Below, piece by piece: positions 1 to 64,000 of a stretch of DNA of 64,000 nucleotides. Numbering within the stretch: position 1 is the first letter of the stretch; every line of letters starts with the position of its first letter. The notes beneath the pieces were generated by a model. It made no database searches, was not told the origin of the DNA, and saw only the letters and a list, made by a program, of their open reading frames with translations. The position numbers and the translations under genes are program-made. This DNA comes from Nitrospirota bacterium (lineage in GTDB: Bacteria; Nitrospinota_A; UBA7883), in NCBI GenBank assembly GCA_024275315.1, contig JAJRZK010000049.1, positions 74,577 through 138,576 on the forward strand, in the 5' to 3' direction.

Positions 1-392
1 TCGGGTTTTGGGTTCTTGTCCTCCGGTTGCAGGGCGAACCTGCCATGATGGGCGTTCTGATATCCGCCCACACACACCTGGTTTTGTTCGGATTCGTCAT
101 CATGCTGATAATGGGTGTGGCGTACTGGATGTTTCCCAGGCCCGCGAAAGATGACATTCGCTACAGCCCGAAGATGGCGGAGCTGAATTACTGGCTCATC
201 ACGATTGGCACGGTTGTGCGCACGTTCGGGGAACTCTATTATTATATGACCGCCTGGAAGGGCGCGTACGCTCTGATAACTATAGGGGCCATATCACAGC
301 TTCTGTCCGGTTTCGTCTTCTCCTGGAATATATGGACCAGGATACGGGCCATCGGCAGTCAGCACCGCGAAGCAAAAGGGGAAAAGTTCTAG
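1..392 (+). CDS. C-terminal fragment of a polytopic membrane protein, heme-copper oxidase subunit I-like (NorB/CcoN family?). The 5' end lies outside the window.
   Basis: Reading frame is open from nt 1 to the stop at 390-392. Hydrophobic helices are present. 'HTHLVLFGFV' resembles the helix-X HxH heme-ligand motif of heme-copper oxidases. Confidence 0.4.
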   Translation, partial: GFWVLVLRLQGEPAMMGVLISAHTHLVLFGFVIMLIMGVAYWMFPRPAKDDIRYSPKMAELNYWLITIGTVVRTFGELYYYMTAWKGAYALITIGAISQLLSGFVFSWNIWTRIRAIGSQHREAKGEKF

Positions 393-585
393 CGCAACGT
401 TCTCCTTTTCGCAGAATTTCCGCCCAGTCCCGGTGTGGAAGACGCCGCGAATGGCCGGGGTATGCGTTTTGACGCAGTTGGTCAATCCCGCAATGTACGC
501 AATTTAGCGATCATGTATAATGTCCCCTGGTATAAAATCAAGACTTTCTATCATCTCGTTTATAACGCGGGGAAAGGTCAGCCGG

Positions 586-1563
586 ATGCGCGCTCTGGAG
601 GATATGAAAATCCTGATAGTCGACGACTCCAGGATGTTCAGGAACCTGATCCAGACTCTGCTCAACGACTCCGGATATAAAAACGTGGAATGGGTGGATT
701 GCGCCGAAGGGGCCATGAAATACTTCGGCATGAACAGCGATGGTGAATCAGATCCAAAAGGAACCGACCTGGTGCTGATGGACGTGATAATGAAGGAGAT
801 GGATGGCATCGAGGCTTGCAGGCGGATAAAAAGCGACGAGCGGCTGAATGATATTCCCGTCGTCATGGTCACATCGATTTCAGAAAAGAAAAGCCTGCAA
901 AAAGCGTTTGAAGCCGGCGCGGTCGATTATATCACCAAGCCTTTCGACCAGGTCGAGGTCCGCGTCCGGGTCGGGTCTGTGTTGCGGTTAAAACGTGAAA
1001 TCGACGAGCGCAAAGACCGTGAACGAGAGCTTGCCATAGCAAACAAGGAGTTAAAAAGGCTGTCATCACTCGACGGATTGACCGGGATCGCCAACCGGCG
1101 GTATTTCGACGAGCACATCGAGGCGGAGTGGAGGCGGGCCATGCGCGATTCAAAACCTCTTTCCATTATGATAATCGACATCGATTTTTTTAAACCCTAC
1201 AACGACCATTACGGACACCAGGGGGGTGATAGCTGTTTGAAGCAGGTCGCCTGCGCAATTAATGATTACGCAAGGCGGGGCGGAGATTTCGCGGCCAGGT
1301 ATGGCGGCGAGGAGTTTGTGGTTACCCTGGCCGGCACAGACAGGGACAAAGCCGCTAGCATGGCGGAAAAATTGCGCGAAGCGGTGGAATCGCTGAGGAT
1401 ACCACACGAAAAATCGAAAGCGAGTAGCGTGGTCACAGTCAGCATAGGCGTGTCCACGGTGAATCCGAACACCGAAATGCTCCCCTCGACACTGATCGAG
1501 CTGGCCGACAAGGGCTTGTATCGCGCGAAGGAAAAAGGCCGTAACCAGGTCCAGGTTTTTTAA
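586..1563 (+). CDS. Response regulator receiver-GGDEF diguanylate cyclase (PleD-like)
   Basis: N-terminal 'KILIVDDS...LVLMDVIMKEMDG' receiver domain. C-terminal GGDEF domain with a 'GGEEF' active site and 'RYGGEEF'. ATG at 586 is preceded by GGAAAGG. Confidence 0.85.
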   Translation: MRALEDMKILIVDDSRMFRNLIQTLLNDSGYKNVEWVDCAEGAMKYFGMNSDGESDPKGTDLVLMDVIMKEMDGIEACRRIKSDERLNDIPVVMVTSISEKKSLQKAFEAGAVDYITKPFDQVEVRVRVGSVLRLKREIDERKDRERELAIANKELKRLSSLDGLTGIANRRYFDEHIEAEWRRAMRDSKPLSIMIIDIDFFKPYNDHYGHQGGDSCLKQVACAINDYARRGGDFAARYGGEEFVVTLAGTDRDKAASMAEKLREAVESLRIPHEKSKASSVVTVSIGVSTVNPNTEMLPSTLIELADKGLYRAKEKGRNQVQVF

Positions 1564-1620
1564 CGATCTCTAAAGGACGGAGAGGCTTGTTTGAGCCCGG
1601 ATAGGCTGACCCCGGAGGGC

Positions 1621-2019
1621 TTATTTGAGCCCTTTGGAGTTGAAAAACGGGCCGTATTTCTTGTCCGTTTTGGCTATATGCTCCTTGAGCCATTCCACCA
1701 CGAAATTCATTATATCGTCTTTCAGCACGATGTCGCCGGAGTAGTAGTTGGAATAAAACTCCTTCACCTGCAACTTGAGATCGTCATGCTCTTTTTTGTG
1801 CTCTTCATACTCGTCGTACCCGTAGGCGATCATGTCCATTTCCTCGGCAAGGAAATGTTTGCTGGTATACTCCAGCAACTTGTCGAGGATGGCGCCGATA
1901 TCGTATTTCCCCTTCTCTTCTCTTATCCCACGGTGCAGATCGTCAACCAGCTTTACAAGCTGTTTGTGCTGCGCGTCGAATTTAATCACGCCGACGCTCA
2001 AGCTGTCTTTCCATTCCAT
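1621..2019 (-). CDS. Bacteriohemerythrin (HHE cation-binding domain)
   Basis: 132 aa. 'WKDSLSVGV..FDAQHKQLV..H..EE..M..YGY..Y..HK.EH' and C-terminal 'MNFV.EWL.EHI..TDKKY' match bacterial hemerythrins. Confidence 0.85.
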   Translation of the reverse strand: MEWKDSLSVGVIKFDAQHKQLVKLVDDLHRGIREEKGKYDIGAILDKLLEYTSKHFLAEEMDMIAYGYDEYEEHKKEHDDLKLQVKEFYSNYYSGDIVLKDDIMNFVVEWLKEHIAKTDKKYGPFFNSKGLK

Positions 2020-2271
2020 TGTCGCAGACCCTTTATCTGAATATATCGTGTAAACAGTTCAACTCGACCAGTACAAAACCACCGTATTATAACATTTGGC
2101 AAGCGACAATCTATCATTTTGATTCATGGTTTTACGTTATATGCGAATTTTTATGGGATTTGTGAATAAAAGGTTGAAATTCAACAATTTCCCCGCAGGC
2201 GTATAGCCAGAAAGCCAATGCCGAAACACGTTGCGGCTTGTATTTTCTTTCCAGGTTAGGTACGGATAAAT

Positions 2272-3405
2272 CTATCGATCCCGCCCCGCGCCAGACCAGC
2301 TGGCCAGGCGTTCACATATCTCGTCAAGATCAAGCGATTCATTCACGACACCGGCTTTCAGGGCGGAAGCGGGCATTCCGCCCACCACGCACGTTTCCGG
2401 ATCCTGCGCCAGCACCGGAAAACCCTTTGTGGCGAAATCCTTCGCCCCTTTGGAGCCGTCATCCCCCATCCCGGTCATGATTATCGCCACGGGGCTCAAA
2501 GCGACCGATGCGGACGTGGTGAACAAGAGATCCACCGATGGTTTGTAGGGCGTTTTCTGTCCCTCGTGGACTTTCAGTACCAGCTCTTCATCCTTGTTGC
2601 GCACCACACCGCTGTTTTTTCCCCCCGGCGCGATGACCACCATGCCTGGCTTCAACACCATCCCATCGCTTCCCTCCAGCACGTTCAGCCCGGTTTTTCT
2701 GTTGAGATGGTAGGCCAGGCTCGCCGTGAATCTGGCTGGCATGTGCTGGGCTATCACCATGGGGCAGGGCAATTCCCCGGTCGACGTCAGAAAGTCGGAC
2801 ATCACCGACGGCCCCCCGGTCGAAACGCCTATCACCACCAGATCGACCGGCGTAACGGGGGTAACCTTTTCCATGGCCGGCCTGCCCGTGTCTGGCGCGG
2901 CGCCTTGCGTCGCGGCAATAAAACCCTCTGAACCGGCGCCGGACGGGATATCCGCGTGATCGCGCCTCTTTTTCTTTTCCAGCGAAAGCCGGTGCTGGAC
3001 AAATGGTAGCGAGTTTTTGCCCCAGAAATGTACTTTGGTCAATATCTCGTTGTTGACGCGGAGCAGTTCGAACTTCGCCATGGAATTTTTCTTGGAGATA
3101 AAATCAACCGCTCCGTGCTCCAGCGCCTGTATGGTGGAGGAGCTTTCCTCCTGGGTATAGTTGCTGACCATGATGATGGGAGTCGGAAACCGGGCCATGA
3201 TCTCGCGTGTGGCCTGTATGCCATCCATGTTCGGCATCTCCACGTCCATGGTTACCACGTCCGGCCTGTTTTTTTCCATGATTTTCAACGCCGCCTGGCC
3301 GTCCTCGGCTTCGCCGATCACTTCTATCTCCGGATCGGTCTCGACGATCGACCTGATGGTAAAACGGAAAAAGAGCGAATCATCTACTATGAGAAGCTTT
3401 ATCAT
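2272..3405 (-). CDS. cheB: Chemotaxis response regulator protein-glutamate methylesterase CheB
   Basis: N-terminal receiver ('LLIVDDS...VVTMDVEMPNMDG'). C-terminal methylesterase ('VVIGVSTGGP', 'HMPARFT', 'GGMPASA'). Confidence 0.9.
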   Translation of the reverse strand: MIKLLIVDDSLFFRFTIRSIVETDPEIEVIGEAEDGQAALKIMEKNRPDVVTMDVEMPNMDGIQATREIMARFPTPIIMVSNYTQEESSSTIQALEHGAVDFISKKNSMAKFELLRVNNEILTKVHFWGKNSLPFVQHRLSLEKKKRRDHADIPSGAGSEGFIAATQGAAPDTGRPAMEKVTPVTPVDLVVIGVSTGGPSVMSDFLTSTGELPCPMVIAQHMPARFTASLAYHLNRKTGLNVLEGSDGMVLKPGMVVIAPGGKNSGVVRNKDEELVLKVHEGQKTPYKPSVDLLFTTSASVALSPVAIIMTGMGDDGSKGAKDFATKGFPVLAQDPETCVVGGMPASALKAGVVNESLDLDEICERLASWSGAGRDR

Positions 3406-3484
3406 GAGTCTGCTGTGGCGCCGGGATCAACCGGTGGCGAAACCGGGGGCCTGGCTGATGGAGACTTGCGCTTCAGGCGTTTTT

Positions 3485-6400
3485 TCATATCCACGCCGAT
3501 TTTTTTATGGCCTCGAGCAGGTCCTCCGCGTCGAGCTTGAGCAGAAACTGGTCCACACCGGCTTCTAAGGCCTGGGACACATACTCCTCCTGGGCGTAAT
3601 TGGTCAGCATTATCACCGGTAGCGAAGGATGTATGCGCTTGACTATCCTGGTGAATTCGCATCCGTCTATACGCGGCATTTCCAGGTCGGTGACGACCAG
3701 GTCCACACCATTTACAAGCCCCAGCCCCTCTTCGCCATCCTCCGCCTGGGTCACGTTGTAGCCGGCTTCGGTCAGAATGCGGCATATCATGTCACGCTGA
3801 GTCTGGGAATCGTCTACCACCAGTATGTTGTTGATGGTCCTGGCGTTCGTCTGCAACCTTGTTTCGGGCTTGATGGAGTATGTTTTTGTTTTGTTTTTTT
3901 CCGCGGCGGACGCAAAAACCTGGTCTGTGGAAAACAACAGCGTCACACGATTGTTGATTATAAGAGCCTCGTCCAGCGCCAGCTTGCCGGTGGCCCGTTC
4001 CAGCGCGGATTTTTCCACCTTGACAAGGCCACTCAGCTCGTTAACGATCAGCCCCGCCTTCCGCCCATCCTTTGTCAGGACGATAACGTACACTTTCTCC
4101 AGGTACGGAGGGGACTCGAAACCGGTTATGTACGGAGCCTTGGTTACAGGCAGGATTTCGTCGCCGTACTTGATCACATCCTGGGCGCCCACGTTTTCGA
4201 TCTGGTTTATGTTGATGATGCTGAGCTTGTTGATCCCCTTGAGGGCCATTCCGTATTGCTCCACCTGTCCGTCGCTTAGCAACAGCACCAGTTCCTCGTT
4301 GAAAACGCTCGTATCGACCCTCATCCTATCGGCGGTTTCAGAGTCTATGAGTTTGGCGACATTTATAATTTCGGTCACGTCCAGGATCAGCGCGATGGAT
4401 CCGTCTCCGAGTATGGTGGCGCCAGATATGTATTTCGCGTTGTAAATTCCCTGGAGCGAATCCAGCGGCTTGATCAGCACTTCCTCCTGGCCGAGCGTCC
4501 TGTCCACCACCAGGCCCACCTGTTTTATCCCGATCTTCACCACCACGATATCGAGCTGGTTCGATTCGTCGATGATGATAACCTCGCTTTCCAGGTTAAG
4601 CAGCTTGTTCATGAAAATGACCGGGAGTATCTCGTCTCTCAAACGCACGACCGGAACACCGCTGACCCATTCGATGCCCGATAGTGGCAACCGGACGGTT
4701 TCCATAACCGAAAACAGGGGTATGGCCAGCCTTTCCTCCTCCACCTGGCACAAAAGCGTCTGCATGATGGCCAGGGTCAGCGGGATGCGTATCTTTATCC
4801 TGGTCCCCTTTCCCGGTTGCGATTCAATATCTATCTGGCCCTTGAGGTTTTCTATGTTGGTCTTGACCACATCCATCCCCACACCGCGTCCTGAAACGTC
4901 GGACACCTCCTCCGCGGTGGAAAACCCGGGCAGGAATATCAGGGAAAGTTTCTCGGCGGGGCTGAGGGCCTCCACGGCTTCCGCGGTCAACAGCTTTTTC
5001 TCGATCACTTTGGTTGCGATGACATACTGGTCTATCCCTTTGCCGTCGTCTATGATCTCTATGATGATCGAGTTGCCCTCCTGGAACGCGTTTAAGTGTA
5101 TGGAACCGCGCCGCGGTTTGCCCGCGGTGACCCGGTCGTCGGGGAACTCTATTCCATGATCCACGCAATTGCGGATGATATGCATCAGCGGATCGGAAAT
5201 GGATTCTATCAGGTTCTTGTCCAGCTCCGTCTCGGAACCGCTGATGATGAGGTCCGCCTCCTTGCCCAGCGCTCTGCAAAGGTCGCGGACCACACGGTTG
5301 AACTTGCTGAAAATGTTGCCCACAGGCAACATCCTGGTGCTCATCACGGCCCCCTGCAGGCTACCGGTCACCATGTCGAGCTGGCTGGCCAGGTTGTTGA
5401 AGTCCTCGATGAGCTGCTCTGTTTTCTCCTCGTTTACCAGTTGGTGATTAAGCTGGTTGTACCGGTTCCGGAGAAGGACAAGCTCTCCCACCGAGTTCAT
5501 CAGATCGTCCAGCCGGGAGACGTTCACCCGGATTGTGTTTATTTTCTCCTTTGCGTGCTGGATGGACGGAGGCGTGTTCCCGACACGTTTATCGCCCGGC
5601 TTGCTTCCCGGTTGCGGCTCTACGACTCCTCCGTGCCGGGCGGACTGGATAGCCTCCAGGGCCATCATCAGCGAGCTTGTGTCTATATCTCCCTCGTTAT
5701 ACGTGGTCTTGAGGTTCTTGTTAAAAGCTCTCAGGGTGTCGTTTACCTCAAGACACGTGTCCAGAAGCTCTCTTGGAACAGGGGTTTTCGTCTCACGGTA
5801 ATATGACAGGGCCGATTCGGTGGAGTGGCAAAGAGCGCCGAGCTTTTTGAAACCCAGCGCGTTGGACATCCCTTTCATATTATGGATCTGCCGGAAACAG
5901 TTGTTTATCTCGTCCATCAGCCCCGGGTCGGCTTCCAGCTTCAGCAACGACAGCTCTATAACGTCGATATGCTCTCCAAACTCCTGCAGGAAATCAGGCA
6001 TGTACATATCGAGCATATGTTTGCGTTCCTCGTCCATCTCCTCCGTGGCGGGCGAGGGGGCGCTCTCGGGTTTGAGCTGTTCCCGGGCGGCGGCGAGCCT
6101 CGACACCAGGTTTTTTATGTTGATATTTTCATCGCTGGATTTGTCGGTGAGGCTGGAGTTGAACTCCCGAAGAAGATCGTTGAACTCGAACAGCAGGTCC
6201 AGCGTCTCCACCGGAGCCGGGATGGCTTGTGATCTTATCTCCGACAAAACAGACTCAACCCCGTGGCACAGATCCTCCAGCTTGGCCAGGCCGAGCGAGT
6301 TGGATATCCCTTTCATGTTGTGCGTGAGACGAAAAATGGAGTTTATCTCATCCTGGTTCGACGGCTCCTTTTCCAGCGATAACAGAGCGGCGTCTATGGT

Positions 6401-7126
6401 GTCGATATTTTCGCCCAGCTCCTGGACGAAAACGGCGATATGACCTGCTATGTCTTTTGGTTTTTCCTTCGGCTCCGGCGGGGGGGGTGGTGTTTTCGAG
6501 TCCAGAAGGATCGCAAGTTTCGTGTCGAACGGGACGGTGTCTATGGTTTCGTCGCATGTCGGGTCCATGATCTGGTTGCGCACATAGTCCATGCAGTTGT
6601 CGAACCCTTGCAGTGTGTCGATCAGCTCGATGGACACGTCCCGGTCGCTAACCTCGTAGATGGCCGATTCCAGAGATTTGCAAAGAGCCGCAAGCCTGGG
6701 CATGCCGGTTTTTTCCGCCTGCTCGCCCACCGCCTGGCAATAGGCGAGGCACGCGCCAAGCTCTCCTTTGGCGCCGGGGTTGTCCTTGAGTTTCGCAAAA
6801 GATGCGCTGAACAACTCCGCCTTGGCCGTAATTTCGTCCGTGTATTTTTTTTGCGCTTCCGGTTCCAGGGCTGGTTTTTCCTCTACGGGTCCGGGGTTGC
6901 TCTTGGGGGTGTCTAAGTCGGCGGCGGTTTCCTGCGGTGAGGGCCCGCCCTGCGTGTCCGGCTCTGGCTGTTCCGGGGAAACGTCGTGTGACTTGGTGAA
7001 AAACTGCCCCAGGATCTGCTCGTCGGTGCTGAACGGATTTTCAAACAGGGGCTTTCTTGGCTTCTTCGCCGATTTGGCCCGTTTGCGTTTTTTGCCCGGG
7101 ACCGGCTTTTTTTCTTTATTCGCCAT
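3485..7126 (-). CDS. cheA: Hybrid CheA-type histidine kinase: Lys-rich N-terminus, 2 Hpt domains, dimerisation + HATPase_c, 2 CheW-like domains, C-terminal receiver (ChpA/FrzE-like)
   Basis: Two 'HNMKG' Hpt motifs. 'GRGVGMDVV' lies in an H-box-less CheA catalytic core. Tandem CheW-like regions follow. C-terminal 'ILVVDDS...LVVTDLEMPRIDG'. Its start overlaps the upstream parA-like stop by 11 nt. Confidence 0.9.
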   Translation of the reverse strand: MANKEKKPVPGKKRKRAKSAKKPRKPLFENPFSTDEQILGQFFTKSHDVSPEQPEPDTQGGPSPQETAADLDTPKSNPGPVEEKPALEPEAQKKYTDEITAKAELFSASFAKLKDNPGAKGELGACLAYCQAVGEQAEKTGMPRLAALCKSLESAIYEVSDRDVSIELIDTLQGFDNCMDYVRNQIMDPTCDETIDTVPFDTKLAILLDSKTPPPPPEPKEKPKDIAGHIAVFVQELGENIDTIDAALLSLEKEPSNQDEINSIFRLTHNMKGISNSLGLAKLEDLCHGVESVLSEIRSQAIPAPVETLDLLFEFNDLLREFNSSLTDKSSDENINIKNLVSRLAAAREQLKPESAPSPATEEMDEERKHMLDMYMPDFLQEFGEHIDVIELSLLKLEADPGLMDEINNCFRQIHNMKGMSNALGFKKLGALCHSTESALSYYRETKTPVPRELLDTCLEVNDTLRAFNKNLKTTYNEGDIDTSSLMMALEAIQSARHGGVVEPQPGSKPGDKRVGNTPPSIQHAKEKINTIRVNVSRLDDLMNSVGELVLLRNRYNQLNHQLVNEEKTEQLIEDFNNLASQLDMVTGSLQGAVMSTRMLPVGNIFSKFNRVVRDLCRALGKEADLIISGSETELDKNLIESISDPLMHIIRNCVDHGIEFPDDRVTAGKPRRGSIHLNAFQEGNSIIIEIIDDGKGIDQYVIATKVIEKKLLTAEAVEALSPAEKLSLIFLPGFSTAEEVSDVSGRGVGMDVVKTNIENLKGQIDIESQPGKGTRIKIRIPLTLAIMQTLLCQVEEERLAIPLFSVMETVRLPLSGIEWVSGVPVVRLRDEILPVIFMNKLLNLESEVIIIDESNQLDIVVVKIGIKQVGLVVDRTLGQEEVLIKPLDSLQGIYNAKYISGATILGDGSIALILDVTEIINVAKLIDSETADRMRVDTSVFNEELVLLLSDGQVEQYGMALKGINKLSIININQIENVGAQDVIKYGDEILPVTKAPYITGFESPPYLEKVYVIVLTKDGRKAGLIVNELSGLVKVEKSALERATGKLALDEALIINNRVTLLFSTDQVFASAAEKNKTKTYSIKPETRLQTNARTINNILVVDDSQTQRDMICRILTEAGYNVTQAEDGEEGLGLVNGVDLVVTDLEMPRIDGCEFTRIVKRIHPSLPVIMLTNYAQEEYVSQALEAGVDQFLLKLDAEDLLEAIKKSAWI

Positions 7127-7856
7127 TTAGCACTTTCCGCACTATCTTGTCATAATCCTCCGCGCCATACGATTTTGGCGCATATGTGAAAATATCCTGA
7201 TGAGCCCCGACCGCTTCGGACAGCTTTACATTTTTTCTTACCGGGTTGGATACGTTTTGACCGAAACGGCTGTTGAGACTTTCAAGCACTTCCTGGCTTT
7301 TTCTGTCCCGTTTATCGTAAAACGTGGGGATAATCATCCCGATTTTCAGTTTATGCCCCATCCTGGACTGAATCCATTCCAGGTTGTCGATCACTTCCCT
7401 GGCTCCGATCAACGAAAAATAATCCATCGCCACGGGAACAAAAGCCTCGTCGGCGTATAACATGGCGTTCAGGTTGAGCAGGTTCAGCGACGGAGCGCAA
7501 TCCAGGATCACGTAGTCCATGCCGTCGAGATTTTTCATGGCCCTGATCAGGATTTTCTCACGGTCGTTCCGGGTCGCCATGAAAATCTCCGCCTGGGCCA
7601 GTGTCTTGTTGCTGGGGATCAGCCAGAGATTGTCATCTATCGGATACAGACATCTATCGAGATCGATGTTTTCCACCAGAAGATGAAACAGATTATGGCT
7701 GAACCTCAGGTTGTACCAGATCCCCAGACCTCCCTGGGGGTCCATGTCGATAAGCAGTACTTTTTTGTTGTGGCGGCGCAGGCCAGACGCTATGGTCGCC
7801 GACGTGGTCGTCTTTCCCGTTCCGCCTTTCTGGTTGATCACGACTATTTTACGCAT
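7116..7856 (-). CDS. ParA/MinD-family ATPase embedded in the chemosensory operon (ParC/PpfA-like)
   Basis: Deviant Walker A 'NQKGGTGKTT'. 246 aa. Sits between cheW and cheA with overlapping stop/start. Confidence 0.85.
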   Translation of the reverse strand: MRKIVVINQKGGTGKTTTSATIASGLRRHNKKVLLIDMDPQGGLGIWYNLRFSHNLFHLLVENIDLDRCLYPIDDNLWLIPSNKTLAQAEIFMATRNDREKILIRAMKNLDGMDYVILDCAPSLNLLNLNAMLYADEAFVPVAMDYFSLIGAREVIDNLEWIQSRMGHKLKIGMIIPTFYDKRDRKSQEVLESLNSRFGQNVSNPVRKNVKLSEAVGAHQDIFTYAPKSYGAEDYDKIVRKVLNGE

Positions 7857-7869
7857 TCTGGCGCCATCT

Positions 7870-8337
7870 TCACGCAGGTTGCGCTTCCTGGCCCGGCTCG
7901 GCGGATTCCTGCGGATCCCGGATCAGGTTTTTTATGTCGATAAGAACCACGAGCGAATCCAGACCCTTGTAGACACCAAGTATATGTTTGGGGTCGATGA
8001 TGGTTGTTTCCGACCGCATGGGGTCGATGCTGTCGGCCGGAATTTCCATGACGGTCGATAACGAGTCCACCTGGACGCCGATTTTTTTTGTCTCGTCGAG
8101 TTTGCAGATTATTATCCTGGATTCGTCGCTGTCCTCGGACATGGACAGGTTCAGCTTCGCCCGCAAATCGATAAGGGGCACGATCAGGCCGCGCAAATTG
8201 ATGATGCCTTTCAGGAATTTCGGAGCGTTGGGGATTATGGTGATACGAAATTCCGACAGAAATATGATCTCCTGGACGACCAGGACATCTATGCCGAAAA
8301 GCTCGTTGCTTATATAAAAATTGATATATTTTGGCAT
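7870..8337 (-). CDS. cheW: Chemotaxis coupling protein CheW
   Basis: 155 aa. Typical CheW core 'LFGIDVLVVQEI..........IINLRG'. Confidence 0.9.
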   Translation of the reverse strand: MPKYINFYISNELFGIDVLVVQEIIFLSEFRITIIPNAPKFLKGIINLRGLIVPLIDLRAKLNLSMSEDSDESRIIICKLDETKKIGVQVDSLSTVMEIPADSIDPMRSETTIIDPKHILGVYKGLDSLVVLIDIKNLIRDPQESAEPGQEAQPA

Positions 8338-8768
8338 ACTGGTTCCTCAACGGCTTGGGCCGAGCACCGTTTCAGTTGACAGACTCGGATGACTTTTCCC
8401 CATCAAGAGCCCGCTACTACGCAACGTCACATTGCATACTACATTTTATGGCAAGATGGACGCAAGTTTTTCGATGTTTGCGCAAAGCGGCTTCGGGGAC
8501 GGGCGCCCGGTTCCGGTTTTTTCACGAGGTGCGAATCCCGAAAACAACTGGATATTCCGCGTAAAATCAAACATGGACGGGCAATCGCCAACTTTGCGGA
8601 AACATGCGTAATTTAATTTCTTTCAACAGATAAAATGTGTTAGTATTGCAATCTTTTAAAGCTCGCATTGTATATATTTGTAGCATCCGGAGAATGCCTT
8701 AAACAGCAGGTGTTTTTTTTGGACCGATTCTTTTAAAAGCAATTAAGGGTTTAAGAGGGTTTTCGTAG

Positions 8769-9910
8769 ATGCGATTCATGACCGGCAAAGCCGTCGCTTG
8801 TGCCATTGCCATAGCGCTGGTTATCATAACATCACCCGTTCCCGCCGCTTCCAGCATGACCAACGAGGAGATGGAGAAGAAAATCCAGGCGCTCGAGGAG
8901 AAAATAGAGGAACTCGAGGCGAATTCCGAAATAAACTCCGCCATCGGCGACGACCTGGAAACCCGGCTTGACAACCTGGTGAGAATTTCCGGCTACCTGG
9001 CCGTGGAATATATCGCCACCGACAAAAAGATGATGTCAGCAGGTTCCGGATTCATCATCTGTCGCTCTTTTTCGACCGGGACCTGACCGACAAGTGGAAA
9101 ATCTTTTCCGAAATCGAGTATGAAGACGCCCCGTACATAGAGTATTCCACCTCCAAAGAAACAATAAACGGCGAAGGCAAGATACTGGTGGAACAGGCGT
9201 ACACGGACTTTACCGCCGACCAGAAGCTTAACGTCCGCGCGGGCCGGTTTCTCACTCCCGCGGGGATATGGTTGATACACCACTATCCACCCTTTGTTCC
9301 GACCCAGGCGCGGCCACAACATATCAGGAAGATTTTTCCGCAATACACGGACGGCGTCTCCGTTTTCGGCGATTTTAACATGGACACCAACCTGCTGTAT
9401 TACAACCTGTATTACGGTAACGGGGAGGGTAACCAGGGGCATGGAGACGGGAACCAGGACAAGGCTGTTGGTGGTCGTCTTCAGTTCATTGCAAACGGCC
9501 CGTTTGAGCTTAAGGCAGGCGCGTCGGGCTATACAGACACGCTGAACAACGGCACGGGAAAAACATCGATCGGGGCCGACCTGGCTTTCAGGTACGCTGG
9601 GATGAAGTTTCAATCGGAATACGCCATCGGCGATTATGATCCCGCGGAGGGAAACACATACAGGTCCATCGGCTATTACGCCCAGGTGCAATACTCTATC
9701 GGCAGACACACCATATTTTACCGGTACGATTTCTACGAGCCAAGTGACCAGGCGGACCTCGACCAGGTCACCGTCAATACCGGCGGGATGAACTATCATT
9801 GGACTCCCACGGTTGTCTCCAAGATAGAGATCAACTCCTACGCCCACGAAAGCGGTTCTTCTGCAGAGGACTATGTCGAGTGGATATTGAGTTCCGCGAT
9901 TTTCTTCTGA
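8769..9910 (+). pseudogene. Outer-membrane porin-like gene (signal peptide, coiled coil, beta-barrel; OprO/P-like or DcaP-like). It is split by a +1/-2 frameshift near 9021-9050.
   Basis: ORFs 8769-9086 (frame 0) and 9188-9910 (frame 2) are contiguous when read across the A5 run 'gacaaaaag' (9021-9029): '...VEYIATDKK|DDVSRFRIHHLSLFFDRDLTDKWKIFSEIEYEDAPY...MEQAYTDF...'. The product is rich in aromatic and beta-strand residues and ends in F. Confidence 0.5.
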
Positions 9911-9922
9911 CCGGGATAACAA

Positions 9923-10396
9923 ATGTTTGATATGGGGAAATTTATGGTTTCATTCAGATCGTTGGCCCTCCTGGCGGTAGCGGTTAATGTTTCCATTGCG
10001 CTATCGGCGAACACCGCGTTTTCAGAAACGATAGCGATAATAGTCAACCGCGACAACCCTGTGGAAAGCGTCACCGAGCAGGACCTGAAGAAATTTTATT
10101 CCGATATTTCCGTAAAGTGGTCCACCGGTGAGCGGGTAAAAATATACGATCTTCCCATCAACAACGAGGCCAGGAAAATATTTTCGGCGAAAATTCTGCA
10201 AAGAAGCCCTGAGGATGTGACTATGGAATGGGCGAATAAAAGAATAACCAACACAGCCAAAAATCCTCCCAATACCCTCAAATCCCAGGTGCTGATGCAA
10301 TCGAAGGTGGCGTCGGAAAAGGGGGGGCTCGGATATATGTTCGCCGACAAGGTTAACCACAAGAAAGTAAAAGTCGTCCTTACTATCAAAGAGTAG
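9923..10396 (+). CDS. Small secreted PstS/PBP-like (phosphate/phosphonate-binding-like) domain protein
   Basis: Signal peptide. 'IAIIVNRDNPV...L...F' pattern of periplasmic binding-domain proteins that often sit next to MCP/GGDEF sensors. Confidence 0.5.
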   Translation: MFDMGKFMVSFRSLALLAVAVNVSIALSANTAFSETIAIIVNRDNPVESVTEQDLKKFYSDISVKWSTGERVKIYDLPINNEARKIFSAKILQRSPEDVTMEWANKRITNTAKNPPNTLKSQVLMQSKVASEKGGLGYMFADKVNHKKVKVVLTIKE

Positions 10397-10432
10397 GTGG
10401 GCCTTGTCCGGTTTTCATTCTCGTCAGGGGCT

Positions 10433-11986
10433 ATGAAATTTAATATTTTAGGCAGAATCAGGATCAGGGCAAGGCTGATTATCGGCCTTGGCATACTGGT
10501 TTTGATGCTTGTTTACACCGGTGTGATGTGGCGCATCGCCTCGAAAAATATCATCAAGGGGCTTTACGACATCAGCGAAGTCCACTATCCACTCGCCGAA
10601 GCCAGCATGGAAATGCAAATGGCCATAATCCAGGTCCAGCAGTATTTCACCGATTTGTCCCTGAGCGGCGCGAAAAAGGATGAAAAAGAGGCTAACCGGT
10701 GGAAAGATCATTTCACGAAATACGCCCTTAAGGCCAGTGAAATCGCCGTAAACGACAAGATGAAAAAACAGATAGCCGACATCATGAATGATTTTGACAA
10801 ATATTTCAAAATGGCTGATGTCATGTCCAAGATTTACGCCGCCGAAGAGGACGAGGCGGGGTCGAGCATCAAAGTGGACGTGGACGCGTTTGTCGAGATC
10901 CTTCGCGGCAAGATCAACAACATTGTCAACATGACCAAGGCGAACATGATTGTGACCCTCGGGGAGACAAAGCGCATCACCAACACCACCGCCACCAGCA
11001 ACAACCTGCTTACCCTGATGATGTCGGTTATATCGATCGTCCTGGCGCTGATGCTGGCCAACTCCATCACCAGCCCCATCAACGACATAATTGTCAGGCT
11101 CAGGGCCATTGCCGAAGAGAGCGTCGCGGACCTGTCCAAAAGCATCAACGTGGAATCCAACGACGAGATTTCCGAGGTGGGTCAACTGTTCAACCAGTTC
11201 GTGGGAAAGATAAGGGCGCTTATAATACGGCTTGCCGATATGGCCGAGCACCTGGCCTCCGCCACGACGGAGCTTTCCGCCACGACAGAGCAGTTTTCGG
11301 GTCAGGCCAGGAGCCAGGCGGACCAGGTAAACCACATCACCCGCGACATAGAAGAGGTGAACAAGGCCGTGGCCAACATAGCCAGCAGGGCTGTGGACGT
11401 GGCTCGCACCTCCACGGAAACCCACGAGCTGGCTCTTGACGGCGGCAAAGTCATAAACAACAGTTCCGACGCTATAAAAAAGCTTTCGGACTATTCTTCC
11501 AAGATAGGCAACATTCTCCTTGTGATAGAGGACATAGCGAAAAAGACCGACCTGCTGGCGATCAACGCGGCCATCGAAGCCGCCAACGCTGGTGACCAGG
11601 GCAAAGGGTTTGCCGTGGTGGCCGAAGAGGTGAGAAAGCTGGCGGAGCGCACGACGCGGTCCATCGGCGAAATCAGCCGCATGATACAGGACATCCAGAC
11701 GTTCACGTCGGAAGCCGTCGATTCCATGAAGCACTCCAGCCAGGTGATGAGCAAGATCATTATCGAAGCCACGCAGGTCAACCAGATGATAGACGAGATC
11801 GCCGCGTCCACCGAGAAACAATCGGGGATAACCAACGGCATGTTGAAAAACGTGAGGTCTGTCCACGAGCTGAGCCAGGGGTTCGCTGAGCAGGCGGAAC
11901 AGTCCGAACAGGTCGCCAACGAGATTAACAACCAGTCGCTGAAACTGCAAAATGTCGTGGATGAGTTCAACGTTAATTCCAGGTAG
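10433..11986 (+). CDS. Methyl-accepting chemotaxis protein (2 TM, periplasmic helical sensor, HAMP, MCP signalling domain)
   Basis: ATG at 10433 is preceded by AGGGGC (the track's GTG at 10397 is an alternative). Conserved 'LLAINAAIEAANAGDQGKGFAVVAEEVRKLAERT'. Confidence 0.85.
   Translation: MKFNILGRIRIRARLIIGLGILVLMLVYTGVMWRIASKNIIKGLYDISEVHYPLAEASMEMQMAIIQVQQYFTDLSLSGAKKDEKEANRWKDHFTKYALKASEIAVNDKMKKQIADIMNDFDKYFKMADVMSKIYAAEEDEAGSSIKVDVDAFVEILRGKINNIVNMTKANMIVTLGETKRITNTTATSNNLLTLMMSVISIVLALMLANSITSPINDIIVRLRAIAEESVADLSKSINVESNDEISEVGQLFNQFVGKIRALIIRLADMAEHLASATTELSATTEQFSGQARSQADQVNHITRDIEEVNKAVANIASRAVDVARTSTETHELALDGGKVINNSSDAIKKLSDYSSKIGNILLVIEDIAKKTDLLAINAAIEAANAGDQGKGFAVVAEEVRKLAERTTRSIGEISRMIQDIQTFTSEAVDSMKHSSQVMSKIIIEATQVNQMIDEIAASTEKQSGITNGMLKNVRSVHELSQGFAEQAEQSEQVANEINNQSLKLQNVVDEFNVNSR
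11240..11950 (+). repeat. Copy 1 of an about 0.7-kb near-identical duplicated segment (MCP signalling domain)
   Basis: Nucleotide-level near-identity with 12880-13585, e.g. 'gccgagcacctggcctccgccacgacggagctttccgccacgacagagcagttttc'. Confidence 0.8.
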
Positions 11987-12077
11987 CGTGGTCCTGGGCG
12001 CATCGTTGACACCGGCATGACGAAAACAATCCGGGGATATGCCGGTCGCGGAATTGACACCCGGTAAGATTTGACAT

Positions 12078-13793
12078 ATGGCCGGAAAACTGCACTTCTC
12101 AAAATCACTGAAATTCAGGCTCCTGGTCCTGATAGGCCTGCTTTTTACACTATTTTCCATCTTCAACATGTACATCGCCGTATCCGACCAGAGACAGCAG
12201 GCGCTGAAACAGGCCCGAACAATTTCCGAGAGCGCCGCCAACGCCATGCTTAACGCTTTGAACATTATGATGATCCAGGACACCATCGCCCAGCGGAAAC
12301 AGTTTTTGCGGATGATGAAAGACAACCTCGGTTTCGACGAGATCAGGGTTTTCAGGAGTGAATCGGTCACAAGGCAATATGGTCCCGGGCTTGAAGGTGA
12401 ACAACCGGTGAACAGCGCCGAAAAAGAAGTGCTTGAAAACGGGAAACCAAGGTTCGATGTCATCAAAACCCCGCAAGGCAGGAAATTCCGCGCGATGGTC
12501 CCTTTCCTGATGGTCAAGGACAGGTCCGGCGTCAACTGTCTGGATTGTCATGACGGAAAAGTCGGCACCGTAAACGGCGGTGTGAGCATCCTGATGGGCA
12601 TGAAAGAGATAGACGCCGCGCTTTTCACCAACCTCACCGAGCTTGTCATCATCAATCTGCTGGGGCTGGTGGCTCTTCTGGCGAGTATATTGTTCATCCA
12701 GCAAAAGCTGGTTCTCGGTCCCCTGTCCACCATGCGCGAAACCATGGAGTCCGTGGAGCGCGACTCCGACCTGCGCAGGAGTATCGAGATTAAGTCTGAT
12801 AACGAAGTGGGCATGATGTCGAGCGCGTTTAACAAGATGATGCAAAAATTCCAGGCCATCATCGGCCAGATGGCCAGAACAGCCGAGCACCTGGCCTCCG
12901 CCACGACGGAGCTTTCCGCCACGACAGAGCAGTTTTCAAGCCAGGCCAGGAGCCAGGCGGACCAGGTAAACCACATCACCCGCGATATAGAAGAGGTGAA
13001 CAAGGCCGTGGCCAACATAGCTCAAAGCACCGTGGATGTGGCTCGCACCTCCACGCAAACCCACGAGCTGGCCCTCGACGGCGGCAAAGTCATAAACAAC
13101 AGTTCCTACGCCATAAAAAAGCTTTCGGACTATTCCTCCAAGATAGGCAATATCCTTCTCGTGGTGGAGGACATAGCGAAAAAGACCGACCTGCTGGCGA
13201 TCAACGCGGCCATCGAAGCCGCCAACGCTGGTGAACAGGGCAAAGGTTTCGCCGTGGTGGCCGAGGAGGTGAGAAAGCTGGCGGAGCGCACGACGCGGTC
13301 CATCGGCGAAATCAGCCGCATGATACAGGACATCCGGTCGTTCACGTCGGAAGCTGTCGATTCCATGAAGCATTCCAGTGAAGTCATGAACAAGATCATT
13401 CTTGAAACGACCAGGGTCAACGAAATGGTGGACGGGATAGCGACCTCCACCGACAAGCAATCGGGAATAACCAGCGGCATGCTGGCGAAAGTAAGATCGG
13501 TCCACGAGCTGAGCCAGGGGTTCGCCGCGCAGGCGGAACAGTCCGAACAGGTCGCCAACGAGATTAACGACCAGTCGCTGAAACTTCAGGAATGGGTCGA
13601 CCAGTTCCACATAGACTACAAATCGTACGGCGACCCGTCCGACGGGGGCGGCCTGTCCGACGGGGGCGGCCCGTCCGACGGGGGCGGCCTGTCCGACGGG
13701 GGCGGCCTGTCCGACGGGGGCGGCCTGTCCGCTGGGGGCGGCCCGCCCGACGACAGGAAAATCGACGAGATGGACCAACCCTGGACGAGATGA
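12078..13793 (+). CDS. Methyl-accepting chemotaxis protein with periplasmic CXXCH (c-type heme) sensor domain and a C-terminal (SDGGGL)n repeat tail
   Basis: TM1 'FRLLVLIGLLFTLFSIF'. Periplasmic 'GVNCLDCHDG'. TM2, HAMP, and a signalling domain about 95% identical to the upstream MCP. C-terminus 'DGGGLSDGGGPSDGGGLSDGGGLSDGGGLSAGGGPPDD'. Confidence 0.85.
   Translation: MAGKLHFSKSLKFRLLVLIGLLFTLFSIFNMYIAVSDQRQQALKQARTISESAANAMLNALNIMMIQDTIAQRKQFLRMMKDNLGFDEIRVFRSESVTRQYGPGLEGEQPVNSAEKEVLENGKPRFDVIKTPQGRKFRAMVPFLMVKDRSGVNCLDCHDGKVGTVNGGVSILMGMKEIDAALFTNLTELVIINLLGLVALLASILFIQQKLVLGPLSTMRETMESVERDSDLRRSIEIKSDNEVGMMSSAFNKMMQKFQAIIGQMARTAEHLASATTELSATTEQFSSQARSQADQVNHITRDIEEVNKAVANIAQSTVDVARTSTQTHELALDGGKVINNSSYAIKKLSDYSSKIGNILLVVEDIAKKTDLLAINAAIEAANAGEQGKGFAVVAEEVRKLAERTTRSIGEISRMIQDIRSFTSEAVDSMKHSSEVMNKIILETTRVNEMVDGIATSTDKQSGITSGMLAKVRSVHELSQGFAAQAEQSEQVANEINDQSLKLQEWVDQFHIDYKSYGDPSDGGGLSDGGGPSDGGGLSDGGGLSDGGGLSAGGGPPDDRKIDEMDQPWTR
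12880..13585 (+). repeat. Copy 2 of the duplicated MCP signalling-domain segment
   Basis: See copy 1. Only scattered substitutions. Confidence 0.8.
13632..13752 (+). repeat. 18-bp tandem repeat (about 6.5 copies) encoding the (S/P)DGGGL tail of the MCP
   Basis: 'ccgtccgacgggggcggc' / 'ctgtccgacgggggcggc' units are visible directly in the sequence. Confidence 0.85.
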
Positions 13794-13844
13794 CAGATTC
13801 CCGAAACCGCATAGCCGGTTTTGCGCTGAAAAGGGAGCTTGGGT

Positions 13845-14150
13845 TTAATCCTTGAACATTTTCAGGAAACCGAGCAACCTTCCACCGTCATCGGACATGA
13901 TCTCCTCGAGCTCTCCGGCGTCGAGCCAAACACCGTCGCAACCGGAGCATTTGTCTATCTTTATATTCTTGTGGTCGATTTCTATCAGATGCATTCCACA
14001 TTTCGGACAACACATGTAATGCAGGTCACGAAGCCTGTTTTTCTCCGCTTCCGCCATTGCCCGCTGTTTTTCCTCGTCCAGTTTTTTATTGCGTTCAAAT
14101 TCTCTCTTGGCGAAATATTCGTCCTCTTTCGAGCTAGGCCTGTCTATCAC
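13845..14150 (-). CDS. Zinc-ribbon (zf-TFIIB-like) domain protein
   Basis: 'CPKCG...CSGCDGVWLDAGELE' is a four-Cys zinc-ribbon signature. 101 aa. Confidence 0.6.
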   Translation of the reverse strand: MIDRPSSKEDEYFAKREFERNKKLDEEKQRAMAEAEKNRLRDLHYMCCPKCGMHLIEIDHKNIKIDKCSGCDGVWLDAGELEEIMSDDGGRLLGFLKMFKD

Positions 14151-14336
14151 TTTATAAAACCCCCAAAGGAATAATTAACAAACAATCCACGGATTCTATC
14201 CGCCTTGCAACCCGTGGTCAACTCGATTAACCGGGCGGCCCCCTTTCGGGATTTTGTTCATGTGTCACGCTGACCCTGCGGCCGGTTGCAGGGGTATAAT
14301 AGAGATGATAGGCAAAACAGCGTGACAGGTTATATT

Positions 14337-15443
14337 ATGACTGGCAAAAAAGTGAGCGTTTTCGCCAAAGATCCGGAGCCCGGTGTGCTGGACCAGTTCT
14401 ATTCCGCGGTCAACCAGGGGTTCACCGTCCAGGCGGCGTTGATGCCGGACGCTCATTTCGGCTATACCCTTCCCATAGGCGCGGTGGTGGCCACCGACTC
14501 GGTTATATTGCCCTCCTGGGTGGGGTACGATATCGGGTGCGGCATGGTGGCCGCGCGGACGACGCTTGGCAGGAGCGAAATCGAGCCGTACCGTGAAAAA
14601 ATCTTCAACGGGATTTACCGCGCTGTTCCCACCGGGTACGCCCATAACAAACACGACAGCCAATGGGACCACGCGAAGATACCGATGACATCGGCGTTGA
14701 GAAAAATATTCGAGCGAAACGGACTCAGGCAGATTGGCACGCTCGGCGGCGGCAACCATTTCATAGAAATCAGCCACGACGAGTCTGGCGCCGTATGGGT
14801 GGTTATACATTCCGGTAGCCGCAACGTGGGGCATTCTGTCGCCACGCACTACATGAAGCTGGCCTCCGGCGGGAAGAAAGCGAGAGAGGGTCATTTTGGG
14901 TTCAACGTGAACTCGTCCGCCGGTAGGGACTATATCATGGATATGAAGTTTTGCGTCGAGTTCGCGCTGGAAAACAGGAAACGAATGATCAACCGCGTTG
15001 TGCGGGAGATATATCATCACCTCGGCAAAGACGAGGAGCCGGAGACCCTGGCGTTTATCAACCGCACCCATAACCATGCCGAGCTGAAGGACGGCGTGTG
15101 GATACATCGCAAAGGCGCCACACACGCTGAAAAGGGGATGGAAGGGGTGATCCCGGGCAACATGCGTGATGGCAGTTTTATCGTGGTAGGCAAGGGCGAC
15201 CCGGACAGCCTGTTCTCCAGCTCCCACGGAGCCGGCAGGGCGTTGAGCCGCAAAAAGGCGAAGGCTACGATTGACATGGCGAAATTCGCGCGACAGATGG
15301 AGGGGATCACCTCCAGGGTGAGACCCTCCACCATCGATGAAGCGCCGGAGGCTTACAAGGATATTTACGAAATAATGGAACAGCAGAAAAAATTGGTGAC
15401 AGTTACAAGCCATCTCAAACCGATCATCAACATCAAGGCGTGA
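14337..15443 (+). CDS. rtcB: RNA-splicing ligase RtcB
   Basis: 'MPDAHFGYTLPIGAV', 'GGGNHFIE', 'SSHGAGR' and 'HNHAE' match the RtcB metal-binding and active-site motifs. A TATAAT-like box lies at about 14296-14301. Confidence 0.85.
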   Translation: MTGKKVSVFAKDPEPGVLDQFYSAVNQGFTVQAALMPDAHFGYTLPIGAVVATDSVILPSWVGYDIGCGMVAARTTLGRSEIEPYREKIFNGIYRAVPTGYAHNKHDSQWDHAKIPMTSALRKIFERNGLRQIGTLGGGNHFIEISHDESGAVWVVIHSGSRNVGHSVATHYMKLASGGKKAREGHFGFNVNSSAGRDYIMDMKFCVEFALENRKRMINRVVREIYHHLGKDEEPETLAFINRTHNHAELKDGVWIHRKGATHAEKGMEGVIPGNMRDGSFIVVGKGDPDSLFSSSHGAGRALSRKKAKATIDMAKFARQMEGITSRVRPSTIDEAPEAYKDIYEIMEQQKKLVTVTSHLKPIINIKA

Positions 15444-15878
15444 CGCTGTTAACATGGCGCAAGGAGCAGAGGCGCCGTTATGGCGCGCGGTAATCGTGGA
15501 TTCGCAGATTTGTCTGGACAATGTTCTGGGGTTGCTGTAGTATCCAACGGACAGTGGGATTCAACTTCGGATGCACTGAATTTTAGTTTAGTTAGAACTT
15601 GCGGATACATCGCCTGCCTGCGTTTTCTCCTAAAATTAAAAAGTCTTTTCCCGACAAGGGCGATAAGGACAAACTGACCAGGGGTTGGTATGTCATTAAA
15701 GAAATGGAAAGGATAACAGGAACATTTATACAGAGAATCCGCCATTCCCGGCCCACGAGGAGACTGTGCAAAAGGTGTTCGGGTCTTTCGGTGAAATTAA
15801 ATCACGAAAGCCGGATACCGATCGGAAGACCGCGCGCTTGTAGCTCGCATTTGCTTTTACAATTTAAACAGAAAAAAT

Positions 15879-17183
15879 ATGGAAAACCAAACATTTGAAA
15901 ATCTTGAATTAATACCTCCCTTAAGGCGCGCCCTGCGCGGTGAGGGGTATAAGGAACCCACACCCATACAAATCTCCGCAATCCCGCACCTGATAGATGG
16001 TAGGGACCTGCTGGGATTGGCGCAGACCGGCACAGGCAAGACAGCCGCGTTCGCCTTGCCGACGTTGCAACGTCTGGCGGACGAGACCAGGCGTGTTCCA
16101 CGCGCTCCCAGGGCGTTGATACTTGCCCCCACACGAGAGTTGGCGGTGCAGGTCGGGCGCAGTTTCGACGTATACGGCAGATACGTAAAGCTGAAAAACA
16201 CCGTGATCTATGGCGGTGTCGGACAGACGCCGCAGGCTCGCGCGCTCGCACGCGGTGTGGATATTGTAATCGCCACGCCGGGCAGGTTGCTGGACTTGAT
16301 GGGGCAGGGGCTGCTTACGCTGGATCGGGTTGAAATATTCATACTCGACGAAGCGGACAGAATGCTCGACATGGGGTTCATCAACGACGTCAACAAAATA
16401 GCCGAGGCGGTTCCGTCACAACGGCAAACCATGCTCTTCTCGGCGACCATGATGCCGGCGGTGTCGAAGCTGGCCGACAACATGCTCAACGACCCGGTGA
16501 AAGTCTCCGTCGATCCCATTTCCTCCGCCGTGGAGCTTATAGAACAAAAAGTGATGTTCGTGGACCACTCCAACAAAGAAGCGCTTCTGCGAGAGTTGCT
16601 CAAGGACAAATCCGTTGTGCGTGCGCTGGTTTTTACACGCACCAAGCACAGGGCCAACCGCGTGGCCGACAAGCTCAACCGGTACAAGATTCACGCCGAG
16701 GCGATACACGGAAACAAGTCGCAGGGAGCGCGCCAGCAGGCGCTGGATAATTTCAGCTCCGGCAAGTCCCGTGTCCTGGTGGCCACCGATATCGCCGCTA
16801 GGGGTATCGACATCGACGGGATCAGTCACGTCATCAACTTCGAGTTGCCGGACGAGCCTGAAAGCTATGTGCACAGGATCGGCCGGACAGGCAGGGCCGG
16901 CGCGGCGGGTATGGCCATTACATTTTGCGACATAGGTGAGCGTTCTCATCTGAACACCATCCAGCGCGTGATAAAGTCAACCGTGCCGGTGGATGAAAAA
17001 CACCCTTTCCACTCTGTCGCGGCGGCGGCGGCTTCTTCTTTTCCCTCTTATATCCGAACCAGGCGCGGCAACGGCTATGGGGGCGGGGGCGGCCGGGGCT
17101 CGTATGGGGCCAAAAAACCGTCCGGACGTGGACGAAGAGATTCGAGGGTGGGGTCTTACGGCCGTAGCCAGCGGAGACCATAA
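15879..17183 (+). CDS. DEAD-box ATP-dependent RNA helicase (RhlE/DeaD-like) with RGG/Gly-Arg-rich C-terminal tail
   Basis: Q-motif, 'AQTGTGKT', 'DEAD', 'SAT', '[10 protein letters not shown]'. Tail '[16 protein letters not shown]...'. A 430-nt upstream untranslated region. Confidence 0.9.
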
Positions 17184-17187
17184 CGGC

Positions 17188-17452
17188 TGGTTTCGAACGG
17201 AACGGCCTGTCTTACCGGGCTGTCACTATCGATAAATTGATATCCGCATAAAAGAATAGCTGCTGGTTCCGGGCGAAACGGTCTGTCTTGCCGGGCTGTC
17301 ACTATCGATAAATTGATATCCGCATAAAAGAATAGCTGCTGGTTTCGAACAGAACGGCCTGTCTTACCGGGCTGTCACTATCGATAAATTGATATCCGCA
17401 CAAAGAATAGCGGCTGACCCCGGGCGGAACGGTCTGCTTTACCTGTGGGTGT
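17188..17452. repeat. Intergenic tandem repeat, 76-bp unit x about 3.5, between convergent helicase and yqgE-like genes
   Basis: Units at 17188-17263, 17264-17339 and 17340-17414, plus a partial fourth. Unit core 'gtcttaccgggctgtcactatcgataaattgatatccgcataaaagaatagc'. Confidence 0.8.
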
Positions 17453-18116
17453 ATTGCGGATTTTTTCCGGTTGGGGAGAATATCCATTGTTCGGGTTTCG
17501 GCTCAAACGACAGGTCCCGCCACAGGTGGGAAATATCTTTCCTGAAAATTTCATCAACCCTCGCCTTGAAGATTTTCCAGTCTCCCCGGGCGATCTCATA
17601 ATCGAGCTGGCCGGGAGCCCATCCGGAATACCCGGCGTATCCCCTGGCGTCGGTTCCCGGGGTTTTGAAAAGGTGGGCCAGCTTTTTTATGTTTACACTG
17701 ATAAACACGTCGCCAAACACTTTGTCGGTTTCGTCCGCGGCGGGCTTTTCCTTGCTTCGAAACAGCATGACGAACATGTTCGAAGAGACCGGCCCGCCGT
17801 AATAAAGCAACTCGTCCAGACTTTGTAGCTCGTCTATGTCGGGTAGGGCGCGCGCAAGGGAAACGTCGGTCGGGTGATTGATGATAATCCCCACGGAGCC
17901 GTCTGCGCCATAATGGGTGATGAGGATGACGGATTGGTAAAAACGTGGATCGGGCATCTCCTTGTTTGCCACCAGGAACACTCCCTGCGCCGGGTCTATC
18001 TTTAAACCGGAGCTTCTCCCGTGAGACAATCCCGTCGCGGCTGTCGGGGTTGGCGTGGAGAGGATCGCAAATATTGCAAAATGGGATGAAAACAGGAGCC
18101 CGGCTATTTGTTTCAT
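17439..18116 (-). CDS. YqgE/AlgH-family (UPF0301) protein with N-terminal signal/anchor
   Basis: 'FLVANKEMPDPRFYQSVILITHYGADGSVGIIINHP' is typical of AlgH/YqgE. The 3' end runs into the 76-bp repeat array. Confidence 0.65.
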   Translation of the reverse strand: MKQIAGLLFSSHFAIFAILSTPTPTAATGLSHGRSSGLKIDPAQGVFLVANKEMPDPRFYQSVILITHYGADGSVGIIINHPTDVSLARALPDIDELQSLDELLYYGGPVSSNMFVMLFRSKEKPAADETDKVFGDVFISVNIKKLAHLFKTPGTDARGYAGYSGWAPGQLDYEIARGDWKIFKARVDEIFRKDISHLWRDLSFEPKPEQWIFSPTGKNPQYTHR

Positions 18117-18311
18117 ACGCGACCACTCAGGATATATCTGTTAATCAGCCTCCTAGCCTAACGCAAAAAAAGGGCTATTAAAACGAAAAATTCTCTCTTT
18201 ATACGCACACCGGTCACGCCTGAAATGTGCATGCCGAAAAAATAAAAAAAACATCCATAAAGCCTCCGGCCGCGGCGGAATTGATGTAGAATTGAAAACG
18301 TCGGTTTTAAC

Positions 18312-18660
18312 TATCGCCCTCGCGACTCGGGTGTCGCCCTCGCGACTCGGGTGTCGCCCTCGCGACTCGGGTGTCGCCCTCGCGACTCGGGTGTCGCCCT
18401 CGCGACTTGGGTGCCACACTCGCGACTTGGGTGCCACACTCGCGACTTGGGTGCCACACTCGCGACTTGGGTGTCACACTCGCGACTTGGGTGTCACACT
18501 CGCGACTTGGGTGCCACACTCGCGACTTGGGTGCCACACTCGCGACTCGGGTGTCGCCCTCGCGACTCGGGTGTCGCCCTCGCGACTCGGGTGTCGCCCT
18601 CGCGACTTGGGTGTCGCCCTCGCGACTTGGGTGTCGCCCTCGCGACTTGGGTGTCGTCGG
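18312..18660. repeat. GC-rich 20-bp minisatellite, about 17 copies, with block-ordered unit variants, upstream of a diheme cytochrome c gene
   Basis: Perfect 20-nt register. Units A 'cgcgactcgggtgtcgccct' x4, B 'cgcgacttgggtgccacact' x3, C 'cgcgacttgggtgtcacact' x2, B x2, A x3, D 'cgcgacttgggtgtcgccct' x2, then a degenerate unit. Confidence 0.9.
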
Positions 18661-18720
18661 GTTTGCTTTATGGACGCGCCATCGAAATATCCGGCTGTAG
18701 CCCTGAATCATGGTCAGATA

Positions 18721-19638
18721 ATGGCAGTATATGTTTTGTCACGCGTAAAGGTGAGCGGTACGAACTCGCGCCGTTCCAACGCCGCTTCAAGACCGTTTTC
18801 GCCGGTCACGGTTGCGTGCCTTGTTTTGGTAATGGCGTTATTATCCATCCCCTGCGGATCGTTTGCCACGCCCGGTTCTGTGGAGAACGGCGCCGCGCTT
18901 TACATGGTGCATTGCGTCCAGTGTCACGGGCCCGGGGGCAAAGGCGATGGAACAGCGGCCCAATACCTGCCAAGGCGGCCAAGGGATTTTACCGAAGGGT
19001 TGTACAAGATAAAAACAAGCCCGCCGACAACCATGCTCTCCAGGGACGAGGATATTTATTATTCGATAACGAAAGGCATGTCAATAGCCGGAATGCCGCC
19101 GTGGGAAAAAGTTCTCACTGACAAACAAAGGTGGGACCTGGTGGCGTATTTAAAATCCCTTTCGGATTTGTACGACGATGAGCCCAACCCGGAGCCGCTC
19201 GATTTGGGCGGGCGGATTCCACCTTCACCGGACAGTGTAAAACGGGGCAACCGGGCCTATTTCAAGCTGCTTTGCCATGAATGCCATGGTGAGACGGGAC
19301 AGGGACCATCCATTAAAAAGCTCAGGGATGATTACGGCGACAGGATTTGGCCCCGGGACCTGACCAGGACCGACACCTTCATCGGTCCTGCTACACCCGA
19401 TGCGATTTACACCCGCATAACCAACGGCATCCCGCTGACGCCGATGCCTGCACATGTAAAAAACCCGAATAACGATCAGCTCGAGGATCTTAGGTGGGAT
19501 ATAGCCAACTATATAGTCTGGCGGGCCGCTGAAGCGCAGAAACTGAGGAGGGAGAGGATGTTGAAAATCGTGGGCGCGTCCTTGGTTATCCTGGGCGCCG
19601 GCATGATATTCTTTCGGCGCCGTAACGCCAGGGCATAA
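18721..19638 (+). CDS. Diheme c-type cytochrome (class I, c4/CcoP-like) with signal peptide and C-terminal TM anchor
   Basis: 'CVQCHG' and 'CHECHG' heme-binding sites. Hydrophobic 'VACLVLVMALLSIP' near the N-terminus. C-terminal 'LKIVGASLVILGAGMIFF'. The start is uncertain; the track ORF reads through the repeat from 18292. Confidence 0.6.
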   Translation: MAVYVLSRVKVSGTNSRRSNAASRPFSPVTVACLVLVMALLSIPCGSFATPGSVENGAALYMVHCVQCHGPGGKGDGTAAQYLPRRPRDFTEGLYKIKTSPPTTMLSRDEDIYYSITKGMSIAGMPPWEKVLTDKQRWDLVAYLKSLSDLYDDEPNPEPLDLGGRIPPSPDSVKRGNRAYFKLLCHECHGETGQGPSIKKLRDDYGDRIWPRDLTRTDTFIGPATPDAIYTRITNGIPLTPMPAHVKNPNNDQLEDLRWDIANYIVWRAAEAQKLRRERMLKIVGASLVILGAGMIFFRRRNARA

Positions 19639-19783
19639 CGATTATGCTGATAACCTGTTTATAAACAGTGGATTTTTGGTTGTTCGGAAAATTTCGCCAT
19701 AACTTTTGTTGTAAACTCGGTTTCGTGATTGTAGAATATCAACGTAGACCAAGAGAAGTATTTCTGGTCTGTATCTTAGGAGT

Positions 19784-20377
19784 GTGGACTTGAAAGCGAC
19801 GACAATATTCTCGATGGGCCTGGTTGCGTTGCTCATCATCGTAGTAGCCGGCGTCATCATCCCCAACCCCGTAAAAGGGCTTATCCTCAGCGAAGCCAAG
19901 GCCAGCGGCTATGTTGAATATACACCCATGGAAGCCTATGACCTGGCCAAAACGATATGCACCCAGTGTCACAGCGTTGAAAGAATAAAGCTGTACTGTC
20001 CACGGTGCGGACCTCCGTTCGTGGCCGTCGTTCCCCATATGCAGACGTTTATAGACAACTTCAGAAAATCCAAACCGGACATGGAGTTTACGAATATCAC
20101 CCAGCCCCAGGCCGTGGCCATCGTACAGGTATGGAACGCGCTGGTGGGCAATTGGGAGACCGACTTCCGGGAGCAGGACATTCTCAAGCTGATCGGCCAA
20201 TATGACCTGCTGGCCGAGCTGTACAAAACACCGGTGGAACAGCGGCCGATCGAATATGCGTTGAGCATGCGCGATGACCTCAAGATAGGGCACATGTCCG
20301 GACAGTTGGACGCTCAGAAAGACCTCGGCAAAAAACCCGGCGACAACACCAAATCCACAACAGGTCCAAACCAATGA
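19784..20377 (+). CDS. Membrane-anchored monoheme cytochrome c-like protein
   Basis: N-terminal TM 'IFSMGLVALLIIVVAGVII'. A single 'CTQCH', plus a second Cys pair 'CPRCG'. AGGAG upstream; a TTG at 19790 is an alternative start. Confidence 0.55.
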   Translation: MDLKATTIFSMGLVALLIIVVAGVIIPNPVKGLILSEAKASGYVEYTPMEAYDLAKTICTQCHSVERIKLYCPRCGPPFVAVVPHMQTFIDNFRKSKPDMEFTNITQPQAVAIVQVWNALVGNWETDFREQDILKLIGQYDLLAELYKTPVEQRPIEYALSMRDDLKIGHMSGQLDAQKDLGKKPGDNTKSTTGPNQ

Positions 20378-20402
20378 TAATGAAACGGGCTGTCCTTATG
20401 AC

Positions 20403-21023
20403 ATGGTGAGGGAAATGGATCAGGCAGTATCCGGCAAGGCCGGCCCGCAGGAAGTCGAGGGGGCCGACGTCTCACGGCCCGGACGGCTCAACCATCTTGT
20501 CTATCTCGCCGCCGCCGGTATATTGCTTACGGCGATATTCAATCATTCCGTGGAATCCAGGAACGTGAAAACTCTCAAGGCGGGAGATTCCATGCCTTCT
20601 TTCTCGCTTGCGCTGACTGACGGGCGAAAGGTTTCTCAAGCCGATTTTACGGGAAGCCCCACCATATATTTTTTCTATGCGAACTGGTGTCCATGCTCCC
20701 ACCTGTCGGTCGACTGGATAAAAAAAGCGTTCGAGGACCACAAGGCCGAAGGGCTCAAGGTGTTGAGCGTCGGTGTGCAGGATTCTTCCGATAAGCTGAA
20801 GGATTTTGCGATGAAACACGAGCTCCCCTTTCCGGCGTGCGCGGTCGGGGGGGACGATGTGGCCGCCAGTGTCGGGGTGTCTATTACGCCCACCACCGTT
20901 TTTGTGGACAGCGAGGGTGTTATAAAATCGGTTTACGTTGGCAAGATAGAAAAATATGAACAGATCAGCGGGGGGTTGACCAGCATTTTGTCCGACGGCG
21001 TCGGCGCCTCTGGCTCGGCGTAG
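20403..21023 (+). CDS. TlpA/ResA-like periplasmic thiol:disulfide oxidoreductase with atypical 'WCPCS' (CXC) active site
   Basis: Thioredoxin-fold pattern 'IYFFYANWCPCS...VLSVGV...PFPA...D...V...V..TPTTVFVDSEGVI'. N-terminal TM anchor. Confidence 0.65.
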   Translation: MVREMDQAVSGKAGPQEVEGADVSRPGRLNHLVYLAAAGILLTAIFNHSVESRNVKTLKAGDSMPSFSLALTDGRKVSQADFTGSPTIYFFYANWCPCSHLSVDWIKKAFEDHKAEGLKVLSVGVQDSSDKLKDFAMKHELPFPACAVGGDDVAASVGVSITPTTVFVDSEGVIKSVYVGKIEKYEQISGGLTSILSDGVGASGSA

Positions 21024-21042
21024 TGTTCACGCACATGTAGTT

Positions 21043-21816
21043 ATGTCGATAATCGAAGCTTATTTCGGGGGGTTGGCGGCCTTTTTCTCCATCTGGATAT
21101 TCTGCATGATGCAGGTTATCCCTTTTCTGCTGGCGTACATGGTCGGGGCCACCCTCATAGGTTCCGCCTCCGGCAAAGAGCGGATAACCCTGTTTCTCAC
21201 GTCTGGCGCGCTGGTTTTCGTCGGATTCGCCGTTGTGTTCGTGGCCCTCGGCACACCCACCACCAGCCTTAGCAAATTCCTGTTCAGACACCAGGGGTTG
21301 CTCAACCAGTTCGGTGGAGTGATCGGCGGGATGGCCGGACTTTACCTTGCCGGTATCCTGACAATCGACCGGACGGCCGGCTCTTTTAAAGTCATCAGGC
21401 CGCTGGCGGAACTCCTGGTTGGCGCTGCCGTCGCGCTGGCGTATAAGCCCTGTGTGACACCCATTCTAACGAAAATATATAACCTGTCAGGCGTGGCCGA
21501 GACCGCCGGTTTCGGCGGATTGCTGATCCTGTTTTACACAATGGGGATGTTTACCGCCATCTACGCTCTGGCCGCTGTCATACTTTGGGCTGTATCGGCC
21601 AAACCTTCGGCCATGATACAGACAGGGATGATAAAAATATGCGGAGCCGCGCTTCTGGCGTTCGCTTTCCTCGTTCTGAGCGGTAGCATGACAAGCTACA
21701 AGAGCTTTCTTGTGGGAAGGTTCGTGCCGCAACAGCCGGGCCATGTACACAGCGACGGCTCCATGGGGGGAGCCGCTATGGATCATTCCGGTCACATGGA
21801 TATGGATACAAAATGA
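21043..21816 (+). CDS. ccdA: CcdA/DsbD-family cytochrome c biogenesis thiol-disulfide transporter with His/Met-rich C-terminal tail
   Basis: Six TM helices. Conserved Cys in TM1 ('IWIFCMMQVIPF') and TM4 ('YKPCVTPIL'). Tail 'HVHSDGSMGGAAMDHSGHMDMD'. Confidence 0.7.
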   Translation: MSIIEAYFGGLAAFFSIWIFCMMQVIPFLLAYMVGATLIGSASGKERITLFLTSGALVFVGFAVVFVALGTPTTSLSKFLFRHQGLLNQFGGVIGGMAGLYLAGILTIDRTAGSFKVIRPLAELLVGAAVALAYKPCVTPILTKIYNLSGVAETAGFGGLLILFYTMGMFTAIYALAAVILWAVSAKPSAMIQTGMIKICGAALLAFAFLVLSGSMTSYKSFLVGRFVPQQPGHVHSDGSMGGAAMDHSGHMDMDTK

Positions 21817-22715
21817 AAACCCGCACAAAACACAAAATCAGTCCACACCCGATTCTGGCGATCGCAATAGTTTTATGTTTCGCCGATATGTCCTATGGCG
21901 AAATGGACCATTCCAAGATGGGTCATTCCAAAATGGATCACTCGAAGATGGAGCGACCGGCGGACCTTGGCGGGATGAAGGAGAATATGCCGATGACGGG
22001 GGGAATAAAACCCCCAACAGGGGGAGTGAAGTCTCCGTCCGACGATGGCGGAAAGCTGGTGATAGGCCGCATGAAAGTCACCCTGATGCCGGAGTATGAC
22101 GCCCCTGCCATAATCGTCATCAAGGAAGGGAAGTTCGCCGACAGGACCGCGTTCCCCACGGAGGTCAATTTTACACTCCCCAAGGGGGTGACAAAGCTTA
22201 CCGATGTGTGCAGTCTCTCCCCCGGCGGGCATCATTTCTGCCAGCTGTTCGACATCAAGCAGGGGGATGACCGGAATTATCTGGATGTGAAGCTTCCCTT
22301 CTCCGATTTTTTCATAGACTATCAATACACCCCGTTCCAGGTAAAAGAGAATTCCATGCGGGAGTTCTCGTTCGACGTGGACACCTCCTATGACATAAAC
22401 ACGCTGGAAATCCATGTGCAACGGCCATTAAGGGCGGACAAGTTCACTATCACCCCGGCGCCGATGGAGACATATGAAAAAGACGGATTCAAATACCTGA
22501 AATACACGTATAGAAAAGTGAAATCAGGTGATTTGAGACAGGTGACGGTTTCGTATTTCAAAAAAGGCGCGGCTCCGTCTGTGGAGAAAAAGTTCTCTGC
22601 GATGAAATCGCCGGGAATGTTCGAGGGAAGCACAGGAGAGATACTGCTTGTGGTGGGAATGGTGGCGCTGGGCCTGGCTTTCTATGCCCGTCGCCGAAAA
22701 CGGGCCGGAAGATGA
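21813..22715 (+). CDS. Secreted, C-terminally TM-anchored protein with N-terminal (M/G)DHSKM x3 His/Met repeat (putative metal-binding)
   Basis: Signal peptide. 12-bp DNA repeat encoding 'MDHSKMGHSKMDHSKM'. C-terminal 'ILLVVGMVALGLAFYARRRKR'. ATGA start/stop overlap with ccdA. Confidence 0.55.
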   Translation: MKTRTKHKISPHPILAIAIVLCFADMSYGEMDHSKMGHSKMDHSKMERPADLGGMKENMPMTGGIKPPTGGVKSPSDDGGKLVIGRMKVTLMPEYDAPAIIVIKEGKFADRTAFPTEVNFTLPKGVTKLTDVCSLSPGGHHFCQLFDIKQGDDRNYLDVKLPFSDFFIDYQYTPFQVKENSMREFSFDVDTSYDINTLEIHVQRPLRADKFTITPAPMETYEKDGFKYLKYTYRKVKSGDLRQVTVSYFKKGAAPSVEKKFSAMKSPGMFEGSTGEILLVVGMVALGLAFYARRRKRAGR

Positions 22716-22721
22716 TGGTAT

Positions 22722-23165
22722 GTGCGTAAAATGAAAACGCTGGTGTTGGCAGTTTCGTTTCTGGGCGTTCTTGCGTTTATGAGCGGAAAATATATATTCA
22801 TGGTTTCCGCTCCGGACAACTCGGTCATGGGCGTATCCCATTCGCTGGCGTGTCCTTGTGAATGTCCCATGGTGCTGGAGGACTGCCACATGAGCTGTGG
22901 TCTCGAGTGGAAAGACCTGATAGGCGATAAACTTAAAGCGTCACTTACTAAAACAGATATAACAGCCTATTTTTATAAGCGTTATGGCAAGGAGGCGCTA
23001 CTTACACCCGCCCAGAGAATTTCGGGCAAATGGTATGAGATAACCCGTGGGGGATATCCGGCCAAGGACATGGTATTATTCGGCCTGATTGTGATAGTCT
23101 GGACAGCGCTGGTATATACCGGTTTGATGATGATAGTGGAGAAGTTCAAATCGCAAAAAGTATAG
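22722..23165 (+). CDS. CcmH/NrfF-like protein with unusual Cys-rich motif 'CPCECP...DCHMSC'
   Basis: Signal peptide. A Cys cluster, then 'ITAYFYKRYGKEALLTP' plus a C-terminal TM, as in CcmH ('...RYGdfVly.P' + TM). Confidence 0.5.
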   Translation: MRKMKTLVLAVSFLGVLAFMSGKYIFMVSAPDNSVMGVSHSLACPCECPMVLEDCHMSCGLEWKDLIGDKLKASLTKTDITAYFYKRYGKEALLTPAQRISGKWYEITRGGYPAKDMVLFGLIVIVWTALVYTGLMMIVEKFKSQKV

Positions 23166-23176
23166 CACGTCCGCTT

Positions 23177-23938
23177 GTGACCCTGGCCATATCTGTCATG
23201 GTGGCGTACCCTGTCGTGTCAAACGCCGGTAAGGTGGGCGCAAGGTTGCCTGTTCCAGCCGGAATCGTCATCATGGGCGCCGACGCCAGCCAGCTGAAGG
23301 GGCAGATTTCCGAACCCAGGGCGAAAGTGGAATGGTACATGGACGAAACCCCGCGGAAAAAGGTGGAGTTGCCCCCCTTTTTTATTGACGCCACGGAAGT
23401 GACCAACGCCGAGTATCAGAAAATCATCCCTGACCACAGCTATCCCGCCAACCTGGCGGACCATCCCGTGGTGAACGTCACATGGGACATGGCGGACGAA
23501 TATTGCCGGAAAGTGGGGGGCGCTCTTCCTACGGAGGCCCAGTGGGAGCGGGCCGCCAGGGGTGATGACGGGCGTATATACCCCTGGGGAGACCAGTTCG
23601 ATCCGGCCAACGTTGTGTATATGGATAGCGTGAAAGGTGGTTCAAAACAAAAGGTGGGATCGTTCGATCGTGAGCAGAGCGGCTCTTCACTTCTGGGCGG
23701 CACGAGCCCCGTGGCGTCTCGTGAGAACGGCAAGAGCCCTTTTGGAACCTATGACATGGCGGGCAACGTGTGGGAGTGGGTTGACGGTTATTATGACGAA
23801 AGCAAGGGACTGCGACTGTTAAAGGGCGGGTCCTGGCTCTCTCCGCAATCTTCCGTCCGGTCGTCCACCCGTCTGGGTGACGAGGGCGGAGGCAGGTTCA
23901 ACGATTACGGATTCCGATGCGCGTACGATCATAAATGA
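23177..23938 (+). CDS. Periplasmic formylglycine-generating-enzyme (FGE-sulfatase/SUMF1) family protein
   Basis: 'PVVNVTWDMADEYCRKVGGALPTEAQWERAARG', 'YPWGD', 'YDMAGNVWEWV', 'LKGGSW', 'GFRCA' are FGE-domain hallmarks. N-terminal signal-like region. Confidence 0.8.
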   Translation: MTLAISVMVAYPVVSNAGKVGARLPVPAGIVIMGADASQLKGQISEPRAKVEWYMDETPRKKVELPPFFIDATEVTNAEYQKIIPDHSYPANLADHPVVNVTWDMADEYCRKVGGALPTEAQWERAARGDDGRIYPWGDQFDPANVVYMDSVKGGSKQKVGSFDREQSGSSLLGGTSPVASRENGKSPFGTYDMAGNVWEWVDGYYDESKGLRLLKGGSWLSPQSSVRSSTRLGDEGGGRFNDYGFRCAYDHK

Positions 23939-24147
23939 TGCGAGTGATAAAAAAGATCGTAGGCGCCGTGGCGATCACGGCCCTCCTCCTTGTATTCACC
24001 GGGGTAGGGGGGTATTTCGTCCTCTACGACAACTATAATGATTTCAAGTCGGATATCGACACCGTCACAAGGCGAGCAAAGCTGGAGCTTTTCAACAGGG
24101 GGTACAATGTGAAAATAACCGCCGACGACGTCCGGTATATCTACTAG
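23935..24147 (+). CDS. Small single-pass membrane protein (hypothetical)
   Basis: 70 aa. TM 'IVGAVAITALLLVFTGVGGYFVL'. ATGA overlap with the upstream gene. Confidence 0.4.
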   Translation: MMRVIKKIVGAVAITALLLVFTGVGGYFVLYDNYNDFKSDIDTVTRRAKLELFNRGYNVKITADDVRYIY

Positions 24148-24183
24148 AAACGGTGTTATCGGCAGTGCCACGGAGAATCGGCC

Positions 24184-24804
24184 ATGATAACCGCTGTCCT
24201 GTCCCCCGCCGGCTGGTTCCAGGTGGTTGAGAGGATGAGGGTGAAAGAAGGGGTGAACATCTCAGGCGGGGAGGCGGACATTATCATCAAGTACCTGGAG
24301 GAAACCTACCCCACCACAAAATCCACATATTCCTTTGATGTCCGCAAAAAGGTCCACGAGGCTGTGTGGAGAAACGACATGGGGCAGGGGGACATCTACC
24401 TGGACGTGATCTACGCCACCCCGGAATACCTGTCCTCGATCGGAGCTGAATATCTGATAGACGAATATGATCTGGAAAACTATCATGTTTATATAATCAG
24501 CTTTACCGTGCACGAGGGAGAGCTGGACCTGTTCGACCTGGACAAGATCGTTTATATGCGCTCCGACCTGGGTAAAATAGCGACGACGCCGCCGTGGCGC
24601 CTGCGATTTCAGACTGCGGATAAACATCATTTCGAGGCGCTGGTGAAGTTCAGAAAAAAAGGGGACGACGCTATCGTTAAAAGCGGCATAAAATGGTTCG
24701 AGCTGGTGATACAGGGCATAGGGGGGCCGGATGACAGAGTGTACCGGTGGAACCTGCCGATAGTCTATCCCCCGGAAATAGAAAAAGTCAGCATGGCGAA
24801 TTGA
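24184..24804 (+). CDS. Hypothetical protein (no recognised domain)
   Basis: 206-aa ORF in an operon-like arrangement with its neighbours. Codon usage is consistent with them. Confidence 0.4.
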   Translation: MITAVLSPAGWFQVVERMRVKEGVNISGGEADIIIKYLEETYPTTKSTYSFDVRKKVHEAVWRNDMGQGDIYLDVIYATPEYLSSIGAEYLIDEYDLENYHVYIISFTVHEGELDLFDLDKIVYMRSDLGKIATTPPWRLRFQTADKHHFEALVKFRKKGDDAIVKSGIKWFELVIQGIGGPDDRVYRWNLPIVYPPEIEKVSMAN

Positions 24805-24808
24805 ACCG

Positions 24809-25324
24809 ATGAAATCAGCGCAAAAAATTTTCGTAGCCCTCGTTTTTGTGGCGGTCGCCCTGGCGTCGTGCACGGAGGAGAAGATGGAGTCCCCTCCCAG
24901 GCCGGCCCCTCAGCCGGTTCCGGAGTTTAACCTTGAACAGTTGACCGGTGGCAAGCTCGGCTCCAGGCAGTTGATCGGCAAACCGGTGATAATCAATTTC
25001 TGGGCGACATGGTGCCTGTCATGCCTGGAGGAAATGCCGGAGCTCGACCGGTTTTACCGTGCGAAAAGGGATTCCGGCGTGGAAATGATCATGATCAATG
25101 TTAAAGAGCCGAAAAAAGTGGTGAAAGAATTCATCGACACCAACGGGTACGCCTTTAAAACGCTGCTGGACGAAACAGGGGACGTGACGGACAGTTTCCA
25201 GGTTTTCGGCCTGCCGTCGACCTATTTCGTGGATAAAGCCGGAGTGATTCAATACAGGCATATGGGCTCTTTGACCAGGCAGATCATCTATCGCGGATTC
25301 GACATCATCACCGGCAAGGAATAA
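24809..25324 (+). CDS. TlpA-like thioredoxin-fold lipoprotein (thiol:disulfide interchange), canonical WCxxC
   Basis: Lipobox 'LASC'. 'VIINFWATWCLSCLEEMPEL', 'FGLPSTYFVDKAGVI'. Confidence 0.8.
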   Translation: MKSAQKIFVALVFVAVALASCTEEKMESPPRPAPQPVPEFNLEQLTGGKLGSRQLIGKPVIINFWATWCLSCLEEMPELDRFYRAKRDSGVEMIMINVKEPKKVVKEFIDTNGYAFKTLLDETGDVTDSFQVFGLPSTYFVDKAGVIQYRHMGSLTRQIIYRGFDIITGKE

Positions 25325-25475
25325 GCGGCCGGCGAGTTGTGGATGTTTGCCCCGGAACCTTCCCCATGATGCGTGCGCTTTTCAAAAAGTGGCGCGGGAA
25401 TGGGAACTCTTCAGAATCTCCCCTGGTTTCCCCCGGCGATCCGGGGGCGTGGGAAATTTCAAGTCGCTGAAAAAA

Positions 25476-25552
25476 TGGCGGGGTCGACGAGATTCGAACT
25501 CGCGACCTCCGGCGTGACAGGCCGGCGTTCTAACCAGCTGAACTACGACCCC
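25476..25552 (-). tRNA. tRNA-Asp (anticodon GUC), CCA encoded
   Basis: Reverse complement reads GGGGTCG-TA-GTTC-AGCTGGTTA-GAAC-G-CCGGC-CTGTCAC-GCCGG-AGGTC-GCGAG-TTCGAAT-CTCGT-CGACCCC-G-CCA, a cloverleaf with a GUC anticodon loop. Confidence 0.85.
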
Positions 25553-25704
25553 GCTTTAGGGAAGCAGTGATTTTAAAGCTGACCGGCGCCCATGTCAAAT
25601 ATTAAATTTGAACCGATGACAGTCGAGCTTTTTGGCGTGGCGCGCGGCGCGCGGTTACGCTTGCCATGGTTGCCTGGGACGCGGGTTTGGGCTATACATA
25701 ACCC

Positions 25705-27642
25705 ATGAGCCTGATTCAATGCGTAATAGGAACGGCGGGGCACATCGACCATGGCAAGACGAGCCTCGTAAAAGCCCTGACCGGAATCGATTGCGATCGT
25801 TTCGAAGAGGAGAAACGGCGCGGTATAACGATCGATATCGGATTCGCCAGGATGACTTTTCCCGGTGGCGGGACCGCGGGGATCGTGGATGTCCCCGGTC
25901 ATCAGCGTTTCATACACAACATGCTGGCAGGTGTCGCCGGGATAGACCTGGCGATGCTGGTGGTCGCCGCGGATGACGCGGTTATGCCCCAGACTGTAGA
26001 GCATCTTGCCATACTTGAGATTCTCGGTGTGAATCGCGGTATTGTGGTGCTGACCAAGACTGACCTGGTGGATGAAGAGACGCTAGAGCTTGCGGAGATG
26101 GAAGTGGGTGATCTTGTCGCCAATTCCCACCTGGCAGGTTCTGAAATAATAAAGTGCTCGAGTGTGACGGGGGAGGGGATCGACCGGCTGCGGGACGAGC
26201 TGGAGCGGCTCTGCTCCACGGTGGTGAACCGCAGGTCGGACCGGTTTTTCCGTATGCCCGTTGATCGTGTGTTCACCATCAAGGGGCATGGCCTGGTGGT
26301 GACGGGAACGGTGTCGAGCGGTGGAGTAAAGCCGGAGGACCGGTTGACGCTGGTCCCCGGCGGCAAGGTGGTCCGGGCTCGTCGGGTTCAAAGTCACGGG
26401 GCCAGCGTGGACCACGCCGGACCGGGTACCAGGACCGCGATAAACATAACCGGGGCGAGCAAGGGGGATATCGAGCGGGGAACGGTCATCGTTCACCACG
26501 CTATCGCTAAAACGTGTAAACAGTTCACCGCGGAAGTGGTGTGTCATTCCACTTCACCGTTAAAGATCGTCCACGGCATGTCGTATCTTTTGCATGTCCA
26601 TACCGCCGAAACCTTGTGCAGGGTCTACCTGGCCAGCCGGAAAAGCCTGGAACCGGGGAGCCGGTCCATCGCCCAGGTGCGGTTCGAGGGTTACGCGCAC
26701 ATTATCCATGGCGACAAGTTCGTCCTGCGCTCTTCTTCGGCGCGGCACACCGTCGGCGTAGGTGTTGTCGCAGAGCCAGGTGGAAAGCCGCTGGGACGCA
26801 GGCGCTTGAACGCGCTTATGGAAAAATGGAGCGCGCTCGCCGGAACTGAACTGGCGGATGGGGTCAGAGCCGTCACAAAAGAACGTCCCCTTGGGTATCC
26901 GGTTTCTTCGTTGATGGCGATGTTCAACATCATAGAGAGCAGGGTGGGGCAAATCATGAACCAGCTTTCCGGCGAAGTTTCATCATTCGAATGGAAGGGC
27001 GAAAAATACGCTTATATCACCGCGGCGGCGGACGATGTTATGGACGCTATCACGGGCGCAGTGAGAAATTTTCACAAAAAACATCCGGCTTTGCAGGGAA
27101 TAGAGGAATCGTCCCTGGCAAGCTCCGCGGCGCCTTCGCTCACGGCGGAACTGGCCGGATACTGGATACGCCGGGCGATATCGTCCAGGAGGATAGAGTG
27201 CGTCGGTTCCGCTCTGCGACTGCCAGGCCGGCAGGTGGAGTTTTCGGGGGGAAACGAGAAATTGCGCAGATCAATACTGGAAGCCTACAGGGCCGGAGGG
27301 CTGAAGTCCCCCCCAAAAACCGACAAGGTGGGGGGCATGCTGGGGATAAAAAAAAGCGAGGCCCAAAAGATGATCAGAATCCTCAACCAGACCGGAGACT
27401 TGGTCACCCTGGCTCCGGATTACACGTTGCATCGTGACACTCTTGACAGCGCGCAAAAAACGCTGGTGGAAGAGATTGAAAAGGCCGGGTTCGTGGAGAC
27501 CGCCAGGTATCGGGATTTGCTCGGAGTAGGGAGAAAGGCGGCCATAGACATTCTCGAGCATTTCGACAGGGCCGGGTTTACCATGAGAAAAAACAACAAA
27601 AGAGTTTTGGCGTCGGGCCATGATGGAGGGAAAGAAGCATGA
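25705..27642 (+). CDS. selB: Selenocysteine-specific translation elongation factor SelB
   Basis: G domain '[13 protein letters not shown]...DVPGHQRF...TKTDL'. The 645-aa length, with winged-helix C-terminal extensions, is typical of SelB. Confidence 0.88.
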
Positions 27643-28088
27643 CAAAATTGTACAGGGCGTTTGTTGTCCGCGAAAACTACAGGAACCGCGACTCGGTGGT
27701 GATAGACTGGTTTTGTTCCACGCGGCACGAGCACGTGGGGCACGAGCCCGTGGGGCTTTATGAAACCGCGCTGGAGGGGTATGGCGACCTTGACACGAAA
27801 GAGCAGGCGCAGGCTCGAAATCTGATCGACCAATTCCTGTCAGAAAAAGAGGTGGACGAGCTCAAGCTCTATTTTCGAAAACATTACGGTTTTGAAATCA
27901 AGACCAGGGAAATGGAAATTCCGTTTTCCGGCGTCGACAAAATACCCAATTTCGCCGCCCCGGCAAAACCTTCGGACGACTGCGAGTATATTCATCTGGA
28001 CCAGAGCGCTGGATACGACCTGAGCGTACCCATCTGCGGATTCGCAGACCTGTCGGAGCCTCCGAACATCGTTTCATACCGCTCTTGA
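27639..28088 (+). CDS. Hypothetical protein, start overlaps the selB stop (ATGA)
   Basis: 149-aa ORF translationally coupled to selB. No recognised motif. Confidence 0.45.
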   Translation: MTKLYRAFVVRENYRNRDSVVIDWFCSTRHEHVGHEPVGLYETALEGYGDLDTKEQAQARNLIDQFLSEKEVDELKLYFRKHYGFEIKTREMEIPFSGVDKIPNFAAPAKPSDDCEYIHLDQSAGYDLSVPICGFADLSEPPNIVSYRS

Positions 28089-28263
28089 CCGGGGATGCTG
28101 GCTGTCTAAACCGGATTGCCATGGGTTTTCGCTGAACCAGCCGTTTCAACTCTTTCAGGAACAACAATATCCTCTTTTCGCTCAACCTGGAGTGACATCT
28201 TGGCGCCTGCGTGCGTATCATCGCAATCAAAAATATTTATACCGTATTCAGGTCGAGGTGGAA

Positions 28264-28564
28264 AATGGAAAACAGTCACAAGTCGATGTCGCAATATAAA
28301 AGAGTGGACGCGTGGTACAAGACGGAAATCGCCATCATGAACAACCTGTCCACACCTCCGAACGAGTTCGCAAGATACGTTCCTGTGGAAGTTCGTGACG
28401 AGTTCGCCAGGTCGCTCGCTAGGGGGACGGCGATGAAGGTGACCCGCAGGCATCTTCTGCTCTGGGCCGCCATGGCTGAAATTAACGGAGTGGAGGAGTT
28501 CGACGCTCCTTTCGGCTGGAGCGAGGAGGATGTGCGGACCCATATTCTGCTGGAGCCGAGCTAG
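28264..28564 (+). CDS. Hypothetical small protein
   Basis: ATG is preceded by GAGGTGG. 100 aa. Confidence 0.4.
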
Positions 28565-28600
28565 TCATACCCCGCGGGAGATGGGGCGATGATCGTGCGT

Positions 28601-29350
28601 TCACGCCGATCGGTCGCCGTTGTCGCTGATCCCGTTTTCGTCCATAGACGGCTCGGTCACCAATTGGTTGGCGTCCAGAACTTCGTTTTTAAAATCGTCC
28701 ATTCCCCGTTTGGCTATGATTTTACCCAGCCTGGAATGCCTTCTTCCATGTTTTTTGCAATATTCAAGAATGCGTCCTATGGTTTCAATCACCCCGTCCG
28801 CGTCATGGATAATGGCAAGCCTCCGCCCGATCTTCGGCTGGAGCCCTGCGGCGCCTCCGACCAGCATCTCGAATCCGGTTGGGTGGGCGATGACGCCGAT
28901 ATCCTTGGTGGATGGCTCGCTACATGATCTCTGGCACCCGGCCACTCCTATCACCAGCTTCATTTCGAGATGGGTGTCGTGATACAGCTTGTCGATCCTG
29001 TAGGCCAGGTCCAGGACAGGTTGCTGGTATCTTTCGCAAAAGGTCTCCGCCGAACACATCTTGACAGGCCGCACGCCGCCGAACCTGAACTGGTTCTGTT
29101 TGAATTCGACTTTTTCCTCAAGAGAGTCCGGAAAATCGGGCCGGTCCCAGACGAATATGATTTCGCCGCTGAGTTTCACGTTTTTCGCCCCATTGGCTTC
29201 CATGGTCTCGACCAGATTTTTGAGCCTTTCAACGGAGATCACGCCAGCGGAGATGAAGGGGGAGTAGATCGCCCGTTTTCGGGCGCGTCCATGTTTTTCC
29301 AATTTTTTACTGCTCTTGTAATATTTTGCTATAAAAGCTGATTTTACCAT
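28601..29350 (-). CDS. Small nitrite/sulfite-reductase-like protein (4Fe-4S/siroheme-binding half-domain)
   Basis: 'CSAETFC' (C-x5-C) and 'CQRSC' (C-x3-C), spaced as in the NirA/SiR ferredoxin-like cluster/siroheme site. 249 aa. Confidence 0.55.
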   Translation of the reverse strand: MVKSAFIAKYYKSSKKLEKHGRARKRAIYSPFISAGVISVERLKNLVETMEANGAKNVKLSGEIIFVWDRPDFPDSLEEKVEFKQNQFRFGGVRPVKMCSAETFCERYQQPVLDLAYRIDKLYHDTHLEMKLVIGVAGCQRSCSEPSTKDIGVIAHPTGFEMLVGGAAGLQPKIGRRLAIIHDADGVIETIGRILEYCKKHGRRHSRLGKIIAKRGMDDFKNEVLDANQLVTEPSMDENGISDNGDRSA

Positions 29351-29508
29351 GGTTGACGAGCTTATTCGCGCAAATGTTCATAATCCGCTCCATCGGAGAT
29401 TCGCGCTGGCTATGTGTGAAGAACACCGGCCCCGCGCCTGCCGCAAAAAGAGTTGACAAACAACCCGGTCGGATATACTTTAATATTAAATTATTTAAAC
29501 CTGAACAA

Positions 29509-29983
29509 TATGGGCTCCAGGCATAAAGGCTGTAAAAGCGAGAAAAGAGCGCTCGATACGCTCATCAAACTCTCCCGGGCGACAGAGTCGGTAATGGCTT
29601 GCGTAGCCCGTGTCATCTCCAGCTCGAACCTCACCCCCGGCCAATTCGGCGTGATGGAGGTGATACACCATCTTGGACCGCTTGACCAGGCGGCGCTTGG
29701 TAGAAAAATCCTGAAAAGCGGGGGCAACATCACGATGATAACCGACAACCTGGAGCGAAGAGGTCTTGTCGCTCGGGTTGAGGACCAGCGCGACCGGCGC
29801 CGCAACATCGTCCGTCTCACAAGAAAAGGCCGGAACATGATAAAAACGCTTTTCCCCAAGGTGGCCAGTGGCGTCGTGGGGGCGATGGGCTCGCTGTCCG
29901 CGCATGAACACGAAGAGTTGGGCGTGTTGCTTAAAAAGCTCGGCTCCGGCGCCAGGGAATTTGTGGAAAAAACACGTTTGTAA
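29509..29983 (+). CDS. MarR-family transcriptional regulator
   Basis: wHTH 'LTPGQFGVMEVIHHLGPLDQAALGRKI...GLVARVEDQRDRRRNIVRLT'. Confidence 0.8.
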
Positions 29984-30044
29984 TGTTTGTAACCCGCAAG
30001 GCGGGAGATGTTTGTATGATGAAACTTTAACAGGAGGTCATGAG

Positions 30045-30281
30045 ATGAGTGAACCTAAAATGGCGGGAAAAACGCCGGTTGTTACCGTTCTTAAGGAAGG
30101 AAGCTACTACTGGTGCGCATGCGGCCTGTCGGCCGGTCAACCCTTTTGCGACGGGTCCCACAAGGGGACGGACATTACACCTATGGAATTTTCGATCGAC
30201 GAAAGCAAACAGGTGGCGTTGTGCAACTGCAAGCGGACCACAAACGCGCCCTATTGTGACGGAACCCATAAGAACCTGTAA
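30045..30281 (+). CDS. CDGSH iron-sulfur domain protein (two CDGSH-type motifs, mitoNEET-like)
   Basis: 'CACGLSAGQPFCDGSH' and 'CNCKRTTNAPYCDGTH'. AGGAGG lies 6 nt upstream of the ATG. Confidence 0.8.
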   Translation: MSEPKMAGKTPVVTVLKEGSYYWCACGLSAGQPFCDGSHKGTDITPMEFSIDESKQVALCNCKRTTNAPYCDGTHKNL

Positions 30282-30341
30282 CCCCGTGGCCGCATGAAGC
30301 CGCAACGTTTTTTAACTCTTGCTACAAAGGAAATGTGAATC

Positions 30342-30935
30342 ATGAAACGTTTTATCCTCATGGTATATGTCGCGTTTATGTTAATGGCGCCATCCGCCGT
30401 CTACGCGGCGATTTATGACGTGGACAAGGATCATACGACAATAGGGTTTTCCGCCAAGCATATGGTGATAAGCAACGTGAAAGGCAAGTTCGACAGTTTC
30501 ACCGGAAACTTCGAACTTAACGAGCAGGGAAAGCTGATCGGAGCCGCCGCGACCGTGAAGACGGGAAGCATCAACACCGGCAACGCGAAGCGCGACACCC
30601 ATCTTAAATCACCGGATTTTTTCGACGCCGTAAAATTTCCTGTCATATCATTCAAGGCCACGAAGATCACCTACGATGGCGCAAAATGTAAAGTCGTGGG
30701 AGACATGACCATCAAAGGCGTGACAAAATCCATCACCCTGGACGGCGAGTTGCTTGGCCGCGTAAAGGACCCGTGGGGTTTCGAGCGCGCCGGATTTCAC
30801 GCTGAAGGCGTCATCAACAGGAAAGATTTCGGCGTAAGTTTTCATAAAGTTCTCGACAACGGGGGGCTTGTCGTCAGCGACATGATCAACATCTCGCTGG
30901 ATATAGAAGGGATCAAGAGAAAACCGGGCAAGTGA
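30342..30935 (+). CDS. YceI-family periplasmic protein
   Basis: Signal peptide. 'YDVDKDHTTIGFSAKHMVISNVKGKF', 'VKTGSINTGNAKRDTHLKSPDFFD'. Confidence 0.85.
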   Translation: MKRFILMVYVAFMLMAPSAVYAAIYDVDKDHTTIGFSAKHMVISNVKGKFDSFTGNFELNEQGKLIGAAATVKTGSINTGNAKRDTHLKSPDFFDAVKFPVISFKATKITYDGAKCKVVGDMTIKGVTKSITLDGELLGRVKDPWGFERAGFHAEGVINRKDFGVSFHKVLDNGGLVVSDMINISLDIEGIKRKPGK

Positions 30936-30959
30936 CAAGGCTTCCACGGATAGCCGTAA

Positions 30960-31011
30960 ATCATCCTGTTACGCCGGGGTGGCGCGCCATTTCTGCGTAA
31001 CAGGATGACCC
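30960..31011 (+). terminator. Perfect 15-bp inverted repeat downstream of yceI-like gene (candidate terminator/regulatory hairpin)
   Basis: 'atcatcctgttacgc'...'gcgtaacaggatgac' with a loop of about 20 nt. No U-tract, so Rho-independent function is uncertain. Confidence 0.35.
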
Positions 31012-31113
31012 CGCCTGTGCGAAAAACATACTCAGCTACCTATTTTTAGCGCCATTTGCCTGTTATTACTAATTATGATATAATTATCTAATAACTTATC
31101 GTGGTGCAGGAGT

Positions 31114-32217
31114 GTGGCAGATTTCGAAAAAATAAAAGAGTTATATAAGAAATACGCCAAGCGCAGAATAACTCTTATCAAACGGAACAAGATGGAGCGT
31201 AGCCGCATCAAGAAGGACCTGCGCAACGATGGTTTTACTGATATAGCGGACTATGACAATTTTGACGAAGCGTGGCAAAAGCTCCAGCTTTCCACCACTT
31301 CTATCATCATATTTTCCGTTGTCACGCAAGATGGGCTCGATTTTCTTCACGAGTTGATAGATTCGACCCGGTTCAAGCAGACCCCGATGCTGATATTCTC
31401 GAACAGGATCAAAGAGCACACGAAAATTTTTGCCAACTCCGAGATAGTTCCGATGTGGATCGAAGCTCCCATAAACACCCTCAAGATCGAAGAGGGGCTG
31501 GCGGTGATACTTGCCAAGGGAATAATAGAAAGAAGCCAGATAGCGGAGGAATCGACCGCCCTTGACCATTTCACAAAGGCGATGGACGCTATTGCCAGCG
31601 AAGATTATGAACAGGCGAAAGAACTGCTGAGATTGGCGCTTAAGGGCAATCCCGATTTTTTCGAGGCGTATATCAAGATGGGAGAGGTGCTGATCGCCCT
31701 GAGGCAGTTAGACGCGGCCGAGCGGGTGGCGCAACGGGCCATTGACATGCGACCGGACGATCCGAAATCGCTTTTGCTCAGGTCATTGGTGGCCTCGGAG
31801 ATCAAGAGCAAGGAGGACGCTGTACAGGTTTTCGACTATAGCGTATCCAAACGCCCCAGGGATTCGGTTTTCGTAATCGAAATAGGCAACCTGGCGTTGA
31901 AAAAGGGGTGGATCGACGACGCCATCAGATACTTCGAGATGGCAAGAGAGATCGACCCGGACCTGATCCACGTATACAACCGGCTCGGTATAGCCTATTC
32001 ACGGGCCGGCAACTTCGACAGCGCCATGAAAATGTATGAGCTGGCGCTCGGGATCGACGAGAACGACGCGGGAATCCACTTCAACGTCGCCATGACCTAT
32101 TACCGCATGGGGGACGAGGAAAAATCCCTGCAAAGCTTCAGAAAATCAAATCAGCTTGACCCGGAGCTCGAAGAGCCGCTTCAATGGATCAAAAAACTTG
32201 AAAGCCACGCCAAATGA
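31114..32217 (+). CDS. TPR-repeat protein with degenerate receiver-like N-terminal domain
   Basis: C-terminal TPRs ('AYIKMGEVLIALRQLDAAE', 'NRLGIAYSRAGNFDSAMKMYELAL'). The N-terminus resembles REC ('SIIIFSVVTQDGLDFL') but lacks the acidic pocket. Confidence 0.6.
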   Translation: MADFEKIKELYKKYAKRRITLIKRNKMERSRIKKDLRNDGFTDIADYDNFDEAWQKLQLSTTSIIIFSVVTQDGLDFLHELIDSTRFKQTPMLIFSNRIKEHTKIFANSEIVPMWIEAPINTLKIEEGLAVILAKGIIERSQIAEESTALDHFTKAMDAIASEDYEQAKELLRLALKGNPDFFEAYIKMGEVLIALRQLDAAERVAQRAIDMRPDDPKSLLLRSLVASEIKSKEDAVQVFDYSVSKRPRDSVFVIEIGNLALKKGWIDDAIRYFEMAREIDPDLIHVYNRLGIAYSRAGNFDSAMKMYELALGIDENDAGIHFNVAMTYYRMGDEEKSLQSFRKSNQLDPELEEPLQWIKKLESHAK

Positions 32218-32241
32218 GGGGGCTTCCCCTGCTTTTTGCTG

Positions 32242-32790
32242 TCAGCCACGCCTTGAAGATCCGTAGAACCTGCTCCATATAACAGCCGCGATGAACACTG
32301 ATCCATACACGATTATCTCCAAAGACATGGCCCAAAGACTCGACGGCGAGAATGGCTCTGCCCTGCTGACCCCCGGCATCAGCGGGATTATCAGGTAGAC
32401 ATCGGATATAGGCCACAAAGCCGGCGCTCCAATTCCGTTGGGATAATACGTGTCGATCATGAGTATGTCCATAAACACATGTGTGGCGTACAGCAGGCTG
32501 GTCAGCACGAACACCTTCATCGCCATGTTTCCTCCTCTGACCCGTATCCAGGCTCCCGCGATGGCTCCCAGCCAAAGAGCGAACCCGATCGAGTGGGTTG
32601 CGCCATGATGATAAAGCCCGGAGATAGTAAACCCGTGACCGTTCCAGAAGATAAAATCGGCGTCGGGAATATTCGACGCTATCACGCAAAACAGCATCCA
32701 GCGGGCGCAACGACCGCTGAACGCCTCCCTGACGCTAGATGGTTTTTCGATGAGGGACCAAATTGCAAGTCCCGCCAGTGTGTGGCCCAC
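32242..32790 (-). CDS. Membrane-bound metal-dependent hydrolase (YdjM/DUF457-like)
   Basis: 'GHTLAGLAIW', 'HHGATHS' and hydrophobic helices. The track ORF extends to 32844; the GTG at about 32790 fits family N-termini better. Confidence 0.5.
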   Translation of the reverse strand: MGHTLAGLAIWSLIEKPSSVREAFSGRCARWMLFCVIASNIPDADFIFWNGHGFTISGLYHHGATHSIGFALWLGAIAGAWIRVRGGNMAMKVFVLTSLLYATHVFMDILMIDTYYPNGIGAPALWPISDVYLIIPLMPGVSRAEPFSPSSLWAMSLEIIVYGSVFIAAVIWSRFYGSSRRG

Positions 32791-32821
32791 AGGTGTCGGC
32801 AAGGGATCAGGTCTCCACGAT

Positions 32822-33994
32822 TTATGTAACGCGACCTTGCACAAAGTCGTTCACAATCTGCTCATAGATATCGTCACTTAGCTTAAAGAAATCGAACACG
32901 GTAAATAACGGCGCCAATAACTCTTTCACAAGCTCTACTAAATCTGTTTCCAAACCGCTCAGAGATGAACGTATCACAGATTCAATTTCGTTTTCTGAGC
33001 TGATACGTTTTACCGACATGGTACGACCAGGATTTGATGCACTTAAAATTCTTCCATCAAGCCCACCATGGCGTACTGCAACGTTGACAATGGTTGTCGG
33101 GTCTACCTCCAAACGACTGTAAAGCCTGGCGCAGTAAAGAAGTGTTTCCGTTACACGTACAATTCTTGTATTAAAAAATATCTTATTTCCGTCTCTGGTA
33201 TCTTCAAAGATCGTCTTCAGTAGGTAGAAATCGCCATTTCGGCGAATAGTCCAATAATCATAAGAAGAACGGTCATCGATGGCAATTTGAGCAACGATTC
33301 CATCGGCCTCCGGCCTCGGACGATGCTCATCCCTGTTACCAAGATAAACACCGATTGGCCACCCAAACGTATCTAATGTTGATTCGCGAGCGGCTTCGTC
33401 AAGCTCCCTCTGCGTCTTCCACGGTTTGGGATGGTCTAAAACAAAACGAATCTCCATAAATCCTGTAAGCCCCGTGGCACTCATATCTGTCAAAGCAGTT
33501 TCACGGTGAGAACTAATCCATTCGTCATCCCAGGGGCTGGTGGGTGTTAGGACAGCAGGGACTAAAACCGCTTGACGGCGGCGGATGCGTTTTTCGAGTT
33601 CTTTTCGGAATTCATCTATCTTGTCGGGATGCCAATATAAGATGTCATAACCGCCCAGATCAAAGTGGACTTTGGGGCCTCCTTGCGTGTAATTTTCGCT
33701 CTCTGGAAAATGATCCTCTCGGGCTGTGAGTATCAGGTTACGAAACTTGTCAATTCCCATTGCATACCCGATTTCGAGGTAGCAATTTGGACGCTCGTTA
33801 GTCAGATCGGCAACAATAATTTCGGCTCTTTTAATGAATCCTATGATCTCGCTTTTTAGCAGACCACCTTGATTGTGCTTATCAACACGTTTCGCATCAA
33901 GTCCACAGGCTTTTAGTGCAGGAACTATCGCCACTTTGCATAAGTGATCCAGTTCCTCGTTCCCGATTTGCATAATTATGAAAGCTTCGGTCAT
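32822..33994 (-). CDS. NDT-like/TIR-like (nucleoside 2-deoxyribosyltransferase-fold) N-terminal domain protein with uncharacterised C-terminal domain; on a low-GC island
   Basis: 'AFIIMQIGNEELD...AEIIVADLTNERPNCYLEIGYAMGIDKFRNLILTA' fits the Rossmann-like NDT/TIR-like signature. GC is about 40-45% versus about 58% in the flanks. Confidence 0.55.
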   Translation of the reverse strand: MTEAFIIMQIGNEELDHLCKVAIVPALKACGLDAKRVDKHNQGGLLKSEIIGFIKRAEIIVADLTNERPNCYLEIGYAMGIDKFRNLILTAREDHFPESENYTQGGPKVHFDLGGYDILYWHPDKIDEFRKELEKRIRRRQAVLVPAVLTPTSPWDDEWISSHRETALTDMSATGLTGFMEIRFVLDHPKPWKTQRELDEAARESTLDTFGWPIGVYLGNRDEHRPRPEADGIVAQIAIDDRSSYDYWTIRRNGDFYLLKTIFEDTRDGNKIFFNTRIVRVTETLLYCARLYSRLEVDPTTIVNVAVRHGGLDGRILSASNPGRTMSVKRISSENEIESVIRSSLSGLETDLVELVKELLAPLFTVFDFFKLSDDIYEQIVNDFVQGRVT

Positions 33995-34311
33995 ATTGTC
34001 TTTCCTGTTGCTTAAGGCATTTTATCAAATGTTTTCAATCCAGGGCATATAGTCCACCAACGCCAGTCGGTCATGGCGCGGATCACATCGTCGAGGGTAA
34101 ACGGCAGTTTTTCCGGCTCCTCGTACTCGCTGTACCTGTGAATAATCATCTCTCTATTCTATCAGGTGTGAGGACGAACGGAAAAGATGGATTGAACCGG
34201 AGCGCCTGCGCGATACCGGCGCTATTTTCCCGGTTGCTTTATTTTAGACGGCGTCCGGACAGTATGGTATAAATAGTTCAGTTGATTGCTACCATAAACA
34301 GGGGCGGTATC

Positions 34312-34809
34312 ATGAAAAAATATTCTGGGATCTTTCTATTATCCATTATCTTTCTGGTGGCTTGCGGCGACAGCGGCGGGGGAGACAGCGGAGGATCATC
34401 AACAGCCAATGTTGCAGTAGGCTGGAGCGTGGGAGAGGTATACACAACTTTTACAAACGCCTCCACCCAGAATTTTAACGCCACATGGACAGTCGTTCAA
34501 AGTGGCGGAGTGCTCACCCTGACCGCCGTCAGAGCTTCTACAGGGTCGACAACCGCCGGCACGGGATCCGTATCGGGGTCGAACGTGACAGTCTCGCATC
34601 CATGTTATGGAAGCGGTTGCGGTTCGTGCACATACCTGTTTACCGGTACGGTCTGTCCCGATAACAACTGCATGAGCGGAAACGTCATCTATTGCAGTGA
34701 AGTGGCCAGTAGCAGGGTCGACGGAACATGGACGGCCACACGCACATCCAGCGCACGGGCAGGCGATTCCTCCAGTTCTGGCTCAAACCAACAAAACCCG
34801 TCGCCATGA
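34312..34809 (+). CDS. Lipoprotein, Gly/Ser/Thr-rich with Cys cluster (hypothetical)
   Basis: Signal + lipobox 'LVACG'. 'CYGSGCGSC', 'CPDNNC'. ATG at 34312 is preceded by GGGGCGG. Confidence 0.55.
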   Translation: MKKYSGIFLLSIIFLVACGDSGGGDSGGSSTANVAVGWSVGEVYTTFTNASTQNFNATWTVVQSGGVLTLTAVRASTGSTTAGTGSVSGSNVTVSHPCYGSGCGSCTYLFTGTVCPDNNCMSGNVIYCSEVASSRVDGTWTATRTSSARAGDSSSSGSNQQNPSP

Positions 34810-35004
34810 CAACAGCTAGGCTGTAGGCAGGAACCGCTCCCCGATGGAAAGAGGGTGGTTGCACGCCGTTTTTACAGCATATGATTAAGGTTATGTGGCG
34901 CTCATTCAATGTGTTGCGCAGTATAGTTGATGTTGCGCGTTAAGGTTGGTCGGGGCGGTGTATAGCGTGTGCGCTTATGTCAGGGGTTCCGGGCGCCTGG
35001 CCGG

Positions 35005-37125
35005 TTACGCCCTGTCATGCAGAAAAACGAACGACAAAGCGTAAAACCCCATGGCGATGAGTATCAGCGAGCTCAAGCCGGTGATATAGCTGACACTCTC
35101 CGACAACCCCCCCACCAGAGCCCCGAAAAGGTTATACGCCAGGGCGCGCCGGGCGACCTGGGCCTGTGCGAACGATCGGGCGAACAGGTATCCTATGATG
35201 GTGAAGGGGACAAGGTACAACAGCGCCACAAGGTTGGACTCCAGCGGTGTGAAATAGGCCACCGCCAGTGCAACGCCAAGTGCGGCGTAAATGGCTGTGT
35301 ACGGCGCGCGCCTGGTTCGCCACAGATACAGGATGTTGGCGATGAGTATGGCGATCAGTATCAGGGATATCACGATGGAGCTTACTATCCATGTCGAGCC
35401 CCAGAAAAGGGTGAACCTGCTGATGACGGAAACCTCCAGCAATAAAAACCCCGCCCCCAGGGATGCGAAATGAAAATCCTCTTTTCGTGGCGCTCCGAAA
35501 AAGTATATGTAAACGAACACGAATATCCCCACGAGCAGGACAGAGACTGTCAGGTGAAGCTCCGGTATCGAGCTGGTCTTGACGTATAGATATGGCCAGT
35601 CGTCGGTTTGGACCTTCGACGGAGTTTCCTTGAAGAGAGTTTTCATTTTCCGGCTGTGCTCCGCGAGACCCTTTATGATCTTGTCTCCGCTGATCCGCTC
35701 GTTGAGCAGGGCGGAATCCCTGCTGGCGATAAAATATGTCCCCCCGGTGCCACGGATAAAAAACCGGTCCGATGGAAAATAGAACACGAACGGATCCTCG
35801 CCGAACTGGCGCTCCACCATTTTATGGATTTTGGACCCGATCCACGGAAAAGTGACCTGGAACGACAGGGCCAGCACCCCGTCATCCTTCAAGTGGCGTT
35901 TCATATCCCCCACGCTTTGAAGCGTGTACATGTAGCTGTCCAGGTTCGTGTTGGAGAAGTTGGATGTCAACGTGTGGGAATCCAGGAGGCCGAGCACGAT
36001 CAGGTCGTATTTGTCATCGCTGTTTCGCAGGTAGTTCCGGGCGTCGTTGTTGATGATGGTCACCCTGTCGGACAGGTATGGTTTTTCCGGATGATAACGT
36101 TTTCCCAGGGATATGATCACCGGGTCTATCTCCAGCGCGGTGACATGCTTTACGCCCGCCCGCAGGGCCGCGGCCACATCGTTGCCTCCGCCCGCCCCCA
36201 AAACCAGCGCACCGTCCAGCCGTTTGGGGAAATTATATGGAAAATCATAATAGGAATATCTGTCGCGCCATTTCGGAAAGAGGCGGGGATGCTTTTGCCG
36301 GAGAGGATCGCTCAGGTCGAGCAGGTACATGTATATCGTGTGGTTGGTTTGCAGGGAATAGTAATCTACACGCTTTGCGCCGTCTATATCCGCATAGGAG
36401 AATATCTCCTTGCTGAAGTTTATTTTCTGGTAGGGGGACCATATTTCCATGCCCCTGGCCCGCGTCTCTGCGTGTGTGAAGGAAATGCCGACTATTGCGA
36501 TGAGCGTGGCGATCATGATGGTCTTGGCCCTGCTCCAGCTCCACACGGCAAGGATGATGGCCATGGCCGTCAGGTACCACGTGAAAGGTTTTAGAGTCGC
36601 AAAACTTATAATCGCGAAAAACCATACACCGAGGATCGACCCGATTATGTTTATTGAATAGTCGAGTATCCTGTTTTTCGACCTGTCGAATATTTGCGCC
36701 AGCGCCTGTCCCATCGGGACCATCGCCGCCATAATTACAAAAAACAGAGCCACGAGCATGACCAGGCCCGATATGAAGGGAAGCCATCCGGAGTAGCCTG
36801 TCTCCGACCATGTGTTAAATCCGCCCACGTTCAGCAATTCCGATATGGACGCGAAATTCGACGCGGGATTGGTAAGCAGAGCTATGACCGCGACGCAGAT
36901 CACGGTGACCGACAAGCAAATTTTCGGGCGGTACAAGTAGCCGAATCCGAGCCCAAGGAACGCCCCGATCAGGGCGAGATTCTTGAAATAAGCGAAAATC
37001 CTTATTTCGCTGGCGAGATGCCGGATGAGCATGATTTCGATATAGAGACTCAGGAAACTCAATATCAGCAACAACACCCTGTCGTCACTGAACGGTTTCC
37101 GGGGCGTGACGGTGTCTTGCATCAA
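35005..37125 (-). CDS. Polytopic membrane protein fused to spermidine-synthase-like (aminopropyltransferase/SAM-MTase fold) domain
   Basis: More than 10 predicted TM helices. 'LVLGAGGGNDVAAALRAGVKHVTALEIDPVII...DLIVLGLLDSHT'. Confidence 0.7.
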   Translation of the reverse strand: MMQDTVTPRKPFSDDRVLLLILSFLSLYIEIMLIRHLASEIRIFAYFKNLALIGAFLGLGFGYLYRPKICLSVTVICVAVIALLTNPASNFASISELLNVGGFNTWSETGYSGWLPFISGLVMLVALFFVIMAAMVPMGQALAQIFDRSKNRILDYSINIIGSILGVWFFAIISFATLKPFTWYLTAMAIILAVWSWSRAKTIMIATLIAIVGISFTHAETRARGMEIWSPYQKINFSKEIFSYADIDGAKRVDYYSLQTNHTIYMYLLDLSDPLRQKHPRLFPKWRDRYSYYDFPYNFPKRLDGALVLGAGGGNDVAAALRAGVKHVTALEIDPVIISLGKRYHPEKPYLSDRVTIINNDARNYLRNSDDKYDLIVLGLLDSHTLTSNFSNTNLDSYMYTLQSVGDMKRHLKDDGVLALSFQVTFPWIGSKIHKMVERQFGEDPFVFYFPSDRFFIRGTGGTYFIASRDSALLNERISGDKIIKGLAEHSRKMKTLFKETPSKVQTDDWPYLYVKTSSIPELHLTVSVLLVGIFVFVYIYFFGAPRKEDFHFASLGAGFLLLEVSVISRFTLFWGSTWIVSSIVISLILIAILIANILYLWRTRRAPYTAIYAALGVALAVAYFTPLESNLVALLYLVPFTIIGYLFARSFAQAQVARRALAYNLFGALVGGLSESVSYITGLSSLILIAMGFYALSFVFLHDRA

Positions 37126-37186
37126 CTGTTAAATCTGGTCAATGATATATCTGTTAAAAAATGAAAGACCGGCCCGGATGGCCTGG

Positions 37187-38044
37187 TCAGAAACGCAACA
37201 GCGTGTCGATCGCGAACTCGAAAAATCCGGCGCTCACGGCGCGCTGTCCGCTGGCCTGGGTTTTGGTGATTATCGATGAGGCTGGCGCCGCCGCTCCTGT
37301 CCATTCTCCCGTATACCAATGGCCGGACCCCCTGAAATCGGGAAAAGACGGCGCTTCGGGCGCCGGCCATACGTAAACATAAAAATATGGCTCCGCAAAA
37401 TTTTCGTCACCGCAGGAGAGTCCCGCCCCGATCATGCTGTCACCACCATGCCTGCCGGTAAAAGAGAACACCGTGGCCATGTCGAAATGATGAGGCCAAA
37501 CCCTCACCTCGGATGAGCCCTCGCGCGTATCGGCGACTTCATGAAGCGCCAGATCCGCGTTGGCCATGTACCTGTCGAACTCCTCGAGGCTTCGTTCAAC
37601 ACCATGGATGGAAAATGGATCCCCCGACCGGAGACCGTGATCCGGCAGACGTTCCGTGTTTATCGCAAGCTTTGACGGGTCCAGGCCGAAACCGGACACC
37701 GCGCCCTTCAGCCAATCGAACGCTTCGTCGACCGTTTTGCCATCCAGCGCAAGCGACGCCAGCGGGTTGGAATGGTCGCCCCCATCCTCGACAAGCGCAA
37801 GCTTCAGCGCGGATATATCGAGAACGCCGCGCAGTCGAACGCTTCCATCCGCCACGCCGGACATCAGGACACCGTCGGCCCATTTCATGCTCACGTGCCC
37901 GTAATCCTCCTGCGGCTCCATATAGCAGGCTCCTATCGCCGAAGACAGCTGTGACGCGTAATGAAGTCTCATCCTGGCTTCGACAAGGTCGGTGGGCGGG
38001 ACCGCGCCCAGCTTGCGCCACGTCCTGTTCGAATTTTTCATCAA
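37187..38044 (-). CDS. Hypothetical protein co-oriented directly downstream of egtD
   Basis: 285-aa ORF, 44 nt after the egtD stop. No recognised motif. Confidence 0.45.
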   Translation of the reverse strand: MMKNSNRTWRKLGAVPPTDLVEARMRLHYASQLSSAIGACYMEPQEDYGHVSMKWADGVLMSGVADGSVRLRGVLDISALKLALVEDGGDHSNPLASLALDGKTVDEAFDWLKGAVSGFGLDPSKLAINTERLPDHGLRSGDPFSIHGVERSLEEFDRYMANADLALHEVADTREGSSEVRVWPHHFDMATVFSFTGRHGGDSMIGAGLSCGDENFAEPYFYVYVWPAPEAPSFPDFRGSGHWYTGEWTGAAAPASSIITKTQASGQRAVSAGFFEFAIDTLLRF

Positions 38045-38087
38045 TATAATCTCCCCTTGCGGCGTCCCGGTTACAACAGCGGCGCCG

Positions 38088-39083
38088 TCATCGTTTAACC
38101 AGCTCTGTCAATGAGAACCAGCGATCATCGTTCGTATACCACCTGTCCACCCTCAGCCCGGCGGATCTCACCATCCGTTCGAGGCTTACGCGGCTGAACT
38201 TGCGGCATATCTCGGTTCGGATGGTTTCACCAGACATGATCGCAACTTCGATCCCCGCGCCTGCGATCTCCACCTCCATATCCTCACAGGCTTCAAGGTG
38301 CATCTCCACTCTCTCCAGTCGCGGGTCGTAAAACGCCCTGTGGACGAAAAGCGAATGGTCGAAATCCGCGTCGAGCTCCCGGTTGATCACCGTCAGTATG
38401 TTTTTGTTGAACAGCCCGGTCACCCCGGCGGAGTCGTTGTACGCGGCCTCGAGAATCTTTGCGGGTTTGATCATATCGGCGCCCAGCAAAAACCTGTCAT
38501 CGTCCCTCATCGACCCGGCTACACATTCCAAAAACTCCTGCGCCTCGTTTTCGTCCAGGTTGCCGATGGTGCCCCCAAGGAACAGGATCAGCTTCGGTCG
38601 TTCTCTCTCCAGCCGGTCGAGGTTCCGGGTGAAATCGGTCACTATACCCATGATATTCATGTCGGGATACATTTCCAGCATATCCGAAGACGCCTCGATA
38701 AGGGCGGAATGGCTGATGTCCACCGGCACATAACGCAAACCCGCCCTGCGACGATGGTCTATGGAGGTAACCAGCTTCCTGATTTTCCAGTTCGCCCCGG
38801 AGCCGAGCTCCACGATGTCGCCATGAGAAAAGCCGTCCATGATTTCCGGCCCGTGTTCGTTTAGCAGTTCCATCTCCATCCGCGTCTGGTAATATTCCGG
38901 AAGATTGCAGATTCTCTCGAAAAGCTTGGAGCCGGCGGCGTCGTAAAAATATTTGCATGGCACACGTTTTTGCTCTTCGCAAAGCCCCTGCCGTATCTCC
39001 TCGGCCACGCTTTCCACGGCGCCGTTCCCGGGGTTTTCATACACCGTCAGCCTGTTGCAGTCACTCTGATATATAACAGTCAC
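38088..39083 (-). CDS. egtD: L-histidine N-alpha-methyltransferase EgtD (ergothioneine biosynthesis)
   Basis: 'KYFYDAAGSKLFERICNLPEYYQTRMEMELL', 'ELGSGA', 'YVPVDIS' match EgtD/DUF2260 hallmarks. Confidence 0.8.
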   Translation of the reverse strand: MTVIYQSDCNRLTVYENPGNGAVESVAEEIRQGLCEEQKRVPCKYFYDAAGSKLFERICNLPEYYQTRMEMELLNEHGPEIMDGFSHGDIVELGSGANWKIRKLVTSIDHRRRAGLRYVPVDISHSALIEASSDMLEMYPDMNIMGIVTDFTRNLDRLERERPKLILFLGGTIGNLDENEAQEFLECVAGSMRDDDRFLLGADMIKPAKILEAAYNDSAGVTGLFNKNILTVINRELDADFDHSLFVHRAFYDPRLERVEMHLEACEDMEVEIAGAGIEVAIMSGETIRTEICRKFSRVSLERMVRSAGLRVDRWYTNDDRWFSLTELVKR

Positions 39084-39105
39084 GAACCATCTCCTCGCTT
39101 AAGGA

Positions 39106-42100
39106 TTATCTGCACGGCGCGAACCGCACGACGCTCGAAGACTCCTCCACGACCTCGCGGAGGGATCTGGCTGCATGGTCTATATCATCATCGACACAGT
39201 CATGCCCCAGCGAAAAACGAACGGAGCAATGGGCCTCCTCCTCCGACAACCCCATGGCGAGCAACGCGTGGGAAGGGTCGGGCGACCCGGACCGGCACGC
39301 GGACCCTGATGACAGGTAAACACCCTTCCTGTCCATCGCCAGCACCACCGATTCGCCTCGATACCCGGGCAGTGTCATGTTCAGCGTGTTTGGAAGCGAC
39401 GGCCCATGTTCAGGTCCGTTAACAAAGGCTTCCGGCGTTATTTTCATTATCTCGCCTCGCAACCGGTCACGCATGGCGGCGAGTTTTCCCATCATGGACA
39501 GGCGAGACGGGATCAGTTCGGCCGCCTTGCCAAGGCCCGCTATCGAGGCGACGTTCTCTGTCCCCGCTCTTAATCCCCCCTCCTGCGACCCTCCGTGCAC
39601 CAGTGGTTCGACCCGGACCCCCTGGCGTATGTAAAGCGCCCCCACACCCTTGGGGCCGTTGAACTTGTGGCCGGAGAGGCTCAGCATATCCACGCCCAGT
39701 TCCTTTACATCCACATGGATTTTCCCCAGGCCCTGCACCGCGTCGGTATGAAATATCATACCTCTGGTCTTGGCTATTTTCGCCATCTCGGCTATCGGCT
39801 GGATCGCGCCGGTCTCATTATTCGCCATCATCACGCTTACCAGGATGGTGTCGGGGCGTATGTAGTCTTCAAGATCGCCAGGGTCGAGCAGGCCGCGGGT
39901 ATCCGGGGCGAGGCGCGTTATCTCGAACCCGAATTTTTCCAGCCACCGGCATGTCGACCCGACGGCCGGGTGCTCTATGGCGGATGTTATTATATGCCGG
40001 CCTTTGTTCCGGTGGGCGAACGCGGCGCCTTTTATGGCCAGGTTGTTCGCCTCGGACCCGCCGCCGGTGAATACGATCCTTCTTGCGGCGCAGTTGAGCG
40101 CCACGGCAAGCTTGCGGCGGGCGGCTCCGACGGAGAAGCGGATTTGCGCTCCCTTGGTGTGGACGCTGGAGGGGTTTGCGTAGTGTTCGGTCAGAAAAGG
40201 CTCCATTGCGGAGGCCACCTCCGGATCCATTCGGGTGGTGGCGTTGTTGTCCATGTAGACCTGTCTTTCTGCAGTCACACCCTCCTGGAAGGATCCGGAA
40301 CTTTCACACACCTCCGCAATTTCGCCAGAGCCGATGACAACGCACGATGTTTCGGACTCCACCGCGCTCACCTGGCAAAGCAGGGTCTTGTATATGGGAA
40401 ACCCCGATATGGGATCGTAACGGCTGATGTCGGTCAGTTCGTTCACGTTGCATCTGCGCCAGGCTTCCGGCCCGACCGGCCCGCCGCCGCCCATGTTCGC
40501 GTCGACGGAACCTTTGACAATATCATCTGTCACCATCGCCCGGAATTTTACTTTTCCCCGCGCGGTTGTCACATGCACCATGTCGCCGTTTTTTATTCCC
40601 CGGCTTTCGGCGTCTTGTGTATTGATTGTCACAGTCGGCTCCGGCCGTTCCTTCACCAGCGAAGGTATGGAGTGGAACTGCGACCGGAAATCCGTGGTTA
40701 CCCGCGATCCGGAATTGAACACCAGCGGGAACCTGTCCGCCAGGTCCGGCCTGCTCAAAGGGCCCTCTACAGGTTCCGTGTACACCGGCAGGGGGTCGTA
40801 GCCATGCTCTTCTAGTATGGTGGAGTGTATCTCGAATTTGCCGCTGGGTGTGTCGAACCCCGGGGCGCCGTCCGGCCTCAGCGTCCCTTTCTCCCATTTC
40901 TTGTATTGGCTCATCGCGGTTGGTTTGCGGATGATCCCGCCCGCTTCTTTCGCGTCCTCCAGGCTGTAGCCGGACCCTTCCAGAGCATGGCGCAACATCG
41001 CACGCTCGTCTTTCGGGTAGGCGCCGGCGTATCCCAGACATTCGGCGAGACCGGTTAATATGGTGTAGTCGTTACGCGCTTCGCCTATCGGTTCGATCAC
41101 CTTTTCCCGCAGCCGGAATATCGGCCCATATGTCATATATGAATCTATTTCGTAATAGGTGGTCGCAGGCAGGACGATGTCGGCGTAGGCGCTGTCGGCC
41201 GTCAACTGCCGATCGACACACACGAGAAAATCAAGAGCGTTTAACGTCTCTTTCCAAACGCCGCTCTCCGGCCAGGCGGTGATGATCGATCCGCCCAGTG
41301 TTATCAGCGCGCTTATTTTGTACGGTTTGCCGCGCAGCACCGAGTCCGGCAGGGATATCGCGTGCGACTCGCCCCTGTATTGGCTGTAGACAGGGAACCG
41401 GTCCCTGCCGAGGGCCTTTTTCATGTCCGGGTTGGGGATGTGGCCGGACCTGTTTATGGGAAAGTGGTTGTCCCTCATGGAGAAACACCTGCCGCCGGGG
41501 GTATCGAGCTGGCCGGCCAGCGCCCATAGAACCTGGGTGGCGCGGATCGCCTGCACTCCGCTGTCGCTGTACTCCAGCCCGCTGTACATGACAGGAGACG
41601 CTCCCCTGGCTTCGGCTATGCGGCGCGCCAGCGACCTCACCGTCTCCGACGGGACACCGGTCACGCTCTCCACGGTCTCCGGCCGGAAATGCTGCACATA
41701 CCGTTTCAGGTCGTCAAAGCCCAGTGTCCAGTTGTCGACGAATTTTTCATCGTACAACTCCTCCTCGATCAGGACGTTGATCATGCCAAGCGCCAGCGAC
41801 CCGTCGGTGCCTGACCTTATGGGTATCCATTGCGCCCCTGTGGCCTTCGCCGTGGAGGTTCTTCGAGGGTCTATCACCACAACCTCCGCCCCGCGTTCCC
41901 TCGCCTTTATTATCCTGTTGAAATCAAGAGGCGGGCAGTCGGTCGCCGGGTTGGCGCCCCATACGACCACAAGCTCCGCGTTCTCTATGTCCGAATACAT
42001 GTTGATCAGCATTCCGCCGCAGGTGACATGGGGGGCGATCATGGCGAAGGAGACATAGCACAGCGCTCCAACTCCCAGGGTGTTGGGCGAACCGAAAGGG

Positions 42101-42516
42101 AACAACACGCTCGACGCTGATGACACCGCCACCCCCTCCGGCTGGAAAATGTCGCACAGGGAAAGCTCGAAACTGCCGCGCCCGGTGTAAATCGCCGTCG
42201 CCTCAGGCCCCTGGTCGGCTTTGATCCTGTTGAATTTTTCGGCGATGGATTCGTACGCCTGGTCCCATGTGATTCGCTCGAATTCGAACGTCCCCTTGGG
42301 ACCCACCCGTTTCATGGGATATCTGATCCGGTCTTTCGAATAAACAATTTCCCTCGAGTGTTCGCCGAGTTTGCAGATCATGCCAAGATCGGAAGATTCG
42401 TCGGCGCGGACTTTGTCTATCTTCCCGTCGGAGTCAAAAGTGACGACAACCCAGCATCCGGCCGGGCATATGCCGCAGATACATTTACGTTCGGCAGTGT
42501 TGCTTTTACCTGGCAT
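39106..42516 (-). CDS. Fusion of molybdopterin/tungstopterin oxidoreductase (MopB) domain with C-terminal cysteine desulfurase (NifS-like); metallopterin-dependent ergothioneine synthase (MES)-like
   Basis: N-terminal 'CICGICPAGC' Fe-S motif and MopB-like body. C-terminal 'YMDNNATT...SAIEHPAV...SLSGHKFNGPKGVGALY...SSGSAC' class-V aminotransferase domain. Adjacent to egtD. Confidence 0.75.
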   Translation of the reverse strand: MPGKSNTAERKCICGICPAGCWVVVTFDSDGKIDKVRADESSDLGMICKLGEHSREIVYSKDRIRYPMKRVGPKGTFEFERITWDQAYESIAEKFNRIKADQGPEATAIYTGRGSFELSLCDIFQPEGVAVSSASSVLFPFGSPNTLGVGALCYVSFAMIAPHVTCGGMLINMYSDIENAELVVVWGANPATDCPPLDFNRIIKARERGAEVVVIDPRRTSTAKATGAQWIPIRSGTDGSLALGMINVLIEEELYDEKFVDNWTLGFDDLKRYVQHFRPETVESVTGVPSETVRSLARRIAEARGASPVMYSGLEYSDSGVQAIRATQVLWALAGQLDTPGGRCFSMRDNHFPINRSGHIPNPDMKKALGRDRFPVYSQYRGESHAISLPDSVLRGKPYKISALITLGGSIITAWPESGVWKETLNALDFLVCVDRQLTADSAYADIVLPATTYYEIDSYMTYGPIFRLREKVIEPIGEARNDYTILTGLAECLGYAGAYPKDERAMLRHALEGSGYSLEDAKEAGGIIRKPTAMSQYKKWEKGTLRPDGAPGFDTPSGKFEIHSTILEEHGYDPLPVYTEPVEGPLSRPDLADRFPLVFNSGSRVTTDFRSQFHSIPSLVKERPEPTVTINTQDAESRGIKNGDMVHVTTARGKVKFRAMVTDDIVKGSVDANMGGGGPVGPEAWRRCNVNELTDISRYDPISGFPIYKTLLCQVSAVESETSCVVIGSGEIAEVCESSGSFQEGVTAERQVYMDNNATTRMDPEVASAMEPFLTEHYANPSSVHTKGAQIRFSVGAARRKLAVALNCAARRIVFTGGGSEANNLAIKGAAFAHRNKGRHIITSAIEHPAVGSTCRWLEKFGFEITRLAPDTRGLLDPGDLEDYIRPDTILVSVMMANNETGAIQPIAEMAKIAKTRGMIFHTDAVQGLGKIHVDVKELGVDMLSLSGHKFNGPKGVGALYIRQGVRVEPLVHGGSQEGGLRAGTENVASIAGLGKAAELIPSRLSMMGKLAAMRDRLRGEIMKITPEAFVNGPEHGPSLPNTLNMTLPGYRGESVVLAMDRKGVYLSSGSACRSGSPDPSHALLAMGLSEEEAHCSVRFSLGHDCVDDDIDHAARSLREVVEESSSVVRFAPCR

Positions 42517-42616
42517 GCGGAACAGGTAAATCGGGAGTACTCATCGATCCGACGCCCTCCATCATTGTCGCGGATTGAAACCTAGTTTACTACGATCTCA
42601 TATTTTAGACTCGATA

Positions 42617-44200
42617 TCAAACCGGCCGTGGTTTGCCCACATGCGGTATCGGGGTATATAGGGATATCTCGTCGCAGGTGGTGGCGATATCGTCCAACGA
42701 CAGGTCGTGAATGTTCCCATGCCCGCATATGCGTGCAAAATCAGCCAGTTGACGTTTTGTGGTTTCAAAAAACGACGCCAGCTTGGCCGCGGACGTGTCC
42801 ACATCCAGCCTTTTGCGCAGGGTTTCGTCCTGGGTGGCTATTCCAACGGGGCACCTGCCGGTATGGCACGCCCGGTATTGCTGGCATCCTATGGCCATCA
42901 GGCTCGACGTGGCGCACGCCACAGCAGTGGCGCCCATGGCTATGGCTTTCGCGAAATCCGACGGAACACGAAGACCGCCTGTGACCAGGATGTCGGTCTT
43001 GACCCCATGTTTGACCATAAAGTCGATGACGCGGCTTAATGCGTAGAAAGTGGGGACGCAGATGTTTTCCTTCACATGTTTCGGTGCGGCCCCGGTGGCC
43101 CCTCCGCGTCCGTCGATTGTTATAAAATCAGGTTCGCATTCCAGCGCGGCGGCAAGATCCTCCTCCACCCTGCTTGCGGCGAATTTTATCCCGACCGGTT
43201 TTCCCGATATGTTCCGCCTTATCTCCATCACCCTGGTTTTCAGGTCGGCCGCCGATCGGATGTCCCTGAAATGCGAAGGTGAAATAGCGTCCTGGCCCGG
43301 TTTCAATCCCCGGACTTTCGCGATTTCCGGTGTCACCTTTTTCCCTGGCAACATCCCGCCCATGCCGGCCTTGGCCGCCTGGCCGATCTTGATTTCCACA
43401 CCGTCCGCTTTTGCCATCGCCTCGTCTGTCCAGCCGAAATATCCGCTGGCCATTTCCAGGATGTAAACCCCGGCGCCATCTCTCTCATCGTCGAGCATTC
43501 CACCCTCGCCGGAGCATATCATCGTTCCAGCGCTCGCCGATCCTTTAGCCAATGCGATTTTCGCTTCTCGCGAGAGAGCGCCGAAGCTCATATGCGAAAC
43601 GTAGACCGGCAGGCTGATCGTGACGGGGTTGGCGGCGGATTTGCCGATTATGGTGGAAAGCTTTACCGGTTCGTCGTCGTGCAGGGGGAACGCGGCCAAT
43701 TGGCGTGGCAGAAACACGACCTTCGACCAGAGGTTGTCCTTGCGCTCGGGTCCCATCGGGTCTGTGTATCCATGCTCTCCCACGTAGCCGTCGGCCATGT
43801 GGTGGATCATTTCCATATCCCGCTCGATATCGTCCTGCCGCCTGCGCCAGGGGTCGAGGTAATCGCCCAACGGGGGCTGGGTCTGTTCATCCGGAACGTC
43901 GACGTACAATCCGTCGCTCCGGATCTCCACCCTGTATGTCCGTATCCTGTCCTGCGGGTTATAGGACGACACCCCGGTGGCGAGGTCGAAATTCCATTTG
44001 TGCAAACCGCATACGATCTCGCCGGTCGCGGTGTTCAACGACCCGTCGCAAAGCTGTCCTCCACGGTGGGGGCACCTGTCGTCCACGGCGTAATAGTCGT
44101 CCCCGATCCTGGCGAGAAGCATCCTCCGGCCGCCGCCTTTTACGCACATTTTGTCGCCAGGGGCCAGCTCGTCTGTTTGCGCAACCTTGAAAAACACCAC
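42617..44200 (-). CDS. Rieske [2Fe-2S] domain fused to glutamate-synthase-type FMN-binding (GltS_FMN) domain protein
   Basis: 'CPHRGGQLCDG...CGLHKWNF' Rieske motif. 'ASGYFGWTDEAMAKADGVEIKIGQAAKAGMGGMLPGKKV' and 'ITIDGRGGATGAAP' are GltS FMN-domain motifs. Confidence 0.7.
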   Translation of the reverse strand: MVFFKVAQTDELAPGDKMCVKGGGRRMLLARIGDDYYAVDDRCPHRGGQLCDGSLNTATGEIVCGLHKWNFDLATGVSSYNPQDRIRTYRVEIRSDGLYVDVPDEQTQPPLGDYLDPWRRRQDDIERDMEMIHHMADGYVGEHGYTDPMGPERKDNLWSKVVFLPRQLAAFPLHDDEPVKLSTIIGKSAANPVTISLPVYVSHMSFGALSREAKIALAKGSASAGTMICSGEGGMLDDERDGAGVYILEMASGYFGWTDEAMAKADGVEIKIGQAAKAGMGGMLPGKKVTPEIAKVRGLKPGQDAISPSHFRDIRSAADLKTRVMEIRRNISGKPVGIKFAASRVEEDLAAALECEPDFITIDGRGGATGAAPKHVKENICVPTFYALSRVIDFMVKHGVKTDILVTGGLRVPSDFAKAIAMGATAVACATSSLMAIGCQQYRACHTGRCPVGIATQDETLRKRLDVDTSAAKLASFFETTKRQLADFARICGHGNIHDLSLDDIATTCDEISLYTPIPHVGKPRPV

Positions 44201-44221
44201 TTTAACACCTCGATTTACGTG

Positions 44222-44503
44222 TCATGGTGTAATTTCCACACCTTTCCAGAAAGCCAAACGGTTTTTAATCATTTCCGCTTTTTCTTTTGGCTCCGGATAA
44301 TACCATGCCGCGTCTTCATTGGTTTTTCCGCCCACATGGATGTGATAATAGCTGGCCCTGCCTTTCCATGGACACACAGAGGTTGACGAGCTTGGTTTGA
44401 AATATTCGCTGTGAACGGAATCGGACGGGAAATAGTGGTTCCCCTCGACTACGATCGTGTCGTCGCTCTGCGCGAGAATGGCGCCATTCCAGATAGCTTT
44501 CAT
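44222..44503 (-). CDS. DUF427-family protein
   Basis: 'AIWNGAILAQSDDTIVVEGNHYFP...VCPWKGRASYY...WYYPEP' is characteristic of DUF427. The ATG for 'MKAIWNG' is preferred over the longer track ORF. Confidence 0.5.
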   Translation of the reverse strand: MKAIWNGAILAQSDDTIVVEGNHYFPSDSVHSEYFKPSSSTSVCPWKGRASYYHIHVGGKTNEDAAWYYPEPKEKAEMIKNRLAFWKGVEITP

Positions 44504-44613
44504 AATATCGATCCCGGGTGTACTATTGTTATAAAGATGTTCGATCATTATAATCACGATGATGAAGCTTTGCGAAGTCGATTCTGCCTTGTTAGGAGAA
44601 TTATTATAACCGT

Positions 44614-46380
44614 ATGGCATCTTCCAACCCGGCAAATCCCCTGAGCGACATCGGCTATTTTCGTCGTTGCGTTCTTGCAGAGCTGAAAGAACCTTCGGTT
44701 TATTTCTTATCCATCATCATAGGATGCGGTATAAACCTGCTGTCCGGATCCCTGCACCTCGCTCCGTTTTATGTGCCCCTGTTTGTCCAGGTGCTTTCAA
44801 AAGCGTCGGTGCATTTCAACAGCAGGTTCGACAACCAGCTTCTCGAGCTTCCCTTGCAAAGAAAGGACCCGGCGTTTGTCATGGACTCCGGCGGAGATAT
44901 CATAATTTTGCCTGAAAAATTCAGGGATATTTTTGACAGCTCGTCCATCACGAGCATAAAAGACCTGGTGGACCCGCGCACCGCCGGGTTGATACTGGGA
45001 AAATTTCCTGCCGGATCCGATGAGCCTGCCGATATATCCATGGAGGCCTACTCCGAAACGCTGGGGAAATGGTACCTTGTCCACGCCAGACGCTCGCCGG
45101 GGGAAAACTCGATCAGGTCGGGGGCCATACTGGTCTGGTTGCAGGATGTGACACCCCTGAAACATTTCGACCAGAGCATGGCCAGCTTGCTGAATTTTAC
45201 CGGCGGGATCGTATCGGAGCTGGAGAGCATCGTCAAACGAAACGATATCTACGACAGGCTGGCCGACTTTGTTATCCACAGCGGGTGGGGCGGGGCGATG
45301 ATTACAAGGAAAGAAAAAGAAGGCGGCTTGAGCGGGAGGGTTTTCAAATTAAACGAGGACAACAAGATCAGCTCGAAGCGAATAACCTTCGACAAGAATT
45401 CGTCCGCGCCGGTGTTTCTGTCCCGAAAGACAGACAAGGTGGTGTCGGATGATGTGAGTAATTACGATTCCAGGGACACGTTTGAAAGCCGGTATCCCTT
45501 CGACCCCCGGGTCAAGAGTTTCATAGGCGAGGATATCGACAATTTTATCAACTACCACCAGGACGATATTTCCATAATCGTTTTCAACAAGGAGGGCGGG
45601 TCTTCCTTTTACGAACGCAGGTTCATGGAAACCCTTGTGGACATGTCCAGGACAATCGTATACCTGGTTGACCTTGCCATAGAGAACGACGAGCAGTTTC
45701 TGCAAAAGGTCATGGGGCTTTGCGCGGCGGCGGAATACAGCGACGAGATCACGGGGAAGCACATCGTGCGGGTGAACGAGTATAGCCGGTTTGTCGCGGA
45801 ACAAATGGGGATGGATGACAAGTTCACCGATTCTATCGGCAAAGTGGCCGCCCTGCACGACATCGGGAAGGTGGCCATATCCGAGCTTATCAAGCTTGCG
45901 AGAAAATATACAGACGAGGAGAGGGCGCGAATGCAGATGCACACGGTGTATGGAGCCCATATCATCGGAGAGATGATCAAGTTCGCTTCCAAAGAGGATT
46001 ATCGCCTCACCATGGCCAGGAACATAGCTTTGCACCATCACCAGACATACAACGGGAAGGGGTATCCGGGATTGAAGAAAAACGGGAACCAGGTTTCGCC
46101 TACTAGTAAGAACATGGAATTTTACGTCGACCTGGAGCCTCTTAGCGGTGATGAGATTCCCGTTGAAGGGCTGATGGTTGGTTTGGCGGACAGGTATGAC
46201 GCGCTTCGAAGCGCCAGGCAGTACAAACCGGAGTTTTCCCACGAAAAAACGATGGATATAATGCTTAAAGACGACAGGACAAGCGTTACCGGCGAACAAT
46301 GGTACGGTCCCGCGCTGTGGAGAAATTTTATGGAGAACCACGAAACTTTCGACCGGATTTTCGAGAAACTGAAAGATTGA
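44614..46380 (+). CDS. HD-GYP domain protein (putative c-di-GMP phosphodiesterase) with N-terminal sensory region
   Basis: 'ALHDIGK', 'ALHHHQTYNGKGYPG' HD-GYP signatures in the C-terminal third. Confidence 0.8.
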   Translation: MASSNPANPLSDIGYFRRCVLAELKEPSVYFLSIIIGCGINLLSGSLHLAPFYVPLFVQVLSKASVHFNSRFDNQLLELPLQRKDPAFVMDSGGDIIILPEKFRDIFDSSSITSIKDLVDPRTAGLILGKFPAGSDEPADISMEAYSETLGKWYLVHARRSPGENSIRSGAILVWLQDVTPLKHFDQSMASLLNFTGGIVSELESIVKRNDIYDRLADFVIHSGWGGAMITRKEKEGGLSGRVFKLNEDNKISSKRITFDKNSSAPVFLSRKTDKVVSDDVSNYDSRDTFESRYPFDPRVKSFIGEDIDNFINYHQDDISIIVFNKEGGSSFYERRFMETLVDMSRTIVYLVDLAIENDEQFLQKVMGLCAAAEYSDEITGKHIVRVNEYSRFVAEQMGMDDKFTDSIGKVAALHDIGKVAISELIKLARKYTDEERARMQMHTVYGAHIIGEMIKFASKEDYRLTMARNIALHHHQTYNGKGYPGLKKNGNQVSPTSKNMEFYVDLEPLSGDEIPVEGLMVGLADRYDALRSARQYKPEFSHEKTMDIMLKDDRTSVTGEQWYGPALWRNFMENHETFDRIFEKLKD

Positions 46381-46393
46381 AGGTTATAGCCGG

Positions 46394-46654
46394 ATGAACA
46401 GCGGGAAAATTCGGGAAGCTCTCGCCAGGGCCGCTTTCAACAGGGGCAAGGCGCATATTTCGTCCGACATCGGCCGCGGCGGAAAACCTGATTTCTGGGG
46501 AGGTTGCTCCAATCCGGCCGATGGGGAATTTTTCGCCGTGGTAGACAAAATACTGGCGCAAGACAGCGACCCCCTGCAGGCCATCGGCGATATGAAGCTG
46601 AACCTGGAGGAGATAGAAAAACAACTGAAACGAACAGTGACCAGATCAGGATAA
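46394..46654 (+). CDS. Hypothetical small protein
   Basis: 86-aa ORF between the HD-GYP gene and pncA. Weak evidence. Confidence 0.3.
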   Translation: MNSGKIREALARAAFNRGKAHISSDIGRGGKPDFWGGCSNPADGEFFAVVDKILAQDSDPLQAIGDMKLNLEEIEKQLKRTVTRSG

Positions 46655-46658
46655 CGAC

Positions 46659-47300
46659 ATGTCCCGCACAACAGCTCTAACAAAAGACGACCTTCTGCTG
46701 GTGGTGGATGTTCAGAACGATTTTTGTCCCGGCGGGGCGCTGGCTGTTCCCGATGGCGATCAGGTTGTTCCGGTGATAAACCGGCTGATGGGCCGTTTTG
46801 AGCATGTCGTCATGACCCAGGACTGGCATCCGCCGGATCATCTTTCCTTCGCCTCGGCGCACCGGGGCAAAACCCCGTACGAGACTGTGGAGCTTTCCTA
46901 TGGCGCACAGATCCTATGGCCGGACCATTGCCGGCAGGGGACTGATGGCGCCCGGTTTCATCCTGGTCTGGACGATTCGCGCGCGGAATTGATCGTCCGC
47001 AAGGGGTTTTGCCGGGAGATAGATTCGTATTCCGCGTTCACCGAAAACGACAGGAGCACCCCCACAGGTCTTACCGGTTATCTGCGGGAACGCGGGTTGA
47101 CCCGTTTATTCATCGTCGGGCTTGCAACGGATTTTTGTGTGCTGTACACCGCTCTCGACGCTGTCGAGCTGGGGTTTAAAGCTGTCGTGATCATGGAAGG
47201 ATGCAGGGGAATGGATGTCGAGGGGTCGATGGAGAAGGCCTGGGAGCGGATGCTGGAAGCCGGCGTGGGAAAAATCGGCGAAGCGGACATCGCGCGATGA
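46659..47300 (+). CDS. pncA: Nicotinamidase/pyrazinamidase PncA
   Basis: 'LLLVVDVQNDFCPGG', a catalytic Cys in 'ATDFCV', isochorismatase fold. Confidence 0.85.
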   Translation: MSRTTALTKDDLLLVVDVQNDFCPGGALAVPDGDQVVPVINRLMGRFEHVVMTQDWHPPDHLSFASAHRGKTPYETVELSYGAQILWPDHCRQGTDGARFHPGLDDSRAELIVRKGFCREIDSYSAFTENDRSTPTGLTGYLRERGLTRLFIVGLATDFCVLYTALDAVELGFKAVVIMEGCRGMDVEGSMEKAWERMLEAGVGKIGEADIAR

Positions 47301-48730
47301 CGTTTCCACGTTCGGGGCTGGCCACGGATCATTACCAGCTTACGATGATGCAGGGATACTTCGCCACCGGGCTGAACGGACGTGACGCCTGTTTCGACCT
47401 GTTTTTCCGCAGCAACCCCTTTAATGGTGGCTACACGTTAACCGCGGGGCTCGATGACGCTCTGCGGTTTTTAGAAGAGCTTCGGTTCTATCCGGACGAC
47501 ATCGAATATCTGGAGGGGCTGGGCCTGTTCGGGCCGGAATTCCTCGAGTACCTGGAGAGTTTCAGATTCACCGGCGACGTGTTCGCCGCCCCTGAAGGGA
47601 CTGTCATGTTTCCCACGGAACCTGTCGCAAGGGTAATCGCGAAACTGGACCAATGCCAGCTTGTGGAGTCGGCTTTGCTGAACATCATCAATTTTCAGTC
47701 CCTGATAGCGACAAAGGCGGCGAGGGTATGCCATGAAGCCGGAGAGGACAACGTGCTGGAGTTCGGGTTGCGCCGCGCCCAGGGGCACGACGGCGCGCTG
47801 ACTGCCGCGAGAGCGGCCTATATCGGCGGATGCGCGGCCACGTCGAACGTGGAAGCGGGCAAGGTATACGGCATACCCGTGCGTGGCACCCACGCCCATT
47901 CATGGGTCACGGCTTTTCCGGACGAGATAACCGCCTTCAGGAAGTTTGTTGAATTGTATCCGGACAACTCCATTTTGCTGGTGGACACCTATGACACGTT
48001 GAACAGCGGCGTTCCCGCGGCCATACAGGTCGGCCTGGAGATGAAACGAAACGGCCGCAAGCTTGCCGGTATCAGGCTGGACAGCGGCGATCTCGCTTTT
48101 TTATCCATCCGGGCGCGCAAAATGCTCGACGAAGCCGGGCTTGCCGATACGGCGATCGTCTGCTCCTCGGAGCTTGACGAGTTCATAATCCACGACCTTA
48201 ACGCGCAGGGCGCCAGGATAGATATTTTTGGAGTCGGCACGAAGCTGATAAGCGCCAATGGCGACCCTTCCCTGTCCGGTGTGTATAAAATGGCCGCCAT
48301 ACGGGAGCGGGGCGGACAATGGCGAGACACCATAAAAAAAACCGAGGGTTTGAAGAAAGCCACGTTGCCGGGTGTAAAACAGGTGTGGCGCCTGTTCGAT
48401 CACGATAACGAGATGATGGGGGACATCATAGAACTGGAGGACGAAAAACCAGATTTTTCCGGCGGTATACAGGGCGTACATCCCTTTCTCAAGGATGTCG
48501 GCAAAACTTATGATGGTATAAAATCCGCCGACAAGCTGCTGGCGCCTTCGATGGTTAATGGCCGCCGCCTGGCCGAATCACCGTCGCTCCTGCAAATACG
48601 CGCCCGGGCGAAAGAGGAGTTGGATCGACTGCATCCCACGACACGCAGGTTGCTTAACCCCCATGAATACAAAGTCAGCGTAGGCCCGCGATTGAACGAG
48701 CTCACGCAGAAGCTTCGATCCGCGCCGTGA
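47297..48730 (+). CDS. pncB: Nicotinate phosphoribosyltransferase PncB
   Basis: 'ATDHYQLTMMQGYF', 'DTYDT', 'GIRLDSGDL'. ATGA overlap with pncA. Confidence 0.85.
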   Translation: MTFPRSGLATDHYQLTMMQGYFATGLNGRDACFDLFFRSNPFNGGYTLTAGLDDALRFLEELRFYPDDIEYLEGLGLFGPEFLEYLESFRFTGDVFAAPEGTVMFPTEPVARVIAKLDQCQLVESALLNIINFQSLIATKAARVCHEAGEDNVLEFGLRRAQGHDGALTAARAAYIGGCAATSNVEAGKVYGIPVRGTHAHSWVTAFPDEITAFRKFVELYPDNSILLVDTYDTLNSGVPAAIQVGLEMKRNGRKLAGIRLDSGDLAFLSIRARKMLDEAGLADTAIVCSSELDEFIIHDLNAQGARIDIFGVGTKLISANGDPSLSGVYKMAAIRERGGQWRDTIKKTEGLKKATLPGVKQVWRLFDHDNEMMGDIIELEDEKPDFSGGIQGVHPFLKDVGKTYDGIKSADKLLAPSMVNGRRLAESPSLLQIRARAKEELDRLHPTTRRLLNPHEYKVSVGPRLNELTQKLRSAP

Positions 48731-48901
48731 CTTTATGAACACGAAAATTGGAGCTTTCCACATATGATCAGATGTTGTACAGTCGATAGATCTGGAACGA
48801 GTCTTGGAGGTGTACAAAGTTAAATGAGTTCCATCGTCCGCCATGGGCGGCGCATCGTTTCGTTGCGCCGGCTTTATTAATTTTCAGCAATAGGAGTAGA
48901 T

Positions 48902-49444
48902 ATGAGAAAGGGAATTTTTTTAACTGTGATGTTCGCCTGTTTTTTCCTGGTGATGTCTGTAGGCCTGTCCGAAGCGTCGAACCCGTGCAACCCGTGCAAT
49001 CCCTGCTCTAAAAAGACGGGCTCCAAGGGAGACGCCAAGAAGCAGATTCGAGCCAAGCATATCACTGATTACAAAAAGCTTGTCGCCATGGGCAAAAAAA
49101 TGTGGAACGACGAGAGCCTGAACGATTCAGGAATGTCGTGCATGACCTGCCATGCGGACCACGAGAACCTGAATCTCGACAAATACCACGGCTTGTGGCC
49201 CCACAACGTAAAAGGTATGACCGACGACATTGTCACTTTGTCCCAGATGATAAACTACTGCCTGATAAACCCGATGGAATCGAAACCGCTGGACTATAAC
49301 AGCATCCATATGACCGCCATGACGGCCTATTACAGGGAATACATAAAAACCTATAAAGGGGCAAATCCCTGTTCGATGAAAAACAACCCCTGCAACCCGT
49401 GCTCGATGAAGAAGAAAAATCCCTGCAACCCATGCGGTCGGTAG
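48902..49444 (+). CDS. Secreted monoheme cytochrome c flanked by N- and C-terminal (N)PC repeat motifs
   Basis: Signal peptide. 'SNPCNPCNPCS' at the N-terminus, 'CMTCH' heme site, C-terminal 'NPCSMKNNPCNPCSMKKKNPCNPCG'. Confidence 0.65.
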   Translation: MRKGIFLTVMFACFFLVMSVGLSEASNPCNPCNPCSKKTGSKGDAKKQIRAKHITDYKKLVAMGKKMWNDESLNDSGMSCMTCHADHENLNLDKYHGLWPHNVKGMTDDIVTLSQMINYCLINPMESKPLDYNSIHMTAMTAYYREYIKTYKGANPCSMKNNPCNPCSMKKKNPCNPCGR

Positions 49445-50613
49445 ATGTCGCACTACTAGCGCTATTGGTGTCGGCCACGGCTTTTTCGGGCCGGGCCGGC
49501 GCTTTTGAATTTACAGAGCACTGGCGCCAGCCCATACCGCTCCAGGGGCCGGTTCCACCCGGATTCGACGAGACCGAAAGCTCTCTCGATCCCGAAGACT
49601 GCGGGCAATGCCACGAGTCGCAATATAATGACTGGATCAAAAGCAGGCACGCTTTAGCCGCCGGTCCCGGCCTGATGGGGCAGCTACATCCGCCGTTTCT
49701 GGGAAGTGAGACGGTCGAGATGTGCCTGGATTGCCATGCGCCGTTGGGTGAGCAGAGGATATACGTCCGGGGGGAAAGAGGGAAGTATACAAAAAATCCC
49801 GATCTGGACGCCAAACTTCTGTCTAAAGGATTGACCTGCGCCGGATGTCATGTCCGCAAGCACAAACGGTATGGACCCGTTCCGAAAAAAACAGTGGATC
49901 CGCCACTGCCTCATGAAGGTTTTGTGGCGGTGGAAAACTTTGGATCGTCACGGTTTTGCCGCCCTTGCCACCAGTTCGAAAAGCATCACAGGAGGATAAA
50001 CGGCAAGCTTGTGGAAGATACGTACGAACAGTGGAAAAACAGCGAATACTCAAAAAAGGGCGTGTCCTGCGCCGGATGCCATATGCCCGGCAGGAGACAC
50101 CTGTGGAAAGGGATCCACGACCCCGCCATGGTGAAAAAGGGTATTCATATCGAAGCTGTCAAACAGGGTCGAGTCGTAAAGGTGACTGTGACAAACAGCG
50201 GAGCGGGGCACTATTTTCCCACTTACGTAACACCGATGGTCTTTGTGCGGTCGGCGGTTACGCTCCATGGCAAAACCGAGCTTGTGGACGAAAAATATAT
50301 CGGCTGGAACGTGGAACTGGACCTTTCAAAAGAGAATTTCGACACCAGGATACCACCGGGACAAAGCGTCTCTTTCAATTTCAATATGCCTGACAAGGCG
50401 GTGAAAGGAAAATTCACGGTGGCGGTCATCGTGTACCCGGACCGGTTCTACAATCGGTTTTTCCGATGGATACTCGACGCAAAACCCGAAGGGGCGGACC
50501 TTGCCATGATCGGGCGAGCGTTCAGGGATACGCAAAGCTCCCGCTACGTGTTATTCAGCAAAAGCTGGAAAGCGCTGGGGTTGATCAACCGGTCCGCCCC
50601 CTCGCCAAATTAA
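49432..50613 (+). CDS. Pentaheme c-type cytochrome
   Basis: Signal peptide. 'CGQCH', 'CLDCH', 'CAGCH', 'CRPCH', 'CAGCH'. Confidence 0.7.
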   Translation: MRSVDVALLALLVSATAFSGRAGAFEFTEHWRQPIPLQGPVPPGFDETESSLDPEDCGQCHESQYNDWIKSRHALAAGPGLMGQLHPPFLGSETVEMCLDCHAPLGEQRIYVRGERGKYTKNPDLDAKLLSKGLTCAGCHVRKHKRYGPVPKKTVDPPLPHEGFVAVENFGSSRFCRPCHQFEKHHRRINGKLVEDTYEQWKNSEYSKKGVSCAGCHMPGRRHLWKGIHDPAMVKKGIHIEAVKQGRVVKVTVTNSGAGHYFPTYVTPMVFVRSAVTLHGKTELVDEKYIGWNVELDLSKENFDTRIPPGQSVSFNFNMPDKAVKGKFTVAVIVYPDRFYNRFFRWILDAKPEGADLAMIGRAFRDTQSSRYVLFSKSWKALGLINRSAPSPN

Positions 50614-51656
50614 TCCCACAACAGGTCAACCGTCGATTTTTCCTCTTCCAGCGGCAGTTCCGATTGCGCTGGTTGCGTCATGCGAATTTCAAACCCCATC
50701 TGCTCGTGCATGTCTATAAACGTATTAAGGGCCTTTGAGGCCCGGTCTATTATCGTGGGGTAACCGACCTCGGAAATGTCCTTGTCAAGGGTGGATATGA
50801 CGGCGTTTAATATGGAATCCTTCAGGTTTATCGATTCTATCGGCACAAGTTGCTGTGTCATGTACAGCTCCTCGGTAAGAGCCTTGAACGTTTCGAACAA
50901 TATATGGTCCTTGTCAATATTGAAAGTTTTAAAATCCACGGCGACGGCGTTGATCGCCGGCAGATGGGCGTAGGTGTAGAGATTTTCCAGCGAGTTGTTC
51001 AGCTCTCTTATAAACATAAGTATTTCCCGGACAAGATCGCGCATCTGCTGTATGTCTATATCTTTTTTGCGAAGGGCCTCTCTGAACTCGTTCAGGGTTT
51101 CGGTGTTGCTGTAATGGCTGATGCTGGCCTGGTTGAGCACAAGCTGGAGCGTGTTAAGGTAAAGCACGGCTGTCCGTTCGGCCCTGTGCAGGTTTTCGGT
51201 GGCGATATTGCGCAGGAAGTTCATGGTGGAAAGTTTGTCGAGGCTGATGAGGCGCATGAAGTCGTCCTTCCCAAGGATGATGCCTGGTATTCGATCCTTG
51301 GCCAGCACACCGGCCGAGCGTTCCAGTCCGGTGAAAAAGGAGTTTTCCCCCACTATTGTAGGGCCGGGTATCTCCGCCATCTGCTCAGATCCGCCCTGGC
51401 CGCCTCTGTCCACTGTTTTCCTGATAAACACTTTGCCGGCCAGTATGATGACCATCTGGTCAAGGTTTTCGGTTCCTTCGCTGATAACGAACTCGTTCGG
51501 ACCCCAGAACCTGACCTCGGATCTGGATATCCGCGCCAACTGTGGTTGGGACAATCCCTTGAGCTCGTTGATACGGTTAAGAACGTTCTGGATGATCCTG
51601 GGGCTGTATTGCCGCCCGGGTTTGATTACAATAGTGTTGTCAGCTTTACCGGCCAT
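50610..51656 (-). CDS. Cyclic-nucleotide-binding (cNMP/CAP-like) domain protein with uncharacterised C-terminal domain
   Basis: The N-terminal region has the cNMP-binding beta-roll pattern ('FVISEGTENLDQMVIILAGKV...IVGENSFF'). Confidence 0.55.
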   Translation of the reverse strand: MAGKADNTIVIKPGRQYSPRIIQNVLNRINELKGLSQPQLARISRSEVRFWGPNEFVISEGTENLDQMVIILAGKVFIRKTVDRGGQGGSEQMAEIPGPTIVGENSFFTGLERSAGVLAKDRIPGIILGKDDFMRLISLDKLSTMNFLRNIATENLHRAERTAVLYLNTLQLVLNQASISHYSNTETLNEFREALRKKDIDIQQMRDLVREILMFIRELNNSLENLYTYAHLPAINAVAVDFKTFNIDKDHILFETFKALTEELYMTQQLVPIESINLKDSILNAVISTLDKDISEVGYPTIIDRASKALNTFIDMHEQMGFEIRMTQPAQSELPLEEEKSTVDLLWD

Positions 51657-51805
51657 ATGTGTCTCCCCCTGGGTTTACGCGGCTCTTCATGGCGCCGTCC
51701 CCCGAATAGCGCCATTGCAGCATAGCGATTATTGTAATCCTCATAACCCGGCGTGTAAAGCATGGTTAATACCGTCCTGGAGCAATGACGAAATCACCGG
51801 TACGG

Positions 51806-52849
51806 CTAAGCGCGTCCCCATAACCGTTTCACCGCGTCCTTTACCTCTTTTATGTCGATACGTGTCATGCAGTGATCCCCCTTGTGGGGACACCCTTTCT
51901 GGTCGCAGGGCATGCACTCCATCGGGTCGGGAGTGATAATGATCTTGTCGGCGCCCACCGGAGCCCAGATTGATGGATCCGAGGGACCGAACAGGGCCAC
52001 CAGCGGAACACCAAGCGCGCCTGCCATATGCATCGGTCCGGAATCGTTGCATACCAGGAGGCTCGACCTCACCAGCAGGGCGCCAAGCTCCCCGAGCGAC
52101 AGGTCGGTAAAATATGGCAAGGCGTAACCGGAAGCTTTTCGTATGGAATGAATCTCCTGCACGTCCGCTTCAGAACCCGCCAGTATCACCGCGGCTCCCA
52201 TTTCATCGACCAGCCACCGGGCCAGGATCCCCATCCTGGCCGATGGCCATCTTTTTGTATCAACCCTGGCGCCCGGATGGAGGGTTACCGTTGGCCTGTC
52301 AAACATCAGGCCGGCGTCCTCGAGCCTGCGCTTCATCGATTCTGATTTGTCCTCCGGGATATCCAGAAAAAATTCGGGTGTTTCCGGCCATTCGATACCC
52401 AGGGGCCTTATGGTGAGGAACTGGACGCGCCAGCTATGATCCAGCGGGTCGGGGGACTCAGCGTGGAGATTGTAGCACAACCGGTTCCTGAGCCTGAACG
52501 GGTGCCCCGCCCGGATGGGGGCGCCGGTGAGGGCTGTGGTAAAAGCCCCGCGGGGACCAGTCTGCAGGTCCACCACAATGTCATATTTCCCCTTACGCAA
52601 CTCCCTGATTCGCGTGATTTCGTGTTTTAGCCCCATTCCTTTGGAACGCCGCGGGTTGATGACAATCTTGTCCATGTTAGGATTGTTGGCCAGTATCTCA
52701 ACAAAAATGTCATCAACGAGAAAATGTATCGACGCACCGGGGAACCTGTGGCGCAACGCCGCAAGGGTGGGGTTTGATAGGAGTATGTCGCCTATGGAGC
52801 GGTATCTGATTACGAGTATTTTTTTTATCGAGTCGAGATCGAATTTCAT
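51806..52849 (-). CDS. ADP-heptose:LPS heptosyltransferase (GT9 family)
   Basis: 'ILVIRYRSIGDILLSNPTLAALR', 'VCNDSGPMHMAGALGVPLVALFGPS'. Confidence 0.8.
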   Translation of the reverse strand: MKFDLDSIKKILVIRYRSIGDILLSNPTLAALRHRFPGASIHFLVDDIFVEILANNPNMDKIVINPRRSKGMGLKHEITRIRELRKGKYDIVVDLQTGPRGAFTTALTGAPIRAGHPFRLRNRLCYNLHAESPDPLDHSWRVQFLTIRPLGIEWPETPEFFLDIPEDKSESMKRRLEDAGLMFDRPTVTLHPGARVDTKRWPSARMGILARWLVDEMGAAVILAGSEADVQEIHSIRKASGYALPYFTDLSLGELGALLVRSSLLVCNDSGPMHMAGALGVPLVALFGPSDPSIWAPVGADKIIITPDPMECMPCDQKGCPHKGDHCMTRIDIKEVKDAVKRLWGRA

Positions 52850-52925
52850 TATGACAACACACTGTTACCGGAGTTGACGCACAACACAGCGACCGGGGAT
52901 ATGGACCGCCTGGTCTCATTACCTG

Positions 52926-54086
52926 TCAAACCGGAGCCTTGCCCATCGACCAGACGAGTTTCTCCAGCTTTTCAAAGACCCTGTATCCGGCGTATTTTAC
53001 AAGGTACAGCGCCGTACCGAAAAATGATCGGCCAAACGCCCGCCTGAAATTTTCCGCCGCCCGCCTGCGCCACTTAAAACCGGGATGCTGGCATGTCAAC
53101 CCTTCAGCCACAGGTATCAGAAAACCCGATCGCAACCTCATTCTCTCTTCGGTGACACCTCCAGATACTATATCAAGCGCTTTTTTCATCCTGTGCCTGT
53201 ACGTGTGGCCCGACATGACCAGCCTTTCCGCGCTGGCTCCCATGCGGATCCGTTTTTCATCGTCGTCCAGCAGTGCTTTTGCGACATTCGGCGCGTCGTC
53301 AAAATCGTGAAACACCATGTTCTCACCTTCCGTGAAGATTGTTTCGCACCCCTCGTCGATCCAGCCCTGGTTAATCACCACCGCCCCCGCGCAAGAAGCC
53401 TCGAAACTGCGCACGTTCAGGTCGCGTCGGGCGAGCACGTTATAAACCAGCTTGCACCGGCTGTAGAATAGCCCTATCTCTTCATAGCTCAGGTATCGGT
53501 CGTTAGTGGTGATTTTCATTCCACTCTTTTCGAACGCTTTGAAATAACGTTGTTTCTGCCCCGTTACGCTTCCAACATAACCTATTTCAATATCCCGTTC
53601 CACACCGAAATTGCGATGGAACACCTCATCCGCGGCGAAGGGTAGCCAATGGATGTTCTTTCTGCCGTACCGCCTCGCCAGCTTCATGCGGTTTACCTGG
53701 GCGAAAAAACAGTAGTCAAACAACGCCGCTGCTTCCTTGTTCCAACGGAAATTGAGGTAATTGTCATACATCCAGTACGCGGTGGGTATCTCGATATCCG
53801 CCAACCGTTTGGGCAGAAACGGCGTACCGGTGGAGCTTTCGACCATAAGGAAAATATCCGGTGTGGCGCCACAGCTTTTGAGAAGCTCCGGCGCGTCTAC
53901 GTCCGGGGCCACTTTCAGCCAATCGTCCGGGGCGTTCTTGGTGGGGGTGAAAGGTATGACGTTGTGCCCCATCCTTTCAAGGGCTGTACAGGCGAAATGC
54001 CCTGTCTGGCCTACCTTGTAGTTTGTTCCGAAAAGAATGGTGAGAGGTTTGCCGTTGGATGAGGATATTGCGTCGATACCAGACAT
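52926..54086 (-). CDS. Glycosyltransferase, CgeB-like/GT1-related (hypothetical)
   Basis: 386 aa. Rossmann-like C-terminal region similar to spore-maturation CgeB-type transferases. Weak motif support. Confidence 0.45.
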   Translation of the reverse strand: MSGIDAISSSNGKPLTILFGTNYKVGQTGHFACTALERMGHNVIPFTPTKNAPDDWLKVAPDVDAPELLKSCGATPDIFLMVESSTGTPFLPKRLADIEIPTAYWMYDNYLNFRWNKEAAALFDYCFFAQVNRMKLARRYGRKNIHWLPFAADEVFHRNFGVERDIEIGYVGSVTGQKQRYFKAFEKSGMKITTNDRYLSYEEIGLFYSRCKLVYNVLARRDLNVRSFEASCAGAVVINQGWIDEGCETIFTEGENMVFHDFDDAPNVAKALLDDDEKRIRMGASAERLVMSGHTYRHRMKKALDIVSGGVTEERMRLRSGFLIPVAEGLTCQHPGFKWRRRAAENFRRAFGRSFFGTALYLVKYAGYRVFEKLEKLVWSMGKAPV

Positions 54087-54267
54087 GTTTAATTAAATAT
54101 TGTTATTTTCGTCACACTGTTGACGTTTATAGTGAATTAGTGTACATTAAGCGCGTAAAGGTCAACGGATCGATTCAGCGATTTAACCTTCCAAGTTCGT
54201 CGATACCCATTATAGCGGTTTTTGTGTTTTAGGTTTGTACCACAAAAATCTTTGGGGAGGACGATCA

Positions 54268-54720
54268 ATGATAAGACCCGGAAAACAGCAAAGTAACAAT
54301 CGTAAAGGTTTCACCCTGATTGAGCTTCTGATGGTAGTCTCGATTATCGGGGCGCTGGCGGCCATAGCGCTACCTGAGTTTCAGAGTTATCGCAAACGGG
54401 CGTATAACGCCACCGCGATGAGCGACATCGCCCAGTTTCGTGGCGCGGTTGTAAACGAAGAAAACCCCACCACATTTATGAGCGTCGATACCGCAGGGGC
54501 CCACAGCAAGTTTTCGGATGTCAAGATCAGCCCGAACGTCCGTGTGCTTTCTGTTTCCTCGATGGCCGCGGGGGTTAACGTGTTCTACGCCTACGCCTGC
54601 AACACCATCGGGGACACCGGATATTTCATACTGGTGCCATACGGCGAATCCAACCCGTTCGCTATCACGCCCAACCAGATCCTGGAAAGCCCCGTTTACG
54701 CCACGGCGGCGGGTTGTTGA
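54268..54720 (+). CDS. Type IV pilin/pseudopilin (prepilin N-methylation site)
   Basis: 'RKGFTLIELLMVVSIIGALAAIALP' class III signal. GGGGAGG RBS. Confidence 0.8.
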   Translation: MIRPGKQQSNNRKGFTLIELLMVVSIIGALAAIALPEFQSYRKRAYNATAMSDIAQFRGAVVNEENPTTFMSVDTAGAHSKFSDVKISPNVRVLSVSSMAAGVNVFYAYACNTIGDTGYFILVPYGESNPFAITPNQILESPVYATAAGC

Positions 54721-54868
54721 CAATCAGGCAAGACGTGCAATCTGGCGTGGATGGCGCCTGGAGCCATCATCCCAGGTTTGTTATATATTGCGGCTTGCGA
54801 TGGATGTGACGTGCGGCGCCATGCCTTCAAGGTGGTCTTCTTGGCCCGGTCACGCGGTTTAGCGGGAG

Positions 54869-56971
54869 ATGAAGAGACGTTATTATCCGATCGTGTTCGC
54901 GGCTGGCCTAGCGGTTGTCCTTTTAACCATGCACTGGACAAATATCATGCCCGACAGGGATACCAGCGACAAGCAGGGTCGACCATCCGGCTCACACAAA
55001 AAAAACAGGCTGGCCGATTCCGACAGCCCTTACCTTCTGAAACACGCCGATAATCCGGTCGACTGGTATGAGTGGGGACCCGAGGCCCTGAAAAAAGCCA
55101 AAAAAGAAAACAAGCTCATCTTTCTGTCCATCGGGTACGCGGCTTGCCACTGGTGTAACGAGCTGGAAAAGGAATGCTTCGATCATCAGGACTTCGCGGA
55201 CGTGATAAACAAACGATATGTCAGTGTAAAAGTTGACAGGGAGCAACGGCCCGATCTCGACCAGATATACATGCAGGCCGCCGTGGCCATCACAGGCAGG
55301 GGAGGGTGGCCCAACAACGTGTTTCTGACGCCGGACCTCCACCCCGTCTACGCATCCGGTTTCCAGAAGCGTGAAGTTTTCAAACAACTGCTGGTTCGTG
55401 TGGATGACTACTGGAAGCAAAACAGCGAGGAGCTGACCAAGACAGGAGAAAAACTGAGCGCCTCTCTCAAATCTTTCATGGAGCGGGGAGGATCGTTTGA
55501 GCGGATAGACAACCTGGATATGGACCCGATTCGCTCGCAGATGGACTTGAAATATGGAGGGTTCGGCGAGGCCAGCAAGTTCCCGGTCACATCGATTCTC
55601 GAATTTCTGCTCACCGAGGGGGCTGACGATGATTTTCTCAAAACAACTCTCGACAACATGGCCAAAGGCGGGATGTTCGACCATGTGGGTGGAGGGTTTC
55701 ATCGTTATTCCGTCGACCGCCAATGGCAGACGCCCCATTTCGAGAAAATGCTCTACGACAACGCCCTTTTGGCCTCACTCTACGCGAGAGCTTCACTGCT
55801 GATCAAAGAACCCGAATATGGATATGTGGCCCGGCGAACTCTCGAGTTCATCGACAGGGAGCTGTCGAACCCGGACGGGGGTTTTTTGTCGTCCCTCGAC
55901 GCGGACAGCGACGGCAAAGAGGGTAAATTCTACACATGGACACTCGAACAGATAAACACCATCACCGGCGACGCCGGTTTCGCCGGGGACTACGGGATCA
56001 CCGACACGGGAAACATCGTGGAAACCGTAGTGACAAACCAGGGGACGGAGCAGGTAATGACGGGACAGAATGTTTTGAGGCTGACAGGCTATGACCGTCA
56101 CAGGGAATCGCTTTGGAAACTTTTCGAGCGCCGGTCGAAAAGAACCCGTCCGCCCCTGGATGACAAGGTCGTGTCGGCGTGGCACGCCCTGGCGGTGTCG
56201 GCCTTTGCCAGGGCGGGTGTGTGGCTCAACGAGCCGGAGATGATTAAAAGGGCGGAAAAAGGAGCGAGGTTCACACTGGAAAAGCTGGGATACTCTCGCA
56301 CATGGCGCTCCGGAAAATCCTCCGGAGAGGCGACCCTTAACGACCTGGCGTTTAGCGCGATGGCGTTTTGGGATCTGTTCGAGACCACCGGGAAAAATGA
56401 ATATCTCGAAAGCGCGTTGCGGTACGTGGACCACGCCAGGAAACACTACGGCGCAGGGGACGGAGGATATTACCTTGTGCGGCGAAAACCGTACCTCATA
56501 GCCCGGCCCCGGGTTGCCAGCGACAATCCCGTGCCAAACGCCGCCGCGGTTCTTGCGCGGGTGGACCTGCGCCTTTCGACAGCTATGGGCGAGCCTGGCC
56601 GGACGGCCGACGCGGCGAAAACGGCGGCGCACCTGATCGGAATATCGGGAGGCGCCAGTCTTTTTTCCGGCGAGTCGATGATCCTGCACAGGGAAACCTC
56701 CGCAGGCCCGGTGGAGGTTGTATACGCGTTCGCCGTGAACGAAACGGATAAAAACCGCTGGCTCGCAAGCGGGGTTACGCGCCAATGGGGTGTCGTCAGG
56801 ATACCACTGGGGGCCGATATGCTCGATCGGGCTCTGGCGCGGGGGCGTTACCCGGCCGAAAAGACGACGGCGTATGTCTGCCTGGACAACAGATGCCTTT
56901 CTCCCTCGGCCACCCCGGAAGACATATCTGTAAAACTAAAAAACCTGGAGACGGAAAAAAAACAATTATAA
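54869..56971 (+). CDS. Thioredoxin-domain protein YyaL (DUF255 + six-hairpin glycosidase-like domain)
   Basis: 'DWYEWGPEALKKAKKENKLIFLSIGYAACHWC', a (alpha/alpha)6-like C-terminal region. Confidence 0.8.
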   Translation: MKRRYYPIVFAAGLAVVLLTMHWTNIMPDRDTSDKQGRPSGSHKKNRLADSDSPYLLKHADNPVDWYEWGPEALKKAKKENKLIFLSIGYAACHWCNELEKECFDHQDFADVINKRYVSVKVDREQRPDLDQIYMQAAVAITGRGGWPNNVFLTPDLHPVYASGFQKREVFKQLLVRVDDYWKQNSEELTKTGEKLSASLKSFMERGGSFERIDNLDMDPIRSQMDLKYGGFGEASKFPVTSILEFLLTEGADDDFLKTTLDNMAKGGMFDHVGGGFHRYSVDRQWQTPHFEKMLYDNALLASLYARASLLIKEPEYGYVARRTLEFIDRELSNPDGGFLSSLDADSDGKEGKFYTWTLEQINTITGDAGFAGDYGITDTGNIVETVVTNQGTEQVMTGQNVLRLTGYDRHRESLWKLFERRSKRTRPPLDDKVVSAWHALAVSAFARAGVWLNEPEMIKRAEKGARFTLEKLGYSRTWRSGKSSGEATLNDLAFSAMAFWDLFETTGKNEYLESALRYVDHARKHYGAGDGGYYLVRRKPYLIARPRVASDNPVPNAAAVLARVDLRLSTAMGEPGRTADAAKTAAHLIGISGGASLFSGESMILHRETSAGPVEVVYAFAVNETDKNRWLASGVTRQWGVVRIPLGADMLDRALARGRYPAEKTTAYVCLDNRCLSPSATPEDISVKLKNLETEKKQL

Positions 56972-57132
56972 ACAAGGCCCGGGAGCAGGATAATATTCCT
57001 CCCGCCGGCCGGTCCGGCCAGCCGGTTTATGGTCCGGCCAGCCGGTTCGCTTGAAAACCTGCTTTTTCATATTATACTTGTCCCTTGACAACCGGCGTAT
57101 AAAACAGTTTCGGCGGAATCGGGGAGAACCAG

Positions 57133-58281
57133 GTGAAGAACAGACAAGAAGCGGAGCGGCTGGAAGAACGTGAGCTTTCATCTGTCGCGTCGATAAGTAG
57201 CAAGACACGCGGCCGCGTCCACCGCGAGGATGAACATCCGTATCGCACCGTATATACACGCGACCGGGACAGGATCATACACTGTTCCGCGTTCCGCAGG
57301 CTCGAATACAAAACTCAGGTTTTCCTCTACAACGAGGGAGACTACTACCGGACCAGGCTGACCCACACCCTGGAAGTGGCCCAGATCGCCCGGTCTATCG
57401 CAAGAGCGTTGTGGCTCAACGAAGACCTGACCGAAGCCATAGCGTTGAGCCACGACATGGGGCATCCCCCCTTCGGCCATTCCGGCGAACAGGCGCTCGA
57501 CGAGTTGATGAGCGGTTCGGGCGGGTTTGAACACAATCACCACACGTTGCGAATCGTGGACCATATAGAGCGCCGCTATCCCGATTTCCGGGGGCTTAAC
57601 CTTTCCTGGGAAACCAGGGAAGCCATCGCAAAGCACTCCGGCAAGCAGGACGACCCGCTATTAGAAGAGTTCGCAGCGTTTTCCCACCCTTCGCTGGAAG
57701 CCCAGATCGTCGACATGGCCGATTCCATAGCCTACAGCAGTCACGACCTGGACGACGGGTTGACTTCGGGCGTCATAAAAGAAGAAGACCTGGAAAATAT
57801 CGCGTTGTGGCGCAAAGCTACATACCTGATCAAAAAGAAAGTCTCCATAACCCGCAACGTCGCCATATACCAGGTGATACGCAGGATCATAGACTCCCAG
57901 GTGGGGGACATGATACGGCAGACGGAGAACAACCTGAAAAGATTCTCGGTGGACTCCGCAGACCAGGTGCGCGCGGCTCCACAAAGGTTGGCCGATTTTT
58001 CCGTCGATTTGCGCCGCGAACAAAAGGAGCTGAAGGATTTTCTGAGGGAAAAAATGTACCGGCACCACAGAGTGATCCGGATGGAGGAAAAAGCGGGCGG
58101 GGTGATAAGGGACCTTTTCAAAGCGTACAAGCGGAGGCCGGGGATGATGCCGGCGAATGTTTACAGCCAGATCGATAACGTGGAGAAGGACAGGCTCATT
58201 TGCGATTATATAGCCGGAATGACGGACCGGTTCGCCTTAGAGGAGCATAACAAGCTTTTCGACTCCCTGTCGCGGGTGTGA
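57133..58281 (+). CDS. dgt: dGTP triphosphohydrolase-like HD-domain protein
   Basis: 'RTRLTHTLEVAQIARSIA', 'HDMGHPPFGH'. Confidence 0.85.
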   Translation: MKNRQEAERLEERELSSVASISSKTRGRVHREDEHPYRTVYTRDRDRIIHCSAFRRLEYKTQVFLYNEGDYYRTRLTHTLEVAQIARSIARALWLNEDLTEAIALSHDMGHPPFGHSGEQALDELMSGSGGFEHNHHTLRIVDHIERRYPDFRGLNLSWETREAIAKHSGKQDDPLLEEFAAFSHPSLEAQIVDMADSIAYSSHDLDDGLTSGVIKEEDLENIALWRKATYLIKKKVSITRNVAIYQVIRRIIDSQVGDMIRQTENNLKRFSVDSADQVRAAPQRLADFSVDLRREQKELKDFLREKMYRHHRVIRMEEKAGGVIRDLFKAYKRRPGMMPANVYSQIDNVEKDRLICDYIAGMTDRFALEEHNKLFDSLSRV

Positions 58282-58379
58282 ACCTGTCGCGGGTGTGAAC
58301 CTGTCGCGGGTGTGAACCTGTCGCAGGTGTGAACCTGTCGCGGGTGTGAACCTGTCGCAGGTGTGAACCTGTCGCGTCG
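58267..58379. repeat. 17-bp tandem repeat (about 6.6 copies) beginning inside the last codons/stop of dgt
   Basis: 'cctgtcgcgggtgtgaa' x6 (two copies carry a g>a change), then a partial unit. The first unit contains the dgt stop codon TGA. Confidence 0.85.
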
Positions 58380-58597
58380 GCTGTTTTGACATGGATGGAA
58401 TTTCATACGACAATATAACAGACGACAACGCGTAAAGAAGTTAAACAAGATACGGCGGGGTTGCAGTGTAGAATATGCGGATATGTCCAAAACGCGGGGC
58501 GTTACCAACGCGGGGCGTTACCCGAGCTTGTCCCCGGGCGGCGTAGACGTTTAAGAGTTCATGGTGACATGCAGGACCAATCGATCGTGACAGACTG

Positions 58598-58834
58598 ATG
58601 CCGAATGATAAAATGGTGGAGCAGGAACTGCTTTTAATACTCGAAGAGGCCATAAAAGAGGAAATAGCCTCTGCGGCCAGGTATCGCCGGGGGGAGAAGC
58701 TGGCCACCCATCCGGAAATGAAGTCCATGTTCAAAAAGCTGACCGAAGAAGAGGTGATGCACGAACAGGCGCTCAAGGAGCGCTATTACGCCATCAAGAA
58801 AAAGCTCGGTCTCAAACTTATGCACGATCAATAA
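58598..58834 (+). CDS. Small helical protein, possibly ferritin-like/rubrerythrin-like (hypothetical)
   Basis: 78 aa with paired 'E..A' / 'EE..H' spacing reminiscent of diiron ferritin-like helices. Weak evidence. Confidence 0.3.
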   Translation: MPNDKMVEQELLLILEEAIKEEIASAARYRRGEKLATHPEMKSMFKKLTEEEVMHEQALKERYYAIKKKLGLKLMHDQ

Positions 58835-58890
58835 CGTCCCCTGCTGATTCGCCCAATGACCTGGCAAGCCCTGTTGCAACATTCCGGGAG

Positions 58891-59358
58891 ATGACGACCA
58901 TGGCCACGCAACTGACGATGATCGGTGTGGTCGGTTCCGGCTCCTGTGGGCGGGAAACATGGGACATGGCTTTTGAAGTTGGCGAACTGATAGCGCAAAG
59001 AGGGGCCGCGCTGGTATGCGGCGGGTTGGGCGGTGTCATGGAGGCCGCATCCGCCGGGGCGGCGGGCAAAGGCGGCCTTACCATCGGGATACTTCCAGGG
59101 CCCGCTCTTGCCGACTGCAACCCCTACATCCAGGCGCCCATCCCGACGGACCTTGGTCACGCCAGGAACATTGTGCTGGTCAACGCCGCCCGCGCCATTG
59201 TCGCGCTGTCCGGGGAGTATGGCACATTGTCGGAAATATCCATCGCCCTGAAGCTGAAAAAACCGGTGGTCGCACTGGATAGCTGGGAGGAGATAAAAGG
59301 TGTTGTCAGGGCCACCACGCCAAAACGAGCAGTTGAGAAAGTTTTTGAACTTATTTAG
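58891..59358 (+). CDS. TIGR00725/LOG-family Rossmann-fold protein
   Basis: 'IGVVGSGSCG...ALVCGGLGGVMEAASAGA...IGILP' pattern of LOG/DprA-like lysine-decarboxylase-like proteins. Confidence 0.6.
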   Translation: MTTMATQLTMIGVVGSGSCGRETWDMAFEVGELIAQRGAALVCGGLGGVMEAASAGAAGKGGLTIGILPGPALADCNPYIQAPIPTDLGHARNIVLVNAARAIVALSGEYGTLSEISIALKLKKPVVALDSWEEIKGVVRATTPKRAVEKVFELI

Positions 59359-60082
59359 AAAAAACCGGCTCGTATTCATCGTCGCCATATCGACATGCCT
59401 GCTCTATGGATCGTGCGCGTCAAAAGATTCGATCCGCAAGCGAAGGTATGAGCGTCCCTCGGCTTCATCGTCCCAGCAATCTGCGGTTCGGCACAAGTAT
59501 CACGTAATCAAAAAAGGCGAGACACTCTACGGAATCGCGAAAAAATACGGTGTTTCCGTCAAGGAGATACAGCGGATCAACCGTATCAAAGACGCGCGTG
59601 ACATAGATGTCGGGAGAAAAATATACATACCCCGGCGCTCGAAAAGCGTATCCTCCAGGCCAAAACGCGTCGTTAAACCAAAATATACCTCCCCGAAAGC
59701 GTCTGTTCGATTTGTCTGGCCGGTAAAAAGGGTGGATATCTCCTCCCGGTACGGAGCCAGGACCAACGGAAGACATGATGGAATAGATTTAAGAGCGAGA
59801 AAAGGGACCCCCATATACGCGGCCGCCAGGGGCAAGGTGATTTTTTCCGGAACCGGGCCGACCGGCTACGGCAAGATGATCATCATCAAGCATGACAAAC
59901 GGACGATCACCATTTACGCCCACAACCAGAGGAACCTGGTGAAAAAAAACCGGTTCGTCAAAAGGGGGCAAAAAATCGGCGAGGTGGGCCGTTCCGGCAG
60001 GGCCACGGGGTACCACGTTCACTTTGAGATAAGGATAAACCGAAAACCGGTCAACCCGGAAAAATACCTCCCCCGCCGCTGA
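59333..60082 (+). CDS. LysM + M23 peptidase lipoprotein (NlpD-like)
   Basis: LysM 'YHVIKKGETLYGIAKKYGVSVKEIQRIN'. M23 'HDGIDL...GYG..I.I.H....TIYAH...GQ.IG.VG.SG.ATG.HVHFE'. Start is ambiguous; the TTG at 59333 gives a lipoprotein-like signal. Confidence 0.75.
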   Translation: MRKFLNLFRKNRLVFIVAISTCLLYGSCASKDSIRKRRYERPSASSSQQSAVRHKYHVIKKGETLYGIAKKYGVSVKEIQRINRIKDARDIDVGRKIYIPRRSKSVSSRPKRVVKPKYTSPKASVRFVWPVKRVDISSRYGARTNGRHDGIDLRARKGTPIYAAARGKVIFSGTGPTGYGKMIIIKHDKRTITIYAHNQRNLVKKNRFVKRGQKIGEVGRSGRATGYHVHFEIRINRKPVNPEKYLPRR

Positions 60083-60335
60083 AGCGTATATGTAAAATAT
60101 TACCTTTCTTATGCTGATTAATACCTTTGTTCCGGCCCGTAAAACCGCCGTTTCCGGCGTTGTTTTCCTCTTGACATTTAACCTGAAAAATAACAGAATT
60201 TGCTTTCCTCTGCGCAATCTGAATCGGGGCGAGGTTTCGCCGGCCGCAGGGGCGAAGGCGGCGCCTGGACGTCATCGAGGATTGCGCCGGATGGAATATT
60301 ATTACCCTGTTTGCGGCGTGGTGGTGAGGCTTATC

Positions 60336-62279
60336 ATGGGACTTAACGTTACTCAAAAAATACTGAAAGACCATCTTGTAGAAGGCGAGTTGAAAGCTGG
60401 CGAAAAAATCGCCATACGTATTGACCAGACTCTCACACAGGACGCCACGGGTACCATGGCTTACCTGGAGTTTGAGACGCTGGGGGTTGCCAGGGTGAAG
60501 ACCAAGCTCTCGGTTTCCTATGTCGATCACAACACGTTGCAGACCGATTTTAAAAACGCGGACGATCATCTGTACCTGCAATCCATCGCGGCGAAATACG
60601 GTATACATTTCTCCCGTCCCGGCAACGGCATCTGCCACCAGGTCCATCTGGAACGGTTCGGTGTCCCCGGGCAGACTCTTCTGGGGTCCGACAGCCACAC
60701 ACCCACCCAGGGCGGTATCGGCATGCTATCCATAGGCGCCGGAGGGCTGGACGTGGCCCTTGCCATGGCGGGCCAGCCATTTCACATGACCTGCCCGAAG
60801 GTTCTCAACGTTCGGCTTGAGGGCAAGCTCAGGCCCTGGGTGTCCGCCAAGGACATCATACTGGAGGTTCTCAGGCGGCTGTCCGTGAAGGGTGGTGTCG
60901 GCAAGGTAATAGAATATTCCGGACCGGCTGTGAAATCGCTGAGTGTGGCGGACCGGGCGACCATCACCAACATGGGAGCGGAGCTTGGCGCCACCACCTC
61001 TGTTTTCCCGAGCGACTCGAAAACCAGGGACTTTCTCAAGGCGCAGGGACGTGGAGAGAACTGGGTCGAGATCAAGGCGGATAAAAACTGTGAATATGAT
61101 GAGGGGATCGTCATCAGCCTCGACAAGCTCGATCCGATGGTGGCGCAACCGCACATGCCCGATAACGTTGTCGCAGTCAAGAAACTGAAGGGAAAGAAAG
61201 TTACGCAGGTGGCCATAGGGTCGTGCACCAACTCGTCGTATCGTGACCTGATGGTGGTGGCGAAAATGCTGAAAGGCAGGACCGTCCATCCCGGTCTGTC
61301 CCTGCTGGTGTCTCCCGGTAGCAAGCAGGTCTACAAGATGATATCCGACAATGGCGCGCTGGCGACCATGATAGAGGCTGGCGCCCGTATACTCGAGTCC
61401 GCCTGCGGCCCATGCATCGGGATGGGAGCGGCTCCCAACAGCGAAGGTGTGTCTGTAAGGACTTTCAACCGGAACTTCAAGGGAAGGTCCGGCACCGCCG
61501 ATGCGGGCATATACCTTGTCAGCCCGGAAACGGCGGCGGCCTGCGCCCTGACCGGGGCATTGTCGGACCCTCGCCATGTCGCCAAAAAGCTGGGGATAAA
61601 ACCGAAATCGATATCACTGCCGAAAAAATTCGATATCAATGACAACATGGTAATTTTTCCGATGAGTCCGGCCAAGTCGAAGAAAATAGAAATTGTCAGA
61701 GGCCCGAACATCGCCCCGTTGCCCAATTTCGATCCGTTGCCCGGCTCCCTGTCCGGCGTGGTTCTTCTCAAGACCGGCGACAACATCACAACGGACGACA
61801 TCATGCCCGCCGGAGCGAGAATTCTCCCGTTGCGGTCGAACATACCCGCCATTTCCGAGTTTGTTTTTGAACGGGTGGACAAGGAGTTTCCATCCCGGGC
61901 GAAAAACGTGTCGGGAGGATTCGTGATCGGCGGCGCCAACTATGGCCAGGGTTCCTCCAGGGAGCACGCGGCTATCGCGCCCAAATATCTGGGCGTCAAG
62001 GCGGTGATAGTAAAATCGTTCGCCAGGATTCACATGGCAAACCTGATCAACTTCGGTATATTGCCGCTTGTATTCAAGAACATATCCGACTACAACAAGA
62101 TAGACCAGGGCGACGAGCTCGAGGTGGACACATCGGAGTTGCATGGCGATATCATCGTTGTCAACAAAACCAAGGGAACGAGGATAGTGGTGACCCATTC
62201 GATGGGCCCCCGGGATATCGAGATGATGGCGGCCGGCGGCACGCTGGGATACGCCGCCTCCATGGCGGCTTCCTCGTGA
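60336..62279 (+). CDS. Aconitase-family hydratase (mitochondrial-type/putative aconitase)
   Basis: 'GICHQVHLE', 'GSDSHT', 'GSCTNSS', 'CGPCIGM', 'SREHAA' match aconitase Fe-S ligands and active-site motifs. GGTGAGG RBS. Confidence 0.85.
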   Translation: MGLNVTQKILKDHLVEGELKAGEKIAIRIDQTLTQDATGTMAYLEFETLGVARVKTKLSVSYVDHNTLQTDFKNADDHLYLQSIAAKYGIHFSRPGNGICHQVHLERFGVPGQTLLGSDSHTPTQGGIGMLSIGAGGLDVALAMAGQPFHMTCPKVLNVRLEGKLRPWVSAKDIILEVLRRLSVKGGVGKVIEYSGPAVKSLSVADRATITNMGAELGATTSVFPSDSKTRDFLKAQGRGENWVEIKADKNCEYDEGIVISLDKLDPMVAQPHMPDNVVAVKKLKGKKVTQVAIGSCTNSSYRDLMVVAKMLKGRTVHPGLSLLVSPGSKQVYKMISDNGALATMIEAGARILESACGPCIGMGAAPNSEGVSVRTFNRNFKGRSGTADAGIYLVSPETAAACALTGALSDPRHVAKKLGIKPKSISLPKKFDINDNMVIFPMSPAKSKKIEIVRGPNIAPLPNFDPLPGSLSGVVLLKTGDNITTDDIMPAGARILPLRSNIPAISEFVFERVDKEFPSRAKNVSGGFVIGGANYGQGSSREHAAIAPKYLGVKAVIVKSFARIHMANLINFGILPLVFKNISDYNKIDQGDELEVDTSELHGDIIVVNKTKGTRIVVTHSMGPRDIEMMAAGGTLGYAASMAASS

Positions 62280-62414
62280 TGGCGTGACCGGTGATGGCTC
62301 CCTGACGGGAGGCTGTTTTATCGGTAAAGCGTTGTCTGGCCCGGGTGATTGTTTTTTGCGGCGGGATATGATTTTCACGACGTTACTTCAACAAATATAA
62401 ACGGGGATGAAAAT

Positions 62415-63344
62415 ATGGCTAAAAAGAAAATAACCGTAATCGGCGCAGGACACGTGGGCGCCACCACCGCCCAACTGATCGCATACAAGAAACTGGGACA
62501 CGTGTATATAGTCGATGTGCTCGAAGGCCTCCCGCAGGGCAAGGCGCTGGACCTTATGGAATCGGCCCCGCTTGAAGATTTCGATTCCAGGGTTGTCGGC
62601 CTGAACTCCTACGAGGAAACCGCAAACTCGGACGTGGTGGTCATGACCGCAGGCCTGGCCAGAAAGCCAGGCATGACCCGTGAAGACCTGCGGGATAAAA
62701 ATGCGGTGATCGTAAAATCCTGTTGCGAGCAGATCATTAAATATTCTCCCAACTGTTTCATGATAGTCGTGACCAACCCTCTGGACACCATGACATGGGT
62801 CGCAAAAAAGTACACGGGGTTGGACAAACATCGCATTCTCGGCATGGCCGGGGTGCTCGACTCCACCCGGTTCCGGTCCTTCATCTCCATGGAGCTTGGC
62901 GTGTCCAACGAAGATGTCCACGCCACGGTGCTGGGTCTGCACGGCGAGGACATGGTGCCGATGCCGCGTTTTTCATCTGTGGCGGATATCCCGATCACCG
63001 AGCTGTTGTCCAAAGAAAAGATCGACGAGCTGGTCGAAAGGACCAAGCATGGCGGCGCGGAGGTAGTGAAGCTGTTAAAGACCGGATCGGCCTATTACGC
63101 GCCCGCTTCATCGGTGGTCAACATGGTCGAATCCATAATCCTGGAGAAAAACCGGATTATTCCAGCAGCCGCCTATCTCGAAGGGGAATATGGTATTCAC
63201 GGCATGTTCATGGGGGTGCCGGTGAGGCTGAACTGGTCTGGTATCGCCGATATTATCGAGCTTCCGTTGACAGACGAGGAAAACGCCGCTCTCCAGAAAT
63301 CCGCAAATGCGGTCAGGGAATCGATGGCCAACCTCAGCGTCTGA
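62415..63344 (+). CDS. mdh: Malate dehydrogenase (LDH-like family)
   Basis: 'KITVIGAGHVGAT', 'MTAGLARKPGMTRED', 'VTNPLD'. Confidence 0.9.
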   Translation: MAKKKITVIGAGHVGATTAQLIAYKKLGHVYIVDVLEGLPQGKALDLMESAPLEDFDSRVVGLNSYEETANSDVVVMTAGLARKPGMTREDLRDKNAVIVKSCCEQIIKYSPNCFMIVVTNPLDTMTWVAKKYTGLDKHRILGMAGVLDSTRFRSFISMELGVSNEDVHATVLGLHGEDMVPMPRFSSVADIPITELLSKEKIDELVERTKHGGAEVVKLLKTGSAYYAPASSVVNMVESIILEKNRIIPAAAYLEGEYGIHGMFMGVPVRLNWSGIADIIELPLTDEENAALQKSANAVRESMANLSV

Positions 63345-63377
63345 CCCCATGGCGAATAACGGCTGTCGGTTTTGTTT

Positions 63378-64000
63378 ATGACCGAGGCGGAAAAGGGCGA
63401 CACGAAAGAACTGGCGGAACGGATCCGGCTTCTCGAGGAGCAGTTTGAACTGCGCGATCTGGTGTTGTCGATCATATCCCACGACCTCAAATCCCCGGTG
63501 TCATCCATAGTCGGTTTGCTAAGGTTGCTGTTAAAATCCAAATCGGATAACCTGACCGCCCGGCAGGTGGAAATTATTGAAACGCTGGAGCGCTCCGCCA
63601 CAGCTCATATGGAACTGGTGGAGAATATCATTGAGTTATCCCGTTTATTGCGTGGTAAAATCCACCTGTCTCCATCATTGGTGGATCCGGCCGGGTTGAT
63701 TGCGGAAATCACCCGGAGGTATGAACCGCTGGCCAGGGACAAAAATATCGATCTTGTCTGCGAGCGATCGGATACGGTCAAGGTCCATGTCGATATAAAG
63801 ATGATCACCAGGGCCCTTGGAAGGATAGTTACAAACTCAATCTGGTTTACAAAACCGGGAGGCAGTGTGAAAATGACGGCCGAAAGCGTTGGCTCTGGCC
63901 ATGTGGCTTTCGTTGTGGTCGATACCGGCGTCGGTATAGAGCAAAACCGGCTTAAGGATATTTTCGACCTCAATCACAGATACTTTACGCTCGGTACAGC
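63378..64000 (+). CDS. Sensor histidine kinase, 5' portion (continues beyond the window)
   Basis: Not in the ORF track because there is no stop before the window end. Translation gives coiled coil + 'ISHDLKSP' HisKA H-box + the start of HATPase_c ('VVDTGVGI'). Confidence 0.75.
   Translation, partial: MTEAEKGDTKELAERIRLLEEQFELRDLVLSIISHDLKSPVSSIVGLLRLLLKSKSDNLTARQVEIIETLERSATAHMELVENIIELSRLLRGKIHLSPSLVDPAGLIAEITRRYEPLARDKNIDLVCERSDTVKVHVDIKMITRALGRIVTNSIWFTKPGGSVKMTAESVGSGHVAFVVVDTGVGIEQNRLKDIFDLNHRYFTLGT

Follow-up and report, generated by a model that had tools for sequence, protein, structure and literature searches.

The closest described system is the MES/EgtD pair of Caldithrix abyssi (Beliaeva & Seebeck 2022, PMC9516567). 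There, a metallopterin-dependent ergothioneine synthase (MES) of 1136 aa adjoins EgtD, and the two make the antioxidant ergothioneine; the MES has the same two-module architecture as the protein described below, and acetylene hydratase is the enzyme nearest to its MopB part. CaMES, EaMES and hvMES are experimentally active, with ergothioneine made in E. coli. Rieske proteins and gene neighbours are not mentioned in the main text of that paper. In the aerobic EgtB/EgtD (and EgtA) clusters sulfur is inserted by the O2-dependent sulfoxide synthase EgtB, whereas the locus analyzed here uses MES; EgtD is common to both.

We analyzed a window of 64,000 nucleotides, that is the whole stretch of DNA, which comes from a genome different from that of C. 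abyssi (about 54% GC). Here MES lies within a cluster of six co-oriented genes on the minus strand (35005-44635). The original prediction had given MES and EgtD four companions on the same strand, and every ORF was found where it had been placed. The features are listed in the order of reading.

44576-44547, minus strand: sigma-70-like promoter match upstream of DUF427 (TTCGCA-18-TATAAT, 10/12 matches, a consensus match only)
44222-44503, minus strand: DUF427 protein (PF04248, E 3e-33); ORF extendable to 44635
42617-44200, minus strand: Rieske+Glu_synthase fusion, 527 aa (Rieske, residues 4-89; Glu_synthase, residues 170-493, E 8e-97)
39106-42516, minus strand: MES, 1136 aa (Pfam Molybdopterin, Molydop_binding and Aminotran_5)
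38088-39083, minus strand: EgtD, 331 aa (PF10017, E 9e-102; TIGR03438, 334.4 bits)
37187-38044, minus strand: 285-aa protein of an unnamed family (no family above cut-off; distant DUF5996 relative)
35005-37125, minus strand: 706-aa polytopic membrane protein with a SpeE-like domain (PF01564, 36.8 bits, residues 296-440)

Domain E-values ranged from 1e-33 to 1e-143, and chance is therefore excluded for the domain assignments. The gaps from DUF427 to the membrane-protein gene were 21, 100, 22, 43 and 61 nt, and no terminator-like sites were found in any of the five. The promoter match at 44547-44576 is a possible start of a six-gene transcript, and the true start of DUF427 is probably M45, at 44503. 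The same gene order was observed in a near-identical relative (locus L081).

The 1136-aa protein was predicted to join a MopB body to a complete NifS-like desulfurase, and both the Pfam domains and the motif CICGICPAGC at residues 12-21 agree with this. Its N-terminal part consists of the [4Fe-4S] motif and a bis-MGD MopB body, and its C-terminal part is a PLP-dependent cysteine desulfurase of the NifS/IscS type (TIGR03402 NifS, 475 bits). For judging the catalytic site we used the Cys and Lys residues of CaMES reported in PMC9516567 and its Table S1. The four Cys of the [4Fe-4S] motif (C14, C17, C21 and C48) occupy positions identical to those of CaMES. The Mo/W-bis-MGD ligand Cys153 is present within GVGALCYVSFA, the Schiff-base Lys is K951 in SGHKF (K952 in CaMES), and Cys1074, the persulfide Cys, is present together with Cys1097 and Cys1135. 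The protein thus lacks none of the residues with a demonstrated essential role in CaMES. Full-length identity was 62.6% to CaMES, 58.7% to EaMES and 54.7% to hvMES, values which are lower bounds, as the reference sequences were machine-read from the SI. The best PDB match of the MopB part was acetylene hydratase (2E7Z, E 4.5e-77).

Since the catalytic residues are kept, identity to three active MES reaches 55-63% and acetylene hydratase is the top match, the fusion is clearly assignable to MES. We regard it as scarcely credible that it is another sulfur- or selenium-transferring enzyme. The activity is assigned from sequence, and the organism does encode SelB, but the protein is nearer to CaMES (63% over its full length) than to EaMES or hvMES, it retains every essential residue and it adjoins EgtD.

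The EgtD gene follows directly after 22 nt, as had been predicted. Its product scored 334.4 bits against the NCBIfam equivalog TIGR03438 (cut-off 290.9) and was 33% identical to M. smegmatis EgtD, with the motifs YFYDAxG, LPEYY, VELGSG and FLGxTIGNL aligned. By these matches it is the predicted histidine N-alpha-trimethyltransferase making hercynine (TMH). The proposed O2-independent pair therefore holds, and it adds one more member to a known family that is widespread in anaerobes. In the proposed route EgtD would trimethylate histidine to hercynine and the PLP desulfurase of MES would take sulfur from cysteine. A persulfide relay through the equivalents of Cys1074 and Cys1135 would pass it to the Cys153-ligated Mo/W-bis-MGD centre, and MES would then insert it at C2 of the imidazole.

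A genome scan with MES gave 22 other true MES loci; the remaining 58 loci contained plain NifS and were reused as controls. EgtD adjoined MES in 14 of the 22, and betaine-type ABC transporters with fused binding domain and permease recurred beside other MES/EgtD loci. Co-occurrence of the companions with MES, on which the prediction of a MES-specific partnership depended, was not observed: none of the four was found within 10 kb of MES in any of the 22 loci (flank as the contig allows). In the locus whose MES is 71% identical (L082), no companion was present upstream of MES, and the 285-aa protein and the Rieske fusion were absent. As the module is missing from the 22 loci, it is dispensable for MES function, which agrees with the E. 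coli work performed with MES alone.

The Rieske::GltS-FMN fusion lies 100 nt upstream of MES, exactly as predicted. The Rieske ligand motif CxH...CxxH is present (C43-P-H45 and C64-G-L-H67; PF00355, E 2e-15), and the Glu_synthase domain contains a [3Fe-4S] motif, C439x5C445x4C450. The Rieske part best matched the shuttle ferredoxins that serve ring-hydroxylating dioxygenases; for the FMN part the match was the large chain of glutamate synthase. The fusion shares with that subunit the FMN-binding TIM barrel and the Cx5Cx4C motif. Unlike glutamate synthase it has the FMN domain alone, with neither amidotransferase nor GXGXG domain, and a Rieske domain is added at the N-terminus; it scored 156 bits against the glutamate synthase equivalog NF008730 (cut-off 1047), which places it outside that family. 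Homologues with 39-42% identity adjoined 285-aa homologues in 8 other loci. Near the three closest homologues examined (61-72% identity) there was no 285-aa protein, DUF427, MES or EgtD.

The 285-aa family comprises 3395 clusters at 50% identity. The window protein reached 16.8 bits against DUF5996 (PF19459), under the Pfam gathering cut-off of 25, as do most family members; the cut-off was passed by 2 of 10 diverse representatives, and 6 of 13 close members gave sub-threshold or marginal matches. Given the similar length (about 290 aa in DUF5996) and the weak profile similarity, we treat the family as a putative distant sister of DUF5996, of which the literature search found no mention. The invariant residues of the family (H28, Q32, D47, W183, P184, H186, D188 and Y220) are all kept in the window protein, in which conserved His, Asp and Tyr are numerous and an H186-x-D188 motif is present. 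No conserved Cys was found in the family alignment, and this ruled out a role as thiol-disulfide oxidoreductase. The AF2 model had a pLDDT of 92.5. No PDB homologue came up, either in a structure search with this model (Foldseek matches insignificant, E > 0.2) or when PDB sequences were searched with a profile, and the N-terminal and C-terminal halves showed no similarity that would indicate an internal repeat.

We assessed the neighbourhoods of 285-aa homologues in 86 metagenomic and plasmid loci; the 80 metagenome loci had been picked by similarity to the 285-aa query and many were short. Within 5 kb EgtB was present in 21 and EgtD in 11 of the 86 loci, and four diverse EgtB representatives all scored above the TIGR03440 cut-off. 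Rieske fusions within the same distance were of three types: Rieske::GltS (8 loci), Rieske::FMN_red (9 loci) and Rieske::TPP (5 loci). Together, Rieske-ferredoxin fusions lay beside the homologues in 18 distinct loci of the 86, from unrelated lineages, in varied orientations and including cases with overlapping stop and start codons. Three loci (L133, L134 and L137) held both Egt genes and a Rieske fusion. Flanks of 1.5 kb or more on each side were available in 31 loci, and 16 of these had an Egt or Rieske neighbour. When the homologues were clustered at 55% identity (47 clusters), Egt genes were found in 7 clusters and Rieske fusions in 12, and the Egt-linked members were spread over at least 5 clades. 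In the 58 control loci (1.02 Mb) there were no Egt genes, Rieske fusions or 285-aa homologues.

Several of these loci were packed like operons, with a 4-nt overlap in L141 and gaps of 24, 5 and 0 nt in L156; L087 has the order 285-aa homologue, ABC ATPase, OpuAC-permease, EgtD, EgtB. A fourth type of partner, an FNR-like FAD/NAD protein with a plant-type [2Fe-2S] domain, was found in two loci (L091 and L104), and on an Acaryochloris plasmid a plain NADPH-FMN reductase follows the 285-aa homologue. Betaine-type ABC transporters and GMC (choline-dehydrogenase-like) oxidoreductases were recurrent neighbours. Many homologues have no ergothioneine genes nearby, for example those in sugar/GMC loci or beside Rieske-TPP and carbonic anhydrase, and the family probably has several substrates. 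Literature searches on ergothioneine with Rieske proteins, and on the egtB/egtD gene neighbourhood, found nothing relevant.

For the two outer genes the results were different. DUF427 and the 706-aa membrane protein recurred only in L081 (89% identity for the latter). In the membrane protein the Spermine_synth-like domain is flanked by hydrophobic segments, about 8 on the N-terminal side (15-221) and about 6 on the C-terminal side (518-704); the protein reached 38 and 29 bits against the spermidine synthase equivalogs NF002010 and TIGR00417, well below their cut-offs of about 250-260. A Novosphingobium homologue, 25% identical, lies in an unrelated context, as do plasmid homologues of DUF427 with 58-63% identity; the only structure of the DUF427 family, 3DJM, comes from structural genomics. 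Neither export by the membrane protein nor sulfur handling by DUF427 found comparative support. The proposal that the companions are parts of the pathway thus survives for the 285-aa protein and Rieske::GltS, through their Egt/Rieske linkage, and lapses for the other two, which are co-oriented neighbours whose role in the pathway is not supported.

The best overall explanation, to which we give a probability of about 0.6, is that an O2-independent MES/EgtD route is accompanied by an accessory two-component redox enzyme made of Rieske::GltS and the 285-aa protein. Rieske::GltS-FMN would serve as electron-input and shuttle component (FMN to [3Fe-4S] to Rieske [2Fe-2S]), and the 285-aa protein would be the terminal catalytic component, probably metal-dependent. 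The strong and repeated linkage of the 285-aa family to EgtB/EgtD and to Rieske-flavoprotein fusions makes the two companions credible accessory components. We infer that the module is not specific to MES and has been recruited repeatedly to aerobic (EgtB/EgtD), anaerobic (MES/EgtD) and betaine-type ABC transporter loci; this recruitment suggests that its most likely substrate is ergothioneine or hercynine, or either of these in oxidised form. That the family and its flavin/[2Fe-2S] Rieske partners form an unrecognised two-component ergothioneine enzyme, common to the EgtB and MES pathways, is a tentative proposal that we hold at less than even odds. As to chemistry, searches gave no pointer from fold or sequence, and it is a weak and rather unlikely suggestion that the module uses electrons to restore ergothioneine from an oxidised form. 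A PLP-independent C-S lyase replacing EgtE in EgtB clusters was rejected as a general explanation, as MES makes no sulfoxide intermediate.

The net MES reaction has no electron requirement, which counts against a redox module, and in the window MES and EgtD sit between the two genes of the presumed partnership. The companions might be mere neighbours. In that case DUF427 would pair with Rieske::GltS in a unit of its own for redox or nitrogen metabolism, the 285-aa and membrane genes would be unrelated genes, and only MES/EgtD would constitute the pathway. Their absence near MES in L082 and the 22 other loci, the unrelated contexts of DUF427, the membrane protein and the closest Rieske::GltS homologues, the 100-nt gap before MES and the sufficiency of MES in E. 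coli all fit this reading. We nevertheless consider it unlikely, because the Egt linkage in 7 of 47 clusters stands against 0 of 58 control loci, Rieske fusions recur in 12 clusters and join Egt genes in three loci, the gaps are free of terminators, and the combination of Egt, Rieske and 285-aa genes in the window is improbable by chance.

Two further readings accept the module and give it other work. In one, its substrate would be a betaine (hercynine or ergothioneine, for instance), which would be broken down or turned into a further derivative by a step like N-demethylation or hydroxylation, and not recycled. The architecture of the module mirrors systems of reductase, Rieske ferredoxin and terminal oxygenase, the H-x-D motif, taken with a distal His, is reminiscent of 2-His-1-carboxylate iron sites, the transporters and GMC oxidoreductases are recurrent neighbours, and a 10.6-kb contig (L166) has transporter and module with no Egt genes seen. 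MES enzymes are, on the other hand, reported only from anaerobes, where an O2-dependent step fits poorly; catabolic genes inside biosynthetic operons such as L087 would be unusual, and the fold searches brought up no similarity to a known oxygenase. An oxygenase or demethylase of this kind is therefore a distinctly less probable option. Still more doubtful is a maintenance function, in which Fe(II)-EgtB and Mo/W-[4Fe-4S] MES would be reductively reactivated, or supplied with metal, by the module and the 285-aa protein would be a frataxin-like metal chaperone or adaptor: the structural matches were insignificant, many family members occur at loci that lack both EgtB and MES, and MES works in E. 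coli when the module is absent.

The value of the locus lies in its companions. An accessory redox enzyme built from Rieske::GltS and the 285-aa protein has no counterpart in the literature searched, where no enzyme cycling or processing ergothioneine downstream of its synthesis was found. With its flavin/[2Fe-2S] donor, and its place beside both types of Egt locus and betaine-type importers, the 285-aa family is a clonable candidate for such a post-synthesis step. If this is true, about 3,400 unannotated clusters with no solved fold would gain a function, and the fusion of Rieske domains to GltS-FMN, FMN-reductase and TPP modules would find its reason. If its role is regeneration, it would give the redox cycle of ergothioneine its first bacterial enzyme.

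Compared with aerobic Egt clusters, whose neighbours in several lineages (L087, L133, L134, L137 and the L109 clade) include a gene of the 285-aa family and a Rieske-flavoprotein fusion, the window differs in that its Rieske domain is fused to GltS-FMN and theirs to FMN_red. The EgtUV importer (bioRxiv 10.1101/2022.05.02.490363) offers a second parallel, as betaine-type ABC transporters likewise stand beside other MES/EgtD loci and several loci of the 285-aa family. Their order is SBD-TMD, against TMD-SBD in EgtU, and their ergothioneine specificity is only putative; the window contains no such transporter. The module is also like multicomponent Rieske oxygenase chains, where a flavin domain feeds a Rieske [2Fe-2S] centre, and the closest structures of the Rieske domain are BphF, CarAc and TodB. 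The presumed acceptor is likewise a separate protein, rich in His and Asp. Unlike in those chains, a single polypeptide combines reductase with ferredoxin, and the type of its flavin module is GltS-FMN/[3Fe-4S], FMN_red or TPP. The fold of the presumed terminal protein is unrelated and still unsolved; if the proposal is correct, Rieske ferredoxins would here pass electrons to a terminal component that is of a new type and has a new fold.

We found six ORFs on the minus strand of the window, all of them at the places and with the contents described in the original prediction.

Genes of the cluster, in the order of transcription
44222-44635, minus strand: DUF427 protein, probably starting at M45 (44503), the residue where the domain begins
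42617-44200, minus strand: 527-aa fusion of Rieske and Glu_synthase (FMN) domains (Rieske::GltS)
39106-42516, minus strand: 1136-aa fusion of Molybdopterin, Molydop_binding and Aminotran_5 domains
38088-39083, minus strand: EgtD
37187-38044, minus strand: 285-aa ORF; all family scores are below cut-off
35005-37125, minus strand: 706-aa protein, a Spermine_synth-like domain flanked by two blocks of hydrophobic segments

The gaps between the ORFs measure 21, 100, 22, 43 and 61 nt. No terminator-like sites were found in them, and a sigma-70-like site lies upstream of DUF427. Divergent from the cluster, at 44614-46380 on the plus strand, is a gene for an HD/HD_5-domain protein; an HD_5 protein also occurs in three Scalindua MES loci (L001, L002, L020; in L002 at 19678-20685). 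At 25476-27642 of the window a tRNA-Asp gene lies beside SelB, the selenocysteine-specific elongation factor; the organism probably uses selenocysteine. The region 46659-50613 encodes isochorismatase/nicotinamidase-like and nicotinate phosphoribosyltransferase proteins (NAD salvage), then a multihaem c-type cytochrome, which would fit an organism that lives by anaerobic respiration.

The large fusion and EgtD had been taken for a metallopterin-dependent ergothioneine synthase (MES)/EgtD pair, and alignment agreed with this. In MES, four N-terminal cysteines (14, 17, 21, 48) bind the [4Fe-4S] cluster, Cys153 is the ligand of Mo/W-bis-MGD, Lys952 is the PLP lysine, and Cys1074, Cys1097 and Cys1135 are further defining residues; the MopB part is kin to acetylene hydratase, the genes are co-encoded with EgtD, and the Caldithrix abyssi enzyme (CaMES), EaMES and hvMES all made ergothioneine in E. 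coli (PMC9516567). The window protein has C14, C17, C21, C48, C153, K951, C1074, C1097 and C1135. Its full-length identities to CaMES (62.6%), EaMES (58.7%) and hvMES (54.7%) are lower bounds, with reference sequences machine-read from the supplement of PMC9516567. The best MopB-type solved structure was acetylene hydratase 2E7Z (E 4.5e-77), followed by polysulfide/thiosulfate reductase, formate dehydrogenases and DMSO reductase, and the C-terminal part matched IscS/NifS. EgtD scored 334 bits (NCBIfam equivalog cut-off 290.9), and its substrate-site motifs aligned with those of M. smegmatis EgtD. Since the MES family is large, with thousands of matches at 65-71% identity (Scalindua, Nitrospirae, Zixibacteria, Desulfomonile and others), the core is, by its sequence, one more member of a kind already known. 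By homology, EgtD would form hercynine, and MES would take sulfur from cysteine and hand it over, by way of a persulfide relay and then the metallopterin centre, to C2 of hercynine.

We scanned one genome per species and obtained 22 further MES loci (L001-L022), in 14 of which EgtD adjoined MES. None of the four companions (DUF427, Rieske::GltS, the 285-aa protein and the 706-aa membrane protein) was detected near MES in these 22 loci (tblastn E ≤ 1e-5; flanks of up to 10 kb where the contig allowed), nor was a Rieske fusion or 285-aa homologue detected there at E ≤ 1e-8. The recurrent neighbour was a betaine-type ABC transporter, its ATPase in 7/22 loci and a fused OpuAC-permease, with the domain order SBD-TMD, in 4/22. 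The fused gene stood by MES/EgtD in L002, L004, L005 and L022, and the ATPase also in L009, L010 and L015. The six-gene order was otherwise seen only in L081, whose MES is 91% identical and which therefore belongs to the same lineage; there DUF427 is 74%, Rieske::GltS 93%, the 285-aa protein 82% and the membrane protein 89% identical. In L082, with a 71% identical MES, a chemoreceptor and a thioesterase lie upstream in place of the companions.

DUF427 and the membrane SpeE-like protein were found near no other 285-aa homologue and near no other MES in the loci searched, L081 apart. Among plasmid-borne homologues of DUF427, the nearest (58-63% identical) are surrounded by unrelated oxidoreductases; many more occur on enterobacterial, Pseudomonas and Acinetobacter plasmids. 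A Novosphingobium membrane 'spermidine synthase', 25% identical to the 706-aa protein, has an unrelated context. We treated both genes simply as co-oriented neighbours.

A word-indexed search gave no more than 13 hits to close relatives of the 285-aa protein, one of which, in L086, adjoined an EgtB-like gene. At 50% identity, a profile search gave 3,395 clusters, of which the best 150 were nearly all 260-305 aa long, with a single matched stretch each. Members mostly scored below the DUF5996 cut-off. Among 71 diverse members H28, Q32, D47, W183, P184, H186, D188, G208, Y220 and W243 were invariant, R24, H50, H136, R181, H185, D213 and Y222 were at least 90% conserved, and no cysteine was conserved. 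This site, rich in His, Asp and Tyr and with an H-x-D motif, may be a metal or proton-coupled redox site.

Scanning metagenomes for the invariant WPHHFD motif yielded 80 loci, and 6 further loci brought the set to 86, the window and L081 being left out. As tblastn queries against this set we used the proteins of the window and neighbours that had been recovered from the loci. The counts below refer to a sample chosen by likeness to the query, with many short contigs and mechanically called ORFs.

Genes within 5 kb of a 285-aa homologue
EgtB: 21/86 loci
EgtD: 11/86 loci
Rieske::GltS-FMN: 8/86 loci (full-length identity to the window protein 39-42%)
Rieske::FMN_red: 9/86 loci
Rieske::TPP-enzyme: 5/86 loci
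Any Rieske fusion: 18/86 distinct loci
GMC oxidoreductase: 5/86 loci
OpuAC-permease fusion: 4/86 loci

The Egt neighbours were genuine: four diverse EgtB representatives scored 415-603 bits on TIGR03440 (cut-off 360) and two EgtD representatives 379 bits on TIGR03438. Where at least 1.5 kb was present on both sides (31 loci), EgtB/EgtD occurred in 8, a Rieske fusion in 10 and either in 16. When homologues were clustered at 55% identity, 7/47 clusters were Egt-linked, 12/47 Rieske-linked and 3/47 both, and the Egt-linked homologues were spread over at least 5 clades of a neighbour-joining tree calculated without support values. The 285-aa homologue, Rieske::FMN_red and EgtB were all present in L133, L134 and L137, and L133 and L137 had EgtD and a transporter as well. 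In the same tree the closest relative of the window protein outside its own lineage was in L087. There the 285-aa homologue heads a co-directional run of ABC ATPase, OpuAC-permease, EgtD and EgtB; tandem-rhodanese and SufE-like proteins are encoded directly upstream (L087:8021-9369). The proposal that the companions are partners of MES failed from the MES side (0/22 loci), but the 285-aa family recurs beside EgtB/EgtD and beside Rieske fusions, so that the 285-aa protein and Rieske::GltS are credible accessory components.

Several loci showed other arrangements. In L141, Rieske::TPP, Rieske::GltS and the 285-aa homologue follow in order with a 4-nt overlap, and in L156 the order is Rieske::GltS, Rieske::TPP, beta-carbonic anhydrase and 285-aa homologue (gaps 24, 5 and 0 nt). 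These tight operons (L141:31-4534, L156:462-5569, and also L138:4977-9473) have no ergothioneine genes in view and are an uncharacterised module in their own right. A different 285-aa subfamily (L091:5312-14821, L104, and L167 on Acaryochloris plasmid pREC2) has SDR, aquaporin, GMC oxidoreductase and GH63-like glycosidase neighbours, which suggests a different, sugar- or compatible-solute-related substrate. Its further partner in L091 and L104 is an FNR-like FAD/NAD protein with a plant-type [2Fe-2S] domain; on an Acaryochloris plasmid the gene after the 285-aa homologue encodes a plain NADPH-dependent FMN reductase. In a soil-metagenome clade (L109:6139-12073), GCS2(EgtA)-EgtD-EgtB diverge from a 285-aa homologue and an Asparaginase_2 gene, a layout seen in about 15 related loci (L086, L099, L106, L120, L128, L145, L149, L157 and others). 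No EgtC or EgtE gene was in view in such loci, and the Asparaginase_2 Ntn-hydrolase might substitute for EgtC.

Both the Rieske ligands (CxH...CxxH) and the Cx5Cx4C motif of a GltS FMN domain are present in the Rieske::GltS fusion. Because its Rieske part is closest to soluble ferredoxin shuttles (BphF, CarAc, TodB, NDO ferredoxin) and is joined to a GltS FMN part, the fusion appears to combine electron input and shuttle in one protein. The partners of the 285-aa family are consistently proteins in which a flavin or TPP module is combined with a [2Fe-2S] domain, whichever module it is, and therefore Rieske::GltS may be the donor and the 285-aa protein the terminal component of a working pair. 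Since this pair stands by Egt genes of two unrelated chemistries and by betaine-type transporters, the shared element would be the metabolite and not the sulfur-insertion step. Our preferred chemistry, electron-driven regeneration of ergothioneine from an oxidised form, is a guess to which we give a probability of about 20-25%.

The rival readings are an oxygenase- or demethylase-type modification, reductive maintenance of metalloenzymes, and plain coincidence of the companions with MES/EgtD. Against a strict link, MES works alone in E. coli and the module is missing from the 22 other MES loci. Other surroundings were also seen for the three closest Rieske::GltS homologues examined (61-72% identical), one of which comes directly after a GMC oxidoreductase; the closest outside homologue (71% identical; L169:6414-9578) starts 4 nt after such a gene. 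Many 285-aa family members have no ergothioneine genes in their loci, so that the family as a whole probably acts on several substrates. As regards coincidence, EgtB/EgtD and Rieske-fusion neighbours were absent from 58 NifS control loci (1.02 Mb).

The accessory Rieske/285-aa module appears to be undescribed. DUF5996 was not mentioned in the literature searched, and the listed matches for ergothioneine with Rieske were trimethylamine-metabolism reviews or otherwise unrelated to biosynthesis. The main text of the MES paper (PMC9516567) mentions neither Rieske proteins nor gene neighbours, and a keyword search of a 2026 review gave no match for ergothioneine reductases, EgtU or proteins of unknown function.

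Compared with known systems, the SBD-TMD transporters of MES loci have the reverse of the domain order of the characterised ergothioneine importer EgtUV. The FMN part of the fusion is like that of the glutamate synthase large subunit, whereas the amidotransferase and GXGXG domains of that enzyme are absent. Its Rieske part is most like the soluble ferredoxins that act as shuttles in ring-hydroxylating dioxygenase systems.
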